Origin: Rhodanobacteraceae bacterium
GTDB lineage: Bacteria; Pseudomonadota; Gammaproteobacteria; Xanthomonadales; SZUA-5
DNA: 64,000 bases
Direction: 5' to 3'
Assembly (NCBI GenBank): GCA_024234055.1
Contig: JACKOW010000001.1
Location: 146,710 to 210,709 of the forward strand
Part shown: one piece after another, positions 1 to 64,000 of the stretch
Layout of the letters: every line of letters starts with the position of its first letter
Position numbering within the stretch: position 1 is the stretch's first letter
Translations under genes and position numbers: made by a program
Notes under the pieces: model-generated
Databases searched by the model: none
The model's input: only the letters and a program-made list of their open reading frames with translations
What the model was told of the DNA's origin: nothing

Positions 1-3000
1 CCGATATCCTGCATCGTTGCGGTCTGGCGGTGGAGCGCGTCGAGCGCGTGCTTTGCTATCAATTCGCGCAGTGGCCCGAGCAGCCGGCGCAGATCGAGCA
101 GATCGAAGCCCTGCTGCACGATCCCATGACTCAGAGCGTGTTGCGGGATCCAGCCGAATTCGCCGACCTGCACCGGCATCCGGCAGCGGCGCCGCTGGTC
201 TACGTGGCCACCGATCTGCCAGCGCTGACCGAGGCCAATCAGCGTCTGGGTCTGGCGCTGAGCGAGGATGAGCTGGAATACCTCGCCGCGCGCTATGCGC
301 AGCTGGGGCGTGCCGCCAGCGATGCCGAACTGATGATGTTCGCGCAGGCCAATTCCGAGCACTGCCGACACAAGGTCTTCAACGCCAGCTGGACCATCGA
401 CGGTATCGATCAAAGCTCCAGCCTGTTTGGCCACATCAAGCACACCCACGCGAGCACGCCGCAGGGCACGCTGGTGGCGTACAAGGACAATGCCGCCGTG
501 CTGGCGGGGCACGTCGGTCAGCGCTTCCTGGCGGATGCTCAAGGTCGCTACCGCGCTACGACCGAGCCCGTACATCTGGCGATCAAGGTCGAGACCCACA
601 ATCACCCGACTGCGATCGCCCCGCATGCCGGTGCTGCCACCGGTGCTGGCGGTGAGATCCGCGACGAAGGCGCAACCGGTCGCGGCGCACGGCCCAAAGC
701 CGGATTGACCGGGTTCACGGTCTCACATCTGCGTTTTGCCGATGCGCCGCAGCCCTGGGAGCAGCCCCGGCCGCTGCCGCAGCATCTGGCCAGTGCCCGT
801 CGGATCATGGTCGAGGGGCCGATCGGCGCGGCCGCCTTCAACAACGAATTCGGGCGCCCGGCGCTGGGCGGCTATTTCCGGACCTTCGAGCACTTCCCGG
901 AGCGGCTCGATCAGGGCTACGCCTACGACAAGCCGATCATGATCGCCGGCGGTCTGGGCAGCGTGCGCGCGGCCGATGTCGAAAAGTGTTTGCTGCGGGA
1001 AGGCGATATCGTCATCGTGCTCGGTGGCCCGGCCATGCTGATTGGCCTCGGCGGGGGTGCGGCCTCCTCGCAGGCCAGCGGCATCGGCAGCGCCGCCCGC
1101 GATTTCGCCTCGGTGCAGCGCGACAATCCGGAGATGGAACGGCGCTGCCAGGAGGTCATCGACCGTTGTATCGCGCTGGGTGAGGCCAATCCCATCGTCA
1201 GCATTCATGATGTCGGTGCCGGTGGTCTGTCCAATGCCATCCCGGAACTGCTGCACGACAGCGGCGTTGGTGGCTGCATCGATCTGGGCGCGGTGCTCAA
1301 TGACGATCCGGGCATGAGTCCGATGCAGATCTGGTGCAACGAGGCTCAGGAGCGCTATGTGCTTGGCCTGCGCCCGCAAAGCCTTCCGCGATTCATCGAA
1401 CTGGCCGAGCGCGAGCGCTGCCTTTACGCGGCGGTCGGCACGGCAACCGCCGTCGAGCATCTGAGCGTACGGCTGGGAGACACGAAGGTCATTGATCTGC
1501 CGATGGATGTGCTCTTCGGCAAGGCGCCGAAGATGCACCGGCAGGCAATCGGCCATCAACCGCAGGCGGGTGTGGCGCTGAATCTGGCGACCATCGAGCC
1601 GCTGGATGCGCTGCTGCGCGTGCTGCGCTTTCCGGCCGTGGCCAGCAAGCAGTTCCTGATCACCATCGGCGATCGCACGGTCGGCGGCCTGAGTCACCGT
1701 GACCAGATGGTGGGCCCCTGGCAGACGCCGGTGGCCGATGTGGCGGTGACGCTGGCAGATTTCGAGGGCTACAGCGGCGAGGCCATGAGCATGGGCGAGC
1801 GCACGCCCTTGGCCGTGCTGGACGCCCGCGCGGCGGCGCGAATGGCTGTGGGCGAGGCGCTGACCAATCTCTATGCGGCGCCGGTGGCGGCCTTGGAGCA
1901 GGTCAAGCTGTCGGCCAACTGGATGGCGGCGGTCGGCGATCCGCAGATGGACGGCGCGCTGTATGCCGCAGTCGAGGCCGTAGGCCGCGAGCTCTGCCCG
2001 GCTCTGGGCCTGGGTATCCCGGTGGGCAAGGACTCGCTGTCGATGCGCGCCCAGTGGCGCGATGCCGACGGCAGCGACTGCCGCACGCGGGCGCCGATCT
2101 CCTTGATCATCAGCGCCTTTGCACCGATCACCGATGTCCGCGGCACGCTGACGCCCGAACTCCAGTGTCGCGACGGCAGCGCCGCCCTGTGGCTGCTCGA
2201 TCTGGGCGCAGGCCAGCGCCTCGGCGGCAGCGTGCTGGCCCAGGTGCATGGTTCGATGGGCGATCGGGCCCCGGACCTGGATGATCCGCTCGAGTTTCGC
2301 CGTGGGCTGGATTGGCTAGCGGCGGAAAAGGCCAGCGGCCGGATTCTGGCCTGGCACGATCGCAGCGACGGCGGTCTGATCGTGGCCGCGCTGGAAATGG
2401 CTTTCGCTGCGCGTCTGGGGCTCGATCTGGAGCTTGGCGGCGATGGCGATGTGCTGGCCGAATTGTTCAACGAGGAACTCGGCGTCTTGATCGAAGTGGC
2501 GGCGTCGGATCAGGAGGCGCTGCTTGCCAGTGCCGCGGCCGCCGGCCTGGACACTCGTCTGCGGCGTATGGGTGCCGCCGCCGACCACGCCCAGCTGCGC
2601 GTGCGCGCGGGCGGACGCAGCGTGCTCGAGGCCGAGATGGCGGACTTGCTGGCGGCCTGGAGTGAAACATCCTGGCGCATTCAGCGCGAGCGCGACAATC
2701 CCGACAGCGCCGACCAGGAATTCGAGCGCCTGCGAGACTACGGGGCGTGTGGCCTGATCGAAGCGCCCAGTTTCGACGTCGATGAGGATATCGCCGCGCC
2801 CTACATCGCCAGCGGCGCCCGGCCGCGGGTGGCGATCCTGCGCGAGCAGGGCGTCAACGGTCAGCTGGAAATGGCGGCGGCCTTCGTCCGCGCCGGATTC
2901 GACGCCATCGACGTCCACGTCAGCGATCTGGAGAGCGGTCGCCATCGCCTGGCCGATTTCCGTGGTCTGGCGGTCTGTGGTGGCTTTTCCTACGGCGACG

Positions 3001-3578
3001 TGCTGGGTGCCGGACAGGGCTGGGCCAAGGGCATCGCCCACCATCCGGAGCTGGCCGAGCAGTTTCGGCGCTTCTTCGCTGACAGCGGCAGCTTCACGCT
3101 CGGCGTCTGCAATGGCTGCCAGATGCTCAGCGGATTGGCGAATCTGATCCCCGGTGCCGAAGGCTGGCCGCGCTTCCTGCGCAATCATTCCGAGCAGTAC
3201 GAAGCCCGGCTGGTGCAGGTCGAAGTGCTCGATTCGCCCAGCGTGCTGCTGACCGGCATGGCCGGATCACGTCTGCCGCTGGTGGTCTCGCATGGCGAGG
3301 GCCGTGCCGATTGGGGCGGTAGCGCCATGCCGGCTCAGGCCCGGCCGGCATTGCGGTTCATCGGGAGTGACGGCGCCAGGGCGCAGACTTACCCGGCCAA
3401 TCCCAATGGTTCGCCGGAGGGTTACACCGGATTCTGCAGCACCGATGGCCGCGCCCTGATCCTGATGCCGCATCCGGAGCGGGTGTTCCGGCGGGTCCAG
3501 CTCAGCTGGGCAGCGCCGGGTGGCGATGCCTCGCCCTGGCTGCGGTTGTTCCGCAATGCCCGGGCCTTCGTGGCTTGA
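1..3578 (+). CDS. purL: phosphoribosylformylglycinamidine synthase, large single-chain form (5'-partial)
   Basis: Frame is open from nt 3 to the window edge. [36 protein letters not shown] and C-terminal GATase GVCNGCQM are collinear with E. coli PurL from about residue 110. Confidence 0.95.
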
Positions 3579-3805
3579 GCGCTCCGTCACGCTTCGGGTC
3601 TGAGCCTCCTTGCAGACGGTCTTGATTCGAGCGGGCGCCGCGCACAGGCTAGAATGCGCCTCCCGCTGCCACGGCACAGGGCGGTTGGCGTCGATGCCCC
3701 GGTCGGGTTGCTGTCCGACCAACCTCGTCGCCATTTCCGACCCTCACCGGGTCATTTCCGCGACACACCCGTCGCCTGCTTGCACAGCCTACTCATAATC
3801 CAGAC

Positions 3806-4456
3806 ATGTTCGGTCCACTCAAATCCCTGTTGTTCCTGGCGGTACTCTGGCTGCCGCTGTCCTTCTTCGTGTGGTTCTATTTCGCCCAGATCTTTGTCAT
3901 GCCGATCGCGGCAATGGCGAACTGGGTGCTGCAGCATCTGCTGCCGAATGTGTTCGCCGGCGTCGAGCAGACCCGCCATATCCTGGCCTTCATCACCACC
4001 CTGCCGATCGATCCGGCGCTGTTGGTGGGGGTGGACACCAGCCAGGGCACGCCGGCGGTGGTGGTCGAGGCCAACCCGATGATCTACGGCTACTGCATCC
4101 CGGTGCTGGTGGGTCTGGTCATGGCCACGCCGCTGCGCAACTGGCAGCGTCTGTGGCAGGTTGGCGTGGGTGTGATCATCCTGTCTGCGGTACAGACCTT
4201 CGGTACCGTCTTTGACGTGCTCAAGAGTCTGGGTTTGCAGGCCGGTGACGAGGCCTCGCGGGTGATCACCGATGCCGGCCTGTCGCTGAACCTCATCGCT
4301 TTCTGCTACCAGTTCGGTTATCTGGTGCTGCCAGCCATCACCCCGGTAATTCTATGGGTGATGTTCAATCAGGCCTTCATCCAGGGTCTGGTCACCACCG
4401 AGGGCAGTGAATTGCCCGACGTGGGAACCAGAAGCACCGAAACGAAGTCTCAGTAG
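3806..4456 (+). CDS. polytopic inner-membrane protein, unknown function
   Basis: 216-aa ORF with about 5-6 hydrophobic segments and the coding-type codon bias of its neighbours. It lies directly upstream of gspE. No family confidently recognised. Confidence 0.6.
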   Translation: MFGPLKSLLFLAVLWLPLSFFVWFYFAQIFVMPIAAMANWVLQHLLPNVFAGVEQTRHILAFITTLPIDPALLVGVDTSQGTPAVVVEANPMIYGYCIPVLVGLVMATPLRNWQRLWQVGVGVIILSAVQTFGTVFDVLKSLGLQAGDEASRVITDAGLSLNLIAFCYQFGYLVLPAITPVILWVMFNQAFIQGLVTTEGSELPDVGTRSTETKSQ

Positions 4457-4468
4457 TCTTGCCCCCTG

Positions 4469-6244
4469 TTGCTGCCATCGAGTGCCCGACGCGTGAATGC
4501 CATCGTTGAATCTGAACACGCCGCCCCGCCGCTGCCGCAGACGGCAGTGGACGTCGAGCATCTCGACGAGCGCATCTGCCAGTTTCTGCTGCGCAAGGGC
4601 AGGCTCAAGGATGCCGATCTGGCACGCGCACGGCGGGTGCACGAGGAGCAGGACGATGTCGGGCTGGTCTCGCTGCTGACCCGCCTGGGCCTGGCCTCCG
4701 AGCGCGATGTCGCCGAGGCCATGAGCGAGTTGCTGGAACTGCCGCTGGTCAACGCCAAGGACGCTCCCGATGTGCCGCCCGCGGGCGTGACCCTCTCGGT
4801 GCGGTTTCTGAAACAGTTCCACATCGTGCCGATCGGCGAGTCCGAGCAGGCCATCCGTCTGCTGGTGGCCGATCCGCAGGATGACTACGCTCGTGATGCC
4901 GTGATTCTTGCCACCGGCAAGCCGGTCGAGATTGCGGTCGGCCTGCGCACGGAGATCGATGATCTGATCGAGCGCTACTACGGTCAGGGTCGCTCCGCGA
5001 TGGGCACCATCGTCGAGAATCTTGCCGGTGAGGAGGGCGGTGGCGAAGATGATGTCGAACATCTGCGCGACCTGGCCTCGGAAGCGCCGGTGATCCGCCT
5101 GGTCAATCTGGTGATGCAGCGGGCAGTCGAGCAGCGCGCCAGTGACATCCATATCGAGCCCTTCGAGAACCGCCTCAAGGTGCGATACCGCATCGATGGC
5201 GTGCTTCAGGAGGTCGAATCGCCGCCCGCCAGTTCGACCGCCGCGGTGATCAGTCGCATCAAGATCATGGCCAAGCTCAACATCGCCGAGCGCCGGCTGC
5301 CGCAGGACGGCCGCATCATGCTGCGCGTGCAGGGCAAGGAACTGGATCTGCGCGTGTCCACGGTGCCGACCAGCTACGGCGAGAGCGTGGTCATGCGTAT
5401 CCTCGATCGCGAAAGCGTGGTGCTGGACTTCAAGGCGCTGGGCTTCACCGACGATTTCCTGCCGCAGTTCCTCAATGTGCTGGAGATGCCGCACGGCATC
5501 ATGCTGGTCACCGGTCCCACCGGTTCGGGCAAGACCACCACGCTGTACACCGCGCTCAGCAAGATCAACACCCCCGAGGTCAAGATCATCACGGTCGAAG
5601 ACCCGGTCGAATATCAGCTCGAAGGCGTCAACCAGATCCAGGTCAAGCCGCAGATCGGCCTCGATTTCGCCGGCGCCCTGCGCTCCATCGTGCGTCAGGA
5701 TCCGGACATCATCATGATCGGCGAAATGCGCGATCTGGAGACCGCCAAGATTGCCATCCAGTCGGCACTCACCGGCCATCTGGTACTGTCGACACTGCAC
5801 ACCAACAACGCCGCCGGCGCGGTCACCCGCCTGCTCGACATGGGCGTGGACGATTACCTGATGTGCTCGACGGTCAACGGCGTGCTGGCGCAACGACTGG
5901 TGCGTCGCCTGGATCGCGAGACCAGCCAGCGCTATCAGGCGCTTCCGGAAGTGGTCGAGGAACACAAGCTGCGCAAGTTCACGCGCCACGATCCGATTTA
6001 TCTGCATCGTCCCGTGGCCTCCGAGCGCAGCGCCACCGGCTATATCGGCCGCACCACGATCATGGAATTCCTGACCATGACCGACCCGATCCGCCGCCTG
6101 GTCATGCAGCACGCCGACCACGGCAAGATCGAAGCCCTCGCCCGCGAGGAAGGCATGCGCACCATGTACGAAGACGGCATCGCCAAGGCCCTGAGCGGAT
6201 TGACGACCATCGAGGAAGTGCTGAGGGTGTGTCAGGAGGGGTAG
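4469..6244 (+). CDS. gspE: type II secretion ATPase GspE
   Basis: Walker A GPTGSGKTTT, Asp/His boxes and an N-terminal T2SSE_N-like domain. TTG 4469 or GTG 4493 are possible starts. Confidence 0.93.
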   Translation: MLPSSARRVNAIVESEHAAPPLPQTAVDVEHLDERICQFLLRKGRLKDADLARARRVHEEQDDVGLVSLLTRLGLASERDVAEAMSELLELPLVNAKDAPDVPPAGVTLSVRFLKQFHIVPIGESEQAIRLLVADPQDDYARDAVILATGKPVEIAVGLRTEIDDLIERYYGQGRSAMGTIVENLAGEEGGGEDDVEHLRDLASEAPVIRLVNLVMQRAVEQRASDIHIEPFENRLKVRYRIDGVLQEVESPPASSTAAVISRIKIMAKLNIAERRLPQDGRIMLRVQGKELDLRVSTVPTSYGESVVMRILDRESVVLDFKALGFTDDFLPQFLNVLEMPHGIMLVTGPTGSGKTTTLYTALSKINTPEVKIITVEDPVEYQLEGVNQIQVKPQIGLDFAGALRSIVRQDPDIIMIGEMRDLETAKIAIQSALTGHLVLSTLHTNNAAGAVTRLLDMGVDDYLMCSTVNGVLAQRLVRRLDRETSQRYQALPEVVEEHKLRKFTRHDPIYLHRPVASERSATGYIGRTTIMEFLTMTDPIRRLVMQHADHGKIEALAREEGMRTMYEDGIAKALSGLTTIEEVLRVCQEG

Positions 6245-6260
6245 TTTGGTCGCGTTTTCC

Positions 6261-6562
6261 GGGGTTCTGAGGCAAGTAAGGTGAAAAGTGAAACGTAAAA
6301 CGTCAATTGAGGCAGCGGCGGGGTTGGGGTTCTGAGGCGGTGCCGCGCCGGGTTTTCTGCAGCGCTGAGGCAAGCAAGGTGAAACGTGAAACGTAAAACG
6401 TCAATTCGGTGGGCGGCGAGCTTGATGGTCCGGGTCCTTCTGGGTCGGTCGGCAGCGCGCGTGCGCATTCGTCACCGCGAGCTCGGAAACAGCCTCAGCC
6501 CAAATTTACGTTTCACGTTTTACGTTTTACTGCTCAGAACGTTTTACGTTTTACCGCTTGCC
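6261..6562. repeat. composite tandem-heptamer inverted repeat, GTAAAAC family (two left arms, two right arms)
   Basis: Left arms GGTGAAA(A/C)GTGAAACGTAAAACGTCAATT at 6280-6308 and 6378-6406, each preceded by CTGAGGCAAG. Complementary arms at 6502-6530 and 6538-6555. Confidence 0.9.
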
Positions 6563-6583
6563 GACCGCAGGGAGGCAAGCTGA

Positions 6584-7798
6584 ATGCCCGCCTTCCGCTT
6601 CAAGGCCGTCGCGCCCAACGGCGAGGTGCTGCAGGGCCAGATGGAGGCCGCCAGCACCGATGAGGTGGTGGCCAAGCTGCACGAGCAGGGCAATCTGCCG
6701 CTGGAGGCGATTCCGGCCGATCAGGCGCAGGGTGCCGGGCTGGGAGCCTTGTTCCGTTCCACCGGCGTGTCGCAAACCGATGTGGCCAATTTCACCCAGC
6801 AGCTGGCTACGCTGGTTGGAGCCGGCTTGCCGCTGGACCGTTCACTGCTGGTGCTCGGAGATCTGGCCGAATCCCCGCGCCTGAAGCGGCTGGTCGATCG
6901 GGTTCGCGATGAAGTGCGCGGCGGTGTCTCGTTGTCGGAGGCGCTGGAGCGTCAGCACGGCGTGTTTTCCCGGCTCTACGTCAACATGGTTCGCGCCGGC
7001 GAAATGGGAGGCACGCTCGATCACACGCTGACCCGACTGTCGCAATACCTGGAGCGCAACCAGGAGCTGAAGTCGAGCGTGGTCTCGGCCATGATCTATC
7101 CATGCATCCTGTTGCTGCTCGCCGGCGGCGCGATGATCTTCCTGCTGGTCTTCGTTATTCCCAACTTCATGCCGCTGTTCGAACAGCTGGGCGGCGAGTT
7201 GCCGATCCTGACCCAGATTGTGCTGGCCTTCGCCAATGCCATCCGCTATGGCTGGTGGGTATTCCTGATCATCGCCATCGCCGTGGTCATGTTCTTCCAG
7301 CGCCAGTTCCGCGACCCGGTCACACGGCTGGTGTGGGATACGCGATTGCTCAATCTGAAATGGATCGGCGATCTGCTGATCAAGATCGACACCGCGCGGT
7401 TTGCGCGCACCGCCGGCACGCTGCTCAAGAACGGCGTACCGTTGCTGTCGGCGATGTCGATCGCCCGCAATGTGCTGGGGAACTCGGCGCTGGGCGAACA
7501 GGTCGATACTGCCAACAAGGATGTGAAGACCGGCGGTGGCCTCGCCCATGCGCTGGCCGCCGGCAAGCGCTTCCCGCGGATGGCCTTGCAGATGATTGCC
7601 GTCGGTGAGGAAACCGGTCAGCTCGACGACATGTTGCTGCGCGCTGCCGATACCTATGACCGAGAGGTCAGAACGACCATCGACCGGCTGATGGCGGCCT
7701 TCGTGCCGGTGTTGACCATCCTGCTGGCAGGTTTCATCGCCGTCATCGTGATTTCCATGGTGACGGCCATCTTGAGTTTGAACGATCTGGTGGCTTGA
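6584..7798 (+). CDS. gspF: type II secretion inner-membrane platform protein GspF
   Basis: 404 aa with the duplicated GspF/PilC domain and three TM segments. RBS GGGAGG lies upstream of the ATG. Confidence 0.93.
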   Translation: MPAFRFKAVAPNGEVLQGQMEAASTDEVVAKLHEQGNLPLEAIPADQAQGAGLGALFRSTGVSQTDVANFTQQLATLVGAGLPLDRSLLVLGDLAESPRLKRLVDRVRDEVRGGVSLSEALERQHGVFSRLYVNMVRAGEMGGTLDHTLTRLSQYLERNQELKSSVVSAMIYPCILLLLAGGAMIFLLVFVIPNFMPLFEQLGGELPILTQIVLAFANAIRYGWWVFLIIAIAVVMFFQRQFRDPVTRLVWDTRLLNLKWIGDLLIKIDTARFARTAGTLLKNGVPLLSAMSIARNVLGNSALGEQVDTANKDVKTGGGLAHALAAGKRFPRMALQMIAVGEETGQLDDMLLRAADTYDREVRTTIDRLMAAFVPVLTILLAGFIAVIVISMVTAILSLNDLVA

Positions 7799-7810
7799 AG
7801 AGGACACGCA

Positions 7811-8338
7811 ATGAACGAAGCAAAGGGTTTCAGTCTGATGGCGCTGCGGCAGCGACTGCTGGCCGGGCTGGTGTTGGCCCCTCGCGAATCCGCGAAGGGA
7901 AACCATGGCCTTGTCTCCGGACGTCGCCGCGTCGGCGTTCATCAGCGCGGCTTCAGCCTGATCGAGATGTTGCTGGTGCTCGGCATCATTGCCTTCATTG
8001 CGACCATGCTGGCGACCAACATCTTCCGAAACAAGGAGCGGGCCAACGTTCAGGCGGCCAAGGCTGGCGTTCGCAAGGTGGCCACCGCCGTGGATCAGTT
8101 CTACCTCGACTCAGGTTCGGCGCCATCCAAGCTGGAAGAACTGGTCACCCGGCCCGGCAATGCCAGCAACTGGGGTGGTCCTTATCTGAATGAGTCGCAG
8201 CTCAAGGATCCCTGGGGCACGCCCTATGTGATCAAGGTGCCGGGTGAGGGCGGCCAACCCTATGCCGTGATCTCGCTGGGCTCCGACAAGGCGCCGGGCG
8301 GGGCCGATACGGCGGCGGATATTGACAATAATCAGTGA
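7811..8338 (+). CDS. gspG: major pseudopilin GspG
   Basis: Prepilin motif QRG|FSLIEMLLVLGIIA and a GspG core (DPWGTPY..ISLGSDKAPGG). The leader is at least 26 aa even from in-frame GTG/TTG near 7871. Confidence 0.9.
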   Translation: MNEAKGFSLMALRQRLLAGLVLAPRESAKGNHGLVSGRRRVGVHQRGFSLIEMLLVLGIIAFIATMLATNIFRNKERANVQAAKAGVRKVATAVDQFYLDSGSAPSKLEELVTRPGNASNWGGPYLNESQLKDPWGTPYVIKVPGEGGQPYAVISLGSDKAPGGADTAADIDNNQ

Positions 8339-8370
8339 TGAGATTGTGAGCTCGCGGCGGGCATACCTGC

Positions 8371-8508
8371 GGGACTCGGGACTCGGGACTCGGGACTCGG
8401 TGTTCTTGCCAGACTCGCCGCTTGTTCCCATTCCTCAGTCTCATTTTTCGCAGATGGGATCGAAGTTGCCGCTTGCCCGAGTCCCGAGTCCCGAATCCCG
8501 AGTCCCGG
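8371..8508. repeat. tandem-heptamer inverted repeat, GGGACTC family
   Basis: GGGACTC x4 at 8371-8400 and CCCGAGT-type x4 at 8476-8508, with a ~75-nt loop. Confidence 0.9.
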
Positions 8509-9014
8509 CGGTTTCAGCGGTCACAGCATCCGGCCTTGTCTGCGGAAGTCATCGCGTCTGCGCCCATCAACAGGGCTTCACCCTCCTCGAAATGATCGTC
8601 GTTCTGCTGATCGTGGCCACGGTCGCGACTCTGCTCGGTACCTCGATCGTCGGCAGGCTGGACAGCGTCAAGGTCGCAACTGCAGCGCGGGACATGAGCG
8701 CCGCGCTGCGTTACACCCGAAGTCAGGCCATCCTCCACCGCGAAGAGAAGTTCCTCGAAGTCAATCTGGAGCAACGCAGCTATTCCGCCGCCGGTCGGCC
8801 TGCCGTGGAACTCCCTGAGGTACTGGAGATCAAATTGCTGACCGCGCAATCGGAAGTGGACAGCGACAAGGTCGGGCGCATCCGTTTCTTCCCGGATGGC
8901 GGATCAACCGGCGGTACGATCACCCTGATTGCCGATGGCCGCCAGTGGAAAGTCAAGGTGTCGTGGCTGACTGGCGAAATAGAACTGGATGATGGGCGGA
9001 AGGAGCGGCGATGA
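8454..9014 (+). CDS. gspH: minor pseudopilin GspH
   Basis: QQG|FTLLEMIVVLLIV plus a GspH-like C-terminus (RIRFFPDGGSTGG). The only standard in-frame starts are 8322, 8454 and 8466, all upstream of or within the repeat element. Confidence 0.75.
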   Translation: MGSKLPLARVPSPESRVPAVSAVTASGLVCGSHRVCAHQQGFTLLEMIVVLLIVATVATLLGTSIVGRLDSVKVATAARDMSAALRYTRSQAILHREEKFLEVNLEQRSYSAAGRPAVELPEVLEIKLLTAQSEVDSDKVGRIRFFPDGGSTGGTITLIADGRQWKVKVSWLTGEIELDDGRKERR

Positions 9015-9520
9015 GGCAGGAAAAAGGAAAAAGGAAAAGGGAAAAGGGAACAGCGCGCGCTGTTGCTCCCCTTTTTCCGTTTTCCGTTTCCCATTTTCCT
9101 GCTGGCGGCCGCCGTCGCGGCCGCCAGCAAGGCTTCACCCTCATCGAAGTGCTGGTGGCATTCATCGTCTTCGTGCTGATCTTCGGCGCGGTGCTGGATG
9201 CGCTGGGCATGGCCATGCGCAATACCCGGCGCTCGGCCGAGGTCAGCGAGGCTGCCTTGTGGGCGCAGTCCAAGCTGGATGCGGTTGGCACGATCGAGGA
9301 GTTGGAAGAGGGCAATGAGCGCGGCGAGTTCAATCAGCAGTTTCGCTGGGAACTGGACATCCGCAAGCAGGAAGTGCCGCGCACCGACGGCCTGGCCAGC
9401 GACACTTTTCCGGTCGACCTCTATCGAGTCGACCTGACCGTCAGCTGGGGCGACGCCAACCAGCGCAAGGAACAGCACTTCATCACACTGCGCTCCAAGT
9501 TGAAGGAGGGGCAGTTTTGA
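9011..9520 (+). CDS. gspI: minor pseudopilin GspI
   Basis: QQG|FTLIEVLVAFIV. The ATG overlaps the gspH stop (ATGA). No other ATG/GTG/TTG lies in frame before the cleavage motif. Confidence 0.8.
   Translation: MRQEKGKRKREKGTARAVAPLFPFSVSHFPAGGRRRGRQQGFTLIEVLVAFIVFVLIFGAVLDALGMAMRNTRRSAEVSEAALWAQSKLDAVGTIEELEEGNERGEFNQQFRWELDIRKQEVPRTDGLASDTFPVDLYRVDLTVSWGDANQRKEQHFITLRSKLKEGQF
9019..9099. repeat. tandem-heptamer inverted repeat, GGAAAAG family
   Basis: GGAAAAA/GGAAAAG x4-5 at 9019-9051, GC loop GCGCGCGC, imperfect complement CCTTTTTCCGTTTTCCGTTTCCCATTTTCC at 9069-9099. Confidence 0.85.
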
Positions 9521-10290
9521 ACGCAGCAGTAAAACGTGAAACGTCAAACGTCAACAAGAGCCAAAGCCATGTTGATGCGCGGCTGTCATTGACGTTTGAC
9601 GTTTTACGTTTTACCCGCCGCAATCCGCGGGGTGCGCAGCGGGGCTTCACCCTCATCGAACTCCTCGTCGCCATGACCCTGGTGGCGTTGTTGATGACCC
9701 TGGTCTACGAGGGCCTGCGCAGTGGTCAGCGGGCGGCGGAGACGGGGCAGGCCTTCATCGATCGCACCAATCGTTTGCGCATCACCCAGGAATTCATCCG
9801 CATGCAGGTGGGCAGGTTGATGCCGCTGGCCTACAAGCAGGACACCACCAGCGGCAAGCTCTACCTGTTCGAGGGTGATCACGAGAAGATCCGCTATGTG
9901 GCACCGATGCCCGGCTACCTGGGCTACGGCGGCACCTATGTGCAGGAGCTGGAGTTGATCCGCGATGGCCGTGACCGCTCGCTGGTGTTCCGGCACTGGC
10001 TGCACAATGGTTTTGACGAAAAGAAGATCGACCAGTCCGAACCACCGATTCTGCTGCTGTCCGGCATCCGCGATGGTGGCTTCCGATTCAAGGGATTGAA
10101 CCCGGAAGGCAAGGTGGGGGACTGGAGCGAGCGCTGGGAGGATTCCCAGCTGACGCCGCTGATCATCGAGCTGGATCTGACCATGAGCGCCGAGAGCCGC
10201 ATGGACTGGCCCGTGCTCGACGTAGTGATGATGGTCGACGGTGGCGCCACCCGCGGCTTCAATGCCGGCTTCTTCCCCTCCGGCGGATGA
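9517..10290 (+). CDS. gspJ: minor pseudopilin GspJ
   Basis: QRG|FTLIELLVAMTLVALL. Position in the operon fits. The alternative TTG start at 9589 still includes the right repeat arm. Confidence 0.8.
   Translation: MNAAVKRETSNVNKSQSHVDARLSLTFDVLRFTRRNPRGAQRGFTLIELLVAMTLVALLMTLVYEGLRSGQRAAETGQAFIDRTNRLRITQEFIRMQVGRLMPLAYKQDTTSGKLYLFEGDHEKIRYVAPMPGYLGYGGTYVQELELIRDGRDRSLVFRHWLHNGFDEKKIDQSEPPILLLSGIRDGGFRFKGLNPEGKVGDWSERWEDSQLTPLIIELDLTMSAESRMDWPVLDVVMMVDGGATRGFNAGFFPSGG
9529..9614. repeat. tandem-heptamer inverted repeat, GTAAAAC family
   Basis: GTAAAAC GTGAAAC GTCAAAC GTCAAC (9529-9555) pairs with ATTGAC GTTTGAC GTTTTAC GTTTTAC (9588-9614). Confidence 0.92.
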
Positions 10291-11192
10291 GAACTCCCAT
10301 GCGTAAACAGCAGGGCATCGCGCTGGTGATGGTGCTGTGGGTCTCGGTACTGATCGCCGTGCTGCTGGCCAGCTTCAGCCTGAGCGCGCGGGTGGAGGCC
10401 CTGCAGGGGCGCAATCTGCTGGATGCGACCCGGGCGCGCTATGCCGCCGAGGCAGGACTGCATCGCGCCGTGTACGAGATGCGCAGCTCGAATCCGGAGT
10501 TGCGCTGGGTGGCCGATGGCCGGGTCTATCCGATGGAATTCGAAGGCGCCGAGATCGAGATCGAGATCTACGACGAGACCGGCAAGGTCGATCTGAATGT
10601 GGCCGATCCGATCCTGCTCGGTGCACTGTTCGAATCGGGCGGCTTGTCCAGGCCCGATGCCGAAGCGCTGGCCGCAGCCGTGGTTGATTGGCGAGATCCG
10701 GATGATTTGATCAGCCCCAACGGTGCCGAAGAGGGCGAATACCGCGCCGCTGGACGCAACTACAAGCCGCGCAACGCACCGTTCGAGACTGTTTCCGAGC
10801 TGCAGCAGGTACTGGGCATGAGTTTCGAGCTGTACCGGGAACTTGAGCCCTCGCTGACCATCTATTCAGGCAGGGCACAGCCCAATCCGGCCTTCGCCTC
10901 CCCTGAAGTTCTTGCCCTGATTCCCGGTATGAGCCCTGATCTGGTCCAGCTATTCGTGCAACAGCGGCAGCAGGCCATCGGTGGCCCTGCGCCATCCGCA
11001 CTCCCGCTTGCCTTGCCCGACGGTAGTCCCGTGGTGGCGCAGGGCGGGGGCCTTACGTACACTATCCGGTCCCGTGCGACACTGCCGGGCGGAGCGAATG
11101 CCGGTCTGGAAGCAACCGTGCGCCTAGGCGCGAGCATGGTGGCGCGCCGGCCCTTTCGCATCGTCCGCTGGCGCGATGGTGAATTCCGTTAA
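10287..11192 (+). CDS. gspK: minor pseudopilin GspK
   Basis: QQGIALVMVLWVSVLIAVL N-terminus without Phe/Glu5, about 300 aa, typical GspK helix-hairpin-helix region. ATGA overlap with gspJ. Confidence 0.85.
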   Translation: MRTPMRKQQGIALVMVLWVSVLIAVLLASFSLSARVEALQGRNLLDATRARYAAEAGLHRAVYEMRSSNPELRWVADGRVYPMEFEGAEIEIEIYDETGKVDLNVADPILLGALFESGGLSRPDAEALAAAVVDWRDPDDLISPNGAEEGEYRAAGRNYKPRNAPFETVSELQQVLGMSFELYRELEPSLTIYSGRAQPNPAFASPEVLALIPGMSPDLVQLFVQQRQQAIGGPAPSALPLALPDGSPVVAQGGGLTYTIRSRATLPGGANAGLEATVRLGASMVARRPFRIVRWRDGEFR

Positions 11193-11207
11193 CCTATCCC
11201 AGGCTAT

Positions 11208-12338
11208 ATGCTCGAGCTGATCCAGAAGCCATGGCGGCGCCTGAAGCAGCGCTACGAGAAGAGTGGGTTCGCCCAATTCTTGTCGTGGTGGCGCTCTGAA
11301 CTGCTGTCCGCACTGCCCCCCGCCTGGCGCGAGTGGCTCGCGGCCGAGTTGCCCGTGGTTACGCTGTCCCCCGTTACCGACGGCTGGCAGTTGCGGCGGG
11401 TGCGCGCCGGACGTGTGGAAGTCGAGGAAACGGTGGCGGCCGATCGTGACGCCCTGATCGGTGGTGCTGAGCGCCTGCGGGCGGGACAGGAACACGCGCC
11501 GCGTCAGGTGCTGATGTTGCCCGCCGGGCGCACGCTGCGGCGCAGACTGACTCTGCCGCTGGCCGCCGAGGAACACCTGGCTTCGGTGTTGGCTTTCGAG
11601 ATGGATCGGCAAACGCCCTTCCGCGCCGACCAGATCTATTTCGACCATCGTATCCAGAAACGCGATCCCGCTGCCCGGACCATGCTGGTTGAGCTGCTGG
11701 CGGTACCGCGAGCGGTGCTCGATGAATTGCTGCAGAAGGTCGGCAATCTCCCGCTGGACGCCGCCGACGTGGCGATCGCCGAGTTGCCCGCCGGTTTCAA
11801 CCTGCTGCCGGCCGAGCGGCGTGCGCGCCGAGTCGACAAGCGACTGCGGGTCAACCTGATCCTGGGCGCTACCGCTGTGGCCCTGATCTGGCTGGTCATG
11901 TGGCAATCGCTGGCCCTGCGCGAACAGGCCATCGAGCATCTGAACGAAGACAAGGCCCAATCCAGCGCCGCGGCCATGCAAAGCGCCGAACTCAAGCGGC
12001 AGCTGCGTGATGCCATCGAAGGCGCCAGTTTTCTCGCCGACAAGAAGGCCGAACAGGCGGTCACCGTCGATGTGTTGGCCGAGATTACTCGGCTGGTGCC
12101 CGACGACACCTGGCTGGAGCGACTGTCCTTCATCGGCAATCAGGTGCAGTTGCAGGGGCAATCAGCCCGCGCTGACAAGCTGATCGGCATCCTGACCGAT
12201 TCCCGTTGTCTGTCCAAACCGCAGTTCCAGGGGATCATCCAGCCCGATGGAGCCACTGGCAAGGAGCGTTTCAGCCTTGCCGCCGACCTCAAGACCGGAG
12301 CCTGCCATGGCACTGACACTGCTGCCGGCTCCCGGTAA
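11208..12338 (+). CDS. gspL: GspL-like assembly protein (cytoplasmic domain + TM + PilN-like periplasmic domain)
   Basis: 376 aa with a single mid-protein TM (LILGATAVALIWLVMW). Its position after gspK matches xps order. Confidence 0.65.
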   Translation: MLELIQKPWRRLKQRYEKSGFAQFLSWWRSELLSALPPAWREWLAAELPVVTLSPVTDGWQLRRVRAGRVEVEETVAADRDALIGGAERLRAGQEHAPRQVLMLPAGRTLRRRLTLPLAAEEHLASVLAFEMDRQTPFRADQIYFDHRIQKRDPAARTMLVELLAVPRAVLDELLQKVGNLPLDAADVAIAELPAGFNLLPAERRARRVDKRLRVNLILGATAVALIWLVMWQSLALREQAIEHLNEDKAQSSAAAMQSAELKRQLRDAIEGASFLADKKAEQAVTVDVLAEITRLVPDDTWLERLSFIGNQVQLQGQSARADKLIGILTDSRCLSKPQFQGIIQPDGATGKERFSLAADLKTGACHGTDTAAGSR

Positions 12339-12915
12339 GGGCAAGCCCGTTGCCATCGGCCTGGCGCTGATGGTGCTGGTATTGGCCTATTTCCTGATGT
12401 TCCATGGGTTCATCACCCAGCACCTGGCGTATGCCGACGAGATTTCGGATCTGAAGGAGAGCGAGCTGCGTTTCCGCCAGATTGCCGAGCAGCGTCCGCA
12501 GATCGAGCAGCGGCTGGCCGAAGTCCGCCAGTTTCAGGCCGGGGCGAACTATTTTCTGCCCGAGGACAGCTTCGATCTGGCCGCGGCCAACCTCAACAGC
12601 CAGCTCAAGCAGATCATCGCCGACAAGGCCCGCGATCCGCAGCGCTGTCAGCTGATCAGCAGCCAGAACGAACGCCCGACCGCGCCCGAGCCCTACCAGC
12701 GCGTGGTGGTCAAGGTGCGCATGCGCTGTGATCTGGATGATCTGACCGAAATTCTCTACGAACTGGAAAACGCCACGCCCTTTTTGTTCGTGGCCGAACT
12801 CAATCTGTATCAGCAGCTGATGTTCCAGGGCGGCATGCCGCAACCCAATCTCGGCGACATGGATGCGCGCTTTGATGTCTACGGCTACATCCGCAAGCCC
12901 GGAGGTCAGGGATGA
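12307..12915 (+). CDS. gspM: GspM-like assembly protein
   Basis: Start moved to ATG 12307 (MALTLLP..), giving an N-terminal TM (VAIGLALMVLVLAYFLMF). Bitopic, about 200 aa, positioned after gspL. Confidence 0.6.
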   Translation: MALTLLPAPGKGKPVAIGLALMVLVLAYFLMFHGFITQHLAYADEISDLKESELRFRQIAEQRPQIEQRLAEVRQFQAGANYFLPEDSFDLAAANLNSQLKQIIADKARDPQRCQLISSQNERPTAPEPYQRVVVKVRMRCDLDDLTEILYELENATPFLFVAELNLYQQLMFQGGMPQPNLGDMDARFDVYGYIRKPGGQG

Positions 12916-13631
12916 AGCGTGATCTCGGCCAGATGACAACGATTGTCCTTGGAGGCATCTGCGGCGTGTTTGCGCTGATTGCCGTGCTGCAATCGCTGGG
13001 CGTGGGTTCCGGTTATCGCTTGCTGAGTGACGAATCCAGCGAACTTGACGCCGATCTGATGAAACCGATGCAGCAGGTGGCGTTCAACTTGCCGGATTTC
13101 TCTCAATACATCGAGATATCGCAGCGGCCGCTGTTCAACAACGACCGCAAGCCGCGTCCGATCGAGAACAAGGATGCCGGTCAGGTAGCCAGTGACGCGC
13201 CGCCGCCGGTTCCTCTGGATGCGACCTTGCTCGGCGTGCTGATCGATCCCGATCACCAGGTGGCCATCCTCCGCGTCAATACGTCCAGCGCCGTGATCCG
13301 GGTACGCCAGGGCATGCCGTTGCCGGACGACCTCGCCGGTTGGACGCTGCAGGAACTATCGCCGCGCAAGGCCGTCTTTGACGGGGGGCCGCAACAGGGC
13401 AGCGCCGAGCTCAAGCTGGACATGTCGAAGACGCCCACCGGCGCGCCGATGCCGCCGCCGGCTGCAGTGCCGCCGCCGGGGCAGCCCGGTGTGGCTCAAC
13501 AGGCGCAGCCACAGCCAATGCCGGCCGACGAGGCCGCGCGTCAGGCGGAAGTGCAGAGGATCATCGAGCAGCGCCGCGCGCAGATGCGTGCCGAGGCTGA
13601 GAAGATGAATCAGCAGCAAGGGAAGCAGTAG
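12912..13631 (+). CDS. GspC/XpsN-like secretin-interacting protein (no PDZ)
   Basis: N-terminal TM, central HR/PilP-like segment (LLGVLIDPDHQVAILRV), Pro/Gln-rich tail. It occupies the xpsN slot before the secretin. Confidence 0.55.
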   Translation: MKRDLGQMTTIVLGGICGVFALIAVLQSLGVGSGYRLLSDESSELDADLMKPMQQVAFNLPDFSQYIEISQRPLFNNDRKPRPIENKDAGQVASDAPPPVPLDATLLGVLIDPDHQVAILRVNTSSAVIRVRQGMPLPDDLAGWTLQELSPRKAVFDGGPQQGSAELKLDMSKTPTGAPMPPPAAVPPPGQPGVAQQAQPQPMPADEAARQAEVQRIIEQRRAQMRAEAEKMNQQQGKQ

Positions 13632-13672
13632 GGCCTGCTTTGGTCCAGAAACAGGCACTAAGGAGATTTTGG

Positions 13673-16009
13673 GTGAAGAAAGGATTTCGAATCAGCGCGC
13701 TGGCGGCCCTGGTAATGCTGCTGGCCTCATGCGCCTCCATGCCCATGGCTGGCGATGCCGGGCGCGCTCCCGTAGCTGCCAGTGAACGTCAGCCTGACGC
13801 CGTCAAACCCGAGCTGGAAGCGGAGGAGGGTGACAAGGGGGCTGTCGAGGCCGGGAGCACACCGGCCGCAAAGCCCAGCAATGTGTTGCAGGAAGGCACG
13901 GGCCAGCTGATCAACATCGATGCTGCCAGCAAGCTGCCGCGCAAGCCGCCGGAGCAGGGCAAGGCCAGCCTCAACTTCGCCGACATGCCGATCGCCGACG
14001 TGGTCAAGATGATCCTCGGCGATCTGCTGGGAGAGAACTACATCATTTCGGCCGGCGTCAGCGGCACGGTGACCTTCTCCACCGCGCGCCCGGTCACGCC
14101 GGAGCAAGCCTTCTCGATCCTGGAAATGCTGCTGTCCTGGAACAACCTGGCGCTGGTCTACGTTGATGGTCAGTATTCGGTGGTGCCGTCGGCCAATGCC
14201 GTGCGCGGCAATCTGACACCGCGCGTGGGTTCGGCGGAGCAGGCCCGCGGCTATGAGGTACGGGCAGTGCCGCTGGACTACATTGCCCCCACCGAAATGG
14301 AAAAGCTGCTGCAGCCCTATGCCAAGGAGGGCGCGATCCTCAAGGCGGACAACGCCCGCAGCATTATCGTGGTCGCCGGTAGCCGTCGCGAACTGGAAAA
14401 CTACATGGCCACCATCGATGTCTTCGACGTCGACTGGATCAAAGGCATGTCCATCGGCCTGATCACGCTGGAGCAGGCCGAAGCCAAGACCCTCGGCCCC
14501 GAACTCGAGCAGATCTTCGGCGAGCAATCGCAGTCGCCCCTGGCGGGGATGTTCCGCTTCATCCCGATCGAGCGTCTGAACGCGATCATGGTGATCACGC
14601 CGCAGCGGCGCTATCTGGATGAGGCCGAGCGCTGGATCACCCGGCTCGATCAGGGCGGCAATCAGCCCGGCGTGCGGCTCTACGTTTATGACGTGAAGAA
14701 TGTCAAGGCGACGGATCTTGCCGATCGACTCAACGATATCTTCGGCAGTTCCGGCGGCGAGTCCAGCCGAGCCAATACCTCATCGGCGGCCGGCGGTCTG
14801 GCGCCCGGCCTGCAGCCGGTGGAGTTGTCCTCGTCCACTGGCGGCTCGCTGAATCTGCGCGGCCCCACCGGCGAGAAAGCCAGCGAGCCCAAGTCCTCGC
14901 GCAGCAGTGGCAGCAGCGGCAACAGCAGCGACTCACGTCCTGCCGCGGCGTCCGGTGGCGGTGCCGTCGCGGTCGGCGGTGGTGGCGCCGGCGGTGATCA
15001 GGGCCTGGCCATCGTCGAAGGCGACGATATTCGAATCACCGCCGTCGAAGAGAACAATCAGCTCATCATTCGCGCCACGCCGGCCCAGTACGACGCCATC
15101 CGCGGCGCCATCCGCAAGCTCGACTCGGTGCCGCTTCAGGTGCACATCGAGGCGCGACTGCTGGATGTGTCCTTGATCAACAACCTGAGATTCGGTGTGC
15201 AGTGGTACTTCGAGCAGGCTCTGCCGCTGCTGGTGCCGCCCGATGATGGCACCGGCACCGGGGGCGGCTCCTCCGCTGCCAAGGCCGTGGTTGAACGCAT
15301 GGAATACGGTGTCGTCAATGGCACCAGCAACGATTTCATCTTCAGGGGCACCAGCGCGGGTGCACTGGTGCAGATGCTGCAGAGCGAAGGCGATGTCAAG
15401 GTGCTGTCGGCGCCCTCGGTGATGGTGCTGAACAATACCGAGGCGTCCATCAATGTCGGCCAGCAGATTCCGGTGGTCAGCAGTCAGTTCGTAGGCGTAG
15501 GAACCGGCGGTGGCAGCACAGTCGGCCAGAGCTATGTGCAGTTCCGCGATACCGGCATCATCCTCAACGTCAAGCCGCGAGTGAATCCGGGTGGTCTGGT
15601 GTTCATGGAAATCCAGGCCGAACAGAGCACGCCGGGTGCGGCGAGTGATGCCATCGGCGGCAATGTGCCGGTCGACAAGAAGACCATCGAGACCGAAGTG
15701 GCCGTGCAGAGCGGCGACACTGTGCTGCTCGGCGGCCTGATCCAGCAGAACGATTCCAACTCGCAGTCGGGATTCCCGGGCTTGATGAAGATCCCCGTGA
15801 TCGGTCGCTTGTTCGGCAGCAGCAGTCGCGACAACTCTCGCAAGGAGCTGCTGGTGTTGATCACGCCCACTGTCATTCGCGGCGGTGGCGAGAGTGCCCG
15901 GGAATTGACCGAAGAGTACAAGAAGCGCTTTCAGGGGCTATCGCCACTGATCGAAGACATGGAGGCCGCCGAGCGCGCGCGGAAGGAACTCAAGGAATCC
16001 GAGCGCTGA
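13673..16009 (+). CDS. gspD: type II secretion secretin GspD (lipoprotein form)
   Basis: N0-N3 and secretin domains (VLSAPSVMVLNNTEASINVGQQIPV). GTG 13673 lies 7 nt after AAGGAG and gives signal VKKGFRISALAALVMLLAS|C with a lipobox. Confidence 0.93.
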   Translation: MKKGFRISALAALVMLLASCASMPMAGDAGRAPVAASERQPDAVKPELEAEEGDKGAVEAGSTPAAKPSNVLQEGTGQLINIDAASKLPRKPPEQGKASLNFADMPIADVVKMILGDLLGENYIISAGVSGTVTFSTARPVTPEQAFSILEMLLSWNNLALVYVDGQYSVVPSANAVRGNLTPRVGSAEQARGYEVRAVPLDYIAPTEMEKLLQPYAKEGAILKADNARSIIVVAGSRRELENYMATIDVFDVDWIKGMSIGLITLEQAEAKTLGPELEQIFGEQSQSPLAGMFRFIPIERLNAIMVITPQRRYLDEAERWITRLDQGGNQPGVRLYVYDVKNVKATDLADRLNDIFGSSGGESSRANTSSAAGGLAPGLQPVELSSSTGGSLNLRGPTGEKASEPKSSRSSGSSGNSSDSRPAAASGGGAVAVGGGGAGGDQGLAIVEGDDIRITAVEENNQLIIRATPAQYDAIRGAIRKLDSVPLQVHIEARLLDVSLINNLRFGVQWYFEQALPLLVPPDDGTGTGGGSSAAKAVVERMEYGVVNGTSNDFIFRGTSAGALVQMLQSEGDVKVLSAPSVMVLNNTEASINVGQQIPVVSSQFVGVGTGGGSTVGQSYVQFRDTGIILNVKPRVNPGGLVFMEIQAEQSTPGAASDAIGGNVPVDKKTIETEVAVQSGDTVLLGGLIQQNDSNSQSGFPGLMKIPVIGRLFGSSSRDNSRKELLVLITPTVIRGGGESARELTEEYKKRFQGLSPLIEDMEAAERARKELKESER

Positions 16010-16071
16010 CGCGTTCCCCGGCCCACCGACGGTGGACTGAAAGCAGATGATGAAGACCAAGGAGTAGAAGG

Positions 16072-16539
16072 ATGAGATTCAAATTTGGCCCCATGGCGCG
16101 CACCGCGCTGGTTGGGCTTGCCGTGCTCACGCTGGCGGCATGCGGACAGCGCGCCACACGTCCGGAATCCGCTACGGCTGACGTCGGGTCCAAGGCGACG
16201 CCCGAAGAACAAGTCAAGCGCCGCGCGGTCCAGCGCTGGGATCTGCTGATCGAGCGCGACTTCGACAAGGCCTATGACTTGCTCTCTCCGGGCTACCGCG
16301 AAGTGCAGACCCGCGAGAACTATGTTCGGACCATGAAGGACCGTCCGGTGCAGTGGACCAGCGTCTTTTTTCAGAAAGCCACTTGCGAGCCGGACGTTTG
16401 TACCGTAGAAATACAAGTCAATGCTCAGTTTCAGATGCCAGTGATGCGCGTTGGGACAGTGGATGCGCTCAACGTAGTCACCGAAAACTGGATTCTGAGT
16501 GATGGAGAGTGGTACTTGGTTCCGAATGCCGATCGTTGA
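16072..16539 (+). CDS. small lipoprotein, unknown function
   Basis: Signal plus lipobox LTLAA|CGQ, 155 aa, immediately downstream of the secretin gene. Confidence 0.6.
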   Translation: MRFKFGPMARTALVGLAVLTLAACGQRATRPESATADVGSKATPEEQVKRRAVQRWDLLIERDFDKAYDLLSPGYREVQTRENYVRTMKDRPVQWTSVFFQKATCEPDVCTVEIQVNAQFQMPVMRVGTVDALNVVTENWILSDGEWYLVPNADR

Positions 16540-16546
16540 TCGGTTG

Positions 16547-16575
16547 TTGCATGCTTGTTCGAGTTGTCTTAGCAT
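16547..16575 (+). promoter_or_regulatory. candidate sigma70 promoter for the 16677-18269 gene
   Basis: TTGCAT (16547-52), 17-nt spacer, TAGCAT (16570-75), about 100 nt upstream of the ATG. Pattern match only. Confidence 0.3.
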
Positions 16576-16676
16576 TCGTCGTGCTCTCGTCTAACCTTGC
16601 CGAAAAGAGGGGTCAACCCCCAACTCGGAGTAAGGTTGGAATAGGCCAAGCCCTGTAGTTGACTAGGAGTGTTGTA

Positions 16677-18269
16677 ATGAAAAAGAACACCATGGCGACT
16701 GCCATCGTAGCCGGCCTCGCCGGCGTCGCTGGCATCGCGAATATTTCCACCGCGGTGAACCTGAATCCTGATGGCGTTGGTCAGGTCCTGATCTACCCGT
16801 ACTACACCGTCAATGGTGGCAACACGACCGTCATGTCGGTCGTCAACACCACCAGCGCCGGCAAGGCCGTCAAGGTCCGTTTCCTGGATGCGCGCAACTC
16901 GCGTGAAGTGCTCGACTTCAATCTGTACCTGTCCGAGTACGACGTGTGGACCGCCGGTCTGTTCTCGCTGGCCGATTCCGGCCCGGGTAACATCGTCACC
17001 ACCGACACCAGCTGCACCGTGCCGGGTATCGAAGACGGTATCTTCCTGCTGCCGACCCTGGCAGACGGTCGCCGTTACTTCCCGTTCCGTACCTCCGCCT
17101 TCACCGATTTCTCGGCGGCTGGTCTGAACACCGGTGCATTCACCCGTACCCGCGACGGTTACATCGAAATCATCGAGATGGGTTCCATCCCGACGAATTC
17201 GACCTTCGGCAGCGCTCTGACCCACAGCAACGGTCGTCCGGGTTCCTGCGCGTTCCTGGAAGCCGCCTGGTTGGGTTCGGGTAGCCCGGGCGCCAACGGT
17301 ATCTGGGTCCAGGATCCGTTCTTTGACCTCGAGCCGCCGTCGGGTGGTCTGTTCGGTGGCGCCGCCATCGTTGACGTCGCTGACGGTACCTACCTGAGCT
17401 ACAACGCTGAAGCGATCGACGGCTTCTCGGCTTCGATCCAGCACACCGCTCCGGGTTCGCAGCTGCCGAATCTGGCCAGTGTCAACAGCACCACGCCGGG
17501 TAACGTCACCAGCTACGTGTTCGACCGTGGTCGTCTGATCACCAGCAACTGGTCGACCGCCGGTGGTGGTGGTTTCCGCGCTGTGTCGGCTCTGTTCATG
17601 CGTGAAGCCGTGTTCAACGAATACGAGCTGGACGAGAACCTGGGTGCAGGCACTGAGTGGGTGGTCACCTTCCCGACCCGCAAGTTCCACGTGACGGGTT
17701 CGACCACGTTCTCGGCTCCGTTCACCAACGGCTACAGTGGTTGCGAGCGCGTTTCCAGCCGCATCTACGATCGTGAAGAGAACACCTTCGCTCTGTTCGA
17801 CTTCTCGCCGGGTGCTGGCCAGCAGCAGGTTTGCTGGGAAGCCAACCCGCTGTGGTTCTCGAAGACCCCGCTGAGCTCGGGTTCCGCGACGCCGATCCTC
17901 GGCGCTCCGGGTGCAGCCGGCAGCGTTGGTTCGCTGTGGACTGGTATCCCGACCTATCTGGAAGTCTTCGGCATCATCCAGCGCACGTTCACCAACGGCT
18001 GGTTCTGGCTGGGCTTCTACGACGAGAACGCGATCAACGGCCAGGGCATCCCGACCCCGCTGACCCGCGCTCCGCTGGTCGAGACCAACCCGGGTGCTGG
18101 CAACACGCCTGACAGCTACTACGGCCTCCCGGCTGTTGGTTTCTGGGCTCTGCGCGTTGTCAACGTGAACCAGGGCGCTGGTCTGCAGGCCTCGTACGCC
18201 GGTGCTTACCCGCACCGCGCCTCGCGCGCTTGCTTCAAGGGTGCCTACGGTACGGCTCCTTGCGATTGA
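16677..18269 (+). CDS. secreted protein, unknown family; probably highly expressed
   Basis: Signal peptide MKKNTMATAIVAGLAGVAGIANISTA, AGGAG RBS. Gly and Arg codons are predominantly GGT and CGT, where neighbouring genes use GGC and CGC. Strong terminator downstream. Confidence 0.75.
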   Translation: MKKNTMATAIVAGLAGVAGIANISTAVNLNPDGVGQVLIYPYYTVNGGNTTVMSVVNTTSAGKAVKVRFLDARNSREVLDFNLYLSEYDVWTAGLFSLADSGPGNIVTTDTSCTVPGIEDGIFLLPTLADGRRYFPFRTSAFTDFSAAGLNTGAFTRTRDGYIEIIEMGSIPTNSTFGSALTHSNGRPGSCAFLEAAWLGSGSPGANGIWVQDPFFDLEPPSGGLFGGAAIVDVADGTYLSYNAEAIDGFSASIQHTAPGSQLPNLASVNSTTPGNVTSYVFDRGRLITSNWSTAGGGGFRAVSALFMREAVFNEYELDENLGAGTEWVVTFPTRKFHVTGSTTFSAPFTNGYSGCERVSSRIYDREENTFALFDFSPGAGQQQVCWEANPLWFSKTPLSSGSATPILGAPGAAGSVGSLWTGIPTYLEVFGIIQRTFTNGWFWLGFYDENAINGQGIPTPLTRAPLVETNPGAGNTPDSYYGLPAVGFWALRVVNVNQGAGLQASYAGAYPHRASRACFKGAYGTAPCD

Positions 18270-18294
18270 TCCACGCTTGAGTTGTAGCAACACG

Positions 18295-18326
18295 GAAGGG
18301 GGGCGAAAGCCCCCCTTCTTCTTTTC
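18295..18326 (+). terminator. rho-independent terminator
   Basis: GAAGGGGGGC-GAAA-GCCCCCCTTC (10-bp stem) followed by TTCTTTTCC, 26 nt after the stop of the 16677-18269 gene. Confidence 0.85.
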
Positions 18327-18472
18327 CGCGGTCCGAAAGGCGGCGGCATGGCGTTAAGCAACGCTGTCCGAAATTGGTGATGACACCGCCGAGGCACTGT
18401 CAACGATTGCAGTTCACGCCGATCGGTGGCAGCCTTCATGCGCCTTTGAAGTTCTTGTTGGGAGTATGGTTG

Positions 18473-19453
18473 ATGCAGTCGTACCTGCAATCTCGCTTTG
18501 CCTGGTTTGCTCTGATGGCACTGCCTTCTTTTCTGAGCCTGAGCGGCCACGCGACTGCGCAAACCGTGTCACTGGACAACGTCACTCCGATCAGTCTGAG
18601 CAGTTCGTCGACGGTCAGCGCGGTGAGCATCAATGCGTCCACCGGTAACGTGATCGTCCGCTCCTCGGTCGGTGACTACATATCCTGTAACCGGCAACCC
18701 GTTCCGACCATCAACAGTTTTGCTCCCAGTGTTTCTGCCGTGCAGACCGGCGCAAATATCACCCTGAACTGGTCTTCGTCGAACACGACTTCCTGCTCGC
18801 CCAGCCAGGGCGCGGGCACCACCTGGTCCAGTTTCGGCACCCTGCCGACGAGCGGCAGCCAGACCTTTGCCGCACCCGGTACCGCCCAGACCATCACCTT
18901 CCAGCTGACCTGCACCAATGGCACGACCAATGCCAGCCAGACTACTCAGGTGGTCGTCCAATCCGGCGGCGGTGGGGGCAATTGCATCGCCGCCTATCCC
19001 ACGGCGCAAACCGCGAATTACGCGAGCGTATTCAGTAACGCCCAGAACGCCTGGCCGGCCTTTGGCGTTCGCAAGCGCATTCTGGTTCCATTCAATGGCT
19101 ACGTCGCCTACAGTTTCACGGCCACCTCAACCCCCGGCCAGTTCGGTACCTTTGCCACCTCGGACTATCCAGGAGATGGCGACGGTGTTGGCTTGATGTC
19201 CATCTCGGCCCAAAATCAGCAAGGCTGCTTTGATCCCAGCAAGCTGGGCCCCAACTGCCTGTCGCCAGTGTCCCGATTCGTCTCCATCGGTTGGGCCAAC
19301 GGCTCGACCCAGTTCAGCTGTTCGCTGACACCCGGAACCACCTATTGGCTGAATTGGACCTACGGCGGCACCACCGTGCCGGGCTCGGGGCCCTATTGCC
19401 CGATCGGCCCCAGCAGTTGCGGTGCCGACGCCCAGAACCAGGTCCAGGATTGA
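18473..19453 (+). CDS. secreted Cys-containing protein with Ig-like N-terminal domain, unknown function
   Basis: ATG 18473 after GGAG. Signal FALMALPSFLSLSGHATA|QT. Ser/Thr-rich beta-type sequence with paired cysteines. Confidence 0.65.
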   Translation: MQSYLQSRFAWFALMALPSFLSLSGHATAQTVSLDNVTPISLSSSSTVSAVSINASTGNVIVRSSVGDYISCNRQPVPTINSFAPSVSAVQTGANITLNWSSSNTTSCSPSQGAGTTWSSFGTLPTSGSQTFAAPGTAQTITFQLTCTNGTTNASQTTQVVVQSGGGGGNCIAAYPTAQTANYASVFSNAQNAWPAFGVRKRILVPFNGYVAYSFTATSTPGQFGTFATSDYPGDGDGVGLMSISAQNQQGCFDPSKLGPNCLSPVSRFVSIGWANGSTQFSCSLTPGTTYWLNWTYGGTTVPGSGPYCPIGPSSCGADAQNQVQD

Positions 19454-19504
19454 GTCCTGTGCTGATGCTGGTCCGATAGACCCAGGGCCAGCTTTGAATT
19501 CCGC

Positions 19505-19529
19505 GGGTGCAGGGCTCAGCCCTGCACCC
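19505..19529 (+). terminator. terminator-like hairpin
   Basis: GGGTGCAGGGC-TCA-GCCCTGCACCC (11-bp stem) with a weak T tract. Confidence 0.5.
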
Positions 19530-19631
19530 GTACTCAGTTGCAACTTTTCCGCCGACCTGTGGTCATTGATGTCTCCCAGATGCGTTTTCGGCGCATTCTG
19601 CCAATGATCCGTTCAACAGCGAGTACCCTTC

Positions 19632-20588
19632 ATGATGTTTTCCCGCAGTCTGATCACTGCGCTCGGCCTCGTCGCCGCGGCGCATGCATATGCCCAGGAT
19701 TCGACCGACAAGAAGCCCTGTCATGAACCCCAGTGCCCGGTGGTCCAGCGTGGGAACGCCGTGGTCACGGTGGCTGACGTCATGGCCAAGCTCATGGGTC
19801 TGGATGAGCGCAAGCAGAATGCCTTGCTTTCTGACCCCAAGCAGATCAACAACATGCTCGAAAATCTGCTGATCACCCGGCAGATCGCTCATGACGTCAA
19901 TGCGGAAAAGGCAGCCAACGACGCCGCCCTGCAGGCGCGACTGGAGCAGGCGAGGGATGATGTGTTGGCGGTCTACCGCCTGGACGAAATCCGCGCCACC
20001 CGAATCAAGAGCAACTTCGAAACGCTGGCGCGCGAATACTATCTGGCCAACAAGGCCGATATGCATACGCCGAAGATCGCGACCGTGCGTCATTTGTTGA
20101 TCTCGCCGGAGAAGCGCGGCGACGTGCTGGCCAAGGCCCAGATCACCAGCCTGCACGAGGAACTGAAGGGCGCCAACGCTGGCACCTTTGCCGAGAAGGT
20201 GCTGGAACTGAGCGATGATCCCAGCAAAGCCACCAATGCCGGGATCATCAAGGTGATCGACGGCAACAAGGACATCGACGAGGATTTCGCGGCGGCCGCG
20301 CTGAGTCTGACCACCCCCGGCGAACTCAGCGATCCGATCAAGACCCAGTTTGGCTATCACTTGCTGCAGCTGGTCGAAAAGAATGACGAAGTCGCGCTGA
20401 CCTTCGAGCAGGCCAAGCCTCGCATCGTCGAGAAACTGCAGGACGACGCCCGTCGCCGTGTGGTCCTGGACTATCGCGGCGAGTTGATGTCCACCGCGGA
20501 ACTGCAGGCCTTCCCGGACAATCTCGCCGGCCTGATCTACGGCGAGGACACCGACGCCCAGAGCGCTGACGACAAGGGTGCCAAGTAG
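19632..20588 (+). CDS. periplasmic parvulin-type peptidyl-prolyl isomerase
   Basis: Signal peptide plus PpiC/parvulin core (VRHLLISPEKRGD...FGYHLLQLVEK). Confidence 0.8.
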   Translation: MMFSRSLITALGLVAAAHAYAQDSTDKKPCHEPQCPVVQRGNAVVTVADVMAKLMGLDERKQNALLSDPKQINNMLENLLITRQIAHDVNAEKAANDAALQARLEQARDDVLAVYRLDEIRATRIKSNFETLAREYYLANKADMHTPKIATVRHLLISPEKRGDVLAKAQITSLHEELKGANAGTFAEKVLELSDDPSKATNAGIIKVIDGNKDIDEDFAAAALSLTTPGELSDPIKTQFGYHLLQLVEKNDEVALTFEQAKPRIVEKLQDDARRRVVLDYRGELMSTAELQAFPDNLAGLIYGEDTDAQSADDKGAK

Positions 20589-20594
20589 TCTCCC

Positions 20595-21356
20595 GTGCAA
20601 CTGCTACGGCACTTCTTCCTGCGCGAGTTCCGCTCGCGCTACCTCGGCAGCATGAGTGGTTTGTTGTGGGCGGTGGTCCATCCGGCACTGCAACTGCTCA
20701 TGTATGCCCTGGTGTTCCAGTACATCTTCAAGGCTCGGGTTGCCGGCGCCGAAGAACATGGACTGGTGGCCTACATTGGCGTCGGCTTCTGGTCGTGGAC
20801 CTTGTTTGCCGAATCGACATCCAGAGCTACCACCAGCGTCATCGACAACGCCTCGCTGATCGGCAAGGTCGCGGTTGAGCCGCAGTTGTTGGTGCTGTCT
20901 TCGGTATTTGCCTCCGCGGCCTTGCATCTGGTCGGCTATACAGCGGCCCTGACGATACTCGCCGCCACCGGAAGCCATATTGACCCGCTGGGCGTGCTGC
21001 TGGCCCTGCCGGTGCTGGCGCTGCTGGTGGTCTGGACGCTGGGCTTTGCCTTGATGATGGCGGCCATCCAGGTCTTCGTACGCGATCTGGCCCAGGTTCT
21101 GGCACAGCTGCTGGCCTTCTGGTTCTTCCTGACACCAGTGCTGTACTCGCGCGCCATGCTGCCCGAGTTCGCGCAGCGCCTGATGGACTGGAATCCACTG
21201 ACCTACTATCCAGAACGATTGCGCCACCTGATCCTGGACTCGCAATATGCCTTCGGCATTGATGACCTGAAGGCCGCGCTGCTGGCCTTTGCGATGCTTG
21301 GCTTCGGTACCTTCGTCTTCACCCGGCTACGCCGACATTTCGAGGATTTCCTGTGA
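20595..21356 (+). CDS. wzm: ABC-2 type polysaccharide exporter permease (Wzm-like)
   Basis: 253 aa with six TM segments and the ABC-2 signature region (FWFFLTPVLY). Coupled to the downstream ATPase. Confidence 0.85.
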   Translation: MQLLRHFFLREFRSRYLGSMSGLLWAVVHPALQLLMYALVFQYIFKARVAGAEEHGLVAYIGVGFWSWTLFAESTSRATTSVIDNASLIGKVAVEPQLLVLSSVFASAALHLVGYTAALTILAATGSHIDPLGVLLALPVLALLVVWTLGFALMMAAIQVFVRDLAQVLAQLLAFWFFLTPVLYSRAMLPEFAQRLMDWNPLTYYPERLRHLILDSQYAFGIDDLKAALLAFAMLGFGTFVFTRLRRHFEDFL

Positions 21357-22534
21357 CGGATCTGCTGGTCAGACTCCAGGGCGTAGCCAAGCGCTACCCG
21401 CTGGTACACCGCAATGCCGACCGCGTGCGGGCGATGTTGCGGGTATTGACCGGCAGAACCGGAATCGCCGACGTCGCGGTGCTGCAGGACATCAATCTGA
21501 GCGTTCGCCGCGGCGAGTCATTGGGCATCATCGGCGAGAACGGTGCCGGCAAATCGACTTTGCTCAAGGTCATCACTGGCGTGCTCAATGCCACTGACGG
21601 CAGCGTGGAGGTAAACGGCTCGGTCGCGGCGCTGCTGGAACTGGGCGCAGGCTTCCACCCCGAGTACACCGGGCGCGAGAACATTGCCACGGCAGCGGCC
21701 CTGATGGGCATGAGCGAGGCGGATATTCGCGCGAAGACCGAGGCCATCATCGAGTATGCCGATATCGGCCGCTATATCGACGAGCCGATCAAGCATTACT
21801 CCACCGGCATGGTCGTGCGTCTGGGCTTTGCGGTCGTGGCCGCGAGGCGACCGGACATCCTGATCACCGATGAAGTGCTGGCAGTGGGTGACGAGTCCTT
21901 CCAGAAGAAATGTGTGCGCTGGATCGAGGACTATCTGAACGATGGCGGCACACTGCTGCTGGTGTCCCACAGCATGTATCACGTCCAGAAACTCTGCCGC
22001 CATGCGCTCTGGATGCAGGGCGGCAAAATCCAGGCCTATGGCGACGTCTACGAAGTCACTCAGGACTATCTGGCCTATCACGAACGCAAGACCGCCAAGG
22101 AATCTGAAGCTGGCCCCAAGCAAGTCAGCGCCGATGGCTACCGCATCGAGTCGGTGCGCCTGAATGGCAAGGACGGCCTGACCCCCCTGCTGTTACCGCG
22201 GGAGCGCGAGCTGCGGATCGAGGCTGATCTCTATTCGGGCGACGATCGGGTGCCCCATCTGGCGATCGGCGTGACGCGGGCCGACGGTACCGCCGTCTAT
22301 GGAACCTCCAGCGAGATCGATGGTGCCAGCGCCAGCCGAACCGAGAGCGGTGATTATCGATACCGCTTCATCTTTCATGCGCTGCACCTGCTGCCGGGGC
22401 AATACACCATCAAGCTGCATGCACTGGATCCCGAGGGCATGCGCATGTTCGATACCGAGGTCCGCGAGATCGTGATTCGCGGCGACACCCGCGAACTCGG
22501 CATGATCCGGCTGCCGCACAACTGGGAATCGTGA
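21353..22534 (+). CDS. wzt: polysaccharide ABC exporter ATP-binding protein with C-terminal extension (Wzt-like)
   Basis: Walker A GENGAGKST, signature YSTGMVVRL, Walker B ILITDE, plus a ~150-aa beta-rich C-terminal domain. Confidence 0.9.
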   Translation: MTDLLVRLQGVAKRYPLVHRNADRVRAMLRVLTGRTGIADVAVLQDINLSVRRGESLGIIGENGAGKSTLLKVITGVLNATDGSVEVNGSVAALLELGAGFHPEYTGRENIATAAALMGMSEADIRAKTEAIIEYADIGRYIDEPIKHYSTGMVVRLGFAVVAARRPDILITDEVLAVGDESFQKKCVRWIEDYLNDGGTLLLVSHSMYHVQKLCRHALWMQGGKIQAYGDVYEVTQDYLAYHERKTAKESEAGPKQVSADGYRIESVRLNGKDGLTPLLLPRERELRIEADLYSGDDRVPHLAIGVTRADGTAVYGTSSEIDGASASRTESGDYRYRFIFHALHLLPGQYTIKLHALDPEGMRMFDTEVREIVIRGDTRELGMIRLPHNWES

Positions 22535-23370
22535 TCCGACCCATCGACATCGTGGTCCCGGTCTACAACGCCCGCGAATTGCTGGAGCGTTGTCTGGCTG
22601 CGCTGGACCGGCACACGCCCGTGGAACAGGCGCGTATTCTGATTGTCGACGACGCCTCGCCCGATCCGGCGATCGCGCCGCTGCTGGCCAGTTGGGCCCG
22701 GACCTCGCCGCTGCGACCGAGGATCCTCGTCAATGCCGAGAATCTGGGCTTCGTCGGCAGCGTCAATCGAGGTTTTGCCGAAACCGAGAGCGACGTGTTG
22801 CTGCTCAACGCCGACACCGAAGTCACGCCGGGCTGGCTGGCGCACCTGCGCGAGGCGCTGCACAGTGACGAGCGCGTCGCGACGGTCACGCCCTTTTCCA
22901 ACAATGCCGAGATCTGTTCCTGGCCCCTGTTCTGCCAGGTGAATCCGGTACCCGCCGACGCCGAGATCGTGGCAGCGGCGCTGGCCAGCGCCGGCCCGCC
23001 GAGCTATCCCGAGCTGCCCACGGCCGTGGGTTTCTGCATGTTGATCCGACGTGAGACCTTGGATCAGATCGGTGATTTCGATCAAGCCACCTTCGGCCGC
23101 GGCTACGGCGAGGAAAATGACTTCTGTTTGCGCGCGGCCGGCCATGGCTGGCGGAACATCCTGGCCGACCACTGTTATGTGGTTCACGCTGGCGGCGGAT
23201 CCTTTGCGCCGCTGGGGCTGAAACCGGGCGGAGACAACCTGCAGCGCCTGCTGGCGCGCTATCCCGGCTACAATGACGCGGTTGCACAATTCATTGCGGC
23301 CGACCCCCTCGCGCCCCTGCGCGAACGGGCCTTGCTGCGCTACCGGGCTCTCGCAGCCATGTCCGGCTGA
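22531..23370 (+). CDS. family 2 glycosyltransferase
   Basis: VVPVYNARELLERCL...ILIVDDASPD and DxD-type motifs. Confidence 0.85.
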   Translation: MIRPIDIVVPVYNARELLERCLAALDRHTPVEQARILIVDDASPDPAIAPLLASWARTSPLRPRILVNAENLGFVGSVNRGFAETESDVLLLNADTEVTPGWLAHLREALHSDERVATVTPFSNNAEICSWPLFCQVNPVPADAEIVAAALASAGPPSYPELPTAVGFCMLIRRETLDQIGDFDQATFGRGYGEENDFCLRAAGHGWRNILADHCYVVHAGGGSFAPLGLKPGGDNLQRLLARYPGYNDAVAQFIAADPLAPLRERALLRYRALAAMSG

Positions 23371-23450
23371 TGCGCACGGCAACTTGATCTTCGGCCAATC
23401 GTACCAATCTGCTAGACGGGAACACGCCCGAGTACGGCGCACGCGCGACC

Positions 23451-24359
23451 ATGAGCACAACTGAACCAGACATCCTGCCCTTCACCGGTGAACGCTTCAC
23501 GCCCGAGTGCGTGCGCGAGATCTGGTACGAGCACATGCACCGCTACGCCTATGCCGTGGATTTCTGTCGCGGCAAACGTGTGCTGGACGCCGCCTGCGGC
23601 GAGGGTTACGGCAGTGCACTGCTGGCCTGGACCAGCGCCAGCGTGCTGGGTCTCGACGTCGATGCCGCAGCCATTGCCCACGCCCGGAGGCGCTATTCGT
23701 CACGCCCGGGTCTGAGCTTTCAGCAGCAGGATGTCACCGCGCTGGACCAGCTGCCGGACGCCTCCTTCGACGTCATCGTGTCCTTCGAAACACTGGAGCA
23801 TGTGCACGAGCAGGAGCGCATGCTGGCTGGCTTCAGGCGCCTGCTGACTGCCGATGGCGTACTGCTGATCTCGTCCCCGGACAAGCACACCTACAGCGAT
23901 CTGCGTGACTATCGCAATGAATATCACGTCCGCGAGCTCTACCGCGCGGAACTCGAAACACTGCTGCAAGCGAATTTCGCCCATACCCGGATCTACTGCC
24001 AGAAACTGCTGTTCCAGTCGCTGCTGTGGGATCCGGATCAGCCGCCGAGTCAGGCCCGCGTCAGCACCCTGAGGTCTGACGGTACGGTCAGCGCACGGCC
24101 TGACTACCAGGCCCTGTACTTTCTCGCCGTGTGCTCGGCGCAACCGCTGGAACGTGTGGCGCCCGCCGGCGCCCTGCATCTCTTCGGCGATGCCGCCGAG
24201 ACCGTGTACGAGCACTACAACGAAGAAATCCGGCGGATCATTGCCGCCGGACACCGCCTGATCGCCCAAGATCAGGAAATAGCCGACTTGCGGGCGCGCC
24301 TGGCGCACGCAGAAGCGCTGCTCGCGGAGCAGGCGCAACACCAAGGAAGGAAACCATGA
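23451..24359 (+). CDS. class I SAM-dependent methyltransferase with C-terminal coiled coil
   Basis: Motif I VLDAACGEGYGS. C-terminal heptad-like IAQDQEIADLRARLAHAEALLAEQ. Confidence 0.85.
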   Translation: MSTTEPDILPFTGERFTPECVREIWYEHMHRYAYAVDFCRGKRVLDAACGEGYGSALLAWTSASVLGLDVDAAAIAHARRRYSSRPGLSFQQQDVTALDQLPDASFDVIVSFETLEHVHEQERMLAGFRRLLTADGVLLISSPDKHTYSDLRDYRNEYHVRELYRAELETLLQANFAHTRIYCQKLLFQSLLWDPDQPPSQARVSTLRSDGTVSARPDYQALYFLAVCSAQPLERVAPAGALHLFGDAAETVYEHYNEEIRRIIAAGHRLIAQDQEIADLRARLAHAEALLAEQAQHQGRKP

Positions 24360-26164
24360 GCGCAGTGATCGCAAGCCCCAAATCCGACACCCTGTTCGCC
24401 GCCGACGATGGCATGGTCGCGCCGCTCTCCAGCCAGGAATGCATGATCCAGAATCCGCGCACCCAGGAGCGTCATGTCATGACCTTCGAGGTGTTTCAAG
24501 CGCTGGATCAATGCAAGAGCTTCGCGACGCTGGACGATCATCTCAAGCAGATGCTGTCGGCCATGCCCAATCTGCGCGGACAGGAGGACGGGGTTCGTCG
24601 CGTGCTGACTGGATTGGTCGATCGCGGGCTGCTGCAGAGTGCCGACCAGATTCTGGGCGGTTTCGGCAGCGAACCCGGGCGCAGGTTGGCACCGCTGGGG
24701 CCGGTGTTCGTGCTCGCCGAAGATCGCCCCGAGGGACTGGCGCGGATCATCGACAGTCTGATCAAGGCCGATGATCCGGGCATCGACCACCTGCCCATCG
24801 TGGTGCTGGATGGTTCCCGCAGTCAGGCTTCCCGCGAAGCCAATCGGCGCGTGGTGGACGAGCGCCGGCGCGATGCCGGTCTGCGCTACCTGGGCAATAC
24901 CGAGCGCGCGGCTTTCATTGCCCGTTTGCAGGGCCAGATGAAAGCCCAGGCCGCAGCCCTGACCTGGCTGCTCGGCGAGGACGAGGCACCGACGCGCGGT
25001 CAGCTGTTCAACTGGATGGTGCTGCTCGCCTCAGGGCGCCGGCCGCTGGTCTTTGACGACCGCCAGTACCTGCCGCAGCGACAGATGCCCAATGCCACCG
25101 GCGGCATCGATCTGCTGCACAGCAATCAGCGCGAGGCCTGGTTCTATCAGCCCGATCAGCCGATGCCCGCCTTGGAGGTCGATTACGAAGATGGCCAGCT
25201 CGGCCACATCGCCCAGCATTATCTGGGCGAGAGCCTGGGTCGCTGCGTCAGCAAGCCGGGGCGTTGGCACCTGGCCCCCGGTGCGCTCCAGGGCGCGCCC
25301 TTGCCGGCCATCCGCGCCTTCGATCCGCGCGGCCGGGTGGCCGCTCTGGTTCAGGGCAGCGTGGGCTCCATTGAAGCGCCTCACAATATCTGGCTGTACC
25401 AACTCGACAATCGCTCACGCGACCGGCTCTGGGGCTCGCGCGAATCCTATATGCGTCAGTTCGAGGGCGATCAAGTCTGCCACGGCATCAACCGTGCCCG
25501 AGTCACGCTCAACAGCGTCTACCAGCCGAGCGCACTGGACCTCAGCGTGCTGTCCGGTTTCGTGCTGCCGGGCGCCGGCCCCCGCGTGGGCCCGAGTTTT
25601 GGCGTGCTGACCCGCTTTCTTGATCCAGAATCGGTGGTCATCCACACCAATACCGCTGTCGGTAGTCAGTGGCAGCCGCCGATCAAGCGCTCCGAGGCCG
25701 CGCGACGACCGTTCACCCCGAACTCGGCGGCCTTCTTCACTGACCATATCCAGGCCCGTGCCGGCGAATGCCGCAGCAGCGATGCCGAAGACCGCGCTGC
25801 CTATCTCGCCGCCTTGATGGACGATTTCGCCGCATCCTCCAGCGATGCACTGCAGAGCGAGCTGAACACCTATCTCAGCTACAAGCGCGCCGATCTGGTC
25901 GCCGATCTGCAGCGCCGCCTGGAAGAGGCAGGCAAGCAGGCCCCGATCTACTGGGAGGCTGATTTGCGCGAGATCATCCAGTCCACCAGCAAGGAACTCA
26001 CCCGAAACAGTGTGGCTCGCCTCGGTGAATGGCCGGACAGTCTCGATGCCGCCGGTGCCGCCGAACGTCTGCGCACCGAGACCCGACAACTGGCCGCCGC
26101 AGTGCGCGCCTGGCCCACGGCCTTCGCCTTGGCACCCAAGTTCGCCGAGTCGCTGCTGGGCTAG
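24356..26164 (+). CDS. hypothetical protein (602 aa) in the glycan cluster
   Basis: Start taken at ATG 24356 (MSAVIASPK), overlapping the methyltransferase stop. The upstream ORF extension is an Arg-rich out-of-context frame. No family recognised. Confidence 0.6.
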   Translation: MSAVIASPKSDTLFAADDGMVAPLSSQECMIQNPRTQERHVMTFEVFQALDQCKSFATLDDHLKQMLSAMPNLRGQEDGVRRVLTGLVDRGLLQSADQILGGFGSEPGRRLAPLGPVFVLAEDRPEGLARIIDSLIKADDPGIDHLPIVVLDGSRSQASREANRRVVDERRRDAGLRYLGNTERAAFIARLQGQMKAQAAALTWLLGEDEAPTRGQLFNWMVLLASGRRPLVFDDRQYLPQRQMPNATGGIDLLHSNQREAWFYQPDQPMPALEVDYEDGQLGHIAQHYLGESLGRCVSKPGRWHLAPGALQGAPLPAIRAFDPRGRVAALVQGSVGSIEAPHNIWLYQLDNRSRDRLWGSRESYMRQFEGDQVCHGINRARVTLNSVYQPSALDLSVLSGFVLPGAGPRVGPSFGVLTRFLDPESVVIHTNTAVGSQWQPPIKRSEAARRPFTPNSAAFFTDHIQARAGECRSSDAEDRAAYLAALMDDFAASSSDALQSELNTYLSYKRADLVADLQRRLEEAGKQAPIYWEADLREIIQSTSKELTRNSVARLGEWPDSLDAAGAAERLRTETRQLAAAVRAWPTAFALAPKFAESLLG

Positions 26165-26179
26165 CGGGCAGTCCCGCCC

Positions 26180-27034
26180 GTGCATGTCGCAGCGGTCGTC
26201 GTCAACTACCACACCGGGCCGGTGTTGGGGGATTGTCTGCGACGATTGCTGCGCTGTGCGGAGCTGGCCGAACTGGTCCTGGTCGACAACGGCTCGGCGC
26301 CGGGTGAGATCGACGCGCTGCTGGCCGAGATCGATGACCGCCGAGTCATCCGCCTGGACCTGCCGAGCAATCCGGGCTTCGCCGTGGCCTGCAACCGCGG
26401 CGCCCGAGCCAGTCACTCCCCGTGGCTGCTGTTCCTCAATCCCGATTGCCTGGTCGAGCCGGACACGCTGGAACGGCTGGCCGCCAGCGTTCACGGGCGC
26501 CAGCGAATGGGCGTGCTGGGCGCCCTGCTGGTAGACGAGCAGGGTCGCCCGGATCCGGCTAGTCTACGCCGAGATCCCTTGCCTGGCCGGGCCATGGCCA
26601 GCGCTCTAGGCCTGGACCGTTTCGACGCCTTCGAAGGCGTGCCCATCTCGATTCCCTACGGCAGCCGCGAGCCCATCCAGGGCGATGCCATTTCCGGGGC
26701 GCTGATGCTGATCAAGCGAGAGGCCTACACGGCTGCCCGTGGTTTCGACGAAGGCTATTTCATGCACGCCGAAGATCTCGACCTGTGCCGGCGCATTCGT
26801 GAGCTCGGATTCGAGGTCTGGTGCGATCCGGCGGTGCGCGTGGTACACCTCAAGGGCGTGTCCAGCCGCCGTCGGCCCTTCCGCGTGGCTCTGGCGAAGC
26901 ACCGCGGCCTGCTGCGCTATTTCGACAAGTTCGACGGCCCCAACACCGCCTGGCCCGTGCGCGCGCTGGTGCGCCTGGGCGCCTGGAGTCGATTGGCTTT
27001 GGAACTGCTGCGGACGGCCTTGCGCCGCCAGTAG
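26180..27034 (+). CDS. family 2 glycosyltransferase (rhamnosyltransferase-like)
   Basis: AAVVVNYHTGPVLGDCL..LVLVDNGS..FLNPDC..EDLDLCRR motifs. GTG start. Confidence 0.8.
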   Translation: MHVAAVVVNYHTGPVLGDCLRRLLRCAELAELVLVDNGSAPGEIDALLAEIDDRRVIRLDLPSNPGFAVACNRGARASHSPWLLFLNPDCLVEPDTLERLAASVHGRQRMGVLGALLVDEQGRPDPASLRRDPLPGRAMASALGLDRFDAFEGVPISIPYGSREPIQGDAISGALMLIKREAYTAARGFDEGYFMHAEDLDLCRRIRELGFEVWCDPAVRVVHLKGVSSRRRPFRVALAKHRGLLRYFDKFDGPNTAWPVRALVRLGAWSRLALELLRTALRRQ

Positions 27035-27095
27035 CGCGTCCTGGCCCCGCTACCCGCGAAAATCCGGCATCAGGGCGGGTCGACATCAGAAGCAG

Positions 27096-27183
27096 GACGC
27101 AGAGAACGCCGAGGAAAAGCAGAAAGCACGCGGAGAAGAGCAGAGCAGCCCTGGAACGGGTTTTTCTCGGCGTTCTCTGCGTT
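27096..27183. repeat. inverted repeat, CGCAGAGAACGCC family
   Basis: GACGCAGAGAACGCCGAGGAAAAGCAGAAAG... pairs with TTTTTCTCGGCGTTCTCTGCGTT. Confidence 0.8.
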
Positions 27184-27383
27184 AGAAACAATCCAGGGTA
27201 GCGCCGCACGCCCCTGGATTGCTTCGTTACGCTCTCCATGAACCGCATTCCAGCGCCGGGCACCGGGGGTATCGGGTCGCTGCTGTGGAGGGCGCCGCGC
27301 TGCGGCGCCGCTTTGCGCTGAGCGGCGATCAAGAGCGGCCGCGCAGGCGCGCGTCCCTCCTCAAGGCCGCTTCGTGCCTGCCA

Positions 27384-27608
27384 GGGTTCATGGCCCGTGC
27401 GCAGTGTCGGGCCGAAACAGGTGGCTCTCCATGAACCCATATCGCAACTCGTTGATTCTCTTTGTTCACCTGTAGGAGCGCCCTTGCGGCGCGACCGCTG
27501 CGTCGGACGTGCGACTTGCCGGTCGCGACGCGAGGTCGCTCCTACGGGCGGGTTTGTGGTTCATGGCCCGTGGGCAGTTTCAGGCCGACACAGGTGGCTC
27601 GCAATGAC
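27384..27608. repeat. ~52-bp direct repeat pair (GGTTCATGGCCCGTG..CAGGTGGCTC) flanking a REP hairpin
   Basis: Copies at 27384-27438 and 27557-27608. The first is itself a hairpin (GGGTTCATGG/CCATGAACCC). Confidence 0.8.
27471..27547. repeat. REP-type palindrome (TGTAGGAGCG...CGCTCCTAC)
   Basis: TGTAGGAGCGCCCTTGCGGCGCGACCG ... GGTCGCGACGCGAGGTCGCTCCTACGGG. Confidence 0.85.
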
Positions 27609-27630
27609 GCTGGAACACGGCGTCACACCG

Positions 27631-27708
27631 ACAACCCACTAACCACAACCCGCAACCCACAACCCACAACCAACAACCCACAACCAACAACCAACAACCC
27701 ACAACCAG
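27631..27708. repeat. tandem heptamer array ACCCACA/ACCAACA (single arm)
   Basis: About 11 contiguous 7-nt units ending 3 nt from the stop codon of the VIT/vWA gene. No complementary arm found nearby. Confidence 0.9.
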
Positions 27709-27711
27709 CTC

Positions 27712-30700
27712 CTAGGAGCCCACCTTGAACCGACCGATCTCGATGGTCTGGCTGCCGCTTTCCAGACGTCGGGTGGTGGCAGCGCGTTCGCTGTGGGCGG
27801 TGCCAAAGCGGGTCTGGAATTCGAGCTGGATGGTGACCGGGCCGGTGAGGCTCTGGCGGCGATCGCCGAAATAGTTGGCGAGTACCACATAGGTGCCGGG
27901 CAGCGGACGGCGGATGGTGTAGACCTCCGGGCCATAGCCGCCCGTGAAATCGCGGCTCATGTAGCCGCCGGTGCGGGTGCGTGGCTGGCTGTAGACCGCC
28001 TTGTCGCCGCTCGGATCCACCACCCACAGATCAATATCGGTGTTGTCCGCATCCCAGCTCAGGACCACGCGCAGTCCGACGGCGACCGGGTCCAGCAGTT
28101 CGGTCGGAATGCCCAACCCGGCCAGATCCAGATCGAATTCCTTCGGCGCCTGCGCCAGCACGTCATTGAGTTCGTGCAGCGCGATGATCTCGATATCCGG
28201 AAAGCGCCCATGCCACTCGCCGATGGCCACTTTCCACAGCAACTCGACCGCACGGGCGCGATCGGGCTGATCCTGTCGTGCCAGTGCCAGGGCCAGATCA
28301 CGATAGCTCTGCGGCTCCTCCGGACGCTGTTCCAGCGCAGATTCAAATTGCGGCACCGCCAGCGCGTACAGATTCCATTGCCCCAGCCGATAGGCCAGCA
28401 CCCGGGTCAGCGCGGTGTTCTCGGTGTCGAGTTCGGCCAGATTGGAGAGCACCCGCAGCGCCAGTCGCGGCGCCTTGGCCTGCACGCGCAGGAAGTCGGC
28501 GACATCCAGATAGAAGGCCGGCATCTGCCCATGTACTTCGCGCTGGGCCAGATAGGCGAGGTAGGGATCGTCGGCAGCGCGGATATCGGCCAGATAGGGC
28601 GTCTCCGGATTCCACCCGGAAAGTTCTATCTGAGCCGACAAGTTGCTCACGGCCTCCGCGGCTGCCGGGCCGCCAGCCGCTTTCGCCGCCGCGGCCGGAC
28701 TGTCCAGCCGCTCTTCGGAAACCGGCATCGGCACCGACGGTGCGGATGCCGGCATCGCTGGACGGGGTGAACTGGGTGCCGGTGCCGAGGCCCCGGCTTG
28801 CATGCTGGCCACTTCCCGCGCTGGGCCTCGGTCGCGATCGGCCAGCTGGTCGTCTACCTCGGCACGATTCTGGCGTGGGCTGGCCATCTGCGGCAATTGC
28901 TCACGCTGCGCCCGCAAGGCTTCCAGCGCAAAGACCACCGCGGCGGCTTGGCGCTCCCAGCTACGGCGTGAATCGGGCTCGGCGCCCTCACGCAGCCAGC
29001 GCTGCGCCAGTGTCCGCGATTGCTTCAGCAATGTCTGCGCCTGGCCGCGCCCCGCCGACCAGGTCTTGTCCGTGCTATCCGGCCAAGCCGCGAACTCGGT
29101 CTCGGCCATGGGCAGCAGCAGCGTCTCGATGCCGGGATAGCTGGCGGCGTGGTAGTCACGGAATTCCTGCCAGCGTTGCCGCAGCGATTGCAGGCGCGCT
29201 TCCAGGCCAGGATCAGCCAGCGGCTTGGGCTGGCTTGCGATCAGGCGCCGGTACTCGGCCAGCAACGGCGCTTCCCTGGGCTCCACGCGGTAGCGCACGT
29301 AGTCTTCGATGCGATCCAGTACCAGCAGCGAGGTGCCGGCCGTGACCACGCCAAAGCGCTTGCCGATGGCGCTCATCGCCGCGCTGTCGGGCTTGGCGGC
29401 GCTCGCCAGCTGTGCCAACCAGGCCTGGGCCCACAGTCGATGCACGGTATCGGCCAGTGCTGCATTAGCGGGCTCGGCCCGGCCGAAGGCGATGCTGCGA
29501 GTGACCACCGCGTCTTCGCCATAGCCAAGCTTCAGTTCCAGCGTGCCACGGCCGCGGCAGCGTGCGCTGATGGTCAGGGTGCGCTCCACAGCGGTCGGCG
29601 CCTGCGGACTGATGTCACTGCAACTGCCGCCGATGCTCCGGGTTGCGAGCAAGCGCCACTGCCGCTGCAACAGTCGCCCGGCGGCCTCATCGGCACTACT
29701 CAAGGCGCCGAGGTCGATAACCTCGCCACCGCCGGCGCGGGCGATACGCGCGAGCCGGGCGTGATCGGCGCGCTGGGCGGCGTGCATCAGCTGCACCGTC
29801 GGGCGCCGACCACCGCTGTCCACCAGCGTGGGTTCGGAGGCGCCAAAATTGCTCAGGCCATCGCCGATGATCAGGACTTGATCGACCTTGCCCAGTGCGC
29901 GCAGATCGATGGCTCCGTAACTGCTGCCGCCGTCCAGCGGCAGGGCCTCGATCGCTGCCAGCAGAGCATTGCCATCGCCGCCGCGGACGCTGAAACGTTG
30001 CACCGGATCGGCGTCATTGCGAAAAGCCACCAGCTGCACGTCCACCTTGTTCAGGGCCTTGAGCCAGGCGGCCAGCGCGGCCGTCTCGTGCTGACGATTG
30101 CGCTCGCGGGCGCTGGCCGAAGCGTCGAAAAACAGTGCGATCCGGCGCGGGCGAATGGCCGTGTCGCGCTCGGGACGGCCGCTGTCGATCAGAGCCACCA
30201 CGCTGCGCCAGGCTGGATCGATCACGTCGGCGGCCTCGATCTGTGCCTGGCCCTGTCCTTTTGGAATCCGGAATGCCAGTTCGCTGCGCGGGCGCACCTG
30301 TTCGCGGGTGTACTCGGCGACCCAGGCCGTGCCACTGCGATCGAAACGCAGATCCGGATCGACCTTGCCGTCATCGCTCAAGGGCTTGCCCGCGATCAAC
30401 GCGGTTTCGGCGCGCAGATGCAGCCGCGCCACCGGATCCTTGAAGTACATCGGCAGCCGATAGCGCCAGCTGTCACCCTGATCGGACAGCGTGGCTTCCA
30501 GATGCAGGCGCACGCGTTTGCTGCCTTGCGCCGGTATCGGATACAGCCGGGTGCGGAACACATTGCCGACGGTCAGTTCGGCGAGGCCGGGATCGATGCG
30601 TCGCCGCGAGGTGTCCTCAAAGGCGACGCGGGCCGTTTCCTTGTCGACCACCACGCCCTCGCGCATGACACCGTCCACTTCCAGCGCATAGCCAGCCACG

Positions 30701-30963
30701 GTCTGACCTGCGGCCAGCGGGAACACGAACTCGCCTTCGAGCACGCGATTGTTGGGATTGTCGAAACGCAGTTCCAACGTGGTTCGGGCAATGAAGCCCT
30801 GCGTGCGAATCTGGATATCGAGTTCACCCAGGCTGATCGGCTTCAAGCCGCTGGCCGGGGCTATCCATACCTGAGGCGGATGCACCACGGCTTCGGCATC
30901 CGGGTTCTGCGCCTGGGCCGCGGGCAAGGTCAGGCAGGTCAGCAGCAACAGATATCGATACAC
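27712..30963 (-). CDS. secreted VIT + von Willebrand A + DUF2135-like C-terminal domain protein
   Basis: Signal MYRYLLLLTCLTLPAAQA, a VIT-like N-terminus, a vWA block (IALFFDASASA..IIGDGLSN), TPR-like middle and C-terminal YGPEVYTIRRPLPGTYVVLANYF. Confidence 0.8.
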   Translation of the reverse strand: MYRYLLLLTCLTLPAAQAQNPDAEAVVHPPQVWIAPASGLKPISLGELDIQIRTQGFIARTTLELRFDNPNNRVLEGEFVFPLAAGQTVAGYALEVDGVMREGVVVDKETARVAFEDTSRRRIDPGLAELTVGNVFRTRLYPIPAQGSKRVRLHLEATLSDQGDSWRYRLPMYFKDPVARLHLRAETALIAGKPLSDDGKVDPDLRFDRSGTAWVAEYTREQVRPRSELAFRIPKGQGQAQIEAADVIDPAWRSVVALIDSGRPERDTAIRPRRIALFFDASASARERNRQHETAALAAWLKALNKVDVQLVAFRNDADPVQRFSVRGGDGNALLAAIEALPLDGGSSYGAIDLRALGKVDQVLIIGDGLSNFGASEPTLVDSGGRRPTVQLMHAAQRADHARLARIARAGGGEVIDLGALSSADEAAGRLLQRQWRLLATRSIGGSCSDISPQAPTAVERTLTISARCRGRGTLELKLGYGEDAVVTRSIAFGRAEPANAALADTVHRLWAQAWLAQLASAAKPDSAAMSAIGKRFGVVTAGTSLLVLDRIEDYVRYRVEPREAPLLAEYRRLIASQPKPLADPGLEARLQSLRQRWQEFRDYHAASYPGIETLLLPMAETEFAAWPDSTDKTWSAGRGQAQTLLKQSRTLAQRWLREGAEPDSRRSWERQAAAVVFALEALRAQREQLPQMASPRQNRAEVDDQLADRDRGPAREVASMQAGASAPAPSSPRPAMPASAPSVPMPVSEERLDSPAAAAKAAGGPAAAEAVSNLSAQIELSGWNPETPYLADIRAADDPYLAYLAQREVHGQMPAFYLDVADFLRVQAKAPRLALRVLSNLAELDTENTALTRVLAYRLGQWNLYALAVPQFESALEQRPEEPQSYRDLALALARQDQPDRARAVELLWKVAIGEWHGRFPDIEIIALHELNDVLAQAPKEFDLDLAGLGIPTELLDPVAVGLRVVLSWDADNTDIDLWVVDPSGDKAVYSQPRTRTGGYMSRDFTGGYGPEVYTIRRPLPGTYVVLANYFGDRRQSLTGPVTIQLEFQTRFGTAHSERAATTRRLESGSQTIEIGRFKVGS

Positions 30964-31087
30964 CGGAGCTCTCCTCGCAGGTGAAGTGGAAGACTACCCT
31001 GCGTACAACGAGGCGCGGCGGCGAGTGGGGTTAAGCGCCCGTGTCAGAATGGAGTCGCGGTCGCCTCTGGCGGTGCGCATCAACCAA

Positions 31088-31112
31088 GGGGCAGGGGGCA
31101 GGGGGCAGGGGG
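31088..31112 (+). repeat. GGGGCAG tandem heptamers (G-quadruplex-type motif)
   Basis: GGGGCAGGGGGCAGGGGGCAGGGGG: four G4-5 runs separated by CA. Confidence 0.85.
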
Positions 31113-31243
31113 CCTACGTTGCGGCACGATCAGATCATGCGTCGGGGTTGGACACCGGTCCCCTGTCCGTCGCGCTTTCCTTTCCAATCCATTGAATCCA
31201 TGAGTTCTGCCAGTCACGTAGACCGCTTCGCGGCCAACGTGAC

Positions 31244-31912
31244 CTACGACCAGCCTCTCCGCGGGCCGGGCGCCGCGTCAGCAAAATGCCCATGTCGCAG
31301 AAAGTGGGCCGTCAGTGCCGCGGCGCGCTCTGAAAACAGCAAGGCGGTGTGACTGGCGGCCACGGTACAGTGATCGCTGATGCCGGGCAGACGGGTTTCG
31401 GCGACGGCCACGGTGCCATCGTTGGGTCGCGGCAGCGGACCCAGAATCAGGCTCAAACCGAAGGAAATCTCGCCGGCAATCACACCAATGGCGGTATCTC
31501 CCTGCCATTCCGGCAGACCGTCGATCAGGATCTGTCGCGCGCCGCCGAGACCAAGCTTGTCCAGCTTGATCCGGTTCAGACGCCGGGCCAGATGACTGCC
31601 GCGCAGCGGCGATCCGAGGCAGACCACGCGCTGCACGCGGCTGGCCGCGGCGTGGGCGCTGCGCAGAAAGTCCACGGCAATGACCCCGCCCAGGCTATGG
31701 CCCACCAAGTGCACGGGCTCGCCTTCGGCATCAATGACCCGCGCCAGGCGGGCATGGTGCTCGCTGACCGGCGACTTGATGCTGGCGTAGTCGAAGCGCT
31801 GCACCCGAAAGCCGGCCTGTTGCAGACGCGCATCCAGCCTGGCGGTAATGCCCGAACGCATCCAGATGCCGTGCAGCAACAGCACCCGTGGGCGGGCGCC
31901 CGTCTCAGCCAC
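31244..31912 (-). CDS. alpha/beta-fold hydrolase (esterase/lipase-like)
   Basis: LLHGIW oxyanion region and nucleophile elbow GHSLGG. Confidence 0.75.
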   Translation of the reverse strand: MAETGARPRVLLLHGIWMRSGITARLDARLQQAGFRVQRFDYASIKSPVSEHHARLARVIDAEGEPVHLVGHSLGGVIAVDFLRSAHAAASRVQRVVCLGSPLRGSHLARRLNRIKLDKLGLGGARQILIDGLPEWQGDTAIGVIAGEISFGLSLILGPLPRPNDGTVAVAETRLPGISDHCTVAASHTALLFSERAAALTAHFLRHGHFADAAPGPRRGWS

Positions 31913-32579
31913 AGCTGCGCGGTTTCAGGGTGAGTTCGGCGGCCCCGGGCAACTCGCTGTAGTCGGGCGGCTCGGATGTGTCGCGCTCATATTCGATCCA
32001 GAAGGCGCGCTCCACTTCAGTACGCTCCTCAAGACGGGCCGGAAACCCCAGCGCCGCAATCTGCGCCTGCCGGCGCGAGGCATTGTCCCGATCACGGAAC
32101 AGGCCAAGCGACACCGTATTCTCGTGATCGCCGGCGGTGACCACGTAGTAGTCGCGTACGCCGGCGGCATTCAGCTGTCGCGCCGATTTCAGGGCGGCAT
32201 CGCGGGTGCTGAAGGCCGGCAGATAGACCCAGTAGCCGCGTGTGGTCACGCTGCTGCTTTCCTGGTACTGGATGCGCTTGACCTGCGGTGTCAGCAGATC
32301 CATGCCGCGGCGCAGGTCCGACTGGGTTTCGAAGGGACCCAGCGCTGCGCATACAGCGGGCGGCAGATTTGGATCTGCAGCCGCCTGTGCCGACGAATCG
32401 GCTGCCTGCGCTGCCTGAGCCATCAGCGTGCTGTCGCGCTCGCTCAACAGCACCAGGCTGGGAACATCGCTTTGCGCAAGCGCCACGGGAGCCAGCGGCG
32501 CCTGCACACGCCAATACCACCAGGCCCCTGCAGCCAGGTTCATCACCAACAGCAATAGAAACAGGATGCGCGCCAGCAT
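31905..32579 (-). CDS. SPOR domain-containing membrane protein
   Basis: N-terminal TM plus a C-terminal SPOR-like repeat (YWVYLPAFSTRDAALKSARQLNAAG..SLGLF). Confidence 0.7.
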   Translation of the reverse strand: MLARILFLLLLVMNLAAGAWWYWRVQAPLAPVALAQSDVPSLVLLSERDSTLMAQAAQAADSSAQAAADPNLPPAVCAALGPFETQSDLRRGMDLLTPQVKRIQYQESSSVTTRGYWVYLPAFSTRDAALKSARQLNAAGVRDYYVVTAGDHENTVSLGLFRDRDNASRRQAQIAALGFPARLEERTEVERAFWIEYERDTSEPPDYSELPGAAELTLKPRSCG

Positions 32580-32669
32580 GGGTCGCCGTTTCGACGGTCA
32601 GCCTCGCATTCTATGCGTACTGTGCCGAAGGACTGCTCAGCGGCCAGCCAGTGCCCGCAGTTCGACCGA

Positions 32670-33191
32670 TCAGGCGCGCACCAGCGTGACCGGAATTTCG
32701 GTCTCCTGGGTGACGCGGTTGGCCACCGATCCGAGCAGGGCGCTGCCCAGTGGGCCTTGGCCTCGGGTTCCCATCAGGATCATGCTGGCCTTGATCTCCA
32801 CACTGCGGCGAAGGATGCACGCGGCCGGATTGCCCATAACCAGATGCCGGGTGTAGGCCACCCCCGCGGTATTCAGGCGCTCGCAGGTCGCGGCGGTCTG
32901 CTCGATACCGTTCGCCTCCAGTTGGCGGTCGGCGGCTTCCTTGCCAATGAAGGGATGCACCCACAGCAGGTGCACCGCGCACGGCCACCGATAGACCTGC
33001 TGCCATTGGATGATCTGATCGGCCAGCGCCAGGCTGACATCGGTGCCATCGATGGCCACCACGATCCGCGGCAGATCGGTGGCCACGGCCGCACCAAAAT
33101 GCTGGCTGACCGCGATCAGGCGCTCGATGTCATCACGCTCCTCGCGGCGCTCGCCATCATGCTCGGGCAGGTGAAGGATGGGACTGGTCAT
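32670..33191 (-). CDS. universal stress protein family protein
   Basis: Start moved to ATG 33191 (MTSPILH). Usp ATP-binding C-terminus ILMGTRGQGPLGSALLGSVANRV. Confidence 0.8.
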   Translation of the reverse strand: MTSPILHLPEHDGERREERDDIERLIAVSQHFGAAVATDLPRIVVAIDGTDVSLALADQIIQWQQVYRWPCAVHLLWVHPFIGKEAADRQLEANGIEQTAATCERLNTAGVAYTRHLVMGNPAACILRRSVEIKASMILMGTRGQGPLGSALLGSVANRVTQETEIPVTLVRA

Positions 33192-33220
33192 CGATGGCTC
33201 ACTCCTGGATGTTCGACAGC

Positions 33221-33778
33221 TTATTGCGCGTTGACCCGTTGCGCTTCGAGCAGACTGTCCAGCTGTCCGGCGCGATCGCGGGTGATGTTGGCCAGGGCCT
33301 CGGCGTGCATCGGTTGGAACATGGTGCCCGACATGGCGCCATAGGCCGTGTCCAGTGCCTTGTATTCGGCATCGCGAAAGGCTAGCCATTTCCGCTGCGA
33401 GATGCGCAGTTGTTCCTTCGCCTCCGGTCCGAGCTCTGCCATCAGTTCACGCCAAAGCCGATTGAGCTCCCGGTCCCAGGCCGCCTGGGATTGATCAATG
33501 CAGCGACGCATGCCCTGCGTGCTCATGCCCTCGGGCGTTTCCATGCAGCGCGTGAGTTCGGCTTCGATCGGATGCTGGTCGGGGAAGGCGTCGTTGGCAA
33601 AGACCAGCGCCGGGGACAGAGTCAGTACCGAGACTGCGAGCCAGGAACAAAAGCGTGGCAGGGGATGGGCGATGGAGCGGGGCAGGGGGCGGGGGGCACG
33701 GGGCAGGGGAAGAGCCGCGCCTGGGTGGTGCTTGTTTGCCTCTTGTCCGGAAAGCGTTCTTGAACTGTGGTCAATCAT
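33221..33778 (-). CDS. DUF1311 / LprI-like periplasmic protein
   Basis: C-terminal QRKWLAFRDAEYK helix motifs and a signal-like segment at residues 45-62. The only standard start (33778) adds a 40-aa extension that reads through a G-run repeat. Confidence 0.65.
   Translation of the reverse strand: MIDHSSRTLSGQEANKHHPGAALPLPRAPRPLPRSIAHPLPRFCSWLAVSVLTLSPALVFANDAFPDQHPIEAELTRCMETPEGMSTQGMRRCIDQSQAAWDRELNRLWRELMAELGPEAKEQLRISQRKWLAFRDAEYKALDTAYGAMSGTMFQPMHAEALANITRDRAGQLDSLLEAQRVNAQ
33679..33709 (+). repeat. G-run heptamer array (G-quadruplex-type motif)
   Basis: GGGGCAGGGGGCGGGGGGCACGGGGCAGGGG. Confidence 0.85.
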
Positions 33779-33805
33779 GTTCTCTGCCTCGTATGCAAAA
33801 ACATG

Positions 33806-33890
33806 GCGTCATTGCGAGGAGCGCAGCGACGAAGCAATCCTGTGTCTCGCGACCTGCATCTGGATTGCTTCGCTTCGCTCGCAATGACGC
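33806..33890. repeat. inverted repeat GCGTCATTGCGAGGAGCGCAGCGACGAAGCAATCC / GGATTGCTTCGCTTCGCTCGCAATGACGC
   Basis: Arms of about 30 nt around a 21-nt loop. Fragments of the same motif (GGATTGCTTCG, GCTCGCAATGACG) recur at 27216-27226 and 27596-27608. Confidence 0.85.
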
Positions 33891-33907
33891 TTCCGATGAG
33901 AGCATTT

Positions 33908-33966
33908 CCCGAGTCCCGAGTCCCGAGTCCCGAGTCCCGAGTCCCGAGTCCCGAGTCCCGTGCCCC
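33908..33966. repeat. CCCGAGT tandem heptamer array (half element of the GGGACTC family)
   Basis: About 7.5 contiguous units ending 6 nt from the lpdA stop codon. No GGGACTC arm nearby. Confidence 0.9.
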
Positions 33967-33971
33967 ATCAT

Positions 33972-35738
33972 TCACTTCTTCTTCGGGATGTACAGATCCG
34001 TGATCGTGCCCTCATACACTTCGGCCGCCATGCCCACCGATTCGCTCAGGGTGGGGTGCGGATGGATGGTCAGACCGATGTCGGCTGCATCGCAGCCCAT
34101 TTCGATGGCCAGCGCGGCTTCGCTGATCAGGTCGCCAGCGTTGGGGCCGACGATGCCGGCGCCGACGATCTTGTGTGAGGCCTCATCGAAGATCAGTTTG
34201 GTGAAACCTTCGGTGCGATTGATGCCGATGGCGCGGCCGCTGGCGGCGTAGGGGAATTTGCCCACGCCCACCTTCATGCCCTTGGCCTTGGCTTCGCTCT
34301 CGGTGACACCCACCCAGGCGATCTCCGGATCGGTATAGGCCACGCTGGGGATCACACGGGCAACAAACTCGCTGTTCTGACCGGCGATCACTTCGGCGGC
34401 CACCTTGCCCTCATGAGTGGCCTTGTGGGCCAGCATCGGCTGGCCGACGATGTCGCCAATGGCGAAGATGTGCGGCACATTGGTGCGCATCTGCTTGTCG
34501 ACGGCGATGAAGCCGCGATCGCTGACCGCCACGCCGGCTGCCTCAGCCTTGATCTTCTTGCCATTCGGGGTGCGTCCGACCGCGCACAACACGCGATCGA
34601 ACAGCATCGGCTCGGGTGCCTTGTCGCCCTCGAAGGTAGTCAGCAGGCCCTTTTTCTGCGCTTCCACCGAGACTACCTTGGTCTTCAGATGGATGCCGCC
34701 GTAGCGCTTGCCGATGCGCTGCTGCAGTGGCCGCACCAGATCCGGATCGGTGCCCGGCATCAGCTGGTCGAGCAGTTCGACGACGGTCACTTCGCTGCCG
34801 AGCGCGTCATACACGCAAGCCATTTCCAGACCGATGATGCCGCCGCCGATCACCAGCAGCTTCTTCGGGATATCGGCCAGATCGAGCGCGTCGGTGGAAT
34901 CCATCATGCGGGCGTCGTCCCAGGGCAGGCCGGGCAGTTTCACCGCCTGTGATCCGGCGGCAATGATGGCGTGCTCGAAACCGATGACTTGATCGCCGTC
35001 TGCGGTTCTGACCGTGACCGTGTTGGCCGAGCTGAATTCGCCGTTGCCCTGCAGCACTCGCACCTTGCGCTGCTTGGCCATGCCTGACAGGCCGCCAGTG
35101 AGCTTGCCGACCACCTTGTCCTTGTACTCGCGCAGCTTGTCCAGATCGATCTTCGGCTTGCCAAAGGAAATGCCGAGCTCGGCCGAATGGCTGGCCTCGT
35201 CGATGACGCGCGCGGTGTGCAGCAGCGCCTTGGACGGAATGCAGCCCACGTTGAGGCATACACCGCCGAGGGTGGCATAGCGCTCGACCAGGATCACGTC
35301 GAGGCCGAGGTCAGCACCGCGGAAGGCCGCGGTGTAGCCGCCCGGACCCGCACCCAGCACCAGCAGCTGGCAGCGCAGATCGGTATTGGCGGGCGCGGTG
35401 GCGGGGGCTGGTGATGCCGCCTTTGCTGGCGCGGGCTCGGATTTGGCAGGCGCAGCCTCCGCTTTCTTCTCCGCTGGCGCGTTCTCGATCCTGGCATCGG
35501 CTTGTGTGTCGAGAATCGCGACCACTGTGCCTTCAGACACCGAATCACCCACCTTGACCTTCAGCTCGACCAGGGTGCCGGCGGCGCTGGAAGGGACTTC
35601 CATCGTGGCCTTGTCCGACTCCAGCGTCAGCAGGCCCTGATCAACCCGGATCTGATCGCCGGGCTGGGCCAGCAGTTCGATCACCGGCACGTCCTGATAA
35701 CTGCCGATATCCGGTACCCGAACTTCAATCTTGGCCAT
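33972..35738 (-). CDS. lpdA: dihydrolipoyl dehydrogenase (E3) with N-terminal lipoyl domain
   Basis: Lipoyl motif LESDKATMEVP, Ala/Pro linker, FAD motif GAGPGGY, redox-active GGVCLNVGCIPSK, C-terminal HAHPTLSE-type motif. Confidence 0.92.
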   Translation of the reverse strand: MAKIEVRVPDIGSYQDVPVIELLAQPGDQIRVDQGLLTLESDKATMEVPSSAAGTLVELKVKVGDSVSEGTVVAILDTQADARIENAPAEKKAEAAPAKSEPAPAKAASPAPATAPANTDLRCQLLVLGAGPGGYTAAFRGADLGLDVILVERYATLGGVCLNVGCIPSKALLHTARVIDEASHSAELGISFGKPKIDLDKLREYKDKVVGKLTGGLSGMAKQRKVRVLQGNGEFSSANTVTVRTADGDQVIGFEHAIIAAGSQAVKLPGLPWDDARMMDSTDALDLADIPKKLLVIGGGIIGLEMACVYDALGSEVTVVELLDQLMPGTDPDLVRPLQQRIGKRYGGIHLKTKVVSVEAQKKGLLTTFEGDKAPEPMLFDRVLCAVGRTPNGKKIKAEAAGVAVSDRGFIAVDKQMRTNVPHIFAIGDIVGQPMLAHKATHEGKVAAEVIAGQNSEFVARVIPSVAYTDPEIAWVGVTESEAKAKGMKVGVGKFPYAASGRAIGINRTEGFTKLIFDEASHKIVGAGIVGPNAGDLISEAALAIEMGCDAADIGLTIHPHPTLSESVGMAAEVYEGTITDLYIPKKK

Positions 35739-35801
35739 GATGCTGCTCCTTGCTGGGACCGCTTGGAGCATAGCGGGCGGATCCGCTCCGCGGGCAGGCC
35801 A

Positions 35802-36025
35802 GTCGCGGATGAATCAGCTCCCACAGGGAAGTGGCGTCCCGGGCCTCTGTGGGAGCGGGCTCTGCCCGCGATGCTCTTGCCGGGTGTGGCGAACGGGCAG
35901 GTCGCGGATGAATCAGCTCCCACAGGGAAGTGGCGTCCCGGGCCTCTGTGGGAGCGGGCTCTGCCCGCGATGCTCTTGCCGGGTGTGGCGAACGGGCAGG
36001 TCGCGGATCAATCCGCTCCCACAGG
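35802..36025. repeat. 99-bp tandem repeat (2.25 copies) carrying REP-type palindromes
   Basis: Units at 35802-35900 and 35901-35999 are near-identical, with a partial third copy. Each contains GCTCCCACAG..CTGTGGGAGCGGGCTCTGCCCGCGAT. Confidence 0.92.
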
Positions 36026-36026
36026 C

Positions 36027-36055
36027 AAAAAAAAGAGCAGGCCTGAGCCTGCTCT
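36027..36055 (-). terminator. rho-independent terminator of the DUF2059 gene
   Basis: On the minus strand, AGAGCAGGC-TCAG-GCCTGCTCT is followed by T8. Confidence 0.75.
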
Positions 36056-36104
36056 TTCAATCCAGCTTCGACCTGCCGGTAGCTGTCGCCGCCGGCCTAC
36101 GCGA

Positions 36105-36641
36105 TTACTGACCTTCAGTCTGACCTTCGGCCGGTGCGGCTGCAGCGGCGCAGGTCTTGTAGGCTTCCTCCAGGCGCGGGCCGAAGCCCTGGGCGATCTT
36201 GTAGCCTTCCTGCATGGTGGCCTGGCCCTGCATCTGCGCGGCCTGCATCTTCTGCATGACATCCGGCATCTTCTCGAGCATCTTCACGCCGGTCGCCGAC
36301 TTGAAGAAGCGGGTCATTTCCTCCAGCTCGCTCTGGGTGAAGACCTCGGTGTAGACCACGGCCACGTCGTGGCGGATCTTCTCGATCTGCTCATCGCTGA
36401 AACTGACGGCGGCCATGGCCTTGGAGAACTCATCCAGCACCGGCTGGGCCGATTCGCAGCCCTGGAACTGGGCGACGGTCGACTTGACCATCGGCTCGGT
36501 CGGGTTCTTCATCTGATCGAACATCTGATCCGTGCGCGAGGCGGCGATCAGATCCAGCGCGGCCTTGACGTGGGCGCCATCGGCGGCGGGGGCCGAATCA
36601 GCGGCGGAAAGTGTGGCGACCAACAGCAGGGCGGAAAGCAT
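36105..36641 (-). CDS. DUF2059-like periplasmic protein
   Basis: Start at ATG 36641 after AGGAG. Signal MLSALLLVATLSAA. FTQSELEEMTRFFKSATG motif. Terminator downstream. Confidence 0.7.
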   Translation of the reverse strand: MLSALLLVATLSAADSAPAADGAHVKAALDLIAASRTDQMFDQMKNPTEPMVKSTVAQFQGCESAQPVLDEFSKAMAAVSFSDEQIEKIRHDVAVVYTEVFTQSELEEMTRFFKSATGVKMLEKMPDVMQKMQAAQMQGQATMQEGYKIAQGFGPRLEEAYKTCAAAAAPAEGQTEGQ

Positions 36642-36823
36642 CGAAAACTCCTGGTACTCGGTAGGGGTTTCCCGCGCAGACGGGAAAGGGGCGCGCAATA
36701 TAGCGCGTTGAGGGTCTCCGACCGTCAATCTGCGCAAAGGTTCCCGGTCCTCGCAATTGCCCGCGAGCGCCCGTCCTGGCCGATGCTAAACTCGGCAGCT
36801 CGACCCTTTGGCGTTGTGCGATC

Positions 36824-39157
36824 GTGGCGACTCCGGAAATCCCCGGCTACAAGCTTCTCAAGCAGATCGGTTCCGGGGGAATGGCCACGGTGTATCTGGC
36901 CGTTCAGATTTCGCTGGATCGGAAGGTCGCGATCAAGGTGCTGCGCGGCACCGGCGATGACGATCCGGAGCGCACTGAAAAGCGCTTTCTGCGGGAAGGC
37001 CGCACGCTCGCCAAGATCACCCACAAGAATGTCTGCGGCATCTATGACATTGCCAAGGTCGATGAACTGGCCTACATCGCCATGGAGTACCTGGACGGCG
37101 GCACCTTGGTCGACCAGCTCAAGCGCGGCGTGTCGGTCGGCGAGGCCATTGCCATCGTCGTTCAGGTGGCCTCGGCGCTGGAAGAGGCGCACAAGCTCGG
37201 CATCATCCATCGCGATCTGAAGCCGGCCAACGTGATGCTGCGTGGCGGACGGGTGCCGGTGTTGACCGATTTCGGCATTGCCCGCGAGCTTACCGCCAGT
37301 CAGACCCGCATCACCGCCGAGAACATGATCGTCGGCACCCCGATCTACATGAGCCCCGAGCAGGTGTCCGGCGGCGAGGTCGATGGGCGCTCCGATCTGT
37401 ATGCGCTCGGCATCATGTTCTACGAACTGCTCACCGGTCAGCCGCCCTACAAGGGCGACACCCCGATTGCCGTGTGCATGCAGCACCTCACCGCAGCGCT
37501 GCCGACGATGCCGCCCAATCTGGCCGATCTGCAGCCGGTCATGGACCGGATGCTGGCCAAGCGTCGCGAGGATCGCTACTCGAGCATGAGCGAGTTCACC
37601 CACGCCCTGCGTGAGGTCTTCGTCGACTCCGACGCCATGCGCCAGGCTGCCAGCTTCAGTCCGGATACGCCGTGGTCCGAGCAGCTGCGTGAGCTGGGCT
37701 TTTCCTTCGACACCCTGCGCGACGCCGAATTCAAGGCGGCGTTGACCGAACAGCGGCGCGCGGTCGGGTCGCGCGGGCGCGGGCCGGCAAAGAAGAAATT
37801 ACCAGCCGCAGCCAGCGCTGTCGCTCGCCCCTGGTGGGTATATGCCATCGCTGCACTCTTGCTGCTGACCGTCGGTGCCGGCATCGGCTGGATGGTGCTC
37901 GGACCCAAACCCCCGACGGAGAACGAAGTCAAACTCCTGACCTTTCTTCGCGCCGAGTTTGCCGAGCGCATGGAGAAGGGGCAGTTGTACGAACCGATGG
38001 GGGACAGCGCCCTCGATACGGTGCGCAAGATGCAGGACGTACACCAGACCGCCGAGCAGACGCTGGACGCCGTGAAGATCCTGGGGGATTCGCTGGTCGA
38101 AAAGGCCCGCGGCGAACTGGCACGACGTGACATCCTGGCGTTGGATGTCAGTTTGGCGGTGTTGGACGAGCGCTTGCCGGACACGCCCGAACTGGCAGAA
38201 CTGAAGTCGAAACGCGAGCAGCTGGCCAACACGCTCGCCAAGGAAGCAGCGAACCGTGCACGTCTGGATCGTTTGCGCGAACTGGTCGATGGGGCAGCGC
38301 CCGGGCCGGGTGAGAGCGTGCAGCGCCTGTTCCTGCAGCTGCACCCCTTGCTGGCCTCTGATCCCGAATTCCAGGCGCTGGAGCCGCGCGCCATTGCCGC
38401 TGCCAGGGTGGCCATCGAAGCGTCGCTGGCGGCCGGCGAGACCCGGACAGCTTTGGACGCGGCGACCGAACTGGCCGACGTTCTGCCCCGCAACAAGGAT
38501 CTGGCAGAGCTGGTCGCCAGTCTCAAGCAAAGTGTCGCTGCGGCCGAGATCCAGCAGGCCGTGGGAGACTGGAATCGCACGCTGGCGGCACCTGGAGATC
38601 TGGATTCTGCGCGTCTGGCGACCCTGCTGTCGGGGTTGGCAAAACTGGATGAACTTGGCCAGTCGACCGCCGAACTGGCGCAGATGCGACAGCTGCTGTC
38701 GACGGTGGTGCTGAGCGAGGCCAACAACCTGGCCGGCAAGGGCGACTACGATGGCGCGCTGGCGCTCATCGGGCAGGCCCGTGCAGACCTGGTGACGGTA
38801 CCGGCCTTGATCGAGGCCCAGAATCGCATCGGTGCCGAGCGTGAAGCCGCATCCGAAGCCAGTCGCCAGGCGGCGCTGAAAGCGCGCCAGGGCCAGGTGG
38901 CCGTCAGCTCGGCGCCATGGGCCAAGATTGAACAGGTTGTCGATGGCGCGGGCAAGCGCATCGCGCTGCCCGCGGATGCGGCGACACCGCTGCTGCTGAC
39001 GCTGCCGGAGGGGCGCTATCTGGTGACTCTGGTTTCGGGGCAGGGCGGCGCCAGACGCCAGGAAGGCATCCAGATCGAAAGTGGCAAGTTGACGCGTGTG
39101 ACCGTGACATTCGCGGGCTACGACGCCGATGCCTTCATGCGCGAGGGGGGCTGGTGA
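36824..39157 (+). CDS. Ser/Thr protein kinase with TM and large extracytoplasmic domain
   Basis: GSGGMATVY..AIK, HRDLKPANV, DFG and SPEQ motifs. TM at about residue 335. Long helical C-terminal region ending in a PEGA-like beta domain. Confidence 0.88.
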   Translation: MATPEIPGYKLLKQIGSGGMATVYLAVQISLDRKVAIKVLRGTGDDDPERTEKRFLREGRTLAKITHKNVCGIYDIAKVDELAYIAMEYLDGGTLVDQLKRGVSVGEAIAIVVQVASALEEAHKLGIIHRDLKPANVMLRGGRVPVLTDFGIARELTASQTRITAENMIVGTPIYMSPEQVSGGEVDGRSDLYALGIMFYELLTGQPPYKGDTPIAVCMQHLTAALPTMPPNLADLQPVMDRMLAKRREDRYSSMSEFTHALREVFVDSDAMRQAASFSPDTPWSEQLRELGFSFDTLRDAEFKAALTEQRRAVGSRGRGPAKKKLPAAASAVARPWWVYAIAALLLLTVGAGIGWMVLGPKPPTENEVKLLTFLRAEFAERMEKGQLYEPMGDSALDTVRKMQDVHQTAEQTLDAVKILGDSLVEKARGELARRDILALDVSLAVLDERLPDTPELAELKSKREQLANTLAKEAANRARLDRLRELVDGAAPGPGESVQRLFLQLHPLLASDPEFQALEPRAIAAARVAIEASLAAGETRTALDAATELADVLPRNKDLAELVASLKQSVAAAEIQQAVGDWNRTLAAPGDLDSARLATLLSGLAKLDELGQSTAELAQMRQLLSTVVLSEANNLAGKGDYDGALALIGQARADLVTVPALIEAQNRIGAEREAASEASRQAALKARQGQVAVSSAPWAKIEQVVDGAGKRIALPADAATPLLLTLPEGRYLVTLVSGQGGARRQEGIQIESGKLTRVTVTFAGYDADAFMREGGW

Positions 39158-40491
39158 TGCGCGTTTGGCTGCTCGGCTTGCTGCTGCTGCTGCTGCCGGT
39201 GCTTGCGCTGGCTGACTACAAGTCCGACTACAAGGAGGGCGTGGCCGCCGCCGAGCGCCAGGAATGGGCCAAGGCGGATGCCCTGATCCAACGCGCCATG
39301 GCCGAAAAGCCCGATCCCGACCCGCGTGCCAACATCCGCATGTACGGGCAGGTCTACCTGCCTTATCTGCCGCAGTTCTACCTGGGTTTGTCGGCCTTCT
39401 CGCGCAAGGATTGTGTCAAGGCCACCGAATGGCTCAGCGATCCTCGCATCGTCGCTGCTGCCCGCGGTCTGCGCGAGGAGAATCGTCGCCTGATGATGCT
39501 GCGGACTTGCGCCACGCGCCTGGCCGAAGCCGCACCAGCCAGACCGGCACCGACGCCAACGCCGACGCCGACGCAAGCGTCCCCATCGGCAAGCACGCCA
39601 GCGGCACCCACACCCTCGCAGCCCACCCGGCCGGCCGCGGTCAGCGGCAGCGCTGCCTTCGACAGCAGTCGGGCCCAGGCGCTGGAATCGCGGCTGGCCA
39701 GGATCACTGACAAGCTCAAGGTGACGGCGCGCGCTGTGTCCGACACCGCGTTGGCCACCGCACGGGTAAGCTGGCAGCGCCGCAGCGACGCACTCGAAGA
39801 CGAGTTGAGTCAGGCGGGTGCCCGCGCTCGCAGTATTCGTCAGGCGCGCGACAACGGTGCTCTCGGCGGACTTGAGCGGGATCTTGCCGCGCTGGATGCG
39901 CGGGTCGACAAGTTTGCGGCGGACCTCGGCGATGCGGTCAATCGAGGTCGCGGTGTGGCCCTGGCCGATGCCCGCTCGCAACTGCAACGCGGGGTAGACG
40001 CCGGCGCCCGGGCACTGAGTGCCAACGCCGACGGCGACACCCCTGCAGCGCAGGCGCTGCGCAAGGCGCTCGATCAGGGACGGTCGCTGCTGTCCAGCGG
40101 CGACGCCGCTCGCATTCAGACGGCCAGTGCCGCGCTGGAATCGGCGCTCCGACAGATGGAGACCAGCCAGGCGCGCCGCGCGCTGGCCGGGCAGGTGCGC
40201 TCGCGTCTGCAGCCATTGGCCGCCGCCTGGTTGCAGGGCGATTTCGCCAAGGTGGCCAGCTGGAGCAACGAATCGGAACTGGCTTCGGTGCCGGCTGCGC
40301 ACGCCGAAGCCCTGTTGATGCGCGCCGCTGCCCGCTACGAGCTGTATGTGCTGGGGGGCGAGCGGGACATGGCCCTGTTCGAGCAGGTGCGCGTCGATCT
40401 GCGTGCGGCCAGACGGATTTCCGACCAGTTGCAGCCGTCGAAAAATGCCTACTCGCCGCGCTTTCGGGCCTTGTTTGCTAGCACGCGCTGA
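39154..40491 (+). CDS. secreted hypothetical protein, translationally coupled to the kinase
   Basis: GTGATG overlap with the kinase stop. Signal MMRVWLLGLLLLLLPVLALA. Pro/Thr linker and a helical C-terminal domain. Confidence 0.55.
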   Translation: MMRVWLLGLLLLLLPVLALADYKSDYKEGVAAAERQEWAKADALIQRAMAEKPDPDPRANIRMYGQVYLPYLPQFYLGLSAFSRKDCVKATEWLSDPRIVAAARGLREENRRLMMLRTCATRLAEAAPARPAPTPTPTPTQASPSASTPAAPTPSQPTRPAAVSGSAAFDSSRAQALESRLARITDKLKVTARAVSDTALATARVSWQRRSDALEDELSQAGARARSIRQARDNGALGGLERDLAALDARVDKFAADLGDAVNRGRGVALADARSQLQRGVDAGARALSANADGDTPAAQALRKALDQGRSLLSSGDAARIQTASAALESALRQMETSQARRALAGQVRSRLQPLAAAWLQGDFAKVASWSNESELASVPAAHAEALLMRAAARYELYVLGGERDMALFEQVRVDLRAARRISDQLQPSKNAYSPRFRALFASTR

Positions 40492-40566
40492 ATGGTGAAC
40501 AGGGTGAACTGCGACTTCACACTACGAAAACAACGGTAATCGGGCTAAAATCGGCCAGATCGCGGT

Positions 40567-40580
40567 AGCGAAGCTTCGCT
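40567..40580. promoter_or_regulatory. perfect 14-bp palindrome AGCGAAGCTTCGCT (possible operator)
   Basis: Lies 39 nt upstream of the ATG at 40619. No other copy seen in the window. Confidence 0.2.
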
Positions 40581-40618
40581 GCTGCAGACCTTTTGGCTGA
40601 TTGGGAAGACAACAACTC

Positions 40619-42235
40619 ATGCAGTTTCGTTCGGCATTGGCGATTGCAACTGGGCTCGTGGTGTTGGCGGCAGCGCCCGCGCACGCGGCGGAAAAGGCCG
40701 AACGCGCGGTCAAGGCCGGGTCCACCGGGCTGGCGATCAACAACTCCGGGCGGATCGACCTGGTCACGGCGGTGAACATCGACTTCCTCAATCGCAGCGT
40801 GGCCAATGGTCGACGGGTCATCAATCTGCGAGTGGCCCAGCCCTTGTTGTGCGCGGACTTCGCCACAGCGCCGGGCGGTGCGGTCAATCCCGTGGCCCTG
40901 GAGTATCGCGATCCGAACAACGAAAGCTCAGGCCTGATCTTCGGCGGTATCAGCAATTTCGACTATTTCACCAATGGCGCATCGCCTTCCCTGTTCAAGG
41001 TGAGTTCGGATGGCCAGCTGGCCTGCTGCGTGATGCAGCCGGCATCCAATGCCTCCTGTTTCCAGGGCAGTAACGGTGGACCGACGATCAATTCCCTGTT
41101 CGCCGACGGCTTCGAGAGCCTGCTTGCCAAGGCGGCCAAAGGCACGCCCGGCGCGGATCTGACGGTGCAGATCAGCGGTCCGTTGACCGTGGCACCGGGC
41201 GCCAACTTCAATTACACGATCACGGTCGCCAACACCGGCAGTGTGACCATCAGCAATGCCCGCGTGCGCGACTGGTTCCCGAAATCGAGTGGCGGCTTCC
41301 CGGCGCCCCTGGGCGCAGGTAGCTGGACTTGCACCGGCTCTGCCGGCGCCAGCTGTGGCGTGGGCAGCGGTACCGGCAACATCGCGTTGAACGCGGTGTC
41401 GCTGGATCCAGGTTCGAACGTCAATTTCAGCGTGTCGCGGCCGATGTCGGGCTCGGCACCGGACAGCACCTCGTTCTCGGTCAGCGCGGCCGCCTTTTCG
41501 CCGCCGGCCGTAGGTGAGCTGGGGCTGAGCAACAACCAGCGTGCGCTTACCGCCACGGTGCAGACCAGCGCGCCGCCAGTCATCAACTCGGTGCAGTTGC
41601 CGGCCGGCTTGCTGCTGGAAGATCAGACCATCGCCGGTATTCAGATCAATGCCAGCGACGCGGACAGCGTGCTGACGCCCGCCAGCTTCAGCTGCAGTGT
41701 CGGCGGCAGCCTGCTGAACACCGGTTCTTGCGTGTTCACCGGCACCGAACCGAACTTTCAGTTGAGCATCAGCCCGCAGGCCAACGCCAATGGCGCCGGC
41801 AGCTTCACGATCGGGCTGACCGACACCTTCACGCCGGTGACTCAGGCGGTGCCGGTGACGATCACTGCGGTCAACGATGCGCCAGAGTTCACGCTGGGCG
41901 CGAACATCTCGGTGCCCAATGGCACCACTGGCACCCAGATCGTCAGCGATTTCGTGACGGCGATCCGCAAGGGACCGGTGTCGGCCGGCGACGAGGCCAG
42001 TCAGACCTTCGTCGAGCGCGTGGTGTCGGTGGATTCGGGCGGAGCCATCTTCTCGTCGACGCCCGATATCAGCTACGGTGGTTCTACGGAATCGGGAACA
42101 CTGGCTTTCGGCCTGAACGGCAGCGCAGGCACGGCCGTGGTGCGCGTGCGCATGCAGGACAACGGCGGCACGGCCAACGGCGGTGTCGACGCCACCGAGA
42201 AGACCTTCACGGTCACGGTGCAGCCGCCCAACTAA
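40619..42235 (+). CDS. secreted repeat protein (DUF11-like + cadherin/VCBS-like modules)
   Basis: Signal MQFRSALAIATGLVVLAAAPAHA. LTVAPGANFNYTITVANTG (DUF11-type). VTITAVNDAPEF motif. Confidence 0.65.
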   Translation: MQFRSALAIATGLVVLAAAPAHAAEKAERAVKAGSTGLAINNSGRIDLVTAVNIDFLNRSVANGRRVINLRVAQPLLCADFATAPGGAVNPVALEYRDPNNESSGLIFGGISNFDYFTNGASPSLFKVSSDGQLACCVMQPASNASCFQGSNGGPTINSLFADGFESLLAKAAKGTPGADLTVQISGPLTVAPGANFNYTITVANTGSVTISNARVRDWFPKSSGGFPAPLGAGSWTCTGSAGASCGVGSGTGNIALNAVSLDPGSNVNFSVSRPMSGSAPDSTSFSVSAAAFSPPAVGELGLSNNQRALTATVQTSAPPVINSVQLPAGLLLEDQTIAGIQINASDADSVLTPASFSCSVGGSLLNTGSCVFTGTEPNFQLSISPQANANGAGSFTIGLTDTFTPVTQAVPVTITAVNDAPEFTLGANISVPNGTTGTQIVSDFVTAIRKGPVSAGDEASQTFVERVVSVDSGGAIFSSTPDISYGGSTESGTLAFGLNGSAGTAVVRVRMQDNGGTANGGVDATEKTFTVTVQPPN

Positions 42236-42247
42236 GCGCGCTGGTAC

Positions 42248-42277
42248 CCGACAGGCGCGGGTTGCTGCGCCTGTCGG
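42248..42277 (+). terminator. terminator-like hairpin after the DUF11 repeat protein gene
   Basis: CCGACAGGCGC-GGGTTGCT-GCGCCTGTCGG (11-bp stem), no clear U tract. Confidence 0.45.
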
Positions 42278-42376
42278 ATTCGAGCCTCCGCAGTGCCCAG
42301 TGGCTGCGGTTTGTCCGCAAGGTGCCTCGCGTCTGCCAGCGCCGTGACATCGATCACTGGGTCATAATCGTTGTGC

Positions 42377-44539
42377 ATGAAGACCCGCGAACAGGCTCCC
42401 CCGCGCACCCTGCCCGAGTGGCTGCTCAGGCATCCGACGCTGGGCGAAGCACTGGGCCCGGGTTTTGAGATCATCCATGACCAGCTCACCGCGATGGAAT
42501 CGGGTGCTGAACTCGAGTTCGAAGTGGCGCGAACGCTGGATGTGCTGCAGGACCTCGGCGTAGACAGCGATACCCTGCTGGCGGCTGCCTGGTTCCCCTT
42601 GCTGTTGCATCAGCCCGCGGCCCTGTCGCAGGCACTGGCGCGCCATGGCGCCGCCTTCGAGCCCTTGCTGCTGGGTCAGCTGGAAGCCGAGAAGATCTGG
42701 CCGCTGCACGAGCACAAGGCGGCGAATGCCAGTGCCGAGGGGCTGCGTCGATTGCTGCTGGCGCTGATTCGCGACCTGCGCGTGGTCTTCATCCTGCTGG
42801 CGCGGCAGCTGGTGCGGCTGCGCGCTGCCAGTCGCGGTGATGCCGAGGAGCGCCGCCGGCTGGCCCAGTTGACCGCCGATATCCACGGACCGTTGGCCAA
42901 TCGTCTCGGCATCTGGCAGGTCAAATGGGAACTGGAAGACCTGGTCTTCCGCTATCTGCAGCCCGATACCTACAAGCGCATTGCCAGCCTGCTGGATGAA
43001 CGCCGCGAGGATCGCGAGCGCTACATCAATCTGGTTCTGCGCGAACTGCGGCAGTCGTTGAGCGCGGCCGGCCTGCAGGCCGATGTCGCCGGCAGGCCCA
43101 AGCACATCTACAGCATCTGGAAGAAGATGCAGCGCAAGGAGGTGGACTTCTCCGAGCTCTACGACGTACGAGCCGTGCGCGTGCTGGTTCCAGACGTGCC
43201 CACCTGCTACGCCGCGCTCGGCGTGGTCCATGCCCGCTGGACGCCCATTCCGAAGGAGTTTGACGATTACATCGCCAAACCCAAGGGCAATGACTATCGC
43301 TCGCTGCACACGGCAGTGATCGGCCCGGAAGGCAAGGCGCTGGAAGTCCAGATCCGTACCCACGAGATGCACCAGCACGCCGAACTCGGCGTGGCCGCGC
43401 ATTGGCGTTACAAGGAAGGCGGCGGCGCTGGCGCCGATTTCGAGCGCAAGATCCAGTGGATGCGGCAGCTGCTGGAAAGCCGCGACGAGGGCCAGGACGA
43501 TGCCGCGCTGATCGCCGGCTTTTCCACCGAACTGCTCGAAGATCGCGTCTACCTGCTGACCCCCCGCGGTGCGGTCATCGATCTGCCGCGCGGCGCGACG
43601 GTGCTGGATTTCGCCTACACCGTGCACACCGAAGTCGGACACCGCTGTCGCGGTGCCAAGGTCAACGGCCGCATCGTGCCCCTGACCTTCACGCCGCGCA
43701 CCGGCGACAGGGTGGAGATCCTGACCGCCAAGGAAGGCCAGCCCAAGCGCGACTGGTTGTTGCCACAACTGGGTTACCTGGCCAGCACCCGATCGCGCCA
43801 CAAGGTGCGGGCCTGGTTCCACAAGCTGGACCGCGAGCAGAATGTGCGCGATGGCCGCGACATCCTCGAGCGCGAGTTGAAGCGTCTGGCGCTCACGCCG
43901 GGCAAACTGGAGCCGCTTCTGCCTAAGTTCCACGTCGAATCGCTGGACGAGCTGTACGTGGCCGTGGCCCTGGGCGATCTGTCGCCAGCCCAGGTGGCGC
44001 GCGTAGTCCACGAGGCTGATGCGCCCAAGGCCGATCCGGCCCAGATCCTGACCCAGCGCCTGGGCTCACAGATCGGCCCACGCCGCGACAAGGACGCCAT
44101 CGTCATCGAAGGTGTCGGCAATCTGATGGTGACCATGGCCGGCTGCTGCAATCCGCTGCCCGGTGATGCCGTGGTCGGCTTCATCACCAAGGGCCGCGGT
44201 GTCAGCGTCCATCGCGCCGACTGCAAGAGCCTGCTGAATCTCTCCGGGCGCTCCCCCGAGCGCGTCATCGACGTGCAATGGGGTGGCAAACGCGACGATC
44301 GCTACGCCGTGAAGGTGCGGGTGTCGGCCTTCAACCGCACCGGCCTGATCCGCGATGTCGGTGCCGTGCTCGCTGCCGAGCAGATCAACATCGGCGCCAT
44401 GGACAGCAAGGACGACCCCGGCAGCGGCTACGCCACCCTGCATCTCACCCTGAAAGTGGCCGATTTCGGCCAGCTGGCCAATGTACTGACCAAGCTGCGC
44501 TCGCTCAGCAATGTCACCGAGGCCGAGCGGGTGGGGTAG
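42377..44539 (+). CDS. relA: GTP pyrophosphokinase, (p)ppGpp synthetase I
   Basis: Synthetase core DYIAKPKGNDYRSLHTAV..QIRTHEMH, a TGS domain and a C-terminal ACT domain. HD catalytic residues are degenerate, as in RelA. Confidence 0.92.
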   Translation: MKTREQAPPRTLPEWLLRHPTLGEALGPGFEIIHDQLTAMESGAELEFEVARTLDVLQDLGVDSDTLLAAAWFPLLLHQPAALSQALARHGAAFEPLLLGQLEAEKIWPLHEHKAANASAEGLRRLLLALIRDLRVVFILLARQLVRLRAASRGDAEERRRLAQLTADIHGPLANRLGIWQVKWELEDLVFRYLQPDTYKRIASLLDERREDRERYINLVLRELRQSLSAAGLQADVAGRPKHIYSIWKKMQRKEVDFSELYDVRAVRVLVPDVPTCYAALGVVHARWTPIPKEFDDYIAKPKGNDYRSLHTAVIGPEGKALEVQIRTHEMHQHAELGVAAHWRYKEGGGAGADFERKIQWMRQLLESRDEGQDDAALIAGFSTELLEDRVYLLTPRGAVIDLPRGATVLDFAYTVHTEVGHRCRGAKVNGRIVPLTFTPRTGDRVEILTAKEGQPKRDWLLPQLGYLASTRSRHKVRAWFHKLDREQNVRDGRDILERELKRLALTPGKLEPLLPKFHVESLDELYVAVALGDLSPAQVARVVHEADAPKADPAQILTQRLGSQIGPRRDKDAIVIEGVGNLMVTMAGCCNPLPGDAVVGFITKGRGVSVHRADCKSLLNLSGRSPERVIDVQWGGKRDDRYAVKVRVSAFNRTGLIRDVGAVLAAEQINIGAMDSKDDPGSGYATLHLTLKVADFGQLANVLTKLRSLSNVTEAERVG

Positions 44540-44575
44540 GGCCTGGACTCGGCGAGTCTATCGGAAGTCATTGAT

Positions 44576-44722
44576 TTGAGGGCGCGAGGGCGGGAGGGCA
44601 CGAGGGCGCGAGGGCGCGAGGGCACGCGAGATCAAGACCTCGCGGTGATGCTGCTCTTGCGCGCCCTCGTGACAGCTGCTCCTCGCGCCCGCTGTGGGAG
44701 CGGACTCTGTCCGCGACTCGGC
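44576..44722. repeat. tandem-octamer inverted repeat (GAGGGCGC family) followed by a REP palindrome
   Basis: GAGGGCGC-type x6 at 44578-44625, partial complement GCGCGCCCTCG..CCTCGCGCCC at 44659-44690, then CTGTGGGAGCGGACTCTGTCCGCGA. Confidence 0.85.
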
Positions 44723-44768
44723 TGGCGACGAGCCGGTGCCATGAGCCCGTTTCCCGGTTGCCGCGATC

Positions 44769-46364
44769 TCATGGACGCAGCAGCTGCTGGCCGCACAACA
44801 AATAGGTGTCACTGGCGAGATCCAGGCAATAGCGTTCGGCGATCTGGTAAGGGCCAGACGTGGTTGCCCCATCCACCGCCAATTCGCGCTCGTCGGCCTC
44901 ACTCAGCACTTCCTGGCGCCGGATCACCGCTACCGACTGGGCGTCGTCGGCCATCTCGATCGAGACATAGCCCCAGCCCGCGCACAGATCCGGCCCGTAG
45001 CCGTCCAGGCTCAGGGCCCTGCGCAGATAGCCCTCCTGATCATTGGCGATCCACGCGCTGAAACTGACCCGTTCGCAGGCGCCGTTCTGACCCTCGCCGC
45101 TTGATGGTGCATCCAGTCGATACGGTTGCACCAGGAGCCAGCGGTGCGGATCCAGCTGTCGCGGCGCGCTCAGCTGGTCGGCAAGCGGTCCACCGAGAAC
45201 AGTGGTGTAGGCGGGCTCGTCGAGTTCGCCGGACGATTCGAAATCGGCGTCAGGGGCGCTGGAATCGGGACCCCCAGACAGGTCAAGCTGGGTCGCAGCG
45301 ATCGACTGTTCACGCAGCTGATAGACCATGTCCGGTCCACAGATCCATTGATCTTCCGCCAGGGCCAGCGAGCTGTACTCCTCCCAGACCAGTTCCGGAC
45401 TCAGCCGATTCGGGTCGGGTCGGTCCAGGTAGCCGCCGCCGGGCAATGCCAGATGGAATCGTCGAGCAACCACGCGCAGCCCCAGTTCCAGCGGCGGGAT
45501 TCGATGCAGAGATGGATATTCCCACTGGTCGCGTGCAGGCAGGTCGCAGCGACTGAGCTGCATGCGCAACGGCTGTGGCAGCGACAGCGTGGCCGTTTCT
45601 CCGGGGGGCAGTGGTTGCCCGCCCGGGCCGAGGATTTCCGGCAGGCAGCGGTTCTCATCGGGCTCGCAGACCGACACCTGAAGATGCACGGTCTGCAGCG
45701 TCAGCTCGTGCAGCGCCGGCAATGACTCCCAGGGAATCAGCCAGACGAAATGCTGGCCATGGTCATTGTCCAGGCGAGTCAGACCCGGCGGCAACTCGGC
45801 CGCCAGTTCCTGCATGCCCTGATCCAGCGCCAGCTGCGAGAAAGCAGCGGTCGAGTCCTGGCTGGCGCCGTCGGCCGACACCCGGTAGCTGCGCTGCAGC
45901 AGCGCCAACAGCTGCTGGCGATGCCGCTCCTGGGCAGCAAACCATTCCGGGCAGTAGGCCAGAGCGTCGGCATCGAGACCGAGTTCGGTGCAATCCCGTG
46001 CGTTGCGCAAGGGATGCTCTGCGCGCTGCCAGCCGATCGGGGGCAGCTGGACCTCGGCCATCGTCGCCAGTTTCAGCCTCCAGACCCAATTCCCCGGTGT
46101 CGTCTGTGCCGATGATCCGATGCTTCCCAGCAGGATCAGGCCGTCCGATCGCTCAAAGATCTGGAGCTGTGCCGGCGCGCCGTCCGGCCGGGGTTGTTGT
46201 GCCTGCACCCGCAGCAGCGTTTGCAGGCTGTCGCTGTCGGCCAACCATTCGATCTTGCGTTCCTCACCTGCGCCCAACAAGACCTCGGGCGGGTCGTTTT
46301 CCCACTGGGCGTTGCCAATGCCGACCACGGCGAAACCCAGAAGCAAGGCAAACAGGCGCTGCAT
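44769..46364 (-). CDS. secreted hypothetical protein
   Basis: Start at ATG 46364 gives signal MQRLFALLLGFAVVGIGNA. 531 aa, no recognised domain. Confidence 0.55.
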   Translation of the reverse strand: MQRLFALLLGFAVVGIGNAQWENDPPEVLLGAGEERKIEWLADSDSLQTLLRVQAQQPRPDGAPAQLQIFERSDGLILLGSIGSSAQTTPGNWVWRLKLATMAEVQLPPIGWQRAEHPLRNARDCTELGLDADALAYCPEWFAAQERHRQQLLALLQRSYRVSADGASQDSTAAFSQLALDQGMQELAAELPPGLTRLDNDHGQHFVWLIPWESLPALHELTLQTVHLQVSVCEPDENRCLPEILGPGGQPLPPGETATLSLPQPLRMQLSRCDLPARDQWEYPSLHRIPPLELGLRVVARRFHLALPGGGYLDRPDPNRLSPELVWEEYSSLALAEDQWICGPDMVYQLREQSIAATQLDLSGGPDSSAPDADFESSGELDEPAYTTVLGGPLADQLSAPRQLDPHRWLLVQPYRLDAPSSGEGQNGACERVSFSAWIANDQEGYLRRALSLDGYGPDLCAGWGYVSIEMADDAQSVAVIRRQEVLSEADERELAVDGATTSGPYQIAERYCLDLASDTYLLCGQQLLRP

Positions 46365-46562
46365 GCGAGATCCTGGGTGATGGGCTATTGAGGCGCCAGT
46401 CTGCGTCAGGAATCGCCCTGTGCGATCACGACAAAGCGGACCCTTTCGAGGCAAATCCGGGGTGCGAGTCAGATAAGGCAGCCGCAGAACTGCCAACTGC
46501 AAACCGCCAAGCGCTGGCCCGGTTCGTTATGATCCGCGCTCCACTGTAGGGGCTGTCCTACG

Positions 46563-48284
46563 ATGCGCGTCCGTGTCCTGATCTTGCTGCTGGCCTTGCT
46601 GATCGGCAATACCGCCACAGCAGCCAAGGTGGGCCCCTCGCCGTGGCCGCAGACCCGTGAACTTCCGGCAGGCGAAGGCCCTTGGGTGGTGCGTGCCCGC
46701 TTCACGTCCGATCAGTCGCTGACTCGATTGCTGGAGCGGGCGGCGCCGTGGCGGGTGGATCGTGATGCCGGGCAGCTGATCATCGAGGTCAACTCTCGCG
46801 CCGAATATCAACAACTGCTGGACGAGGGCTTTGCAGTTGCCGTCGATCCAGAGCTGACTGCCGAGGCCTTCGGTCCGGTGCCGGAAACGCCGGACCAGAC
46901 CGAGAGCATCTCGGGCTATCCCTGTTACCGTACGGTCGAAGAAAGTCTGGCCAGTGCCCAGGCTTTGGTGGCGCAACACGGCGCCATCGCCGAGCTGGTC
47001 GACATCGGCGACAGCTGGAAGAAGCAGCAGAACGCCGCGCAGGGCTACGATCTGTGGGTGCTGCGGCTGACCAATCGATCCATCCCCGGCATCAAGCCCG
47101 TGCACTATCTGCAGGGCGGTTTGCACGCCCGCGAGTACGTGACCTCCGAGACCGTTTTGCGCTATGGCGAATGGTTGGCGGCGCAGTACGATGTCAATCC
47201 GGATGTGACCTGGATACTGGACCACCAGGAGGTGCATATCCTGTTCCATGCCAATCCGGATGGGCGCAAGGTGGCCGAAGTCTCCAGCACGCGCTCGCAG
47301 CGCAAGAATCGCGACGAAAACTACTGCTCGACCGGAAGTACTACGGTGGGCGTGGACAACAACCGAAATTTCCCCTTCGACTGGGGTGGTCCGGGCAGCT
47401 CTGGGACGGCATGCAATGAGACCTTCAGAGGTCCCGCAGCCGCTTCGGAGCCAGAGTCGCAGGCCATCATTGCCTACCTGCAGCAGATCTTTCCCGATCA
47501 ACGCAACGAAGGGCCGGGCGTCGATCTGGTGACCCCGGTGTCGCTCGATGCCACCGGCATCTACATGGATGTGCACAGCAACGCCGGCACTACCTGGTGG
47601 CCCTGGGGCAATGTCAACGGCGTGTTTGCGCCGAATCGTTTCGAGCTGCAGACACTGGGCCGCAAGATCGCCTATTACAACGGGCTGACGCCGGAACAGT
47701 CGAATGCGGGCGGCGCCATCGGCGGCGCCACGGATGACTTCACCTATGGCACGTTGGGTGTGGCTGCATTCACCATCGAAATGGACGGGAGCAGTTTCTG
47801 GCCGAGCTGCACCAGCTACGAAAACACCCTGGTACAACCCACGCTGGATGGATTCTTCATGGCCTCCAAGCTGGCGCGCGCGCCCTATCGCTGGGCTGCC
47901 GGCCCGGAGATCGTCAATGTGCTGGCCGCGCCGGCCCAGATCAGTCTGGGCGGCACGGTGACCATCACTGCGCGCGCCGAAGACGCCCGATTCAACAACA
48001 CCGTCGGCACCGAGCCCTCGCAGACGGTGACCAGTGTGGCCATCTACGCCATGCCACCGTGGCAGGCGGGCGCCACGGCGCTGGCCCAGTTCCAGCCGAG
48101 CGACGGCGCCTTCAACAGCACTACCGAGAACATCACCGTTGACCTGCCCGCCAGCAGCCTGAGTGCCGGCCGTCAGCTGCTGTATCTGCGTGCCACCGAT
48201 GCCCTCGGCAACGCAGGCCCGGTGGCTGCGGTCTTCGTGACCGTCGGCCAGTCCGATCCCCTGTTCCAGAACGGTTTCGAGTAG
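46563..48284 (+). CDS. secreted M14-family zinc carboxypeptidase with C-terminal beta domain
   Basis: Signal peptide plus HAREY zinc-binding region, NPDG, and later H and E catalytic motifs. Confidence 0.85.
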   Translation: MRVRVLILLLALLIGNTATAAKVGPSPWPQTRELPAGEGPWVVRARFTSDQSLTRLLERAAPWRVDRDAGQLIIEVNSRAEYQQLLDEGFAVAVDPELTAEAFGPVPETPDQTESISGYPCYRTVEESLASAQALVAQHGAIAELVDIGDSWKKQQNAAQGYDLWVLRLTNRSIPGIKPVHYLQGGLHAREYVTSETVLRYGEWLAAQYDVNPDVTWILDHQEVHILFHANPDGRKVAEVSSTRSQRKNRDENYCSTGSTTVGVDNNRNFPFDWGGPGSSGTACNETFRGPAAASEPESQAIIAYLQQIFPDQRNEGPGVDLVTPVSLDATGIYMDVHSNAGTTWWPWGNVNGVFAPNRFELQTLGRKIAYYNGLTPEQSNAGGAIGGATDDFTYGTLGVAAFTIEMDGSSFWPSCTSYENTLVQPTLDGFFMASKLARAPYRWAAGPEIVNVLAAPAQISLGGTVTITARAEDARFNNTVGTEPSQTVTSVAIYAMPPWQAGATALAQFQPSDGAFNSTTENITVDLPASSLSAGRQLLYLRATDALGNAGPVAAVFVTVGQSDPLFQNGFE

Positions 48285-48570
48285 CTGGCGCCGAAGTCGG
48301 TTGCCGGCGGTTGCTCGGTAGCCCCTGTGAAAGTCCCGGTCGCCACTGGCGGTGCACCTACTCGCGCATCAAGCAGGCGGCGGGGGCTGGGGTCCCACTG
48401 CGCGGCACGGTCAGATCACCTGTCGTGATTGAACCCCTATCCCTTGCCCCTGATTTTCTGGTTCGAACCCTGCGCCGACATTGGGAAATTTGGCGAAGCA
48501 AGGGACTGCGACAGGGCGAGGGCCGTGATTTGCGCGATGATGGCAGCTCTGACCGGCGCCTTGAGGATTC

Positions 48571-49824
48571 ATGGACCTCGATCTGATCCACTACCGTGAG
48601 CTGGACGCGCGTCTGGTGTCGCTGGTCAAGGACATCAAGATGCTCAGCACACTGAGCTGGCCCAAACGCGCGCAGGAAGAATTTCTGGCAGCCTGGCGCG
48701 CCGGAAATCCTTATCTGCCCGAGGTCAAGTACAAGAAGTTTGACTACAGCGACCGTCGCGCCGGTCTGGCGGAGATCTTCGATCAGTGCGAGCCGGATCA
48801 TCCGATCGGCCAGTACCTGCAGAACACCGTGATCTCCTGGCAGGTGGCCACGCTGTTGCTGGAACGCCTGGGTACGCCGCAGATGACCGAATACTCGATC
48901 AATCTGTACGGTCGCCCGGGCGATCAGATCGCCGGATCGGCGGTCAACAACCTGCAGGCGGCCGAGCATTTCATCAGCGTGGCCGATGACGTCATGGGCA
49001 ACAGCGCGCTCACTGAAACCGAATACTGCCTGTCGGCCGATATTCTCAAGAACGAGATGGAACACCGGCTGGGCGAGGTCTTCACCCAGGACAAGGTGTC
49101 CATCGAGATCGATCCGGATCTGGTGGCCAAGGCCGCCGCCGGCCCCACGCGCATCCGCCTGCGTGCCGGCACCTGCTTTTCCGACTACGATCTCTCGCAG
49201 CTGCTGGAGCACGAGGCCTTCGTGCACTCGCTGACCTCACTGAATGGGCGCGCCCAGAGCAATCTCGGCAGTCTGGGCCTGAATTCGCCCCGGATCACCG
49301 CCACCCAGGAAGGGCTGGCGGTGTTTGCCGAACTGGTCACCGGCTCGATCGACATTACCCGGATGAAGCGCATCTCGCTGCGCATCCAGGCGATCCATAT
49401 GGCGCTGCATGGCGCCAATTTCATCGAGGTGTTCCGCTTCTTCCTGGACCAGGGACAGACCGAAGCCGAGAGCTTCACGTCAACCATGCGCGTGTTCCGA
49501 GGTGCACCGACCACTGGCGGGCATGCCTTCACCAAGGACACGGTCTATCTGCACGGCCTCCTGTCGGTGCATACCTTTTTCCGGTGGGCGCTGCGTTCGG
49601 GCAAGCTGGAACTGGCCCAGCACCTGTTTGCCGGCAAGATGACGCTGCAGGATGTGGTGGGCCTGGAGCCCTTCGTACAATCCGGATTCATCGATCCGCC
49701 GAAGTATCTGCCGCCATGGATGCGCCGCAGCAACGGCCTTGCCGGCTATCTGTCCTTCTCGCTGTTCGTCAATCGCATCCGCCTCGATCAGGTCGAACGA
49801 GAGCATGTGCTGATGGGTGTGTAG
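48571..49824 (+). CDS. DUF1704 / QEGLA-motif protein
   Basis: Contains HEAFVH and the diagnostic TQEGLAVFAE motif. 417 aa. Confidence 0.8.
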   Translation: MDLDLIHYRELDARLVSLVKDIKMLSTLSWPKRAQEEFLAAWRAGNPYLPEVKYKKFDYSDRRAGLAEIFDQCEPDHPIGQYLQNTVISWQVATLLLERLGTPQMTEYSINLYGRPGDQIAGSAVNNLQAAEHFISVADDVMGNSALTETEYCLSADILKNEMEHRLGEVFTQDKVSIEIDPDLVAKAAAGPTRIRLRAGTCFSDYDLSQLLEHEAFVHSLTSLNGRAQSNLGSLGLNSPRITATQEGLAVFAELVTGSIDITRMKRISLRIQAIHMALHGANFIEVFRFFLDQGQTEAESFTSTMRVFRGAPTTGGHAFTKDTVYLHGLLSVHTFFRWALRSGKLELAQHLFAGKMTLQDVVGLEPFVQSGFIDPPKYLPPWMRRSNGLAGYLSFSLFVNRIRLDQVEREHVLMGV

Positions 49825-49825
49825 A

Positions 49826-50215
49826 AGGAACTTGCGTCGCGACCGTGGCGTCGGCAACGGTGGCGAAAATCGGGAACCGCGGTGAGCTGTTTTCAATAGC
49901 GGAACGCAGAGAACGCCGAGAGGCGCTGTTTGTTGTAGGAGCGACCTTGCGTCGCGACCGTGGTATCGGGCAGCTGTGGCGAAGATCGGGAACCGCGGTG
50001 AGTGGGTCGCAAAAGCCGAACGCGGAGAACGCAGAGGGGCGCGGAGAACGCAGAGAGGAGCTTGTCCAGATCCAATTTGCTTTTCTCTGCGTTCTTGGCG
50101 GCCCCTGCGTTCTCTGCGTTGTTGCTCTTCCCCGCCACCGAGCGACACGATCAGCTGGTGTCGTATGCCGATGGCTCCGGTCGCGCCGCAAGGGCGCTCC
50201 TACGGGTGAACCGGC
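49826..50215. repeat. composite REP region: ~95-bp duplicated segment (offset ~113 bp), CGCAGAGAACGC inverted repeat, TGTAGGAGCG palindrome pair
   Basis: 49831-49922 resembles 49945-50038. GCGGAGAACGCAGAG x2 pairs with TCTCTGCGTTCT..CTGCGTTCTCTGCG. TTGTAGGAGCG (49934) pairs with GCGCTCCTACGGG (50196). Confidence 0.85.
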
Positions 50216-50242
50216 GATCTGCAGCGAAGTGGAAAAATCAGG

Positions 50243-50662
50243 CTACAGCAGCGCACCGACGACCAATGCGGCCACATAGCACAGCAGTGCCACGGCCGAG
50301 CCCAGCAGCGGCGTGATGAACCAGTAGCGATAGGCCAGGGTGGTGAATCCGGCGAGCATCAGCAGGCCAGTGGTCTGCAGAAAGATCGACTGGAACAGGA
50401 TCTGCGGGTGCGCCTGTGCGAGGTAGCCGTAGACCAGTCCGAACAACATCGCGCCCATGGAATGACTGACATTGAAGCCGATCCACATCTTCCAGATGGT
50501 GGTCTGGGTCGTGATCACCGGCGCGCTGCCGCGCATGGCCTGTTGCAGCGTGCGGTCCCTGGGCAGGAGTTTTGGCCCGTGATAGGTCAGCACCAGATGA
50601 GCCAGACCCAACAAGCCGATGATCGACGCGCTCGTGGTCATCAGCAGTTGTGGCGTGGTCAA
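50243..50662 (-). CDS. small integral membrane protein
   Basis: 139 aa with four predicted TM helices and coding-type third-position GC. Confidence 0.55.
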   Translation of the reverse strand: MTTPQLLMTTSASIIGLLGLAHLVLTYHGPKLLPRDRTLQQAMRGSAPVITTQTTIWKMWIGFNVSHSMGAMLFGLVYGYLAQAHPQILFQSIFLQTTGLLMLAGFTTLAYRYWFITPLLGSAVALLCYVAALVVGALL

Positions 50663-50735
50663 TTCGTTCTCCTGAGGTTGGACCGCAGCGGAGCGCTCTC
50701 AGAGCGCAGTCGCATCGGCCGATTGAGCAGGCTCG

Positions 50736-51068
50736 TCATGCCTCGTCCGGCCGTCGCGCCTCCACCATGGCATCACGGCCATCGTCCAACACAGTGACCT
50801 TGATCTCGATCGGGTGGCAGCAATACTGGCAATCCTCGATGTAGCTCTGCACGCCGAGGGTGAGGTCGGCGCTGCTTTCATAACTCTGCCAGCAATGCGG
50901 ACACTCTATCTCGATCAGCGCATCCAATGGCCGCTGACGTGCATCCTGCCCGGCTTCGAAAACTGGCTCCAGACCATAGAGCTGGTCGACATGGGCCGCG
51001 TCCATGCGCAGGGCCGAACCGAGCAGCAGCTCGGACTCGGGCGTGGCTCGGGCGGGCTGGCGTCGCAT
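50736..51068 (-). CDS. CPXCG-motif cysteine-rich small protein
   Basis: CPHCW...CQYCCHPI zinc-ribbon-like pairs. The ATG overlaps the hemJ stop (TGATG). An internal start at 51005 is also possible. Confidence 0.65.
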   Translation of the reverse strand: MRRQPARATPESELLLGSALRMDAAHVDQLYGLEPVFEAGQDARQRPLDALIEIECPHCWQSYESSADLTLGVQSYIEDCQYCCHPIEIKVTVLDDGRDAMVEARRPDEA

Positions 51069-51487
51069 CAGAAGGACTTGGCAACCGCGAGGTAGATGAT
51101 CGGAATGGCCAGCACCAGTGCAATCTCGTTGTACCAGCGGAAGAACACCGAACTGGGCAGGGCGGCGCCGGCGGCGGCCTTCTTCAGATAGCGGCCACTG
51201 TGGATGTAGAAGGCAAACAGGATGGCCACCAGCACCAGTTTCGCGTGCAGCCAGGGACCGGCGATCTTGAAATGCATCCAGAGTGTCAGGCCGAACAGGA
51301 CCATGAAGGCAAACATGATGTGTCCGAACTTGTACAGCCGGCGACCCATCAGCAGCAAGCGTTCACGGATGGCGGCCGCATCACCGACCTCGGCGACGTT
51401 CACGAGGATGCGGGGCAGATAGAACACCGCCGCCATCCAGGCGATGACGAAAAGGATGTGCAGGGTCTTGATCCAGGGGTAGCTCAT
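51068..51487 (-). CDS. hemJ: protoporphyrinogen IX oxidase HemJ
   Basis: 139 aa. N-terminus WIKTLHILFVIAWMAAVFYLPRILV is typical of the HemJ family. Confidence 0.85.
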   Translation of the reverse strand: MSYPWIKTLHILFVIAWMAAVFYLPRILVNVAEVGDAAAIRERLLLMGRRLYKFGHIMFAFMVLFGLTLWMHFKIAGPWLHAKLVLVAILFAFYIHSGRYLKKAAAGAALPSSVFFRWYNEIALVLAIPIIYLAVAKSF

Positions 51488-51646
51488 CAGTCACTCAGCT
51501 TTGCGTGTTCAGGCCCTCAGAGTGCCACGGACAGAGGTCTGATTGAAGTGAATTCGGTGGGAGTCCTGGTTGAGGATGGCGGTGCGCCTGTCCGCGTATC
51601 AAGCGTTGGAGGGTGCAAGGGCCGCAAAGCCAGCCTCGCCGTAGCT

Positions 51647-51700
51647 CTTGATCTTGCGTGCCCTCGTGCCCTCTCGCCCTCGTGCCCTCAAACAAATGAC
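51647..51700. repeat. GAGGGCGC-family arm in inverted orientation
   Basis: CTTGATCTTGCGTGCCCTCGTGCCCTCTCGCCCTCGTGCCCTCAAACAAATGAC is the reverse complement of the 44570-44640 consensus, including both flanks. Confidence 0.85.
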
Positions 51701-51723
51701 ATCCGCAGGAGTGATCGGGCCGA

Positions 51724-51753
51724 CCAAACAAAACGCCGGCTTTCGCCGGCGTT
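51724..51753 (-). terminator. rho-independent terminator of the atp operon
   Basis: On the minus strand, AACGCCGGC-GAAA-GCCGGCGTT is followed by TTGTTTGG, 25 nt after the atpC stop. Confidence 0.75.
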
Positions 51754-51777
51754 CTGGGTGAGCCTGATGAAGCCGGA

Positions 51778-52194
51778 TCAGTGCTTGCCGCGCAGCTTGT
51801 TGATCAGCTGCAACTGGGCAGCGGCCTCTGCCAGACGGGCCTGGGCTTCGGCAATCTCGATGGCGTCCGTGCGGTTGGCGATGGCCTTCTCCGCATCTTC
51901 CTTGGCCTGCTTGGCCGCAGCTTCGTCCAGATCCGCCGCGCGCACCGCGGTATCGGTGAGGATGGTGACGACGCTGGGCTGCACTTCCATGATGCCGCCG
52001 GACACGTACAGGAACAGCTCTTCGTCATTGGGCTGAATCACCCGCACCTGACCGGGCTTCAGGCGCGTGATCAAGGGCGCATGGCGCGGCGCAATACCGA
52101 GCTCACCCATCTCGCCGGTAGCTACCACAAGCTTGGCCTCACCGTGAAACACGGAGGCTTCGGCACTGACGACATCGACGCGGATGGTGGACAT
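51778..52194 (-). CDS. atpC: F1 ATP synthase epsilon subunit
   Basis: 138 aa, conserved N-terminal beta sandwich, last gene of the atp operon. Confidence 0.95.
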
Positions 52195-52263
52195 GGGGCT
52201 GGTGCTCCGAAACTGGTTTTTGGTGTTGCTGGGCTGCGGCGCCCGGTAAGCGTCTGCGGCCGG

Positions 52264-52345
52264 GTAAAACGTAAAACGTAAAACGTCAATGAAAGCGAAA
52301 AGCTCGGCGCTGGCGAAATTGACGTTTTACATTTTACGTTTTACC
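52264..52345. repeat. tandem-heptamer inverted repeat, GTAAAAC family (atpD-atpC spacer)
   Basis: GTAAAAC x3 + GTCAAT (52264-52290) pairs with ATTGAC GTTTTAC ATTTTAC GTTTTAC (52319-52344). Confidence 0.92.
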
Positions 52346-52403
52346 TGTGCCGCAGGGCATGAGATGCCGGTGACGCCGAGATATGCGTCACCGGCACGGC
52401 AGA

Positions 52404-53952
<1,549 letters not shown>

Positions 53953-53956
53953 GCTC

Positions 53957-54820
53957 TTAAACTGCTGCCGCGCCGCCGACGATTTCGCTGATCTCCTGCG
54001 TGATCGCGGCCTGACGAGCCTTGTTGTAGATCAGCGTGAGATTGTCGATGGCCTTGGTGGCGTTGTCGCTGGCCGACTTCATGGCCACCATGCGGGCGGC
54101 GTGTTCGGAGGCCAAATTTTCCAGTACGGCCTGATACACCAGGCTTTCGATGTAGCGCGACAGCACGTGATCCATGATCTCGGGCGCGCTGGGCTCGTAC
54201 AGATAATCCCACTGATGCTTGCTGTCCAGATCGTCGGTGGGCAGCAGCGGCAGCAGCTGGTCGACCGTGATCTTCTGGGTCATGGTGTTGACGAAATCAT
54301 TGTAGGCCACGAACAGACGATCGACTCGGCCGTCCATGTAGCTGTCCAGCATCACCTTGATGGCGCCGATCAGCTGATCCACCCGCGGTTTCTCCCCGAG
54401 GTGGGTGACCGAGCCGACCATGTCGACCTTGAGGCGCTTGAAGAAGGCCGTGGCCTTGGCGCCGATGCAGACCACTTCGATCTGCGCGCCCTTGGCCTGC
54501 CACTCGCGGATCTCGCCGAGCAGCTTGCGGAACAGATTGGCGTTGAGGCCGCCGCACAGGCCGCGATCGGTGGATACGATGACGTAGCCGACATGCGACA
54601 CCTCGTCACGCTCGACGAGGAAGGGGTGCTGGTACTCGGTGTTGGCCTTGGCGACGTGGCCAATGACCTGGCGCATCAGCTGCGCGTACGGACGCGAAGC
54701 CTTCATCAGCTCCTGCGCACGACGAATCTTGCTCGCCGACACCATTTCCAGAGCACGCGTCACCTTGCGGGTGTTCTGCACGCTCTTGATCTTGGTTCGA
54801 ATTTCTCTTGCGCCTGCCAT
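53957..54820 (-). CDS. atpG: F1 ATP synthase gamma subunit
   Basis: [32 protein letters not shown]-terminus, 287 aa. Confidence 0.95.
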
Positions 54821-54840
54821 AGGGTGCTCGCTTCGCTCGC

Positions 54841-54950
54841 GGTGAAAAGTGAAAGGTGAAACGTGAAAGGGGCTTCCTAGTGGGTGGGAACTGAGGGCTT
54901 TTAGTTGACGTTTAACGTTTCACGTTTAACTCTACTTGCCTCAACTCCGA
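54841..54950. repeat. tandem-heptamer inverted repeat, GTGAAAC variant (atpA-atpG spacer)
   Basis: GGTGAAAAGTGAAAGGTGAAACGTGAAAGG pairs with GTTGACGTTTAACGTTTCACGTTTAAC. The flank CTACTTGCCTCA matches the flank of the 6261-6562 element. Confidence 0.85.
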
Positions 54951-54971
54951 CCTCCGTGCGGAGTGTCCCGC

Positions 54972-56519
54972 TCACCAACTCCCCGTCTTCTTGAACTCCG
55001 CAATACCCTTCTTGAAGGTCTCTTCGATGTCCTTGTTCCAGTCGCCACTGACGGCCATGTCGCTCATGAGCTGGCCGTGGTTGCTGTGGAAGTGCTGGTG
55101 CAGGGCTTTTTCGAAGGCCTGGATCTTGTTCATTGGCAGATCGTCCATGTGGCCCTCGTTGACGCAATACAGCGACAGCGCCATTTCAGAGACCGACATC
55201 GGGGCGTACTGCTTCTGCTTCATCAACTCGGTGACGCGCTGACCGCGTTCCAGCTGGGCGCGGGTGGCGGCGTCCAGATCGGAAGCGAACTGGGCGAAGG
55301 CGGCCAGCTCACGATACTGCGCCAGTGCCAGTCGCACACCGCCGCCGAGCTTCTTGATGGCCTTGGTCTGGGCCGAGCCGCCGACGCGGGACACCGAGAC
55401 GCCGGCGTTCATGGCGGGGCGGATACCGGCATTGAACAGATCGGTTTCGAGGAAGATCTGGCCGTCGGTGATCGAGATCACGTTGGTCGGCACGAAGGCC
55501 GAAACGTCACCGGCCTGGGTTTCGATGATCGGCAGTGCGGTCAGTGAACCGGTCTTGCCCTTGACCTCGCCCATCGTGAACTTCTCGACGTACTCCTCGT
55601 TGACGCGCGCTGCGCGCTCGAGCAGACGCGAATGCAGATAGAAGACGTCACCGGGATAGGCTTCACGACCCGGCGGACGGCGCAGCAGCAGTGAGATCTG
55701 GCGATAGGCCCAGGCCTGCTTGGTCAGATCGTCGTAGATGATCAGCGCATCTTCGCCGCGGTCACGGAAGTATTCGCCCATGGCACAGCCGGCGTAAGCG
55801 GCGACGTACTGCATGGCGGCCGATTCCGAAGCCGAGGCGGCCACGATGATGGTGTGGGCGAGGGCGCCGTGCTCTTCCAGCTTGCGCACCACGTTGGCAA
55901 TCGAGCTCTGCTTCTGGCCGATGGCGACATAGATGCATTTGATGCCGCTGCCTTTCTGATTGATGATGGTGTCAATGGCCAGTGCGGTCTTGCCGGTCTG
56001 GCGATCGCCGATGATCAGCTCACGCTGACCGCGACCCACCGGGACCATGGCGTCGACCGACTTGTAGCCGGTCTGCACCGGCTGGGCGACCGACTTGCGC
56101 CAGATCACGCCGGGCGCAACCTTCTCGATGGGGCTCGACAGCTTGGCGCCGAGCGGGCCCTTGGCATCAATCGGATTGCCGAGCGCGTCGACCACGCGGC
56201 CGAGCAGTTCCGGTCCGACCGGCACTTCCAGAATGCGGCCGGTGGTCTTGACCGTATCGCCTTCGCGCAGGTGCTCGTAGTCACCGAGCACCACTGAACC
56301 GACCGAGTCGCGCTCAAGGTTCAAGGCCAGCGCGAAGGTATCGCCCGGCATCTCGATCATTTCGCCCTGCATCACGTCGGCGAGGCCGTGAATACGCACG
56401 ATGCCGTCCGAGACCGAGACGATGGTGCCTTCGTTGCGCGCTTCGGCGGAGGTCTTGAACTTTTCGATGCGCGACTTGATGAGGTCGCTGATCTCGGAAG
56501 GGTTCAGTTGCGTCTGCAT
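54972..56519 (-). CDS. atpA: F1 ATP synthase alpha subunit
   Basis: Start at ATG 56519 ([18 protein letters not shown]). Walker A GDRQTGKT. Confidence 0.97.
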
Positions 56520-56643
56520 GACGGTGGTTTCCTGTAGTGGCGACACCCGGGTCGCGACCGAATCAAATTGTGTTGCTGCAATCTTGCTGCAGCCCTTAGT
56601 TCCAGTATCGGCGCGGCGGTCAGGCCGCAGCCGTGAGCAGCAC

Positions 56644-57177
56644 TTATTGCGCCAGCTCGGTTCGCAGGCGCTGCAGCTTGCCGCGCATCGAACCATCAAT
56701 CACCACGTCGCCGGCCTCGACCACCGCGCCACCGATCAGTTCGGGGTCGATGACGATGTCCAGCGTAGCCACGCGCTTGAAGCGCGCCGCCAGCGCGCCG
56801 GTCAGTTCCTGCTGCTGCACGGCGTCGATCGGCATCGCCGAGCGCACGCGCACCCGGAGGGTGCGCTCGTCTTCGGCGCGCAGCAAATCGAACAGTTCGG
56901 CAATCTGCGGCATCAGCGACAGGCGCTGATTGCCCTCCAGCAGTGCGAGGAAACGGCCATAGCGACTGTCGCTGTTCTCACCTTCCGGCAGGAACAGGTT
57001 CAGCCGGTCGACGGCGGTCAGCTTGGGGCTGTTGATCAGGCTCTGGACGGTGTCGTTGGCCGCAATGTGCGCGGCCAGCGACAGCTTGCCCGACCACTCG
57101 GCGGCGGCCTGATCGGCCTTGGCCAGCTCAAAAGCCGCGCGGGCGTAGGGCCGCGCCAGTGTCAGCGCATTGCTCAT
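56644..57177 (-). CDS. atpH: F1 ATP synthase delta subunit
   Basis: 177 aa with an OSCP-like sequence, positioned between atpF and atpA. Confidence 0.9.
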
Positions 57178-57650
57178 TGGCGGATCTCTTTGATCAGATC
57201 GTCCATCAGTGCCTGATGCACCTTGGGGTCGATTTCCTTGCGGATCAGGTGCTCGGCACCCTTGATCGCCAGATCAGCCACATGCTGGGCCAGTGCCTGT
57301 CGCGTGCGATGAGCTTCAGTCGCGATCTCGGCAAAAGCCACCGACTTCTGACGGCTGCCTTCGGCAATCGCATCAGCCTTGGCCTTGTCGAGAATGGCCG
57401 AGTATTCCTTCTCGGCGCGGTCACGGATGCCCGCAGCTTCGCCACGTGCTTCGCGGATCACCGCATCCTGCTTCTCACTCGCCTGTGCCAGTGCGCGCTG
57501 CCCTTCTTCGGCAGCGGCCAGACCGTCGGCAATCTTCTTCTGTCGCTCTTCGATGGCGCTGTTGATCAGCGGCCAGCCGAACTTCATGACCACCCAGGCC
57601 GTCGCGAAGAACGCGAGGCCCTGGATGACCAAGGTCAAGTTGATATTCAT
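57174..57650 (-). CDS. atpF: Fo ATP synthase b subunit
   Basis: N-terminal TM plus a long charged helix, 158 aa. Confidence 0.9.
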
Positions 57651-57708
57651 CGCTCTACTCCGTTACAGCGGCCGCGCTTGGGCGGCCGCCGGGACTATCG
57701 AGGCCGGA

Positions 57709-57972
<264 letters not shown>

Positions 57973-58024
57973 TCAACTCCGTAGTGACTGTTTCAGTTTG
58001 GGTGAAAGGTGCAGCGAAAAAGGA

Positions 58025-59336
<1,312 letters not shown>

Positions 59337-59517
59337 GTTGTTCAGAATTCACACACGAAACGTCCAAAAAGCTGAGTCAGGACTCTACTTGCGGCGGAAT
59401 GGGCCGAGCGGCACCTGCCCTCGGCGCTTGCTGCCGACTTCCACGCCTCGGCATACTCCATGACCTGCCGTAGTGATTCTGTGTGCTGCGGAGCCACACT
59501 CTCACGAGCATTGATCG

Positions 59518-60363
59518 ATGAGCAAATCGAAACCGGTCTACGTAGACGTGCCCGCCGGCAGTTTCGTTTTCCGCGAAGGCGACGCGGGCAGTGACATGTT
59601 CATCATCGAGACCGGCTCGGTCGAGATTCTGCGCCGTGCCCGCGGTGAGACGCCGATCGCGACTTTGGGTCCTGGCGATTTCTTCGGCGAAATGGCCATC
59701 CTCGAAGATCAGCCGCGCTTTGCCGCGGTTCGGGCTGCGACGGCCACGCGTCTGTTGCGCATCGACCGCGCCGCCTTTGCCGACATGTTGCGCGACAACT
59801 TCGAAATCGCGGTACGCATCATGCGCAAGCTGGTGGCACGCTTGCGACGGACCGAGGAGCAGATGCAGGCGGTTCAGGAAGAACTTGATCGGCTCAAGCG
59901 CGGTACTGCGCCTTCCCGGCCTGGCGGACCCGTCGCCAGCACCTTCGGCCCGGCCGAAACGGTCAAGGCCGATCTGTCGCAGACCCGGTCGCCGCCAGTG
60001 CGCCGCGCCGCACCGGTCGATCCAGCGCGTATCGGCAAGCCAATCAAGCTGGTGCATGTGGCCAGCGGCAGCGAGTTTGCGCTGAACAGCAGCAAGCCGG
60101 AATTGCTGGTGGGTCGGCCCGATCCGGTCACCGGCATCTTGCCCGAGATCAATCTGGGGCCCCTGGATACCCAGCGCAGCCTGTCGCGGCGTCACGCCAA
60201 GGTCGTGATCGAGGGCGGCATGCCCTTCTTGCGCGAAGAGGTTGGAACCACCAACGGTACCTACGTCAACGGCGAGCGGCTGCCCACCGGGCAGGCGCGG
60301 CCGCTGGCCATAGGTGATACGCTTCGGTTCGGATCGGTGGAGTTGAAGGTGGAGTCCCTGTGA
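59518..60363 (+). CDS. cyclic-nucleotide-binding domain + FHA domain protein
   Basis: cNMP beta-barrel (FREGDAGSDMFIIETG..GDFFGEMAIL..R.A.V.A) and a C-terminal FHA (GRPD..SRRHAKV..TNGTYVNGERL). Confidence 0.8.
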   Translation: MSKSKPVYVDVPAGSFVFREGDAGSDMFIIETGSVEILRRARGETPIATLGPGDFFGEMAILEDQPRFAAVRAATATRLLRIDRAAFADMLRDNFEIAVRIMRKLVARLRRTEEQMQAVQEELDRLKRGTAPSRPGGPVASTFGPAETVKADLSQTRSPPVRRAAPVDPARIGKPIKLVHVASGSEFALNSSKPELLVGRPDPVTGILPEINLGPLDTQRSLSRRHAKVVIEGGMPFLREEVGTTNGTYVNGERLPTGQARPLAIGDTLRFGSVELKVESL

Positions 60364-60421
60364 CCGATTCCACGGCCGTGATCGTGCGGAGTCTGCAGCA
60401 GACCTTGACAGCGGAGGTGAC

Positions 60422-61414
60422 ATGGCTCTGGATTTGAATTCGGTGGATCTCAGTGCCGTCGAGGCGCTGGCAGCGATCAAGTCCGAGCAGGACCAGCTCG
60501 GAGAGCGACTGAAGACCATGGAGAGCAAGCGTTCCCAGGTCTCTGCCGAGGTCTACCAGCGCGTCCACTCCGACTACCGCAAGCGTCAGGCTGAACTGAT
60601 GTCTCAGGCGGCGCCTCTGATTCAAAAGGCGGGCGAGTCCTACCGCGCCTTGCGCATGGAATTGATTGAGCTGGAATCGGCCTTCAAGACGGCGCAGCTT
60701 GACCGTGAGGAAGTCGATTTTCGCCACGCCCTCGGCGAGTTCGACGAGAAGGAGCTGGCCAACCGCGTCAAGGCCGTCGATGCGCGCATCGCCGAGCACG
60801 GCAAGGCGCGGACCCGGGCTTTGGCGTTGAAGGAGCGCTTCCTTGCCGTTGTCACCCAGGAGTCGGATCTCGATACCAGCGACGAAGACACCGCGCGGAT
60901 GGAGGCGATTCCGGCTTCTGTTGCACAGGGCGACTCTGCAGCGACGGTAATTGCCGCGCCGATCAAGGATGCCGCGCCCAAGGGTGATCCGGATGCCACG
61001 CTGGTGGCGCCGCTGCCGCCCCTGAAGCCTGTGCCGCCGCCAGCGGCAGTTGTCAGCGCGGCGACGCCGCCGCCTGCGCCAGCGGTCAAGCGACCGCGCA
61101 ATCCGGATGCCACCGTGGTATTCCGCCAGGGCCGACTGGAGCCGCGCAATGCCGAAGCCGGGTCGGTGGTGCAGACACTGGGTCTGAAGCCGATCAGCAT
61201 TGGCAGCGATTCGGCCTGCGATCTGCAGTTGACAGCGCCCGGGATTGCCAAGCGCCAGCTGGAGATCACGATGACCCGCGCCGGATTCTGCGTGCGTGAC
61301 GTGGCTGCCAACGGCGCAGTCAAGATCAATGGCGAGATGGTGCAAGAACGCGTGTTGGCTGAGAGTGATACCCTTTCGGTCGGCCCCGCCCAGTTCAACT
61401 TTAGACTGTTATGA
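60422..61414 (+). CDS. coiled-coil + Pro-rich linker + FHA domain protein
   Basis: About 160 aa of heptad-like N-terminus and a C-terminal FHA-like ISIGSDSACDLQL..KRQLEI..NGAVKINGEMV. Confidence 0.7.
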   Translation: MALDLNSVDLSAVEALAAIKSEQDQLGERLKTMESKRSQVSAEVYQRVHSDYRKRQAELMSQAAPLIQKAGESYRALRMELIELESAFKTAQLDREEVDFRHALGEFDEKELANRVKAVDARIAEHGKARTRALALKERFLAVVTQESDLDTSDEDTARMEAIPASVAQGDSAATVIAAPIKDAAPKGDPDATLVAPLPPLKPVPPPAAVVSAATPPPAPAVKRPRNPDATVVFRQGRLEPRNAEAGSVVQTLGLKPISIGSDSACDLQLTAPGIAKRQLEITMTRAGFCVRDVAANGAVKINGEMVQERVLAESDTLSVGPAQFNFRLL

Positions 61415-61421
61415 GGATCGC

Positions 61422-61958
61422 ATGGCGCTAGATATCGGCAGCGAAACCCACGGAGACTTCCGAGTGCTCCGTCTGAACGGCCGTCTCGACACTGAGACTT
61501 CCGCTGATTTCGAACTCGCAGCGCACGACCTGACGTCTGCGGGGGAGAACAAGTTCATCGTCGACCTGGCCGGCATCAGCTACGTCAGCAGTGCCGGTCT
61601 GCGCGTCTTGCTGGCATTGGCCAAACAGATGAGCAATGGCGGCAGTCTGAGGCTATGTGGTCTGGCGCCGAGCGTGCGTCAGGTGTTTGATCTGTCCGGA
61701 TTCAGCAAGCTGTTTTCCATCGCCCCCGATCTGAACGCCGCGCTGGCAGAGGGTGGGGTCACTGCTGCGTCCCCGACACCGGCGCTCAGCAATGCCGCGG
61801 CAGACCTGCTGGGCGCTACCCAGGCGCCAACGTCGCCATCTACATCGCCCGCGGCCAGTCCGCAGGTGGGTCGTCAGGCGGCCGATTTGCTGGGTGCGAA
61901 GTCGGCGCCCAAGCCCGGCTTGATCGCGCGCATCCTGGCCTGGTTCAAAGGCCAATGA
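61422..61958 (+). CDS. STAS-domain anti-sigma-factor antagonist-like protein with low-complexity tail
   Basis: Start at ATG 61422. STAS core FIVDLAGISYVSSAGLRVLL with the phosphorylatable Ser context. The tail has a duplicated AADLLGA motif. Confidence 0.8.
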   Translation: MALDIGSETHGDFRVLRLNGRLDTETSADFELAAHDLTSAGENKFIVDLAGISYVSSAGLRVLLALAKQMSNGGSLRLCGLAPSVRQVFDLSGFSKLFSIAPDLNAALAEGGVTAASPTPALSNAAADLLGATQAPTSPSTSPAASPQVGRQAADLLGAKSAPKPGLIARILAWFKGQ

Positions 61959-62032
61959 TTTCGGTTCTGGCTGCAAGCCTGGGGGCATTCCGGCACGAGT
62001 GGTCGTTGTGGGCAGCTTGATGGCTCGCGCGT

Positions 62033-63592
62033 CTACTGGCGCAGTCTTCCCAGGCAAATGATCGTGAGGTCGTCGGTGGAGCGATCCTTGCCGACGAATT
62101 CCAGCAGGGACTTGCGCAACGCCTGATTGATTTCTCCGGCGGTATCGCAGGACAGCAACACCTGGTCTCGCCGCGCCTTCCCGTAGAGTTCGCCGGCGGT
62201 GTTCTCACCTTCATCGACGCCGTCGGTGGTCAGGATCAGGCAGTCGCCCGGGGCCAGTGCCAACTTCTGCTCCCTGACCTGCAGATCCATATCGGTGCCC
62301 ACCGGCGAACCCGGGTCCAGGCCCATTTCAATCACCTTGCGCGCGGCTGTACGTAACACCGGTGGCGAGTGGCCTGCCAGTCCCACGCGGCACATGCCGG
62401 TGCGGGTGTTGATGAATACGGCGGCGACGGTGGCAAACATGCCTGGTTCCAGCACCGGATTCAGGCTGCGCTGCAAGTTCTCCAGCAGATCGGCCGGGCC
62501 CACCTTCAGCTTGAGCTGATGGCGCAGGTCGGCGACCAGATAGGACATGTACATCGCGCCGGAAACACCCTTGCCCGAGACATCGCCGATGACCACCGCC
62601 AATTCTTCGTTGCTGCGCATTTCGATGTGGAAGAAGTCGCCGCCGACCATCATGGCCGGCGTGTAGCTCATCGCCAGTTCAAAACCATCGATCTTGGGTG
62701 GAGCAGGCGTCAGCAGGCGCTGCTGGATACGTTGAGCCAGGCGCAGATCAGAATCGCGCATCTTGCGTGAGCCGGCGGCCGCCTGGGCGCGCAGTGCGGC
62801 CAAGGGGATGCGCAACAGCAGCGAGGCTTCTTCCAGATCGCTCAGCGTGATCGCTACCGGGCGGCGCTCGCCATGGTCCGTGCCACCTTCCAGCAGCAGG
62901 CCAACCTGATGATCGATGGGAACGGCAATGAACGGCGCGATCTTCTCCACCGCCAGTGCCCTGGCCAATTGCTGACACTGTTCCGGCATCCATACAACCA
63001 CGCCCTGGGGCTCGGACTTCAGGGCAGAGAGGGCCCGAAACAGGGTGCTGCGGGAGATTTCCGCGCCTTGCGGGGCGCGCGCCAATATGCGCCCTGCGCG
63101 CCAATCGACCATGCTTGCGCGCGTGGCCGTCGGCAAGCACGAGAGCAGAGCCTTCAGGGCATTGCAGGCAAGTTCCTCAGGAGCATCATTTTCGCCCTTG
63201 AGTGCTGCCAGCATTCGGTTTGACAAACCCAGTGGCTCGGTGGCGCTTCCGGTGGGCGTGTCGGCCACGTTCGCCGCTGCAGGCCCGGTGCCGCGTACCG
63301 TACCAGCCAGCTGCGAACTGAAGGTCAGGGTCACACGGCCAAGGCTGATGACATCACCCTCGGCGAGAGCGCGATCGCCAATCAGCTTGACGCCGTTGAT
63401 CTCGGTGCCGTTGGCGCTGCCGAGATCGCGAAGGCGCCAGCCGTTTTCGGATTTCAGCAGCTCCGAATGGCGTCGCGACACTGTGGGATCATCAATGGAG
63501 TACTCGACCGACGGATCGCGGCCGAGGATGCCCTCGCCCTCGAGCTTCAGTACCCGACCCTTGGCCCCACCATTGAGTACGACCAGAAACAT
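62033..63592 (-). CDS. FHA domain + PP2C/SpoIIE-family phosphatase
   Basis: N-terminal FHA (GRDPS..SRRHSEL..SANGTEINGV) and C-terminal GGDFFHIE...VIGDVSGKGVSGA...TDGVDE. Confidence 0.85.
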   Translation of the reverse strand: MFLVVLNGGAKGRVLKLEGEGILGRDPSVEYSIDDPTVSRRHSELLKSENGWRLRDLGSANGTEINGVKLIGDRALAEGDVISLGRVTLTFSSQLAGTVRGTGPAAANVADTPTGSATEPLGLSNRMLAALKGENDAPEELACNALKALLSCLPTATRASMVDWRAGRILARAPQGAEISRSTLFRALSALKSEPQGVVVWMPEQCQQLARALAVEKIAPFIAVPIDHQVGLLLEGGTDHGERRPVAITLSDLEEASLLLRIPLAALRAQAAAGSRKMRDSDLRLAQRIQQRLLTPAPPKIDGFELAMSYTPAMMVGGDFFHIEMRSNEELAVVIGDVSGKGVSGAMYMSYLVADLRHQLKLKVGPADLLENLQRSLNPVLEPGMFATVAAVFINTRTGMCRVGLAGHSPPVLRTAARKVIEMGLDPGSPVGTDMDLQVREQKLALAPGDCLILTTDGVDEGENTAGELYGKARRDQVLLSCDTAGEINQALRKSLLEFVGKDRSTDDLTIICLGRLRQ

Positions 63593-63809
63593 CCGTGTGC
63601 AGACCTCATGCCTGTGGACGCCGCATTGCCGACGTCAGCTCATTCCGCCGCCGAGCGGCGCGATGCAAGATACATGGATGCAAACGCGCGCGCTCCGTGT
63701 GAAGCCTAGCCTATTCGCGTTGTATGGGTGGCTGCCTGACCGCACAAGGCCGTGACATCGACCATTCGCAGCACCAGAATCGGCTCCCCGATTCATGCCG
63801 GAGCTGGAA

Positions 63810-64000
63810 ATGACGATTGCCTACTGGTGCGTGATGGTGGCAGCTTTTCTGCCGATCTTGTTCACTGGCTTTGCCAAGTTCAGCGGGCCGGGTTTCAACA
63901 ACCGACGTCCGCGCGACTTTCAGGCGCAACTCGAAGGCTTCCGCCAGCGCGCGCATTGGGCGCACCTGAACTCCTTCGAAGCCTTTCCGCCATTTGCGGC
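63810..64000 (+). CDS. MAPEG-family membrane protein (3'-partial)
   Basis: ATG 63810 opens a frame that runs to the window end: MTIAYWCVMVAAFLPILFTGFAKFSGPGFNNRRPRDF..AHLNSFEAFPPFA. Not in the ORF track because it has no stop. Confidence 0.5.
   Translation, partial: MTIAYWCVMVAAFLPILFTGFAKFSGPGFNNRRPRDFQAQLEGFRQRAHWAHLNSFEAFPPFA

Follow-up and report, generated by a model that had tools for sequence, protein, structure and literature searches.

Heptamer-repeat hairpins lie within the leader-coding DNA of type II secretion pseudopilin genes and are very probably translated as part of the discarded leader

The window, a 64,000-nucleotide stretch of DNA from an uncultured Rhodanobacteraceae bacterium (Xanthomonadales), contains an Xps-type type II secretion system (T2SS) operon at positions 4469-13631 with the gene order gspE-F-G-H-I-J-K-L-M-N-D. 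The Pfam context in the window's own record (L156) and in close relatives comprises T2SSE, T2SSF, T2SSG, GspH, T2SSK, PilN, T2SSM_b, XpsN and secretin. In NCBIfam, GspG exceeds its curated cutoff (TIGR01710, 95.6 bits versus 88.85; the profile begins at residue 46), and XpsH, XpsI, GspJ and GspK are top matches, yet remain under their own cutoffs. All of GspG, GspH, GspI and GspJ exceed the cutoff of TIGR02532, the prepilin GFxxxE domain. The prepilin peptidase cleavage motifs (↓, cleavage) are RG↓FSLIE in GspG, QG↓FTLLE in GspH, QG↓FTLIE in GspI and RG↓FTLIE in GspJ, each followed by a hydrophobic helix. The four pseudopilin genes are arranged as follows.

7811-8338, + strand: gspG, major pseudopilin; leader 7811-7951, 47 aa from the conserved ATG; cleavage G↓F at 7949-7954
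8346-9014, + strand: gspH; XpsH (NF047827) top match, profile from residue 76
9011-9520, + strand: gspI; leader 9011-9133; XpsI top match, profile from residue 39; ATG 9011 overlaps the gspH stop codon (ATGA)
9517-10290, + strand: gspJ; NF006453 top match, TIGR02532 at residues 41-64; TTG 9517 overlaps the gspI stop codon

The mature parts of the pseudopilins retain 96-98% protein identity at only 87-89% DNA identity, and the genes are therefore taken to be functional. Gly-1 and the basic R/Q residues that precede it are kept in all pseudopilin orthologues. The public record of the window's genome places the gspH and gspI starts within the mature protein and the gspJ start at a codon equivalent to TTG 9589. 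GspH and GspI as called there lack the cleavage motif and the first stretch of the hydrophobic segment at the N-terminus (much of that segment in GspI). Long repeat-bearing leaders fit these truncated calls for three pseudopilin genes.

The leaders of gspH, gspI and gspJ contain one strong hairpin each, with arms of about four tandem 7-nt units. A second hairpin is found in gspI, and a compound heptamer element occupies a spacer upstream in the operon.

8365-8512, + strand: CGGGACT/CCCGAGT hairpin in the gspH leader (MFE -86.6 kcal/mol, z = -8.8); arms 8365-8400 and 8477-8512, 36 nt, 92% complementary, unit CGGGACT x4.4
9016-9102, + strand: GGAAAAG/CTTTTCC hairpin in the gspI leader (leader MFE -69.6 kcal/mol, z = -7.3); arms 9016-9048 and 9070-9102, 33 nt, 85% complementary, unit AGGAAAA x4.7
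9101-9128, + strand: second, GC-rich, 12-bp hairpin in gspI, from the RNA fold; encodes the basic tail AGGRRRGRQ before the cleavage site
9529-9614, + strand: GTAAAAC/GTTTTAC hairpin in the gspJ leader (MFE -63.1 kcal/mol, z = -6.5); arms 9529-9562 and 9581-9614, 34 nt, 88% complementary, GTAAAAC-type unit x3.3
6251-6560, + strand: compound GTGAAAC-family heptamer hairpin in the non-coding gspE-gspF spacer (gspE stop 6244, gspF ATG 6584)

The 7-nt period is backed by TRF, with 3.3-4.7 copies in paired arms. None of 200 shuffles folds as well as the real gspH, gspI and gspJ leaders, and leader fold stability is far beyond chance. The hairpins begin 27 nt past the gspG stop codon, 2 nt past the gspH stop codon and 9 nt past the gspI stop codon. 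The structure of the GGAAAAG family is kept in nine copies, in which five pairs are altered on both sides. In a true spacer, as in the atp operon, an element of the same family as a leader hairpin is non-coding and contains stop codons. GTAAAAC is the sole family that cannot be read through, because its unit contains TAA. In the gspJ hairpin, the unit that would set TAA in frame is GTCAAAC, and its partner in the other arm is the compensating GTTTGAC; six of the seven other GTAAAAC-family arms in the window have GTAAAAC or GTTAAAC, both with TAA, at that position. G3 tracts, which are quadruplex-capable, are present in GGGACTC and absent from GGAAAAG and GTAAAAC. A search of the whole window gave no Rfam match at the gathering score. 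A search for intrinsic terminators, GC-rich stems followed by a U tract, gave three terminator-like sites versus 3.6 expected, none of which matches any full leader hairpin; one of them, 8383-8400, falls inside the left arm in gspH.

Translation of the hairpins is constrained by the available start codons, and no in-frame NTG or ATN codon occurs 3' of the right arm in gspH, gspI or gspJ. Strong Shine-Dalgarno sequences precede gspI and gspJ.

9000-9005, + strand: Shine-Dalgarno AAGGAG for gspI, from sequence, 5 nt before ATG 9011
9503-9509, + strand: Shine-Dalgarno AAGGAGG for gspJ, within the invariant GspI C-terminus KLKEGQF

In gspI, ATG 9011 is the only in-frame ATG, GTG or TTG, and CTG, ATT, ATC and ATA are entirely absent from the frame. 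This start gives a 41-residue leader, MRQEKGKRKREKGTARAVAPLFPFSVSHFPAGGRRRGRQQG, before the F of the mature protein. The first-pass annotation of this DNA had concluded that the whole gspI hairpin must be translated from ATG 9011 and had named a non-standard start 3' of the repeats as a possible refutation; no such start is available, and the conclusion is supported. The gspH frame offers an upstream TTG at 8322 (85-aa leader), GTG 8346, ATG 8454 and a last start at TTG 8466 (37 aa). That last start had been correctly identified, but the view that only the right arm is translated did not hold: the start is probably GTG 8346, which would give a 77-aa leader (8346-8576) with both arms translated. 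All relatives of like arrangement start gspH at +7 to +13 from the gspG stop codon, and their gspH junctions have seven stop-free lengths, every one of them 1 mod 3. In gspJ, the first start is TTG 9517 (leader 9517-9645, 43 aa), and a start-codon scan confirmed TTG 9589 as the latest (19 aa), so that the predicted range of 19-43 aa is retained, as are all coordinates and counts given earlier for hairpins and starts.

The predicted leaders in the window measure 47 (GspG), about 77 (GspH), 41 (GspI) and 43 (GspJ) residues, and the gspH leader of L153 reaches 115 aa. They are hydrophilic and net positive (+7 for GspG, +10 for GspI, +6 for GspJ and +2 for the 85-aa gspH ORF). Prepilin leaders are described as 6-26 aa long, cytoplasmic and cut after Gly (PMC4471445); the pseudopilins of the window lie outside this range for a short hydrophilic leader. 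The baseline of 5-15 aa assumed for T2SS leaders in the first-pass annotation was slightly low, as the T2SS leaders of a Xanthomonas MAG are 13-28 aa long. Internal in-frame starts are present in several loci, including gspH, gspJ and gspG of the window, and may give rise to shorter precursors besides the long ones.

To compare junctions between genes, 22 related loci were used, consisting of 21 clade loci, the window's own record included, and the outgroup L092; the relatives are all uncultured MAGs or metagenome contigs. The gspH-to-gspI junction has 14 distinct lengths (23, 26, 38, 113, 119, 125, 134, 143, 146, 182, 197, 212, 221 and 233 nt) and the gspI-to-gspJ junction 13 (17, 26, 65, 125, 128, 131, 134, 143, 155, 194, 203, 278 and 311 nt). 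All 14 and all 13 are 2 mod 3. The junctions of related genomes are partly non-independent events; for the unrelated inserts alone (at least 9 plus at least 11), this phase has a chance expectation of about (1/3)^20. gspI starts at -1 or +2 from the gspH stop codon in 21 of 21 clade loci, the exception being the outgroup L092, where the starts lie 36 and 60 nt past it, and gspJ starts at -1 or +2 from the gspI stop codon in every locus. Of the 44 distinct expanded gspH, gspI and gspJ junctions, 43 have no stop codon in the coding frame, compared with 22 and 12 that are free of stops in the two remaining frames. The single exception is gspH of L001, which has a 160-nt junction (1 mod 3) with an in-frame TGA and no standard start; it may be a real pseudogene or an indel error, since the record's name suggests a long-read assembly and G/C runs adjoin the site. 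The gspJ-to-gspK junction serves as an internal control because GspK has no cleaved leader. Its inserts (265, 114, 115, 226 and 78 nt) are of mixed phase, and four of the five contain stop codons in the gspK frame.

Unrelated heptamer families occupy one and the same site in different lineages, including GGAAAAG, GGGACTC, GGGAATC, GGGACCC, TGTGGGT, GGTTCCT and others. In the gspI leader, the window and L153 have GGAAAAG, L155 has GGGACCC and L157 has GGGACTC; L159 and L161 have GGGAATC in the leaders of gspH, gspI and gspJ. The flanking DNA of lineages with different families is 87-96% identical. At least 9 unrelated inserts at the same site in gspI and at least 11 in gspJ lend support to the proposal that the cleaved leader is a permissive landing site. 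Repeat-free orthologues, the comparison called for in the first-pass annotation, do have short leaders (L091, L088, L089, L090 and L160). The deepest-branching loci, L091 and L092, have GspI/GspJ leaders of 9/9 and 9/7 aa (GspI MRRSARQRG↓F and GspJ MPSPMRMRG↓F in L091), and no period-7 arrays were found in either locus. GspI leaders of 9 aa also occur in L088, L089, L090 and L160. The median GspI leader is 17 aa in more distant homologues versus 39 aa in the clade.

The gspG leader differs from the other three. It contains no heptamer hairpin in the window (fold z = -1.7) or in any of 16 loci, whereas the gspH, gspI and gspJ leaders usually have one. Three features lie in or before it.

7798-7804, + strand: Shine-Dalgarno-like AAGAGGA before gspG, from sequence
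7823-7846, + strand: degenerate motif copy KGFSLMAL, compared with RGFSLIEM at 7946-7969, 16 of 21 nt identical
7907-7951, + strand: 3' leader cassette, GLVSGRRRVGVHQRG before F, shared with gspH 8532-8576

The same ribosome-binding site and ATG, 11-18 nt past the gspF stop codon, are found in short- and long-leader gspG orthologues, whose leaders measure 12-14 aa (L085, L089, L091 and L160) or 30-55 aa. A start-codon scan bore out the earlier minimum of at least 26 aa for the window leader. FSL is kept in five of six other long-leader gspG orthologues (L153, L155, L159, L161 and L001), and L158 has MSAL. The 3' cassette has two copies in the window, in gspG and gspH, and recurs in other genomes, where L159 and L161 have it in gspJ and L158 has it in gspI. 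The motif copy had been read as the duplication scar of an insertion. Its similarity was reproduced, but a transposition origin was not upheld: because gspG has no heptamer hairpin and shares its 3' cassette, recombination between paralogous leaders would be at least as likely a source of the copy as a transposition footprint.

The leader hairpins are members of the heptamer inverted-repeat class known from Xanthomonas. The GGGAATC-type heptameric repeats of that genus prefer about four copies and form stem-loops from convergent inverted pairs (Rehm et al. 2015, PMC4692102). They have been explained as G-quadruplex formers with the consensus GGGNATC, 89-93% of them are intergenic, the translation of intragenic ones was not analysed, and repeat #29 of Xcc lies between xpsE and xpsF (PMC4692102). 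The elements described here share the 7-nt units in about four copies, the convergent pairing and the location shortly past an upstream ORF between co-directional genes, and the Xcc xpsE-xpsF repeat matches the position of the gspE-gspF element of the window. Unlike the Xanthomonas repeats, they lie inside the leader-coding DNA of gspH, gspI and gspJ, although those at gspE-gspF and in the atp operon are intergenic; many unit families occur within one genome; and GGAAAAG and GTAAAAC have about four units without G3 tracts. This preference for about four units in A-rich families too argues against the G-quadruplex as the general rationale of the repeat class.

In their in-frame behaviour, the hairpins resemble Rickettsia palindromic elements (RPEs), selfish DNA that sits within protein-coding genes without breaking their frame (Ogata et al. 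2000, reviewed in PMC10969869), and they appear to be a variant of these known kinds. As with RPEs, palindromes of about 100-150 bp lie in ORFs where extra residues are tolerated, and frame and ORF are kept across orthologues; RPEs are translated, and translation is predicted here. The arms, however, are tandem heptamers in another host lineage, so that homology is not expected, and an RPE peptide stays in the mature protein, whereas the present insertions are confined to the cleaved N-terminus and would leave the mature protein unaltered. REP units are short imperfect palindromes mobilised by RAYT transposases. The REP/BIME/REPIN elements of gamma-proteobacteria are likewise abundant transcribed hairpins within operons, with several families per genome and concerted evolution, but the arms here are direct heptamer arrays rather than palindromes. 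Long leaders have a precedent in type IVb/Tad pilins (15-30 aa, 26 aa in Flp1; PMC4471445), which share the class III signal peptide, a longer hydrophilic leader and prepilin peptidase cleavage after Gly. Those leaders are typical of the family and not made of repeats, whereas the type IVa-like T2SS pseudopilins described here have leaders of 41-115 aa that vary between close relatives.

It is likely that hairpin elements landed in the pseudopilin leaders, came to be read from the coupled start, were filtered by phase and stop codons and are discarded with the leader. The genome and its relatives carry many small hairpin elements, with arms of about four tandem 7-nt units that vary by family, which usually lie between co-directional genes, a few to about 60 nt past a stop codon. 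As the pseudopilin genes overlap (NTGA), the sequence after each stop codon is the beginning of the next gene and would encode the cytoplasmic hydrophilic leader that prepilin peptidase cuts after Gly-1. For an element that landed there to persist, its added length would have to be divisible by 3 and free of in-frame stops. Such elements would then be read from the original translationally coupled start, giving the leaders of 41 aa in GspI, 43 aa in GspJ and about 77 aa in GspH, and the repeat-encoded residues would leave with the leader, so that the mature pseudopilin is unchanged. On sequence comparison, the hairpins are very probably translated and removed together with the leader. Stems of -60 to -87 kcal/mol that begin 5-12 nt past the start codon should hinder initiation, which would therefore depend on coupling. 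The comparison itself shows the hairpin anatomy, the lack of an alternative start, the constraint on phase and stop codons among relatives, independent insertions at one site and short leaders at the deepest branches; translation and cleavage themselves, near-neutrality of the insertions and this dependence are inferred from it.

The stems may also be thought of as put to use, either as coupling gates and mRNA stabilisers that set the ratio of GspG to minor pseudopilins or as 7-nt slippage switches of the T2SS. With a hairpin just past the start codon, synthesis of GspH, GspI and GspJ would depend on coupling and the upstream mRNA would be shielded, which would yield high GspG and low minor pseudopilins, in the manner of REP elements in E. 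coli operons, which stabilise upstream mRNA. Because one 7-nt unit shifts the frame, a slippage-prone on/off switch of the minor pseudopilins, and hence of the T2SS, is conceivable. Such use is consistent with the distribution of hairpins, usual in gspH, gspI and gspJ and absent from gspG, and with the arms, which are conserved between the window and L001 (flanks about 75-80% identical in DNA) while no recognisable resemblance is left in loop and tail. Between the two, one outer unit shows a compensatory change (GTAAAAC/GTTTTAC versus GTGAAAC/GTTTCAC), and the five doubly altered GGAAAAG-family pairs are of the same kind. Arm conservation would be explained equally well by family-wide homogenisation of the many copies, equally conserved operons have 9-aa leaders and no hairpins (L091, L089 and L160), and no copy-number variants are seen among near-identical sequences, which makes a use of this kind rather unlikely. 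It is very unlikely that the hairpins are untranslated intercistronic RNA, with pseudopilins that start downstream and long ORFs that are artefacts of stop-poor, GC-rich DNA. The publicly recorded starts, which for gspH and gspI fall within the mature protein and for gspJ at the TTG 9589 equivalent, agree with this reading, as do the internal starts of gspH, gspJ and gspG in the window and the openness of most heptamer units in all frames on both strands, which about 50% of possible heptamers share. Yet composition explains neither the uniform 2 mod 3 junction lengths nor the consistent openness of the coding frame alone, and the untranslated gspJ-to-gspK insertions look different in phase and stop content. 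An in-frame NTG or ATN codon follows no right arm, and the public calls sacrifice the cleavage motif and part of the GspH and GspI hydrophobic segments.

An ancestral origin of long leaders in the clade, with short ones arising by deletion and no insertion hotspot, would account for long leaders that lack recognisable heptamers (the 49-aa gspI leader of L081 and all long gspG leaders), and the shared 3' cassette suggests some inherited leader material. Such an origin is highly improbable given the short leaders of the deepest branches (L091 and L092) and of the Xanthomonas MAG, the 17-aa median of distant homologues and the mutually unalignable elements of different families at one site, which require multiple gains. 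A strong stem-loop within a coding sequence also recalls ribosomal bypassing, by which the repeat would be left undecoded. In T4 gene 60 and the mitochondrial byp elements, the take-off codon is usually followed by a stop codon, and there is no requirement for a gap divisible by 3; in the pseudopilin genes every insert keeps the phase and lacks stops, and the start region is followed by no stop codon, so that bypassing is extremely improbable.

Insertion into a discarded leader, the preferred reading, suggests that class III leaders can grow from under 10 to over 100 near-arbitrary, repeat-encoded residues in genes under strong purifying selection, and that a leader destined for removal is a safe place for selfish DNA. 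The leader lengths would set a natural bound on the tolerance required of the SRP/Sec pathway and prepilin peptidase, and the operon would offer a clean, statistically controlled natural case of selection that screens selfish hairpins for phase and stop codons, its own gspJ-to-gspK junction serving as the control. Truncated calls of the gspH and gspI type may recur as an annotation problem wherever such repeats are common.

Cleaved N-terminal targeting peptides in general may act as safe harbours, as prepilin leaders would here and as the N-terminal region of a Sec signal would in a second gene of the window.

33221-33778, - strand: DUF1311/LprI-family gene; CTGCCCC array at 33679-33709, predicted to be translated, between the start and the signal-like segment

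The parallel between this gene and the pseudopilins, drawn in the first-pass annotation, holds. ATG 33778 is the sole standard start upstream of the signal-like segment, and the N-terminal regions of DUF1311 orthologues range from a few to about 60 aa, with repeat peptides that differ by lineage (RFPIPHSPFP, RAPCPVPR and VPGPGSRVP).

Genes of an Xps-type type II secretion system form an operon in the window, in the order gspE, F, G, H, I, J, K, followed by L, M, N and D. In NCBIfam, GspG scores above the curated cutoff, XpsH, XpsI, GspJ and GspK are the best matches but fall under their cutoffs, and the prepilin GFxxxE domain exceeds its cutoff in all four pseudopilins. The window sequence is identical to contig JAGRJI010000029.1 of GCA_020442815.1, a MAG labelled Xanthomonadales bacterium. 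The leader regions of gspH, gspI and gspJ, which precede the G↓F cleavage site (arrow), each contain a heptamer hairpin, an inverted pair of arms with about four tandem 7-nt units per arm.

Genes of the operon and heptamer hairpins of the leaders (window positions)
4469-6244, gspE
6584-7798, gspF
7811-8338, gspG
end at 9014, gspH
9011-9520, gspI
9517-10290, gspJ
end at 11192, gspK
arms 8365-8400/8477-8512, CGGGACT-unit hairpin in the gspH leader, RNA fold -86.6 kcal/mol, z -8.8
arms 9016-9048/9070-9102, GGAAAAG-unit hairpin in the gspI leader, RNA fold -69.6 kcal/mol, z -7.3
arms 9529-9562/9581-9614, GTAAAAC-type hairpin in the gspJ leader, RNA fold -63.1 kcal/mol, z -6.5

A search of the whole window at Rfam gathering thresholds returned no family. 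The hairpins were rejected as intrinsic terminators because a promoter/terminator scan gave nothing over expectation, and GTAAAAC/GTTTTAC was discarded as an integron attC-like site, since it does not match the core-site consensus. Beside the heptamer hairpin of gspI lies a perfect 12-bp GC-rich hairpin (GCTGGCGGCCGC...GCGGCCGCCAGC, 9101-9128), which encodes AGGRRRGRQ, the basic tail of the leader.

The first-pass annotation held that these hairpins are translated within the leaders, and the start codons that it relied on were recovered. ATG 9011 is the sole ATG, GTG or TTG in frame ahead of the gspI motif QQG↓FTLIE, and CTG, ATT, ATC and ATA are also absent there. The last standard starts of gspH and gspJ are TTG 8466 and TTG 9589, respectively. 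Non-canonical starts 3' of the repeats were rejected, as the leaders of gspH, gspI and gspJ have no in-frame NTG or ATN codon 3' of the right arm. ATG 9011 overlaps the gspH stop codon (ATGA) with AAGGAG 5 nt ahead, and TTG 9517 overlaps the gspI stop codon and is preceded by AAGGAGG. Internal starts may be used as well in some genes. In the public record of this sequence, gspI is called from a GTG within the mature protein (121 aa), gspH from 15 nt past the cleavage site (140 aa) and gspJ from the codon equivalent to TTG 9589; automatic start prediction appears to be misled by repeat-bearing leaders.

A GspI protein search yielded 263 homologues, and DNA was compared for 22 related loci including the window's own record (L001, L081-L092 and L153-L161). 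Among the matches listed in a genome contig scan with a GspI alignment, L001 is the one close relative and the other 79 are distant T2SS or T4P genes; the close relatives came from a metagenome scan and eight exact-protein look-ups. If the elements lay in untranslated spacers, the distance from the upstream stop codon to the first mature codon could take any phase. The gspH-to-gspI distances are 23, 26, 38, 113, 119, 125, 134, 143, 146, 182, 197, 212, 221 and 233 nt, and the gspI-to-gspJ distances are 17, 26, 65, 125 (two unrelated elements), 128, 131, 134, 143, 155, 194, 203, 278 and 311 nt; all are 2 mod 3. The gspI or gspJ start codon lies at -1 or +2 from the upstream stop in every locus except for gspI of the outgroup L092, whose starts lie 36 and 60 nt past the stop. 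All compared sequences are metagenomic and the junctions are not all independent events; if only mutually unalignable inserts are counted, of which gspI has at least 9 and gspJ at least 11, the observed phase would occur by chance about once in 3^20.

The gspH junctions fall into two arrangements. Where the start lies +7 to +13 from the gspG stop, the junctions measure 238, 127, 355, 229, 142, 178 and 235 nt, all 1 mod 3. Where the start overlaps that stop at -1 (GTGA; ATGA in L092), they measure 194, 218, 227, 137, 203 and 188 nt, all 2 mod 3. Given this phase constraint, gspH of the window most probably starts at GTG 8346, which would give a 77-aa leader with both arms translated. The gspH leader of L153 reaches 115 aa with two hairpins. 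The coding frame is free of stops in 43 of the 44 distinct expanded H, I and J junctions, and the two non-coding frames in 22 and 12 of them. The exception is L001 gspH (gspG-to-gspH junction, L001 5266-5429), whose leader frame contains a TGA and lacks ATG, GTG and TTG. G/C runs are adjacent, an ATG in another frame would suit after a 1-nt indel, and the contig name suggests a long-read assembly; the break reflects an assembly error or else a pseudogene. Translational bypass over the hairpins was rejected on the combined phase and stop evidence.

Junctions outside the leaders served as controls. GspK has no cleaved leader, and gspK starts a few nt past the gspJ stop; the repeat-expanded gspJ-to-gspK junctions (265, 114, 115, 226 and 78 nt) are of mixed phases, with gspK-frame stops in four of five. 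In the atp operon of the window (51778-56699, minus strand), the atpA-atpG, atpG-atpD and atpD-atpC spacers each hold one non-coding hairpin with stops, and the operons of this genome appear to carry intercistronic hairpins generally.

Hairpins in the atp spacers
52263-52345, minus strand, GTAAAAC-family hairpin
53884-53951, minus strand, GTAAAAC-family hairpin
54841-54930, minus strand, GTAAAAC-family hairpin

GTAAAAC is the sole family whose tandem array is unreadable, because its unit contains TAA. In gspJ, precisely the unit that would place TAA in frame has the codon TCA instead (GTCAAAC), matched by GTTTGAC on the opposite arm. At that position, the other GTAAAAC-family arms of the window carry GTAAAAC or GTTAAAC in six of seven and GTCAAAC in the seventh.

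The median length of called GspI leaders is 39 aa in the close clade (60-100% identity), where 31 of 51 exceed 26 aa, and 17 aa in more distant homologues. The long leaders read as translated hairpins: KGKGK...FPFSFS corresponds to GGAAAAG, GTRDSGLGTR...SPESRVPSP to GGGACTC, GNRESGIGNR...FPIPRSPFP to GGGAATC, CGLWVVGCG...HNPKPTTHNP to TGTGGGT and GPGTRDP...GSRVPGPG to GGGACCC. The remaining orthologues have leaders of the MRRQRG↓F type. L091 and L092, the most divergent members of the set, have GspI and GspJ leaders of 7-9 aa and no period-7 arrays in the locus, and the leaders of a Xanthomonas MAG measure 13-28 aa without repeats. A more distant group of GspI homologues (P0073-P0118, several labelled Wenzhouxiangella) has another leader motif in common, GPGSxSGTPCRxxRQGG↓F, and its leaders reach 52 aa; leaders that are long and modular may thus extend more widely through that part of Gammaproteobacteria.

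In lineages with mature pseudopilins 96-98% identical to those of the window (DNA 87-89%), a given leader site is occupied by different elements. The gspI leader element is GGAAAAG in the window and L153, GGGACCC in L155 and GGGACTC in L157, the gspH-to-gspI distance as defined above being 212 nt in L155 and 182 nt in L157. In the gspJ leader, the window and L157 carry GTAAAAC, whereas L153 and L155 carry GGAAAAG. With a DNA identity of only 87-89%, L153 and L155 are not near-identical strains, and the turnover of elements therefore proceeds on a between-species rather than a between-strain timescale. Against window positions 8867-10354, L157 DNA is 96% identical across gspI-gspK and 86% identical in the gspH 3' end, and its gspI leader element differs; this step in identity places a recombination breakpoint at the leader. 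A 45-nt cassette directly 5' of the cleavage site, GLVCGxxRVxxHQQG↓F, is common to gspG and gspH of the window and occurs in gspJ or gspI elsewhere. This sharing between different pseudopilin genes suggests that leader segments are exchanged between paralogues.

Copies of the 45-nt leader cassette
7907-7951, gspG, one of the only two copies in the window
8532-8576, gspH, the other window copy
~4560-4640 in L159, ~4440-4525 in L161 and ~4180-4260 in L158, gspJ or gspI

The gspG leader spans 47 aa from the conserved ATG 7811, and orthologous leaders measure 12-14 or 30-55 aa, always in frame from the equivalent start. The copy of the cleavage motif noticed upstream in gspG, KGFSLMAL, is real (16 of 21 nt identical), and its FSL is retained in five of six other long-leader orthologues. 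Its proposed origin as an insertion scar, with a transposon target-site duplication, is unsupported: shuffled sequences fold about as well as the leader (z -1.7, 12 of 200), which contains no heptamer array and has a 3' half that is the paralogue-shared cassette. Ectopic recombination at the conserved G-F-S/T-L codons, importing this cassette, explains the copy at least as well. Heptamer hairpins, usual in gspH, gspI and gspJ, occur in the leader of the major pseudopilin gene gspG in none of 16 loci, as might be expected if hairpins made the translation of a highly expressed gene more costly.

The window elements are most likely members of the Xanthomonas heptameric repeat class, which comprises ~185 GGGAATC-type arrays per genome, preferentially of four units, with 70-75 inverted pairs in convergent orientation. 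The mean distance from the upstream ORF to an array is 28 nt, and xpsE and xpsF have one of the arrays between them (PMC4692102). The usual site just past a stop codon between co-directional genes would coincide with leader codons where pseudopilin genes overlap. The leader stays cytoplasmic and is removed after Gly (Berry and Pelicic, PMC4471445). Insertions there would be harmless provided that they keep the phase and add no stop, and all insertions observed, bar that of L001 gspH, are of this kind. When translated, a tandem heptamer is read in all three frames in turn and yields the same 7-aa repeat at any insertion phase, making these elements unusually easy to accommodate. For initiation, the stem, which begins 5-12 nt past the start codon, would have to be opened by the ribosome that terminates upstream. 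Comparative sequence evidence solidly supports repeat-derived leaders; from it, we infer that hairpin-bearing leaders are translated, cleaved and neutral.

The Xanthomonas inverted repeats are the closest known system in structure, and Rickettsia palindromic elements, which also insert in frame into ORFs, are the closest in behavior (PMC10969869). In the leaders of the window, unlike in the Rickettsia case, the inserted peptide would be thrown away. The Xanthomonas repeats have been treated as intergenic G-quadruplex formers, whereas the A-rich GGAAAAG and GTAAAAC units of the window lack G3 tracts. The preference for about four units also holds for these arrays (9018-9050, 9529-9554, 52264-52289 and others), so G-quadruplex formation is unlikely as a general rationale for the class. 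Within the limits of the searched library, the literature gave no prior account of repeat-derived or long pseudopilin leaders or of repeat elements in signal peptides.

The parallel drawn with the DUF1311 gene holds, although less securely, as it is based on called protein starts rather than DNA. ATG 33778 is the sole standard start 5' of the signal-like segment, and the CTGCCCC array between the start and the signal sequence is predicted to be translated. The N-terminal regions of orthologues range from short (MKSILRTIC...) to long with other repeat peptides. A long palindrome of a different repeat type, GTCATTGCGAGCGAAGCGAAGCAATCC...GGATTGCTTCGTCGCTGCGCTCCTCGCAATGAC (33800-33900, minus strand), lies between the DUF1311 start and a (GGGACTC)x7.7 array (33907-33960). 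The window also contains a single (ACCCACA)x11 array without an inverted partner (27627-27706), a 116-nt tandem repeat in 1.9 copies (49820-50042) and a 99-nt tandem repeat in 2.3 copies (35802-36025) with a REP-like-looking GTGGGAGCGGGCTCTGCCCGCGAT core.

Follow-up and report, generated by a model that had tools for sequence, protein, structure and literature searches.

The window, a 64,000-nucleotide stretch of a Rhodanobacteraceae genome, carries at positions 59518-63592 four genes that, judged from their neighbourhoods in other genomes, are a real and conserved functional unit across bacterial phyla. The unit combines a STAS/phosphatase pair with a cyclic-nucleotide sensor and with domains that read phosphothreonine, and would be a previously uncharacterised signalling unit. 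The reading that we prefer, with a probability of about 0.4, is a self-contained, kinase-less partner-switch core (STAS plus an RsbU/SpoIIE-class PP2C) taking its input from Hanks kinases, a cyclic nucleotide and a GAF ligand. The original prediction had placed here a cNMP-binding and FHA protein, a coiled-coil and FHA protein, a STAS protein and a convergent FHA-PP2C phosphatase. Pfam recovers all four with these domains, including an FHA domain on each non-STAS protein, and the coordinates are identical to those of the genes annotated publicly on this contig in the Lysobacterales MAG GCA_041395365.1 (Table 1). The combination was also rightly taken to be uncharacterised, as a literature search found no paper describing it. 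Three features go beyond that description, namely a pseudo-FHA in the middle protein, a GAF-like domain in the phosphatase and a conserved STAS tail of about 70 residues.

Table 1. Features of the four-gene locus (window coordinates).
Feature	Residues	Nucleotides	Strand	Basis or remark
Promoter-like element (putative), conserved, upstream of operon		59427..59458	+	Alignment of atpI/cNMP-FHA intergenic region
cNMP-binding + FHA protein gene	281 aa	59518-60363	+	Pfam cNMP_binding E 5e-24, FHA 5e-11
CNB domain	aa 10-94		+
Phosphate-binding cassette FGEMAILEDQPRFAAVRA of CNB domain		59683-59736	+
C-helix; Pro/Ala-rich linker after it	to about aa 127
Canonical FHA motifs		GR 60109-60123; SRRH 60178-60198; NGT 60247-60264	+
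Coiled-coil + pseudo-FHA protein gene	330 aa	60422-61414	+	Pfam FHA 2e-8
Three-helix antiparallel domain	aa 1-150	60422-60871	+	AlphaFold2
Disordered linker	aa 151-235		+	AlphaFold2
Thr-hydrophobic-hydrophobic motifs of linker		T175 60944-60946; T193 60998-61000; T231 61112-61114	+
FHA fold	aa 236-330		+	Gly-Ser replaces Gly-Arg; Ala-Lys-Arg-Gln replaces Ser-Arg-x-His
STAS protein gene	178 aa	61422-61958	+	Pfam STAS 8e-19
STAS domain	aa 1-110		+	Pfam, NCBIfam
Ser57, at SpoIIAA phospho-serine position		61590-61592	+	Alignment to 1TH8, 1TID, 1AUZ
Two AADLLGA motifs of tail		61794-61817 and 61878-61898	+	Conserved in homologues
Amphipathic C-terminus GLIARILAWFKGQ		61917-61955	+
FHA - GAF-like - long helix - SpoIIE/RsbU-type PP2C gene	519 aa	62033-63592	-	Pfam FHA 2e-16, SpoIIE 2e-41
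Canonical FHA	aa 1-93	63314-63592	-	FHA residue census
GAF-like alpha/beta domain	aa 121-240	62873-63232	-
Linker helix	aa 250-293		-
PPM domain	aa 300-519	62036-62695	-
PPM motifs		GDVSGKG 62567-62587; TDGVDE 62210-62230; DDLT 62063-62080	-

A gene-neighbourhood census had been proposed as a check, with a lack of conserved synteny counting against the module. Of the Lysobacterales-type genome loci, 52 extend at least 4.5 kb downstream; 49 of these have the coiled-coil FHA gene, 49 the STAS gene and 33 the convergent PP2C gene. Synteny of the set recurs in dozens of genomes, so that the four genes lie together far more often than chance would allow. Complete genomes with the module include those of Tahibacter amnicola (CP104694), Dokdonella sp. 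MW10 (CP197094) and Tahibacter sp. UC22_41 (CP170554). The convergent phosphatase is absent from the other 19 loci, and in Tahibacter amnicola a MAPEG gene lies directly 3' of the STAS gene, which suggests that the trio can function when no phosphatase gene adjoins it, or that it uses one from another part of the genome. Rearranged or partial versions of the set occur in other lineages (an Acidobacteriota MAG and two unclassified metagenome contigs). Locus L082, from a Thermoanaerobaculia MAG, encodes a cNMP-FHA protein (49% identity), a STAS protein (36%, same tail motifs) and a facing FHA-GAF-PP2C; the order is cNMP-FHA, STAS, facing PP2C and coiled-coil FHA gene in L091, and coiled-coil FHA, STAS and FHA-GAF-PP2C in L086. 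The recurring core outside Lysobacterales is therefore STAS, FHA-GAF-PP2C and at least one extra FHA protein. Conservation of the four-gene set as a unit is upheld, but the cNMP sensor and the coiled-coil protein appear to be interchangeable or additive accessories outside that order.

The STAS protein scores 74 bits against the NCBIfam model TIGR00377 (anti-sigma factor antagonist; cutoff 53), and its gene starts 7 nt past the upstream stop codon, preceded by GAGGA. The phospho-acceptor motif Y-x-S-S-A-G-L is found in 54 of 55 homologues, and by alignment the protein keeps the acceptor serine. Its tail motifs and basic-hydrophobic C-terminal end are conserved among homologues, although about 8 of the 55 lack the amphipathic end, and the AADLLGA motifs persist in the Acidobacteriota copy. 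The C-terminus has a hydrophobic moment of 0.38-0.53 and resembles the membrane-targeting sequence of MinD, for which we take the value to be 0.45. In the convergent phosphatase the PPM catalytic motifs are invariant across the family alignment, and its FHA domain has the canonical GR, SRxH and NG residues. Among PDB entries, the phosphatase sequence comes closest to the RsbU-like domain of Rv1364c, and distant full-length homologues carry Pfam GAF. Foldseek searches with the AlphaFold2 model (mean pLDDT 86) rank Rv1364c-RsbU, RssB, SiaA and SpoIIE at the top and PstP, tPphA and PppA lower. The protein is thus predicted to be a catalytically intact PPM of the RsbU/SpoIIE class, whose members are established to dephosphorylate STAS proteins (PMC11418112).

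In the cNMP-FHA protein, Gly57, Arg67, Gly199-Arg200, Ser223, His226 and Asn246-Gly247 are invariant and Glu58 nearly so among 17 homologues, and its CNB domain can be aligned with the PKG/PKA CNB cassette; homologues with E<=1e-30 form 260 clusters at 50% identity, a large family. The coiled-coil assignment of the middle protein agrees with AlphaFold2, which models three long helices (aa 11-35, 42-103 and 109-143; pLDDT about 97) followed by a disordered linker and an FHA fold. A profile search of the PDB found no homologue of the helical domain, and Foldseek returned FHA matches only, such as GarA and FhaA. The three FHA domains had been proposed as phosphothreonine readers. The binding residues are indeed present in the cNMP sensor and the phosphatase, but not in the coiled-coil protein, where Arg occurs in 0 of 56 Lysobacterales-type homologues (the window's own protein counted) and Ser is kept in 4 of 57 aligned sequences. 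Only two of the three FHA domains are therefore likely to be pThr readers, the middle one being apparently a pseudo-FHA, and because its pThr-binding Arg and Ser are lost the coiled-coil protein looks more like a scaffold being read than a reader. The L086 homologue, in a locus lacking the cNMP-FHA gene, has the GR/SRxH/NG residues. Thr-hydrophobic-hydrophobic motifs are enriched about five-fold in the linker (126 observed vs 24.2 expected) and occur in 57 of 58 sequences; the L091 linker carries five tandem ADAT[MV]L[ED]-type copies (four SADAT and one SAGAT). T231, at the border of the FHA fold, may have a structural role.

Searches for a kinase or sigma factor in cis covered +/-10 kb per locus in 97 sources (the window and 96 related loci). 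With SpoIIAB, RsbW and RsbT as phmmer queries, which come from Bacillus and could overlook a very divergent kinase, no RsbW-type kinase was found in any of them. As originally noted, the window itself is without an anti-sigma kinase or sigma factor in Pfam scans of 40 further ORFs, and without a sigma factor in a phmmer search of all stop-to-stop ORFs with RpoE; the Pfam tables of neighbour genes agree. Hanks kinases are encoded in the source genome at window positions 36824-39157 and about 5 kb past the window end, and lie near the module in only 5 of the 97 sources, without synteny. It is conceivable, if somewhat unlikely, that the genes belong to classical partner switching with a distally encoded RsbW-type kinase/anti-sigma factor and sigma factor, the FHA-GAF-PP2C acting as RsbU, the STAS protein as an ordinary anti-anti-sigma factor and the other two FHA proteins merely as upstream input modulators of the phosphatase. 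Such an account would suit the TIGR00377 score, the retained phospho-serine and the class of the phosphatase, and the span searched leaves room for a distal kinase. However, the kinase in known systems normally adjoins its STAS partner, and no such ORF adjoins the module in any of the 97 sources, which span several lineages; ECF-type sigma genes lie near only 2 of the 96 related loci and are unrelated to each other; and RsbV and SpoIIAA have neither a conserved tail of this kind nor a membrane-type C-terminus.

We consider it improbable that the FHA proteins are GarA/OdhI-like metabolic regulators that bind enzymes directly, ATP synthase being one candidate, in response to phosphorylation and cNMP, with the STAS protein and phosphatase as a reset. 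In 47 of the 55 loci where the upstream sequence is long enough, a divergent atpB does lie within 4.5 kb; the FHA domains match GarA and OdhI best in both structure and sequence; and energy sensing would suit a cNMP input. Yet the atp adjacency is lineage-specific, being lost in L081 (whose cNMP-FHA protein is 70-71% identical to that of the window) and absent from L082, L086 and L091, and many loci have unrelated secreted-protein genes inserted between atpI and the module. The likeness to GarA is confined to the generic FHA fold. GarA combines an N-terminal, autoinhibitory ETTS-type phospho-motif with its FHA domain, an architecture that the module does not match. Least credible, with only a very slight chance of being right, is a set of chance neighbours or a Pycsar-like, cNMP-sensing anti-phage effector set. 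FHA, STAS, CNB and PP2C are common, promiscuous domains, but the genes stay together even where protein identity has fallen to about 30-45% and where, across phyla, their order is shuffled, so that unrelated chance neighbours are effectively refuted by the census. Weak PADLOC matches to Pycsar effector and cyclase models (37-45 bits) span the generic CNB domain only, the other three proteins have none, no cyclase, TIR or membrane effector is nearby, and the neighbourhood is a stable housekeeping one rather than a defence island.

Under the preferred reading of a kinase-less core, a kinase from outside the module would keep the STAS protein phosphorylated on Ser57, and the FHA-GAF-PP2C would strip this phosphate, switching STAS between partners. 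The amphipathic C-terminal helix may tether STAS to the inner membrane, with the two AADLLGA motifs as docking sites. The repeated Thr motifs that the coiled-coil protein carries in its disordered linker would be phosphorylated by Hanks-type kinases; because the canonical FHA domains of the phosphatase and the cNMP sensor would both dock on these pThr marks, the scaffold would decide when the two meet. Binding of cNMP would move the C-helix of the sensor, probably a dimer, and cNMP and the GAF ligand would together tune the assembly. The output would be the partner bound by unphosphorylated STAS, and not a sigma/anti-sigma pair encoded in cis. This scheme may deserve the originally proposed name of phosphothreonine-gated partner switching. 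The FHA domains cannot, however, read phosphorylated STAS itself, because FHA reads pThr and the STAS acceptor is a serine; the FHA half and the STAS half are thus linked by synteny alone.

Like the partner-switching modules RsbU-V-W and SpoIIE-AA-AB of Bacillus and the non-sigma variants HsbR-HsbA, BtrU-V-W, SypE-SypA and SiaA-B-C, the module has a single-domain STAS protein with the phospho-acceptor serine at the same position and, encoded beside it, a SpoIIE/RsbU-class PPM with sensory N-terminal domains. Unlike these systems, it lacks, in the 97 sources, a cis serine kinase/anti-sigma factor of the RsbW/SpoIIAB type and a consistently nearby sigma factor, its phosphatase has FHA as input domain, its operon encodes two further FHA proteins (one cNMP-binding), and its STAS protein has a conserved, motif-bearing tail with an amphipathic end. 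The cross-talk between Hanks kinases and STAS implied by the FHA domains has a precedent in Mycobacterium tuberculosis, where PknD, a Hanks kinase, phosphorylates the STAS homologue Rv0516c at Thr2, outside the canonical serine (PMC1847690). That pair has no FHA protein, cNMP sensor or dedicated FHA-PP2C, and for the module we infer the kinase-STAS link. Plant KAPP likewise fuses FHA to PP2C, and the FHA domain could target the PPM to pThr-marked proteins, although KAPP has a catalytic domain of the eukaryotic PP2C subfamily and the module one of the SpoIIE/RsbU subfamily. Rv1747 and Bdellovibrio DgcB use disordered, Thr-bearing linkers as phospho-docking sites, as the FHA proteins of the module may, and the FHA folds of the module match GarA, FhaA and DgcB. 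In contrast to the module, the KAPP, GarA/OdhI, Rv1747 and DgcB systems are without a STAS or CNB-FHA protein. Myxobacterial PP2C-cNMP proteins fuse cNMP_binding to PP2C/SpoIIE (PMC2887360), and CNB domains are also fused directly to SpoIIE-type PP2C in loci L130 and L144, which shows that a cNMP-type sensor does regulate a SpoIIE-type phosphatase elsewhere. The fusions and the module have in common an RsbU-type phosphatase accompanied by a CNB domain whose phosphate-binding cassette is intact. The CNB domain of the module is instead on a separate polypeptide, joined to FHA, and coupling would therefore have to run via protein-protein, perhaps pThr-dependent, contacts.

Upstream of the operon, a simple consensus scan missed an element that fits TTGCTG-N18-CATACT. 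It consists of CTTGCTGC, 13 bases and TCGGCATACTC, and we infer that it acts as a promoter-like element; these two blocks are the sole invariant ones in an intergenic alignment of 7 relatives, whose flanks are otherwise unalignable.

In the window, which is part of contig JAWLAS010000002.1 of the Lysobacterales MAG GCA_041395365.1, three co-directional genes and one convergent gene lie between the divergent atpI-atpBEFHAGDC operon and a MAPEG gene. For all four genes, Pfam agrees with the domain calls of the original prediction. The spacing of the first three genes is operon-like, with 58 nt between genes 1 and 2 and 7 nt between genes 2 and 3, and a GAGGA sequence precedes the STAS start. When the intergenic region upstream of the operon was aligned across seven relatives, only two invariant blocks emerged, CTTGCTGC and TCGGCATACTC, the rest being unalignable. 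These blocks match a TTGCTG-N18-CATACT promoter pattern and are probably the promoter of the operon. Between the convergent STAS and PP2C genes, terminator-like sites were not above shuffle expectation, and no shared terminator was found there.

Coordinates of the module genes, the promoter-like blocks, the linker motifs and the neighbouring Hanks kinases
Feature	Position	Strand	Details
Promoter-like blocks CTTGCTGC and TCGGCATACTC	59427-59458		Between atpI and the cNMP-FHA gene
cNMP_binding + FHA	59518-60363	+	Pfam; 281 aa
FHA (coiled-coil protein)	60422-61414	+	Pfam; 330 aa
Linker motifs of the coiled-coil protein	T175, T193, T231		SAA-T175-VIAA, PDA-T193-LVAP, PDA-T231-VVFR
STAS	61422-61958	+	Pfam; also above the NCBIfam anti-sigma-antagonist superfamily cutoff; 178 aa
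FHA + SpoIIE	62033-63592	-	Pfam, SpoIIE = PF07228 at E 2e-41; 519 aa
Hanks kinase (Pkinase)	36824-39157	+	777 aa
Hanks kinase (Pkinase + TPR)	2530-4953 of locus L001		807 aa; about 5 kb past the window end

With an alignment of cNMP-FHA homologues, 72 loci were retrieved from contigs of one genome per species; all are Lysobacterales-type (Rhodanobacteraceae, Tahibacter, Rudaea, Dokdonella and Ahniella). The original prediction had hinged on the four genes staying together in other genomes, and they do so here and, in shuffled order or as subsets, in other lineages. In the 52 loci where the downstream sequence extends for 4.5 kb or more, tblastn located the coiled-coil FHA gene next in 49, the STAS gene in 49 and the convergent phosphatase in 33, with protein identities across loci down to about 30-45%. 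A divergent atp operon lies within 4.5 kb in 47 of 55 loci, and the trio of cNMP-FHA, coiled-coil FHA and STAS genes was also found apart from atp and without an adjacent phosphatase in related locus L081 and in Tahibacter amnicola (L080). Distant phosphatase homologues and a metagenome scan led to three further arrangements outside the Lysobacterales. In a 4.5-Mb Thermoanaerobaculia (Acidobacteriota) contig (L082), a cNMP-FHA gene (49% identical) is followed by a STAS gene (36% identical) facing an FHA-GAF-PP2C gene. The unclassified metagenome contig L091 has the order cNMP-FHA, STAS, facing PP2C and then coiled-coil FHA, and a second such contig, L086 (GC 50%), carries coiled-coil FHA, STAS and FHA-GAF-PP2C genes all on one strand, without a cNMP-FHA gene. 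Four other distant FHA-GAF-PP2C genes are solitary. The recurrent core outside the Lysobacterales is STAS, FHA-(GAF)-PP2C and at least one further FHA protein, and the hosts comprise Lysobacterales-type genomes, mostly metagenome-assembled, and at least one Acidobacteriota lineage. Because the genes stay together while their order is shuffled, there is strong evidence for a functional link, and we place the probability that the four genes form one functional module at about 0.9.

The STAS protein scored 74 bits against TIGR00377 (cutoff 53), and its Ser57 falls on the phospho-serine position (Ser58) of SpoIIAA in alignments with 1TH8, 1TID and 1AUZ; the 1TID chain, compared with that of 1TH8, has Ala at exactly this position. 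The motif YxSSAGL is present in 54 of 55 homologues. With a serine kept at the phosphorylatable position, it is in keeping with the STAS anti-anti-sigma-like protein of the original prediction. An assignment to MlaB was rejected (22.6 bits against a cutoff of 90). Beyond the STAS domain is a tail of about 70 residues with two AADLLGA motifs, and the Acidobacteriota copy keeps these motifs too. At the end of the tail is an amphipathic, basic-hydrophobic segment, GLIARILAWFKGQ in the window and GFFARLLGIFRK, SWKRLFGK or LGKLKNLFGGKK in homologues; 35 of 55 homologues follow the strict pattern and most others carry looser variants. The hydrophobic moment of this C-terminal end (0.38-0.53) is similar to the 0.45 of KGFLKRLFGG, the membrane-targeting sequence of Escherichia coli MinD. 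The C-terminal end may therefore tether the STAS protein to the membrane.

The phosphatase had been predicted to be of the PP2C/SpoIIE type and proved to be a SpoIIE/RsbU-class PPM enzyme with intact metal-binding aspartates. D337, D457 and D507-D508 are invariant in 33 homologues, and the PPM motifs GDVSGKG, TDG(V/L)(D/E)E and DD(L/F)T vary little or not at all. Among PDB sequences, the RsbU-like domain of Rv1364c matches best. Similarly, Foldseek searches with an AlphaFold2 model (mean pLDDT 86) returned Rv1364c-RsbU, RssB, SiaA, SpoIIE and RsbX at the top, with the Hanks-associated PstP, tPphA and PppA ranking below them. In the model, residues 121-240 form an alpha/beta domain of GAF-like size and order, with a 44-residue helix after it. 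For the window protein itself, Pfam gave no GAF match at E<=0.01. The GAF families PF13185 and PF01590 are found in homologues that cover 97-99% of its length (28-31% identity), and residues 121-240 are thus read as a predicted GAF-like sensor of divergent sequence. This domain is lacking in four syntenic orthologues, which are 369-391 aa long.

Phosphothreonine reading had been proposed for all three FHA domains of the module. Two of them have the residues for it. In the phosphatase, the N-terminal FHA domain is canonical family-wide (Arg in 33 of 33 full-length sequences, Ser in 38 of 39 and Asn in 38 of 39). In the cNMP-FHA protein, G199, R200, S223, H226, N246 and G247 (the GR, SRRH and NGT motifs) are invariant, and a long beta3-beta4 loop is conserved. 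Both domains fit predicted phosphothreonine binders. In the third, that of the coiled-coil protein, the binding residues are lost. Scored by alignment with GarA as the reference, the phosphothreonine-binding Arg occurs in 0 of 56 Lysobacterales-type homologues, where Ala or Ser takes its place, the binding Ser is found in 4 of 57 aligned sequences of the family and the Asn is mostly His, Gly or Ser. In the window protein, Gly-Ser stands at the GR position, Ala-Lys-Arg-Gln at the SxxH position and Gly-Ala-Val at the NG position. On these residues, the domain is a predicted pseudo-FHA that retains the fold. The distant coiled-coil homologue in L086, the locus lacking a cNMP-FHA gene, is canonical (IGRG, SRRH, NGT).

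An AlphaFold2 model of the coiled-coil protein, built from a 29-sequence alignment (mean pLDDT 84), begins with long helices, three in number, spanning residues 11-143 at a pLDDT of about 97; next come a disordered region (pLDDT below 50 for most of residues 161-223) and the FHA fold. Searches of Pfam, NCBIfam, PDB-sequence profiles and, with Foldseek, the PDB matched the FHA domain only and returned nothing for the helical domain, which we treat, on the basis of the model, as an uncharacterised antiparallel coiled coil. A Pfam match of one homologue to the seryl-tRNA-synthetase arm was spurious. The linker is enriched in Thr-[QMLVIF]-[VMILF] motifs, with 126 observed against 24.2 expected from shuffles; 57 of 58 sequences contain the motif, and 41 have at least two copies. 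The coiled-coil FHA protein of L091 (3335-4306, at the end of this 72% GC contig) has five tandem copies of an ADAT[MV]L[ED]-type repeat in its linker, four SADAT and one SAGAT, an expanded version of the PDATLV/PDATVV motifs of the window protein.

The CNB domain of the cNMP-FHA protein has an intact phosphate-binding cassette, FGEMAILEDQPRFA, alignable with the cassettes of PKG and PKA. Gly57 and Arg67 are invariant and Glu58 nearly so; the domain thus has the Gly-Glu pair and the Arg predicted to contact the cyclic phosphate. This Arg is followed by Phe in place of Ser, Thr or Ala. C-terminal to the CNB domain come a conserved C-helix and a linker rich in Pro and Ala. The cNMP-FHA architecture is found widely: in a full HMMER scan against 1.84 billion cluster representatives, 260 clusters reached E<=1e-30, and of the 150 best, over 100 are full-length, at 240-370 aa. 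Single ORFs in related loci L130 (1602-2408) and L144 (1196-2449) join a CNB domain through a helical linker to a SpoIIE-type PP2C, and are thus fusions of two components that are separate in the window. Their CNB domains are about 43% identical to that of the Acidobacteriota cNMP-FHA protein.

As originally predicted, phmmer and Pfam scans of the window found neither an anti-sigma kinase nor a sigma factor gene. With SpoIIAB, RsbW and RsbT as queries, phmmer searches of the window and 96 loci (10,932 stop-to-stop ORFs in all) gave no match at E<0.01 to an RsbW-type kinase, nor did one appear in the Pfam tables of neighbour genes and 40 further window ORFs. Genes for ECF sigma factors occur near two mutually unrelated loci only (L029 and L083), and no output partner is consistently linked to the module across loci. 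The module resembles the RsbU/RsbV/RsbW partner switch in pairing a STAS protein with an RsbU-class phosphatase, but differs in having no cis-encoded RsbW-type kinase or switch partner. Since this defining feature is missing and there is no identifiable output, the module is not filed as a canonical partner switch. The main rival explanation is a classical switch that relies on a kinase and a sigma factor from other parts of the genome. The STAS/phosphatase pairing would suit this rival; we rate it as somewhat unlikely, below the mechanism proposed further on. A possible output, seen at a single locus, is a sigma54-type AAA+ activator of 391 aa in L082 (10229-11404), divergent from the cNMP-FHA gene and with no Pfam receiver or other N-terminal sensor domain.

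GarA and OdhI are small (about 140-160 aa), with one FHA domain onto which an N-terminal Thr phospho-motif folds, unlike the architectures found here, and NCBIfam OdhI/FhaB scores were 17-52 bits against cutoffs of 125-200. A defence-system reading was rejected. Pycsar-type cNMP-sensing effectors combine a CNB domain with a TIR or membrane effector beside a pyrimidine cyclase; here PADLOC matched only the generic CNB part (37-45 bits), with no effector domain and no cyclase, and gave no match for the other three module proteins. A secretion-system reading was also rejected, as the Yop-YscD_cpl/TagH matches reflect FHA-fold similarity below family cutoffs and the type II secretion cluster of the window is 43 kb away. 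Similarly, a link to ATP synthase was rejected: in L081 the trio is found at another site, no atp genes accompany the variants outside the Lysobacterales, and many loci have unrelated genes inserted. As the trio occurs away from atp, this adjacency is lineage synteny and not functional evidence. The two neighbourhood Hanks kinases are candidate writers of phosphothreonine marks. Across the loci, Hanks kinases lie near the module only in the closest relatives of the window and in related locus L024, and a functional link of either the kinase at 36.8 kb or that beyond the window was rejected because neither is syntenic outside the closest relatives.

How the single functional module would operate can be proposed in outline. 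Phosphatases of the SpoIIE/RsbU class act on STAS proteins, removing phosphate (PMC11418112). The most economical reading is thus that the phosphatase acts on phosphorylated Ser57 of the STAS protein. FHA domains read phosphothreonine, not phosphoserine, and must therefore connect to something besides this residue. The best candidate target would be the Thr motifs for which the disordered linker of the putative pseudo-FHA scaffold is enriched. Unlinked Hanks kinases would write phosphothreonine on this linker, to be read by the FHA domains that the phosphatase and the cNMP sensor carry, and a cyclic nucleotide and a GAF ligand would add to the gating. The STAS tail would set the location of the switch and supply docking motifs. 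Phosphorylation of a STAS homologue by a Hanks kinase in M. tuberculosis (PMC1847690) and the existence of CNB domains fused to SpoIIE-type phosphatases (PMC2887360), as in L130 and L144, make the mechanism plausible, neither demonstrating it. We infer every step of it, and as a whole it is tentative, at somewhat below even odds. That the module represents a distinct class of partner switch, with no RsbW-type kinase, a scaffold bearing Hanks-written phosphothreonine, possibly a Hanks-phosphorylated STAS protein, FHA readers on the phosphatase and the cNMP sensor, membrane tethering and a non-sigma output, is rather doubtful.

Fusions of FHA and SpoIIE domains have already been catalogued (PMC2887360, PMC12088040). 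The combination of cNMP-FHA, STAS and FHA-PP2C genes had been called uncharacterised, in agreement with our literature search, which found no paper describing this combination or operon. Partner switching and Hanks-kinase/FHA signalling are usually treated as separate phospho-signalling systems, and evidence for cross-talk between them, such as that for PknD and Rv0516c, is anecdotal. The operon unites parts of both systems with a cyclic-nucleotide sensor and a GAF-like domain, and has no kinase of its own. A module of the distinct class described above, if real, would hard-wire the two main bacterial Ser/Thr phospho-signalling systems to second-messenger signalling, with conservation from Gammaproteobacteria to Acidobacteriota. 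The model, if it holds, would offer a tractable system for FHA targeting of an RsbU-type phosphatase, with cultured hosts including Tahibacter and Dokdonella, and routes to the function of a pseudo-FHA scaffold and to how a STAS switch works without an anti-sigma kinase. It would also give a role to hypothetical proteins annotated as 'FHA domain-containing' or 'cyclic nucleotide-binding', the cNMP-FHA family alone comprising hundreds of clusters.

Several other genes were noted in these neighbourhoods. The window contains a complete-looking type II secretion cluster unrelated to the module (4469-16009; GspE ATPase, GspF, G-type pseudopilin, minor pseudopilins, GspK, PilN-like, GspM and secretin GspD), a 1083-aa protein with an N-terminal VIT domain and a C-terminal DUF2135 (27712-30963, minus strand) and large high-GC3 ORFs with no Pfam match (16659-18269, 24131-26164, 40601-42235 and 44769-46502). 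An M14 zinc carboxypeptidase gene (46563-48284) is followed by a strong bacterial match to MATCAP (48571-49824; PF08014, E 9e-115), a family named for a eukaryotic microtubule-associated tyrosine carboxypeptidase. A full-length RelA/SpoT homologue (HD, RelA_SpoT, TGS and ACT domains; 42371-44539, plus strand), 15 kb upstream of the module and not syntenic with it, is another nucleotide second-messenger enzyme in the region. In L084 (6578-10301), a more distant relative, an FHA-PP2C gene (35% identical) adjoins the MAPEG gene that the window also has, with the trio absent, and is directly followed by a gene for the isocitrate dehydrogenase kinase/phosphatase AceK. In L086 (8805-12641), beside the coiled-coil FHA, STAS and FHA-GAF-PP2C genes, are an ABC transporter with two N-terminal FHA domains in an Rv1747-like architecture and a C39-peptidase ABC exporter.
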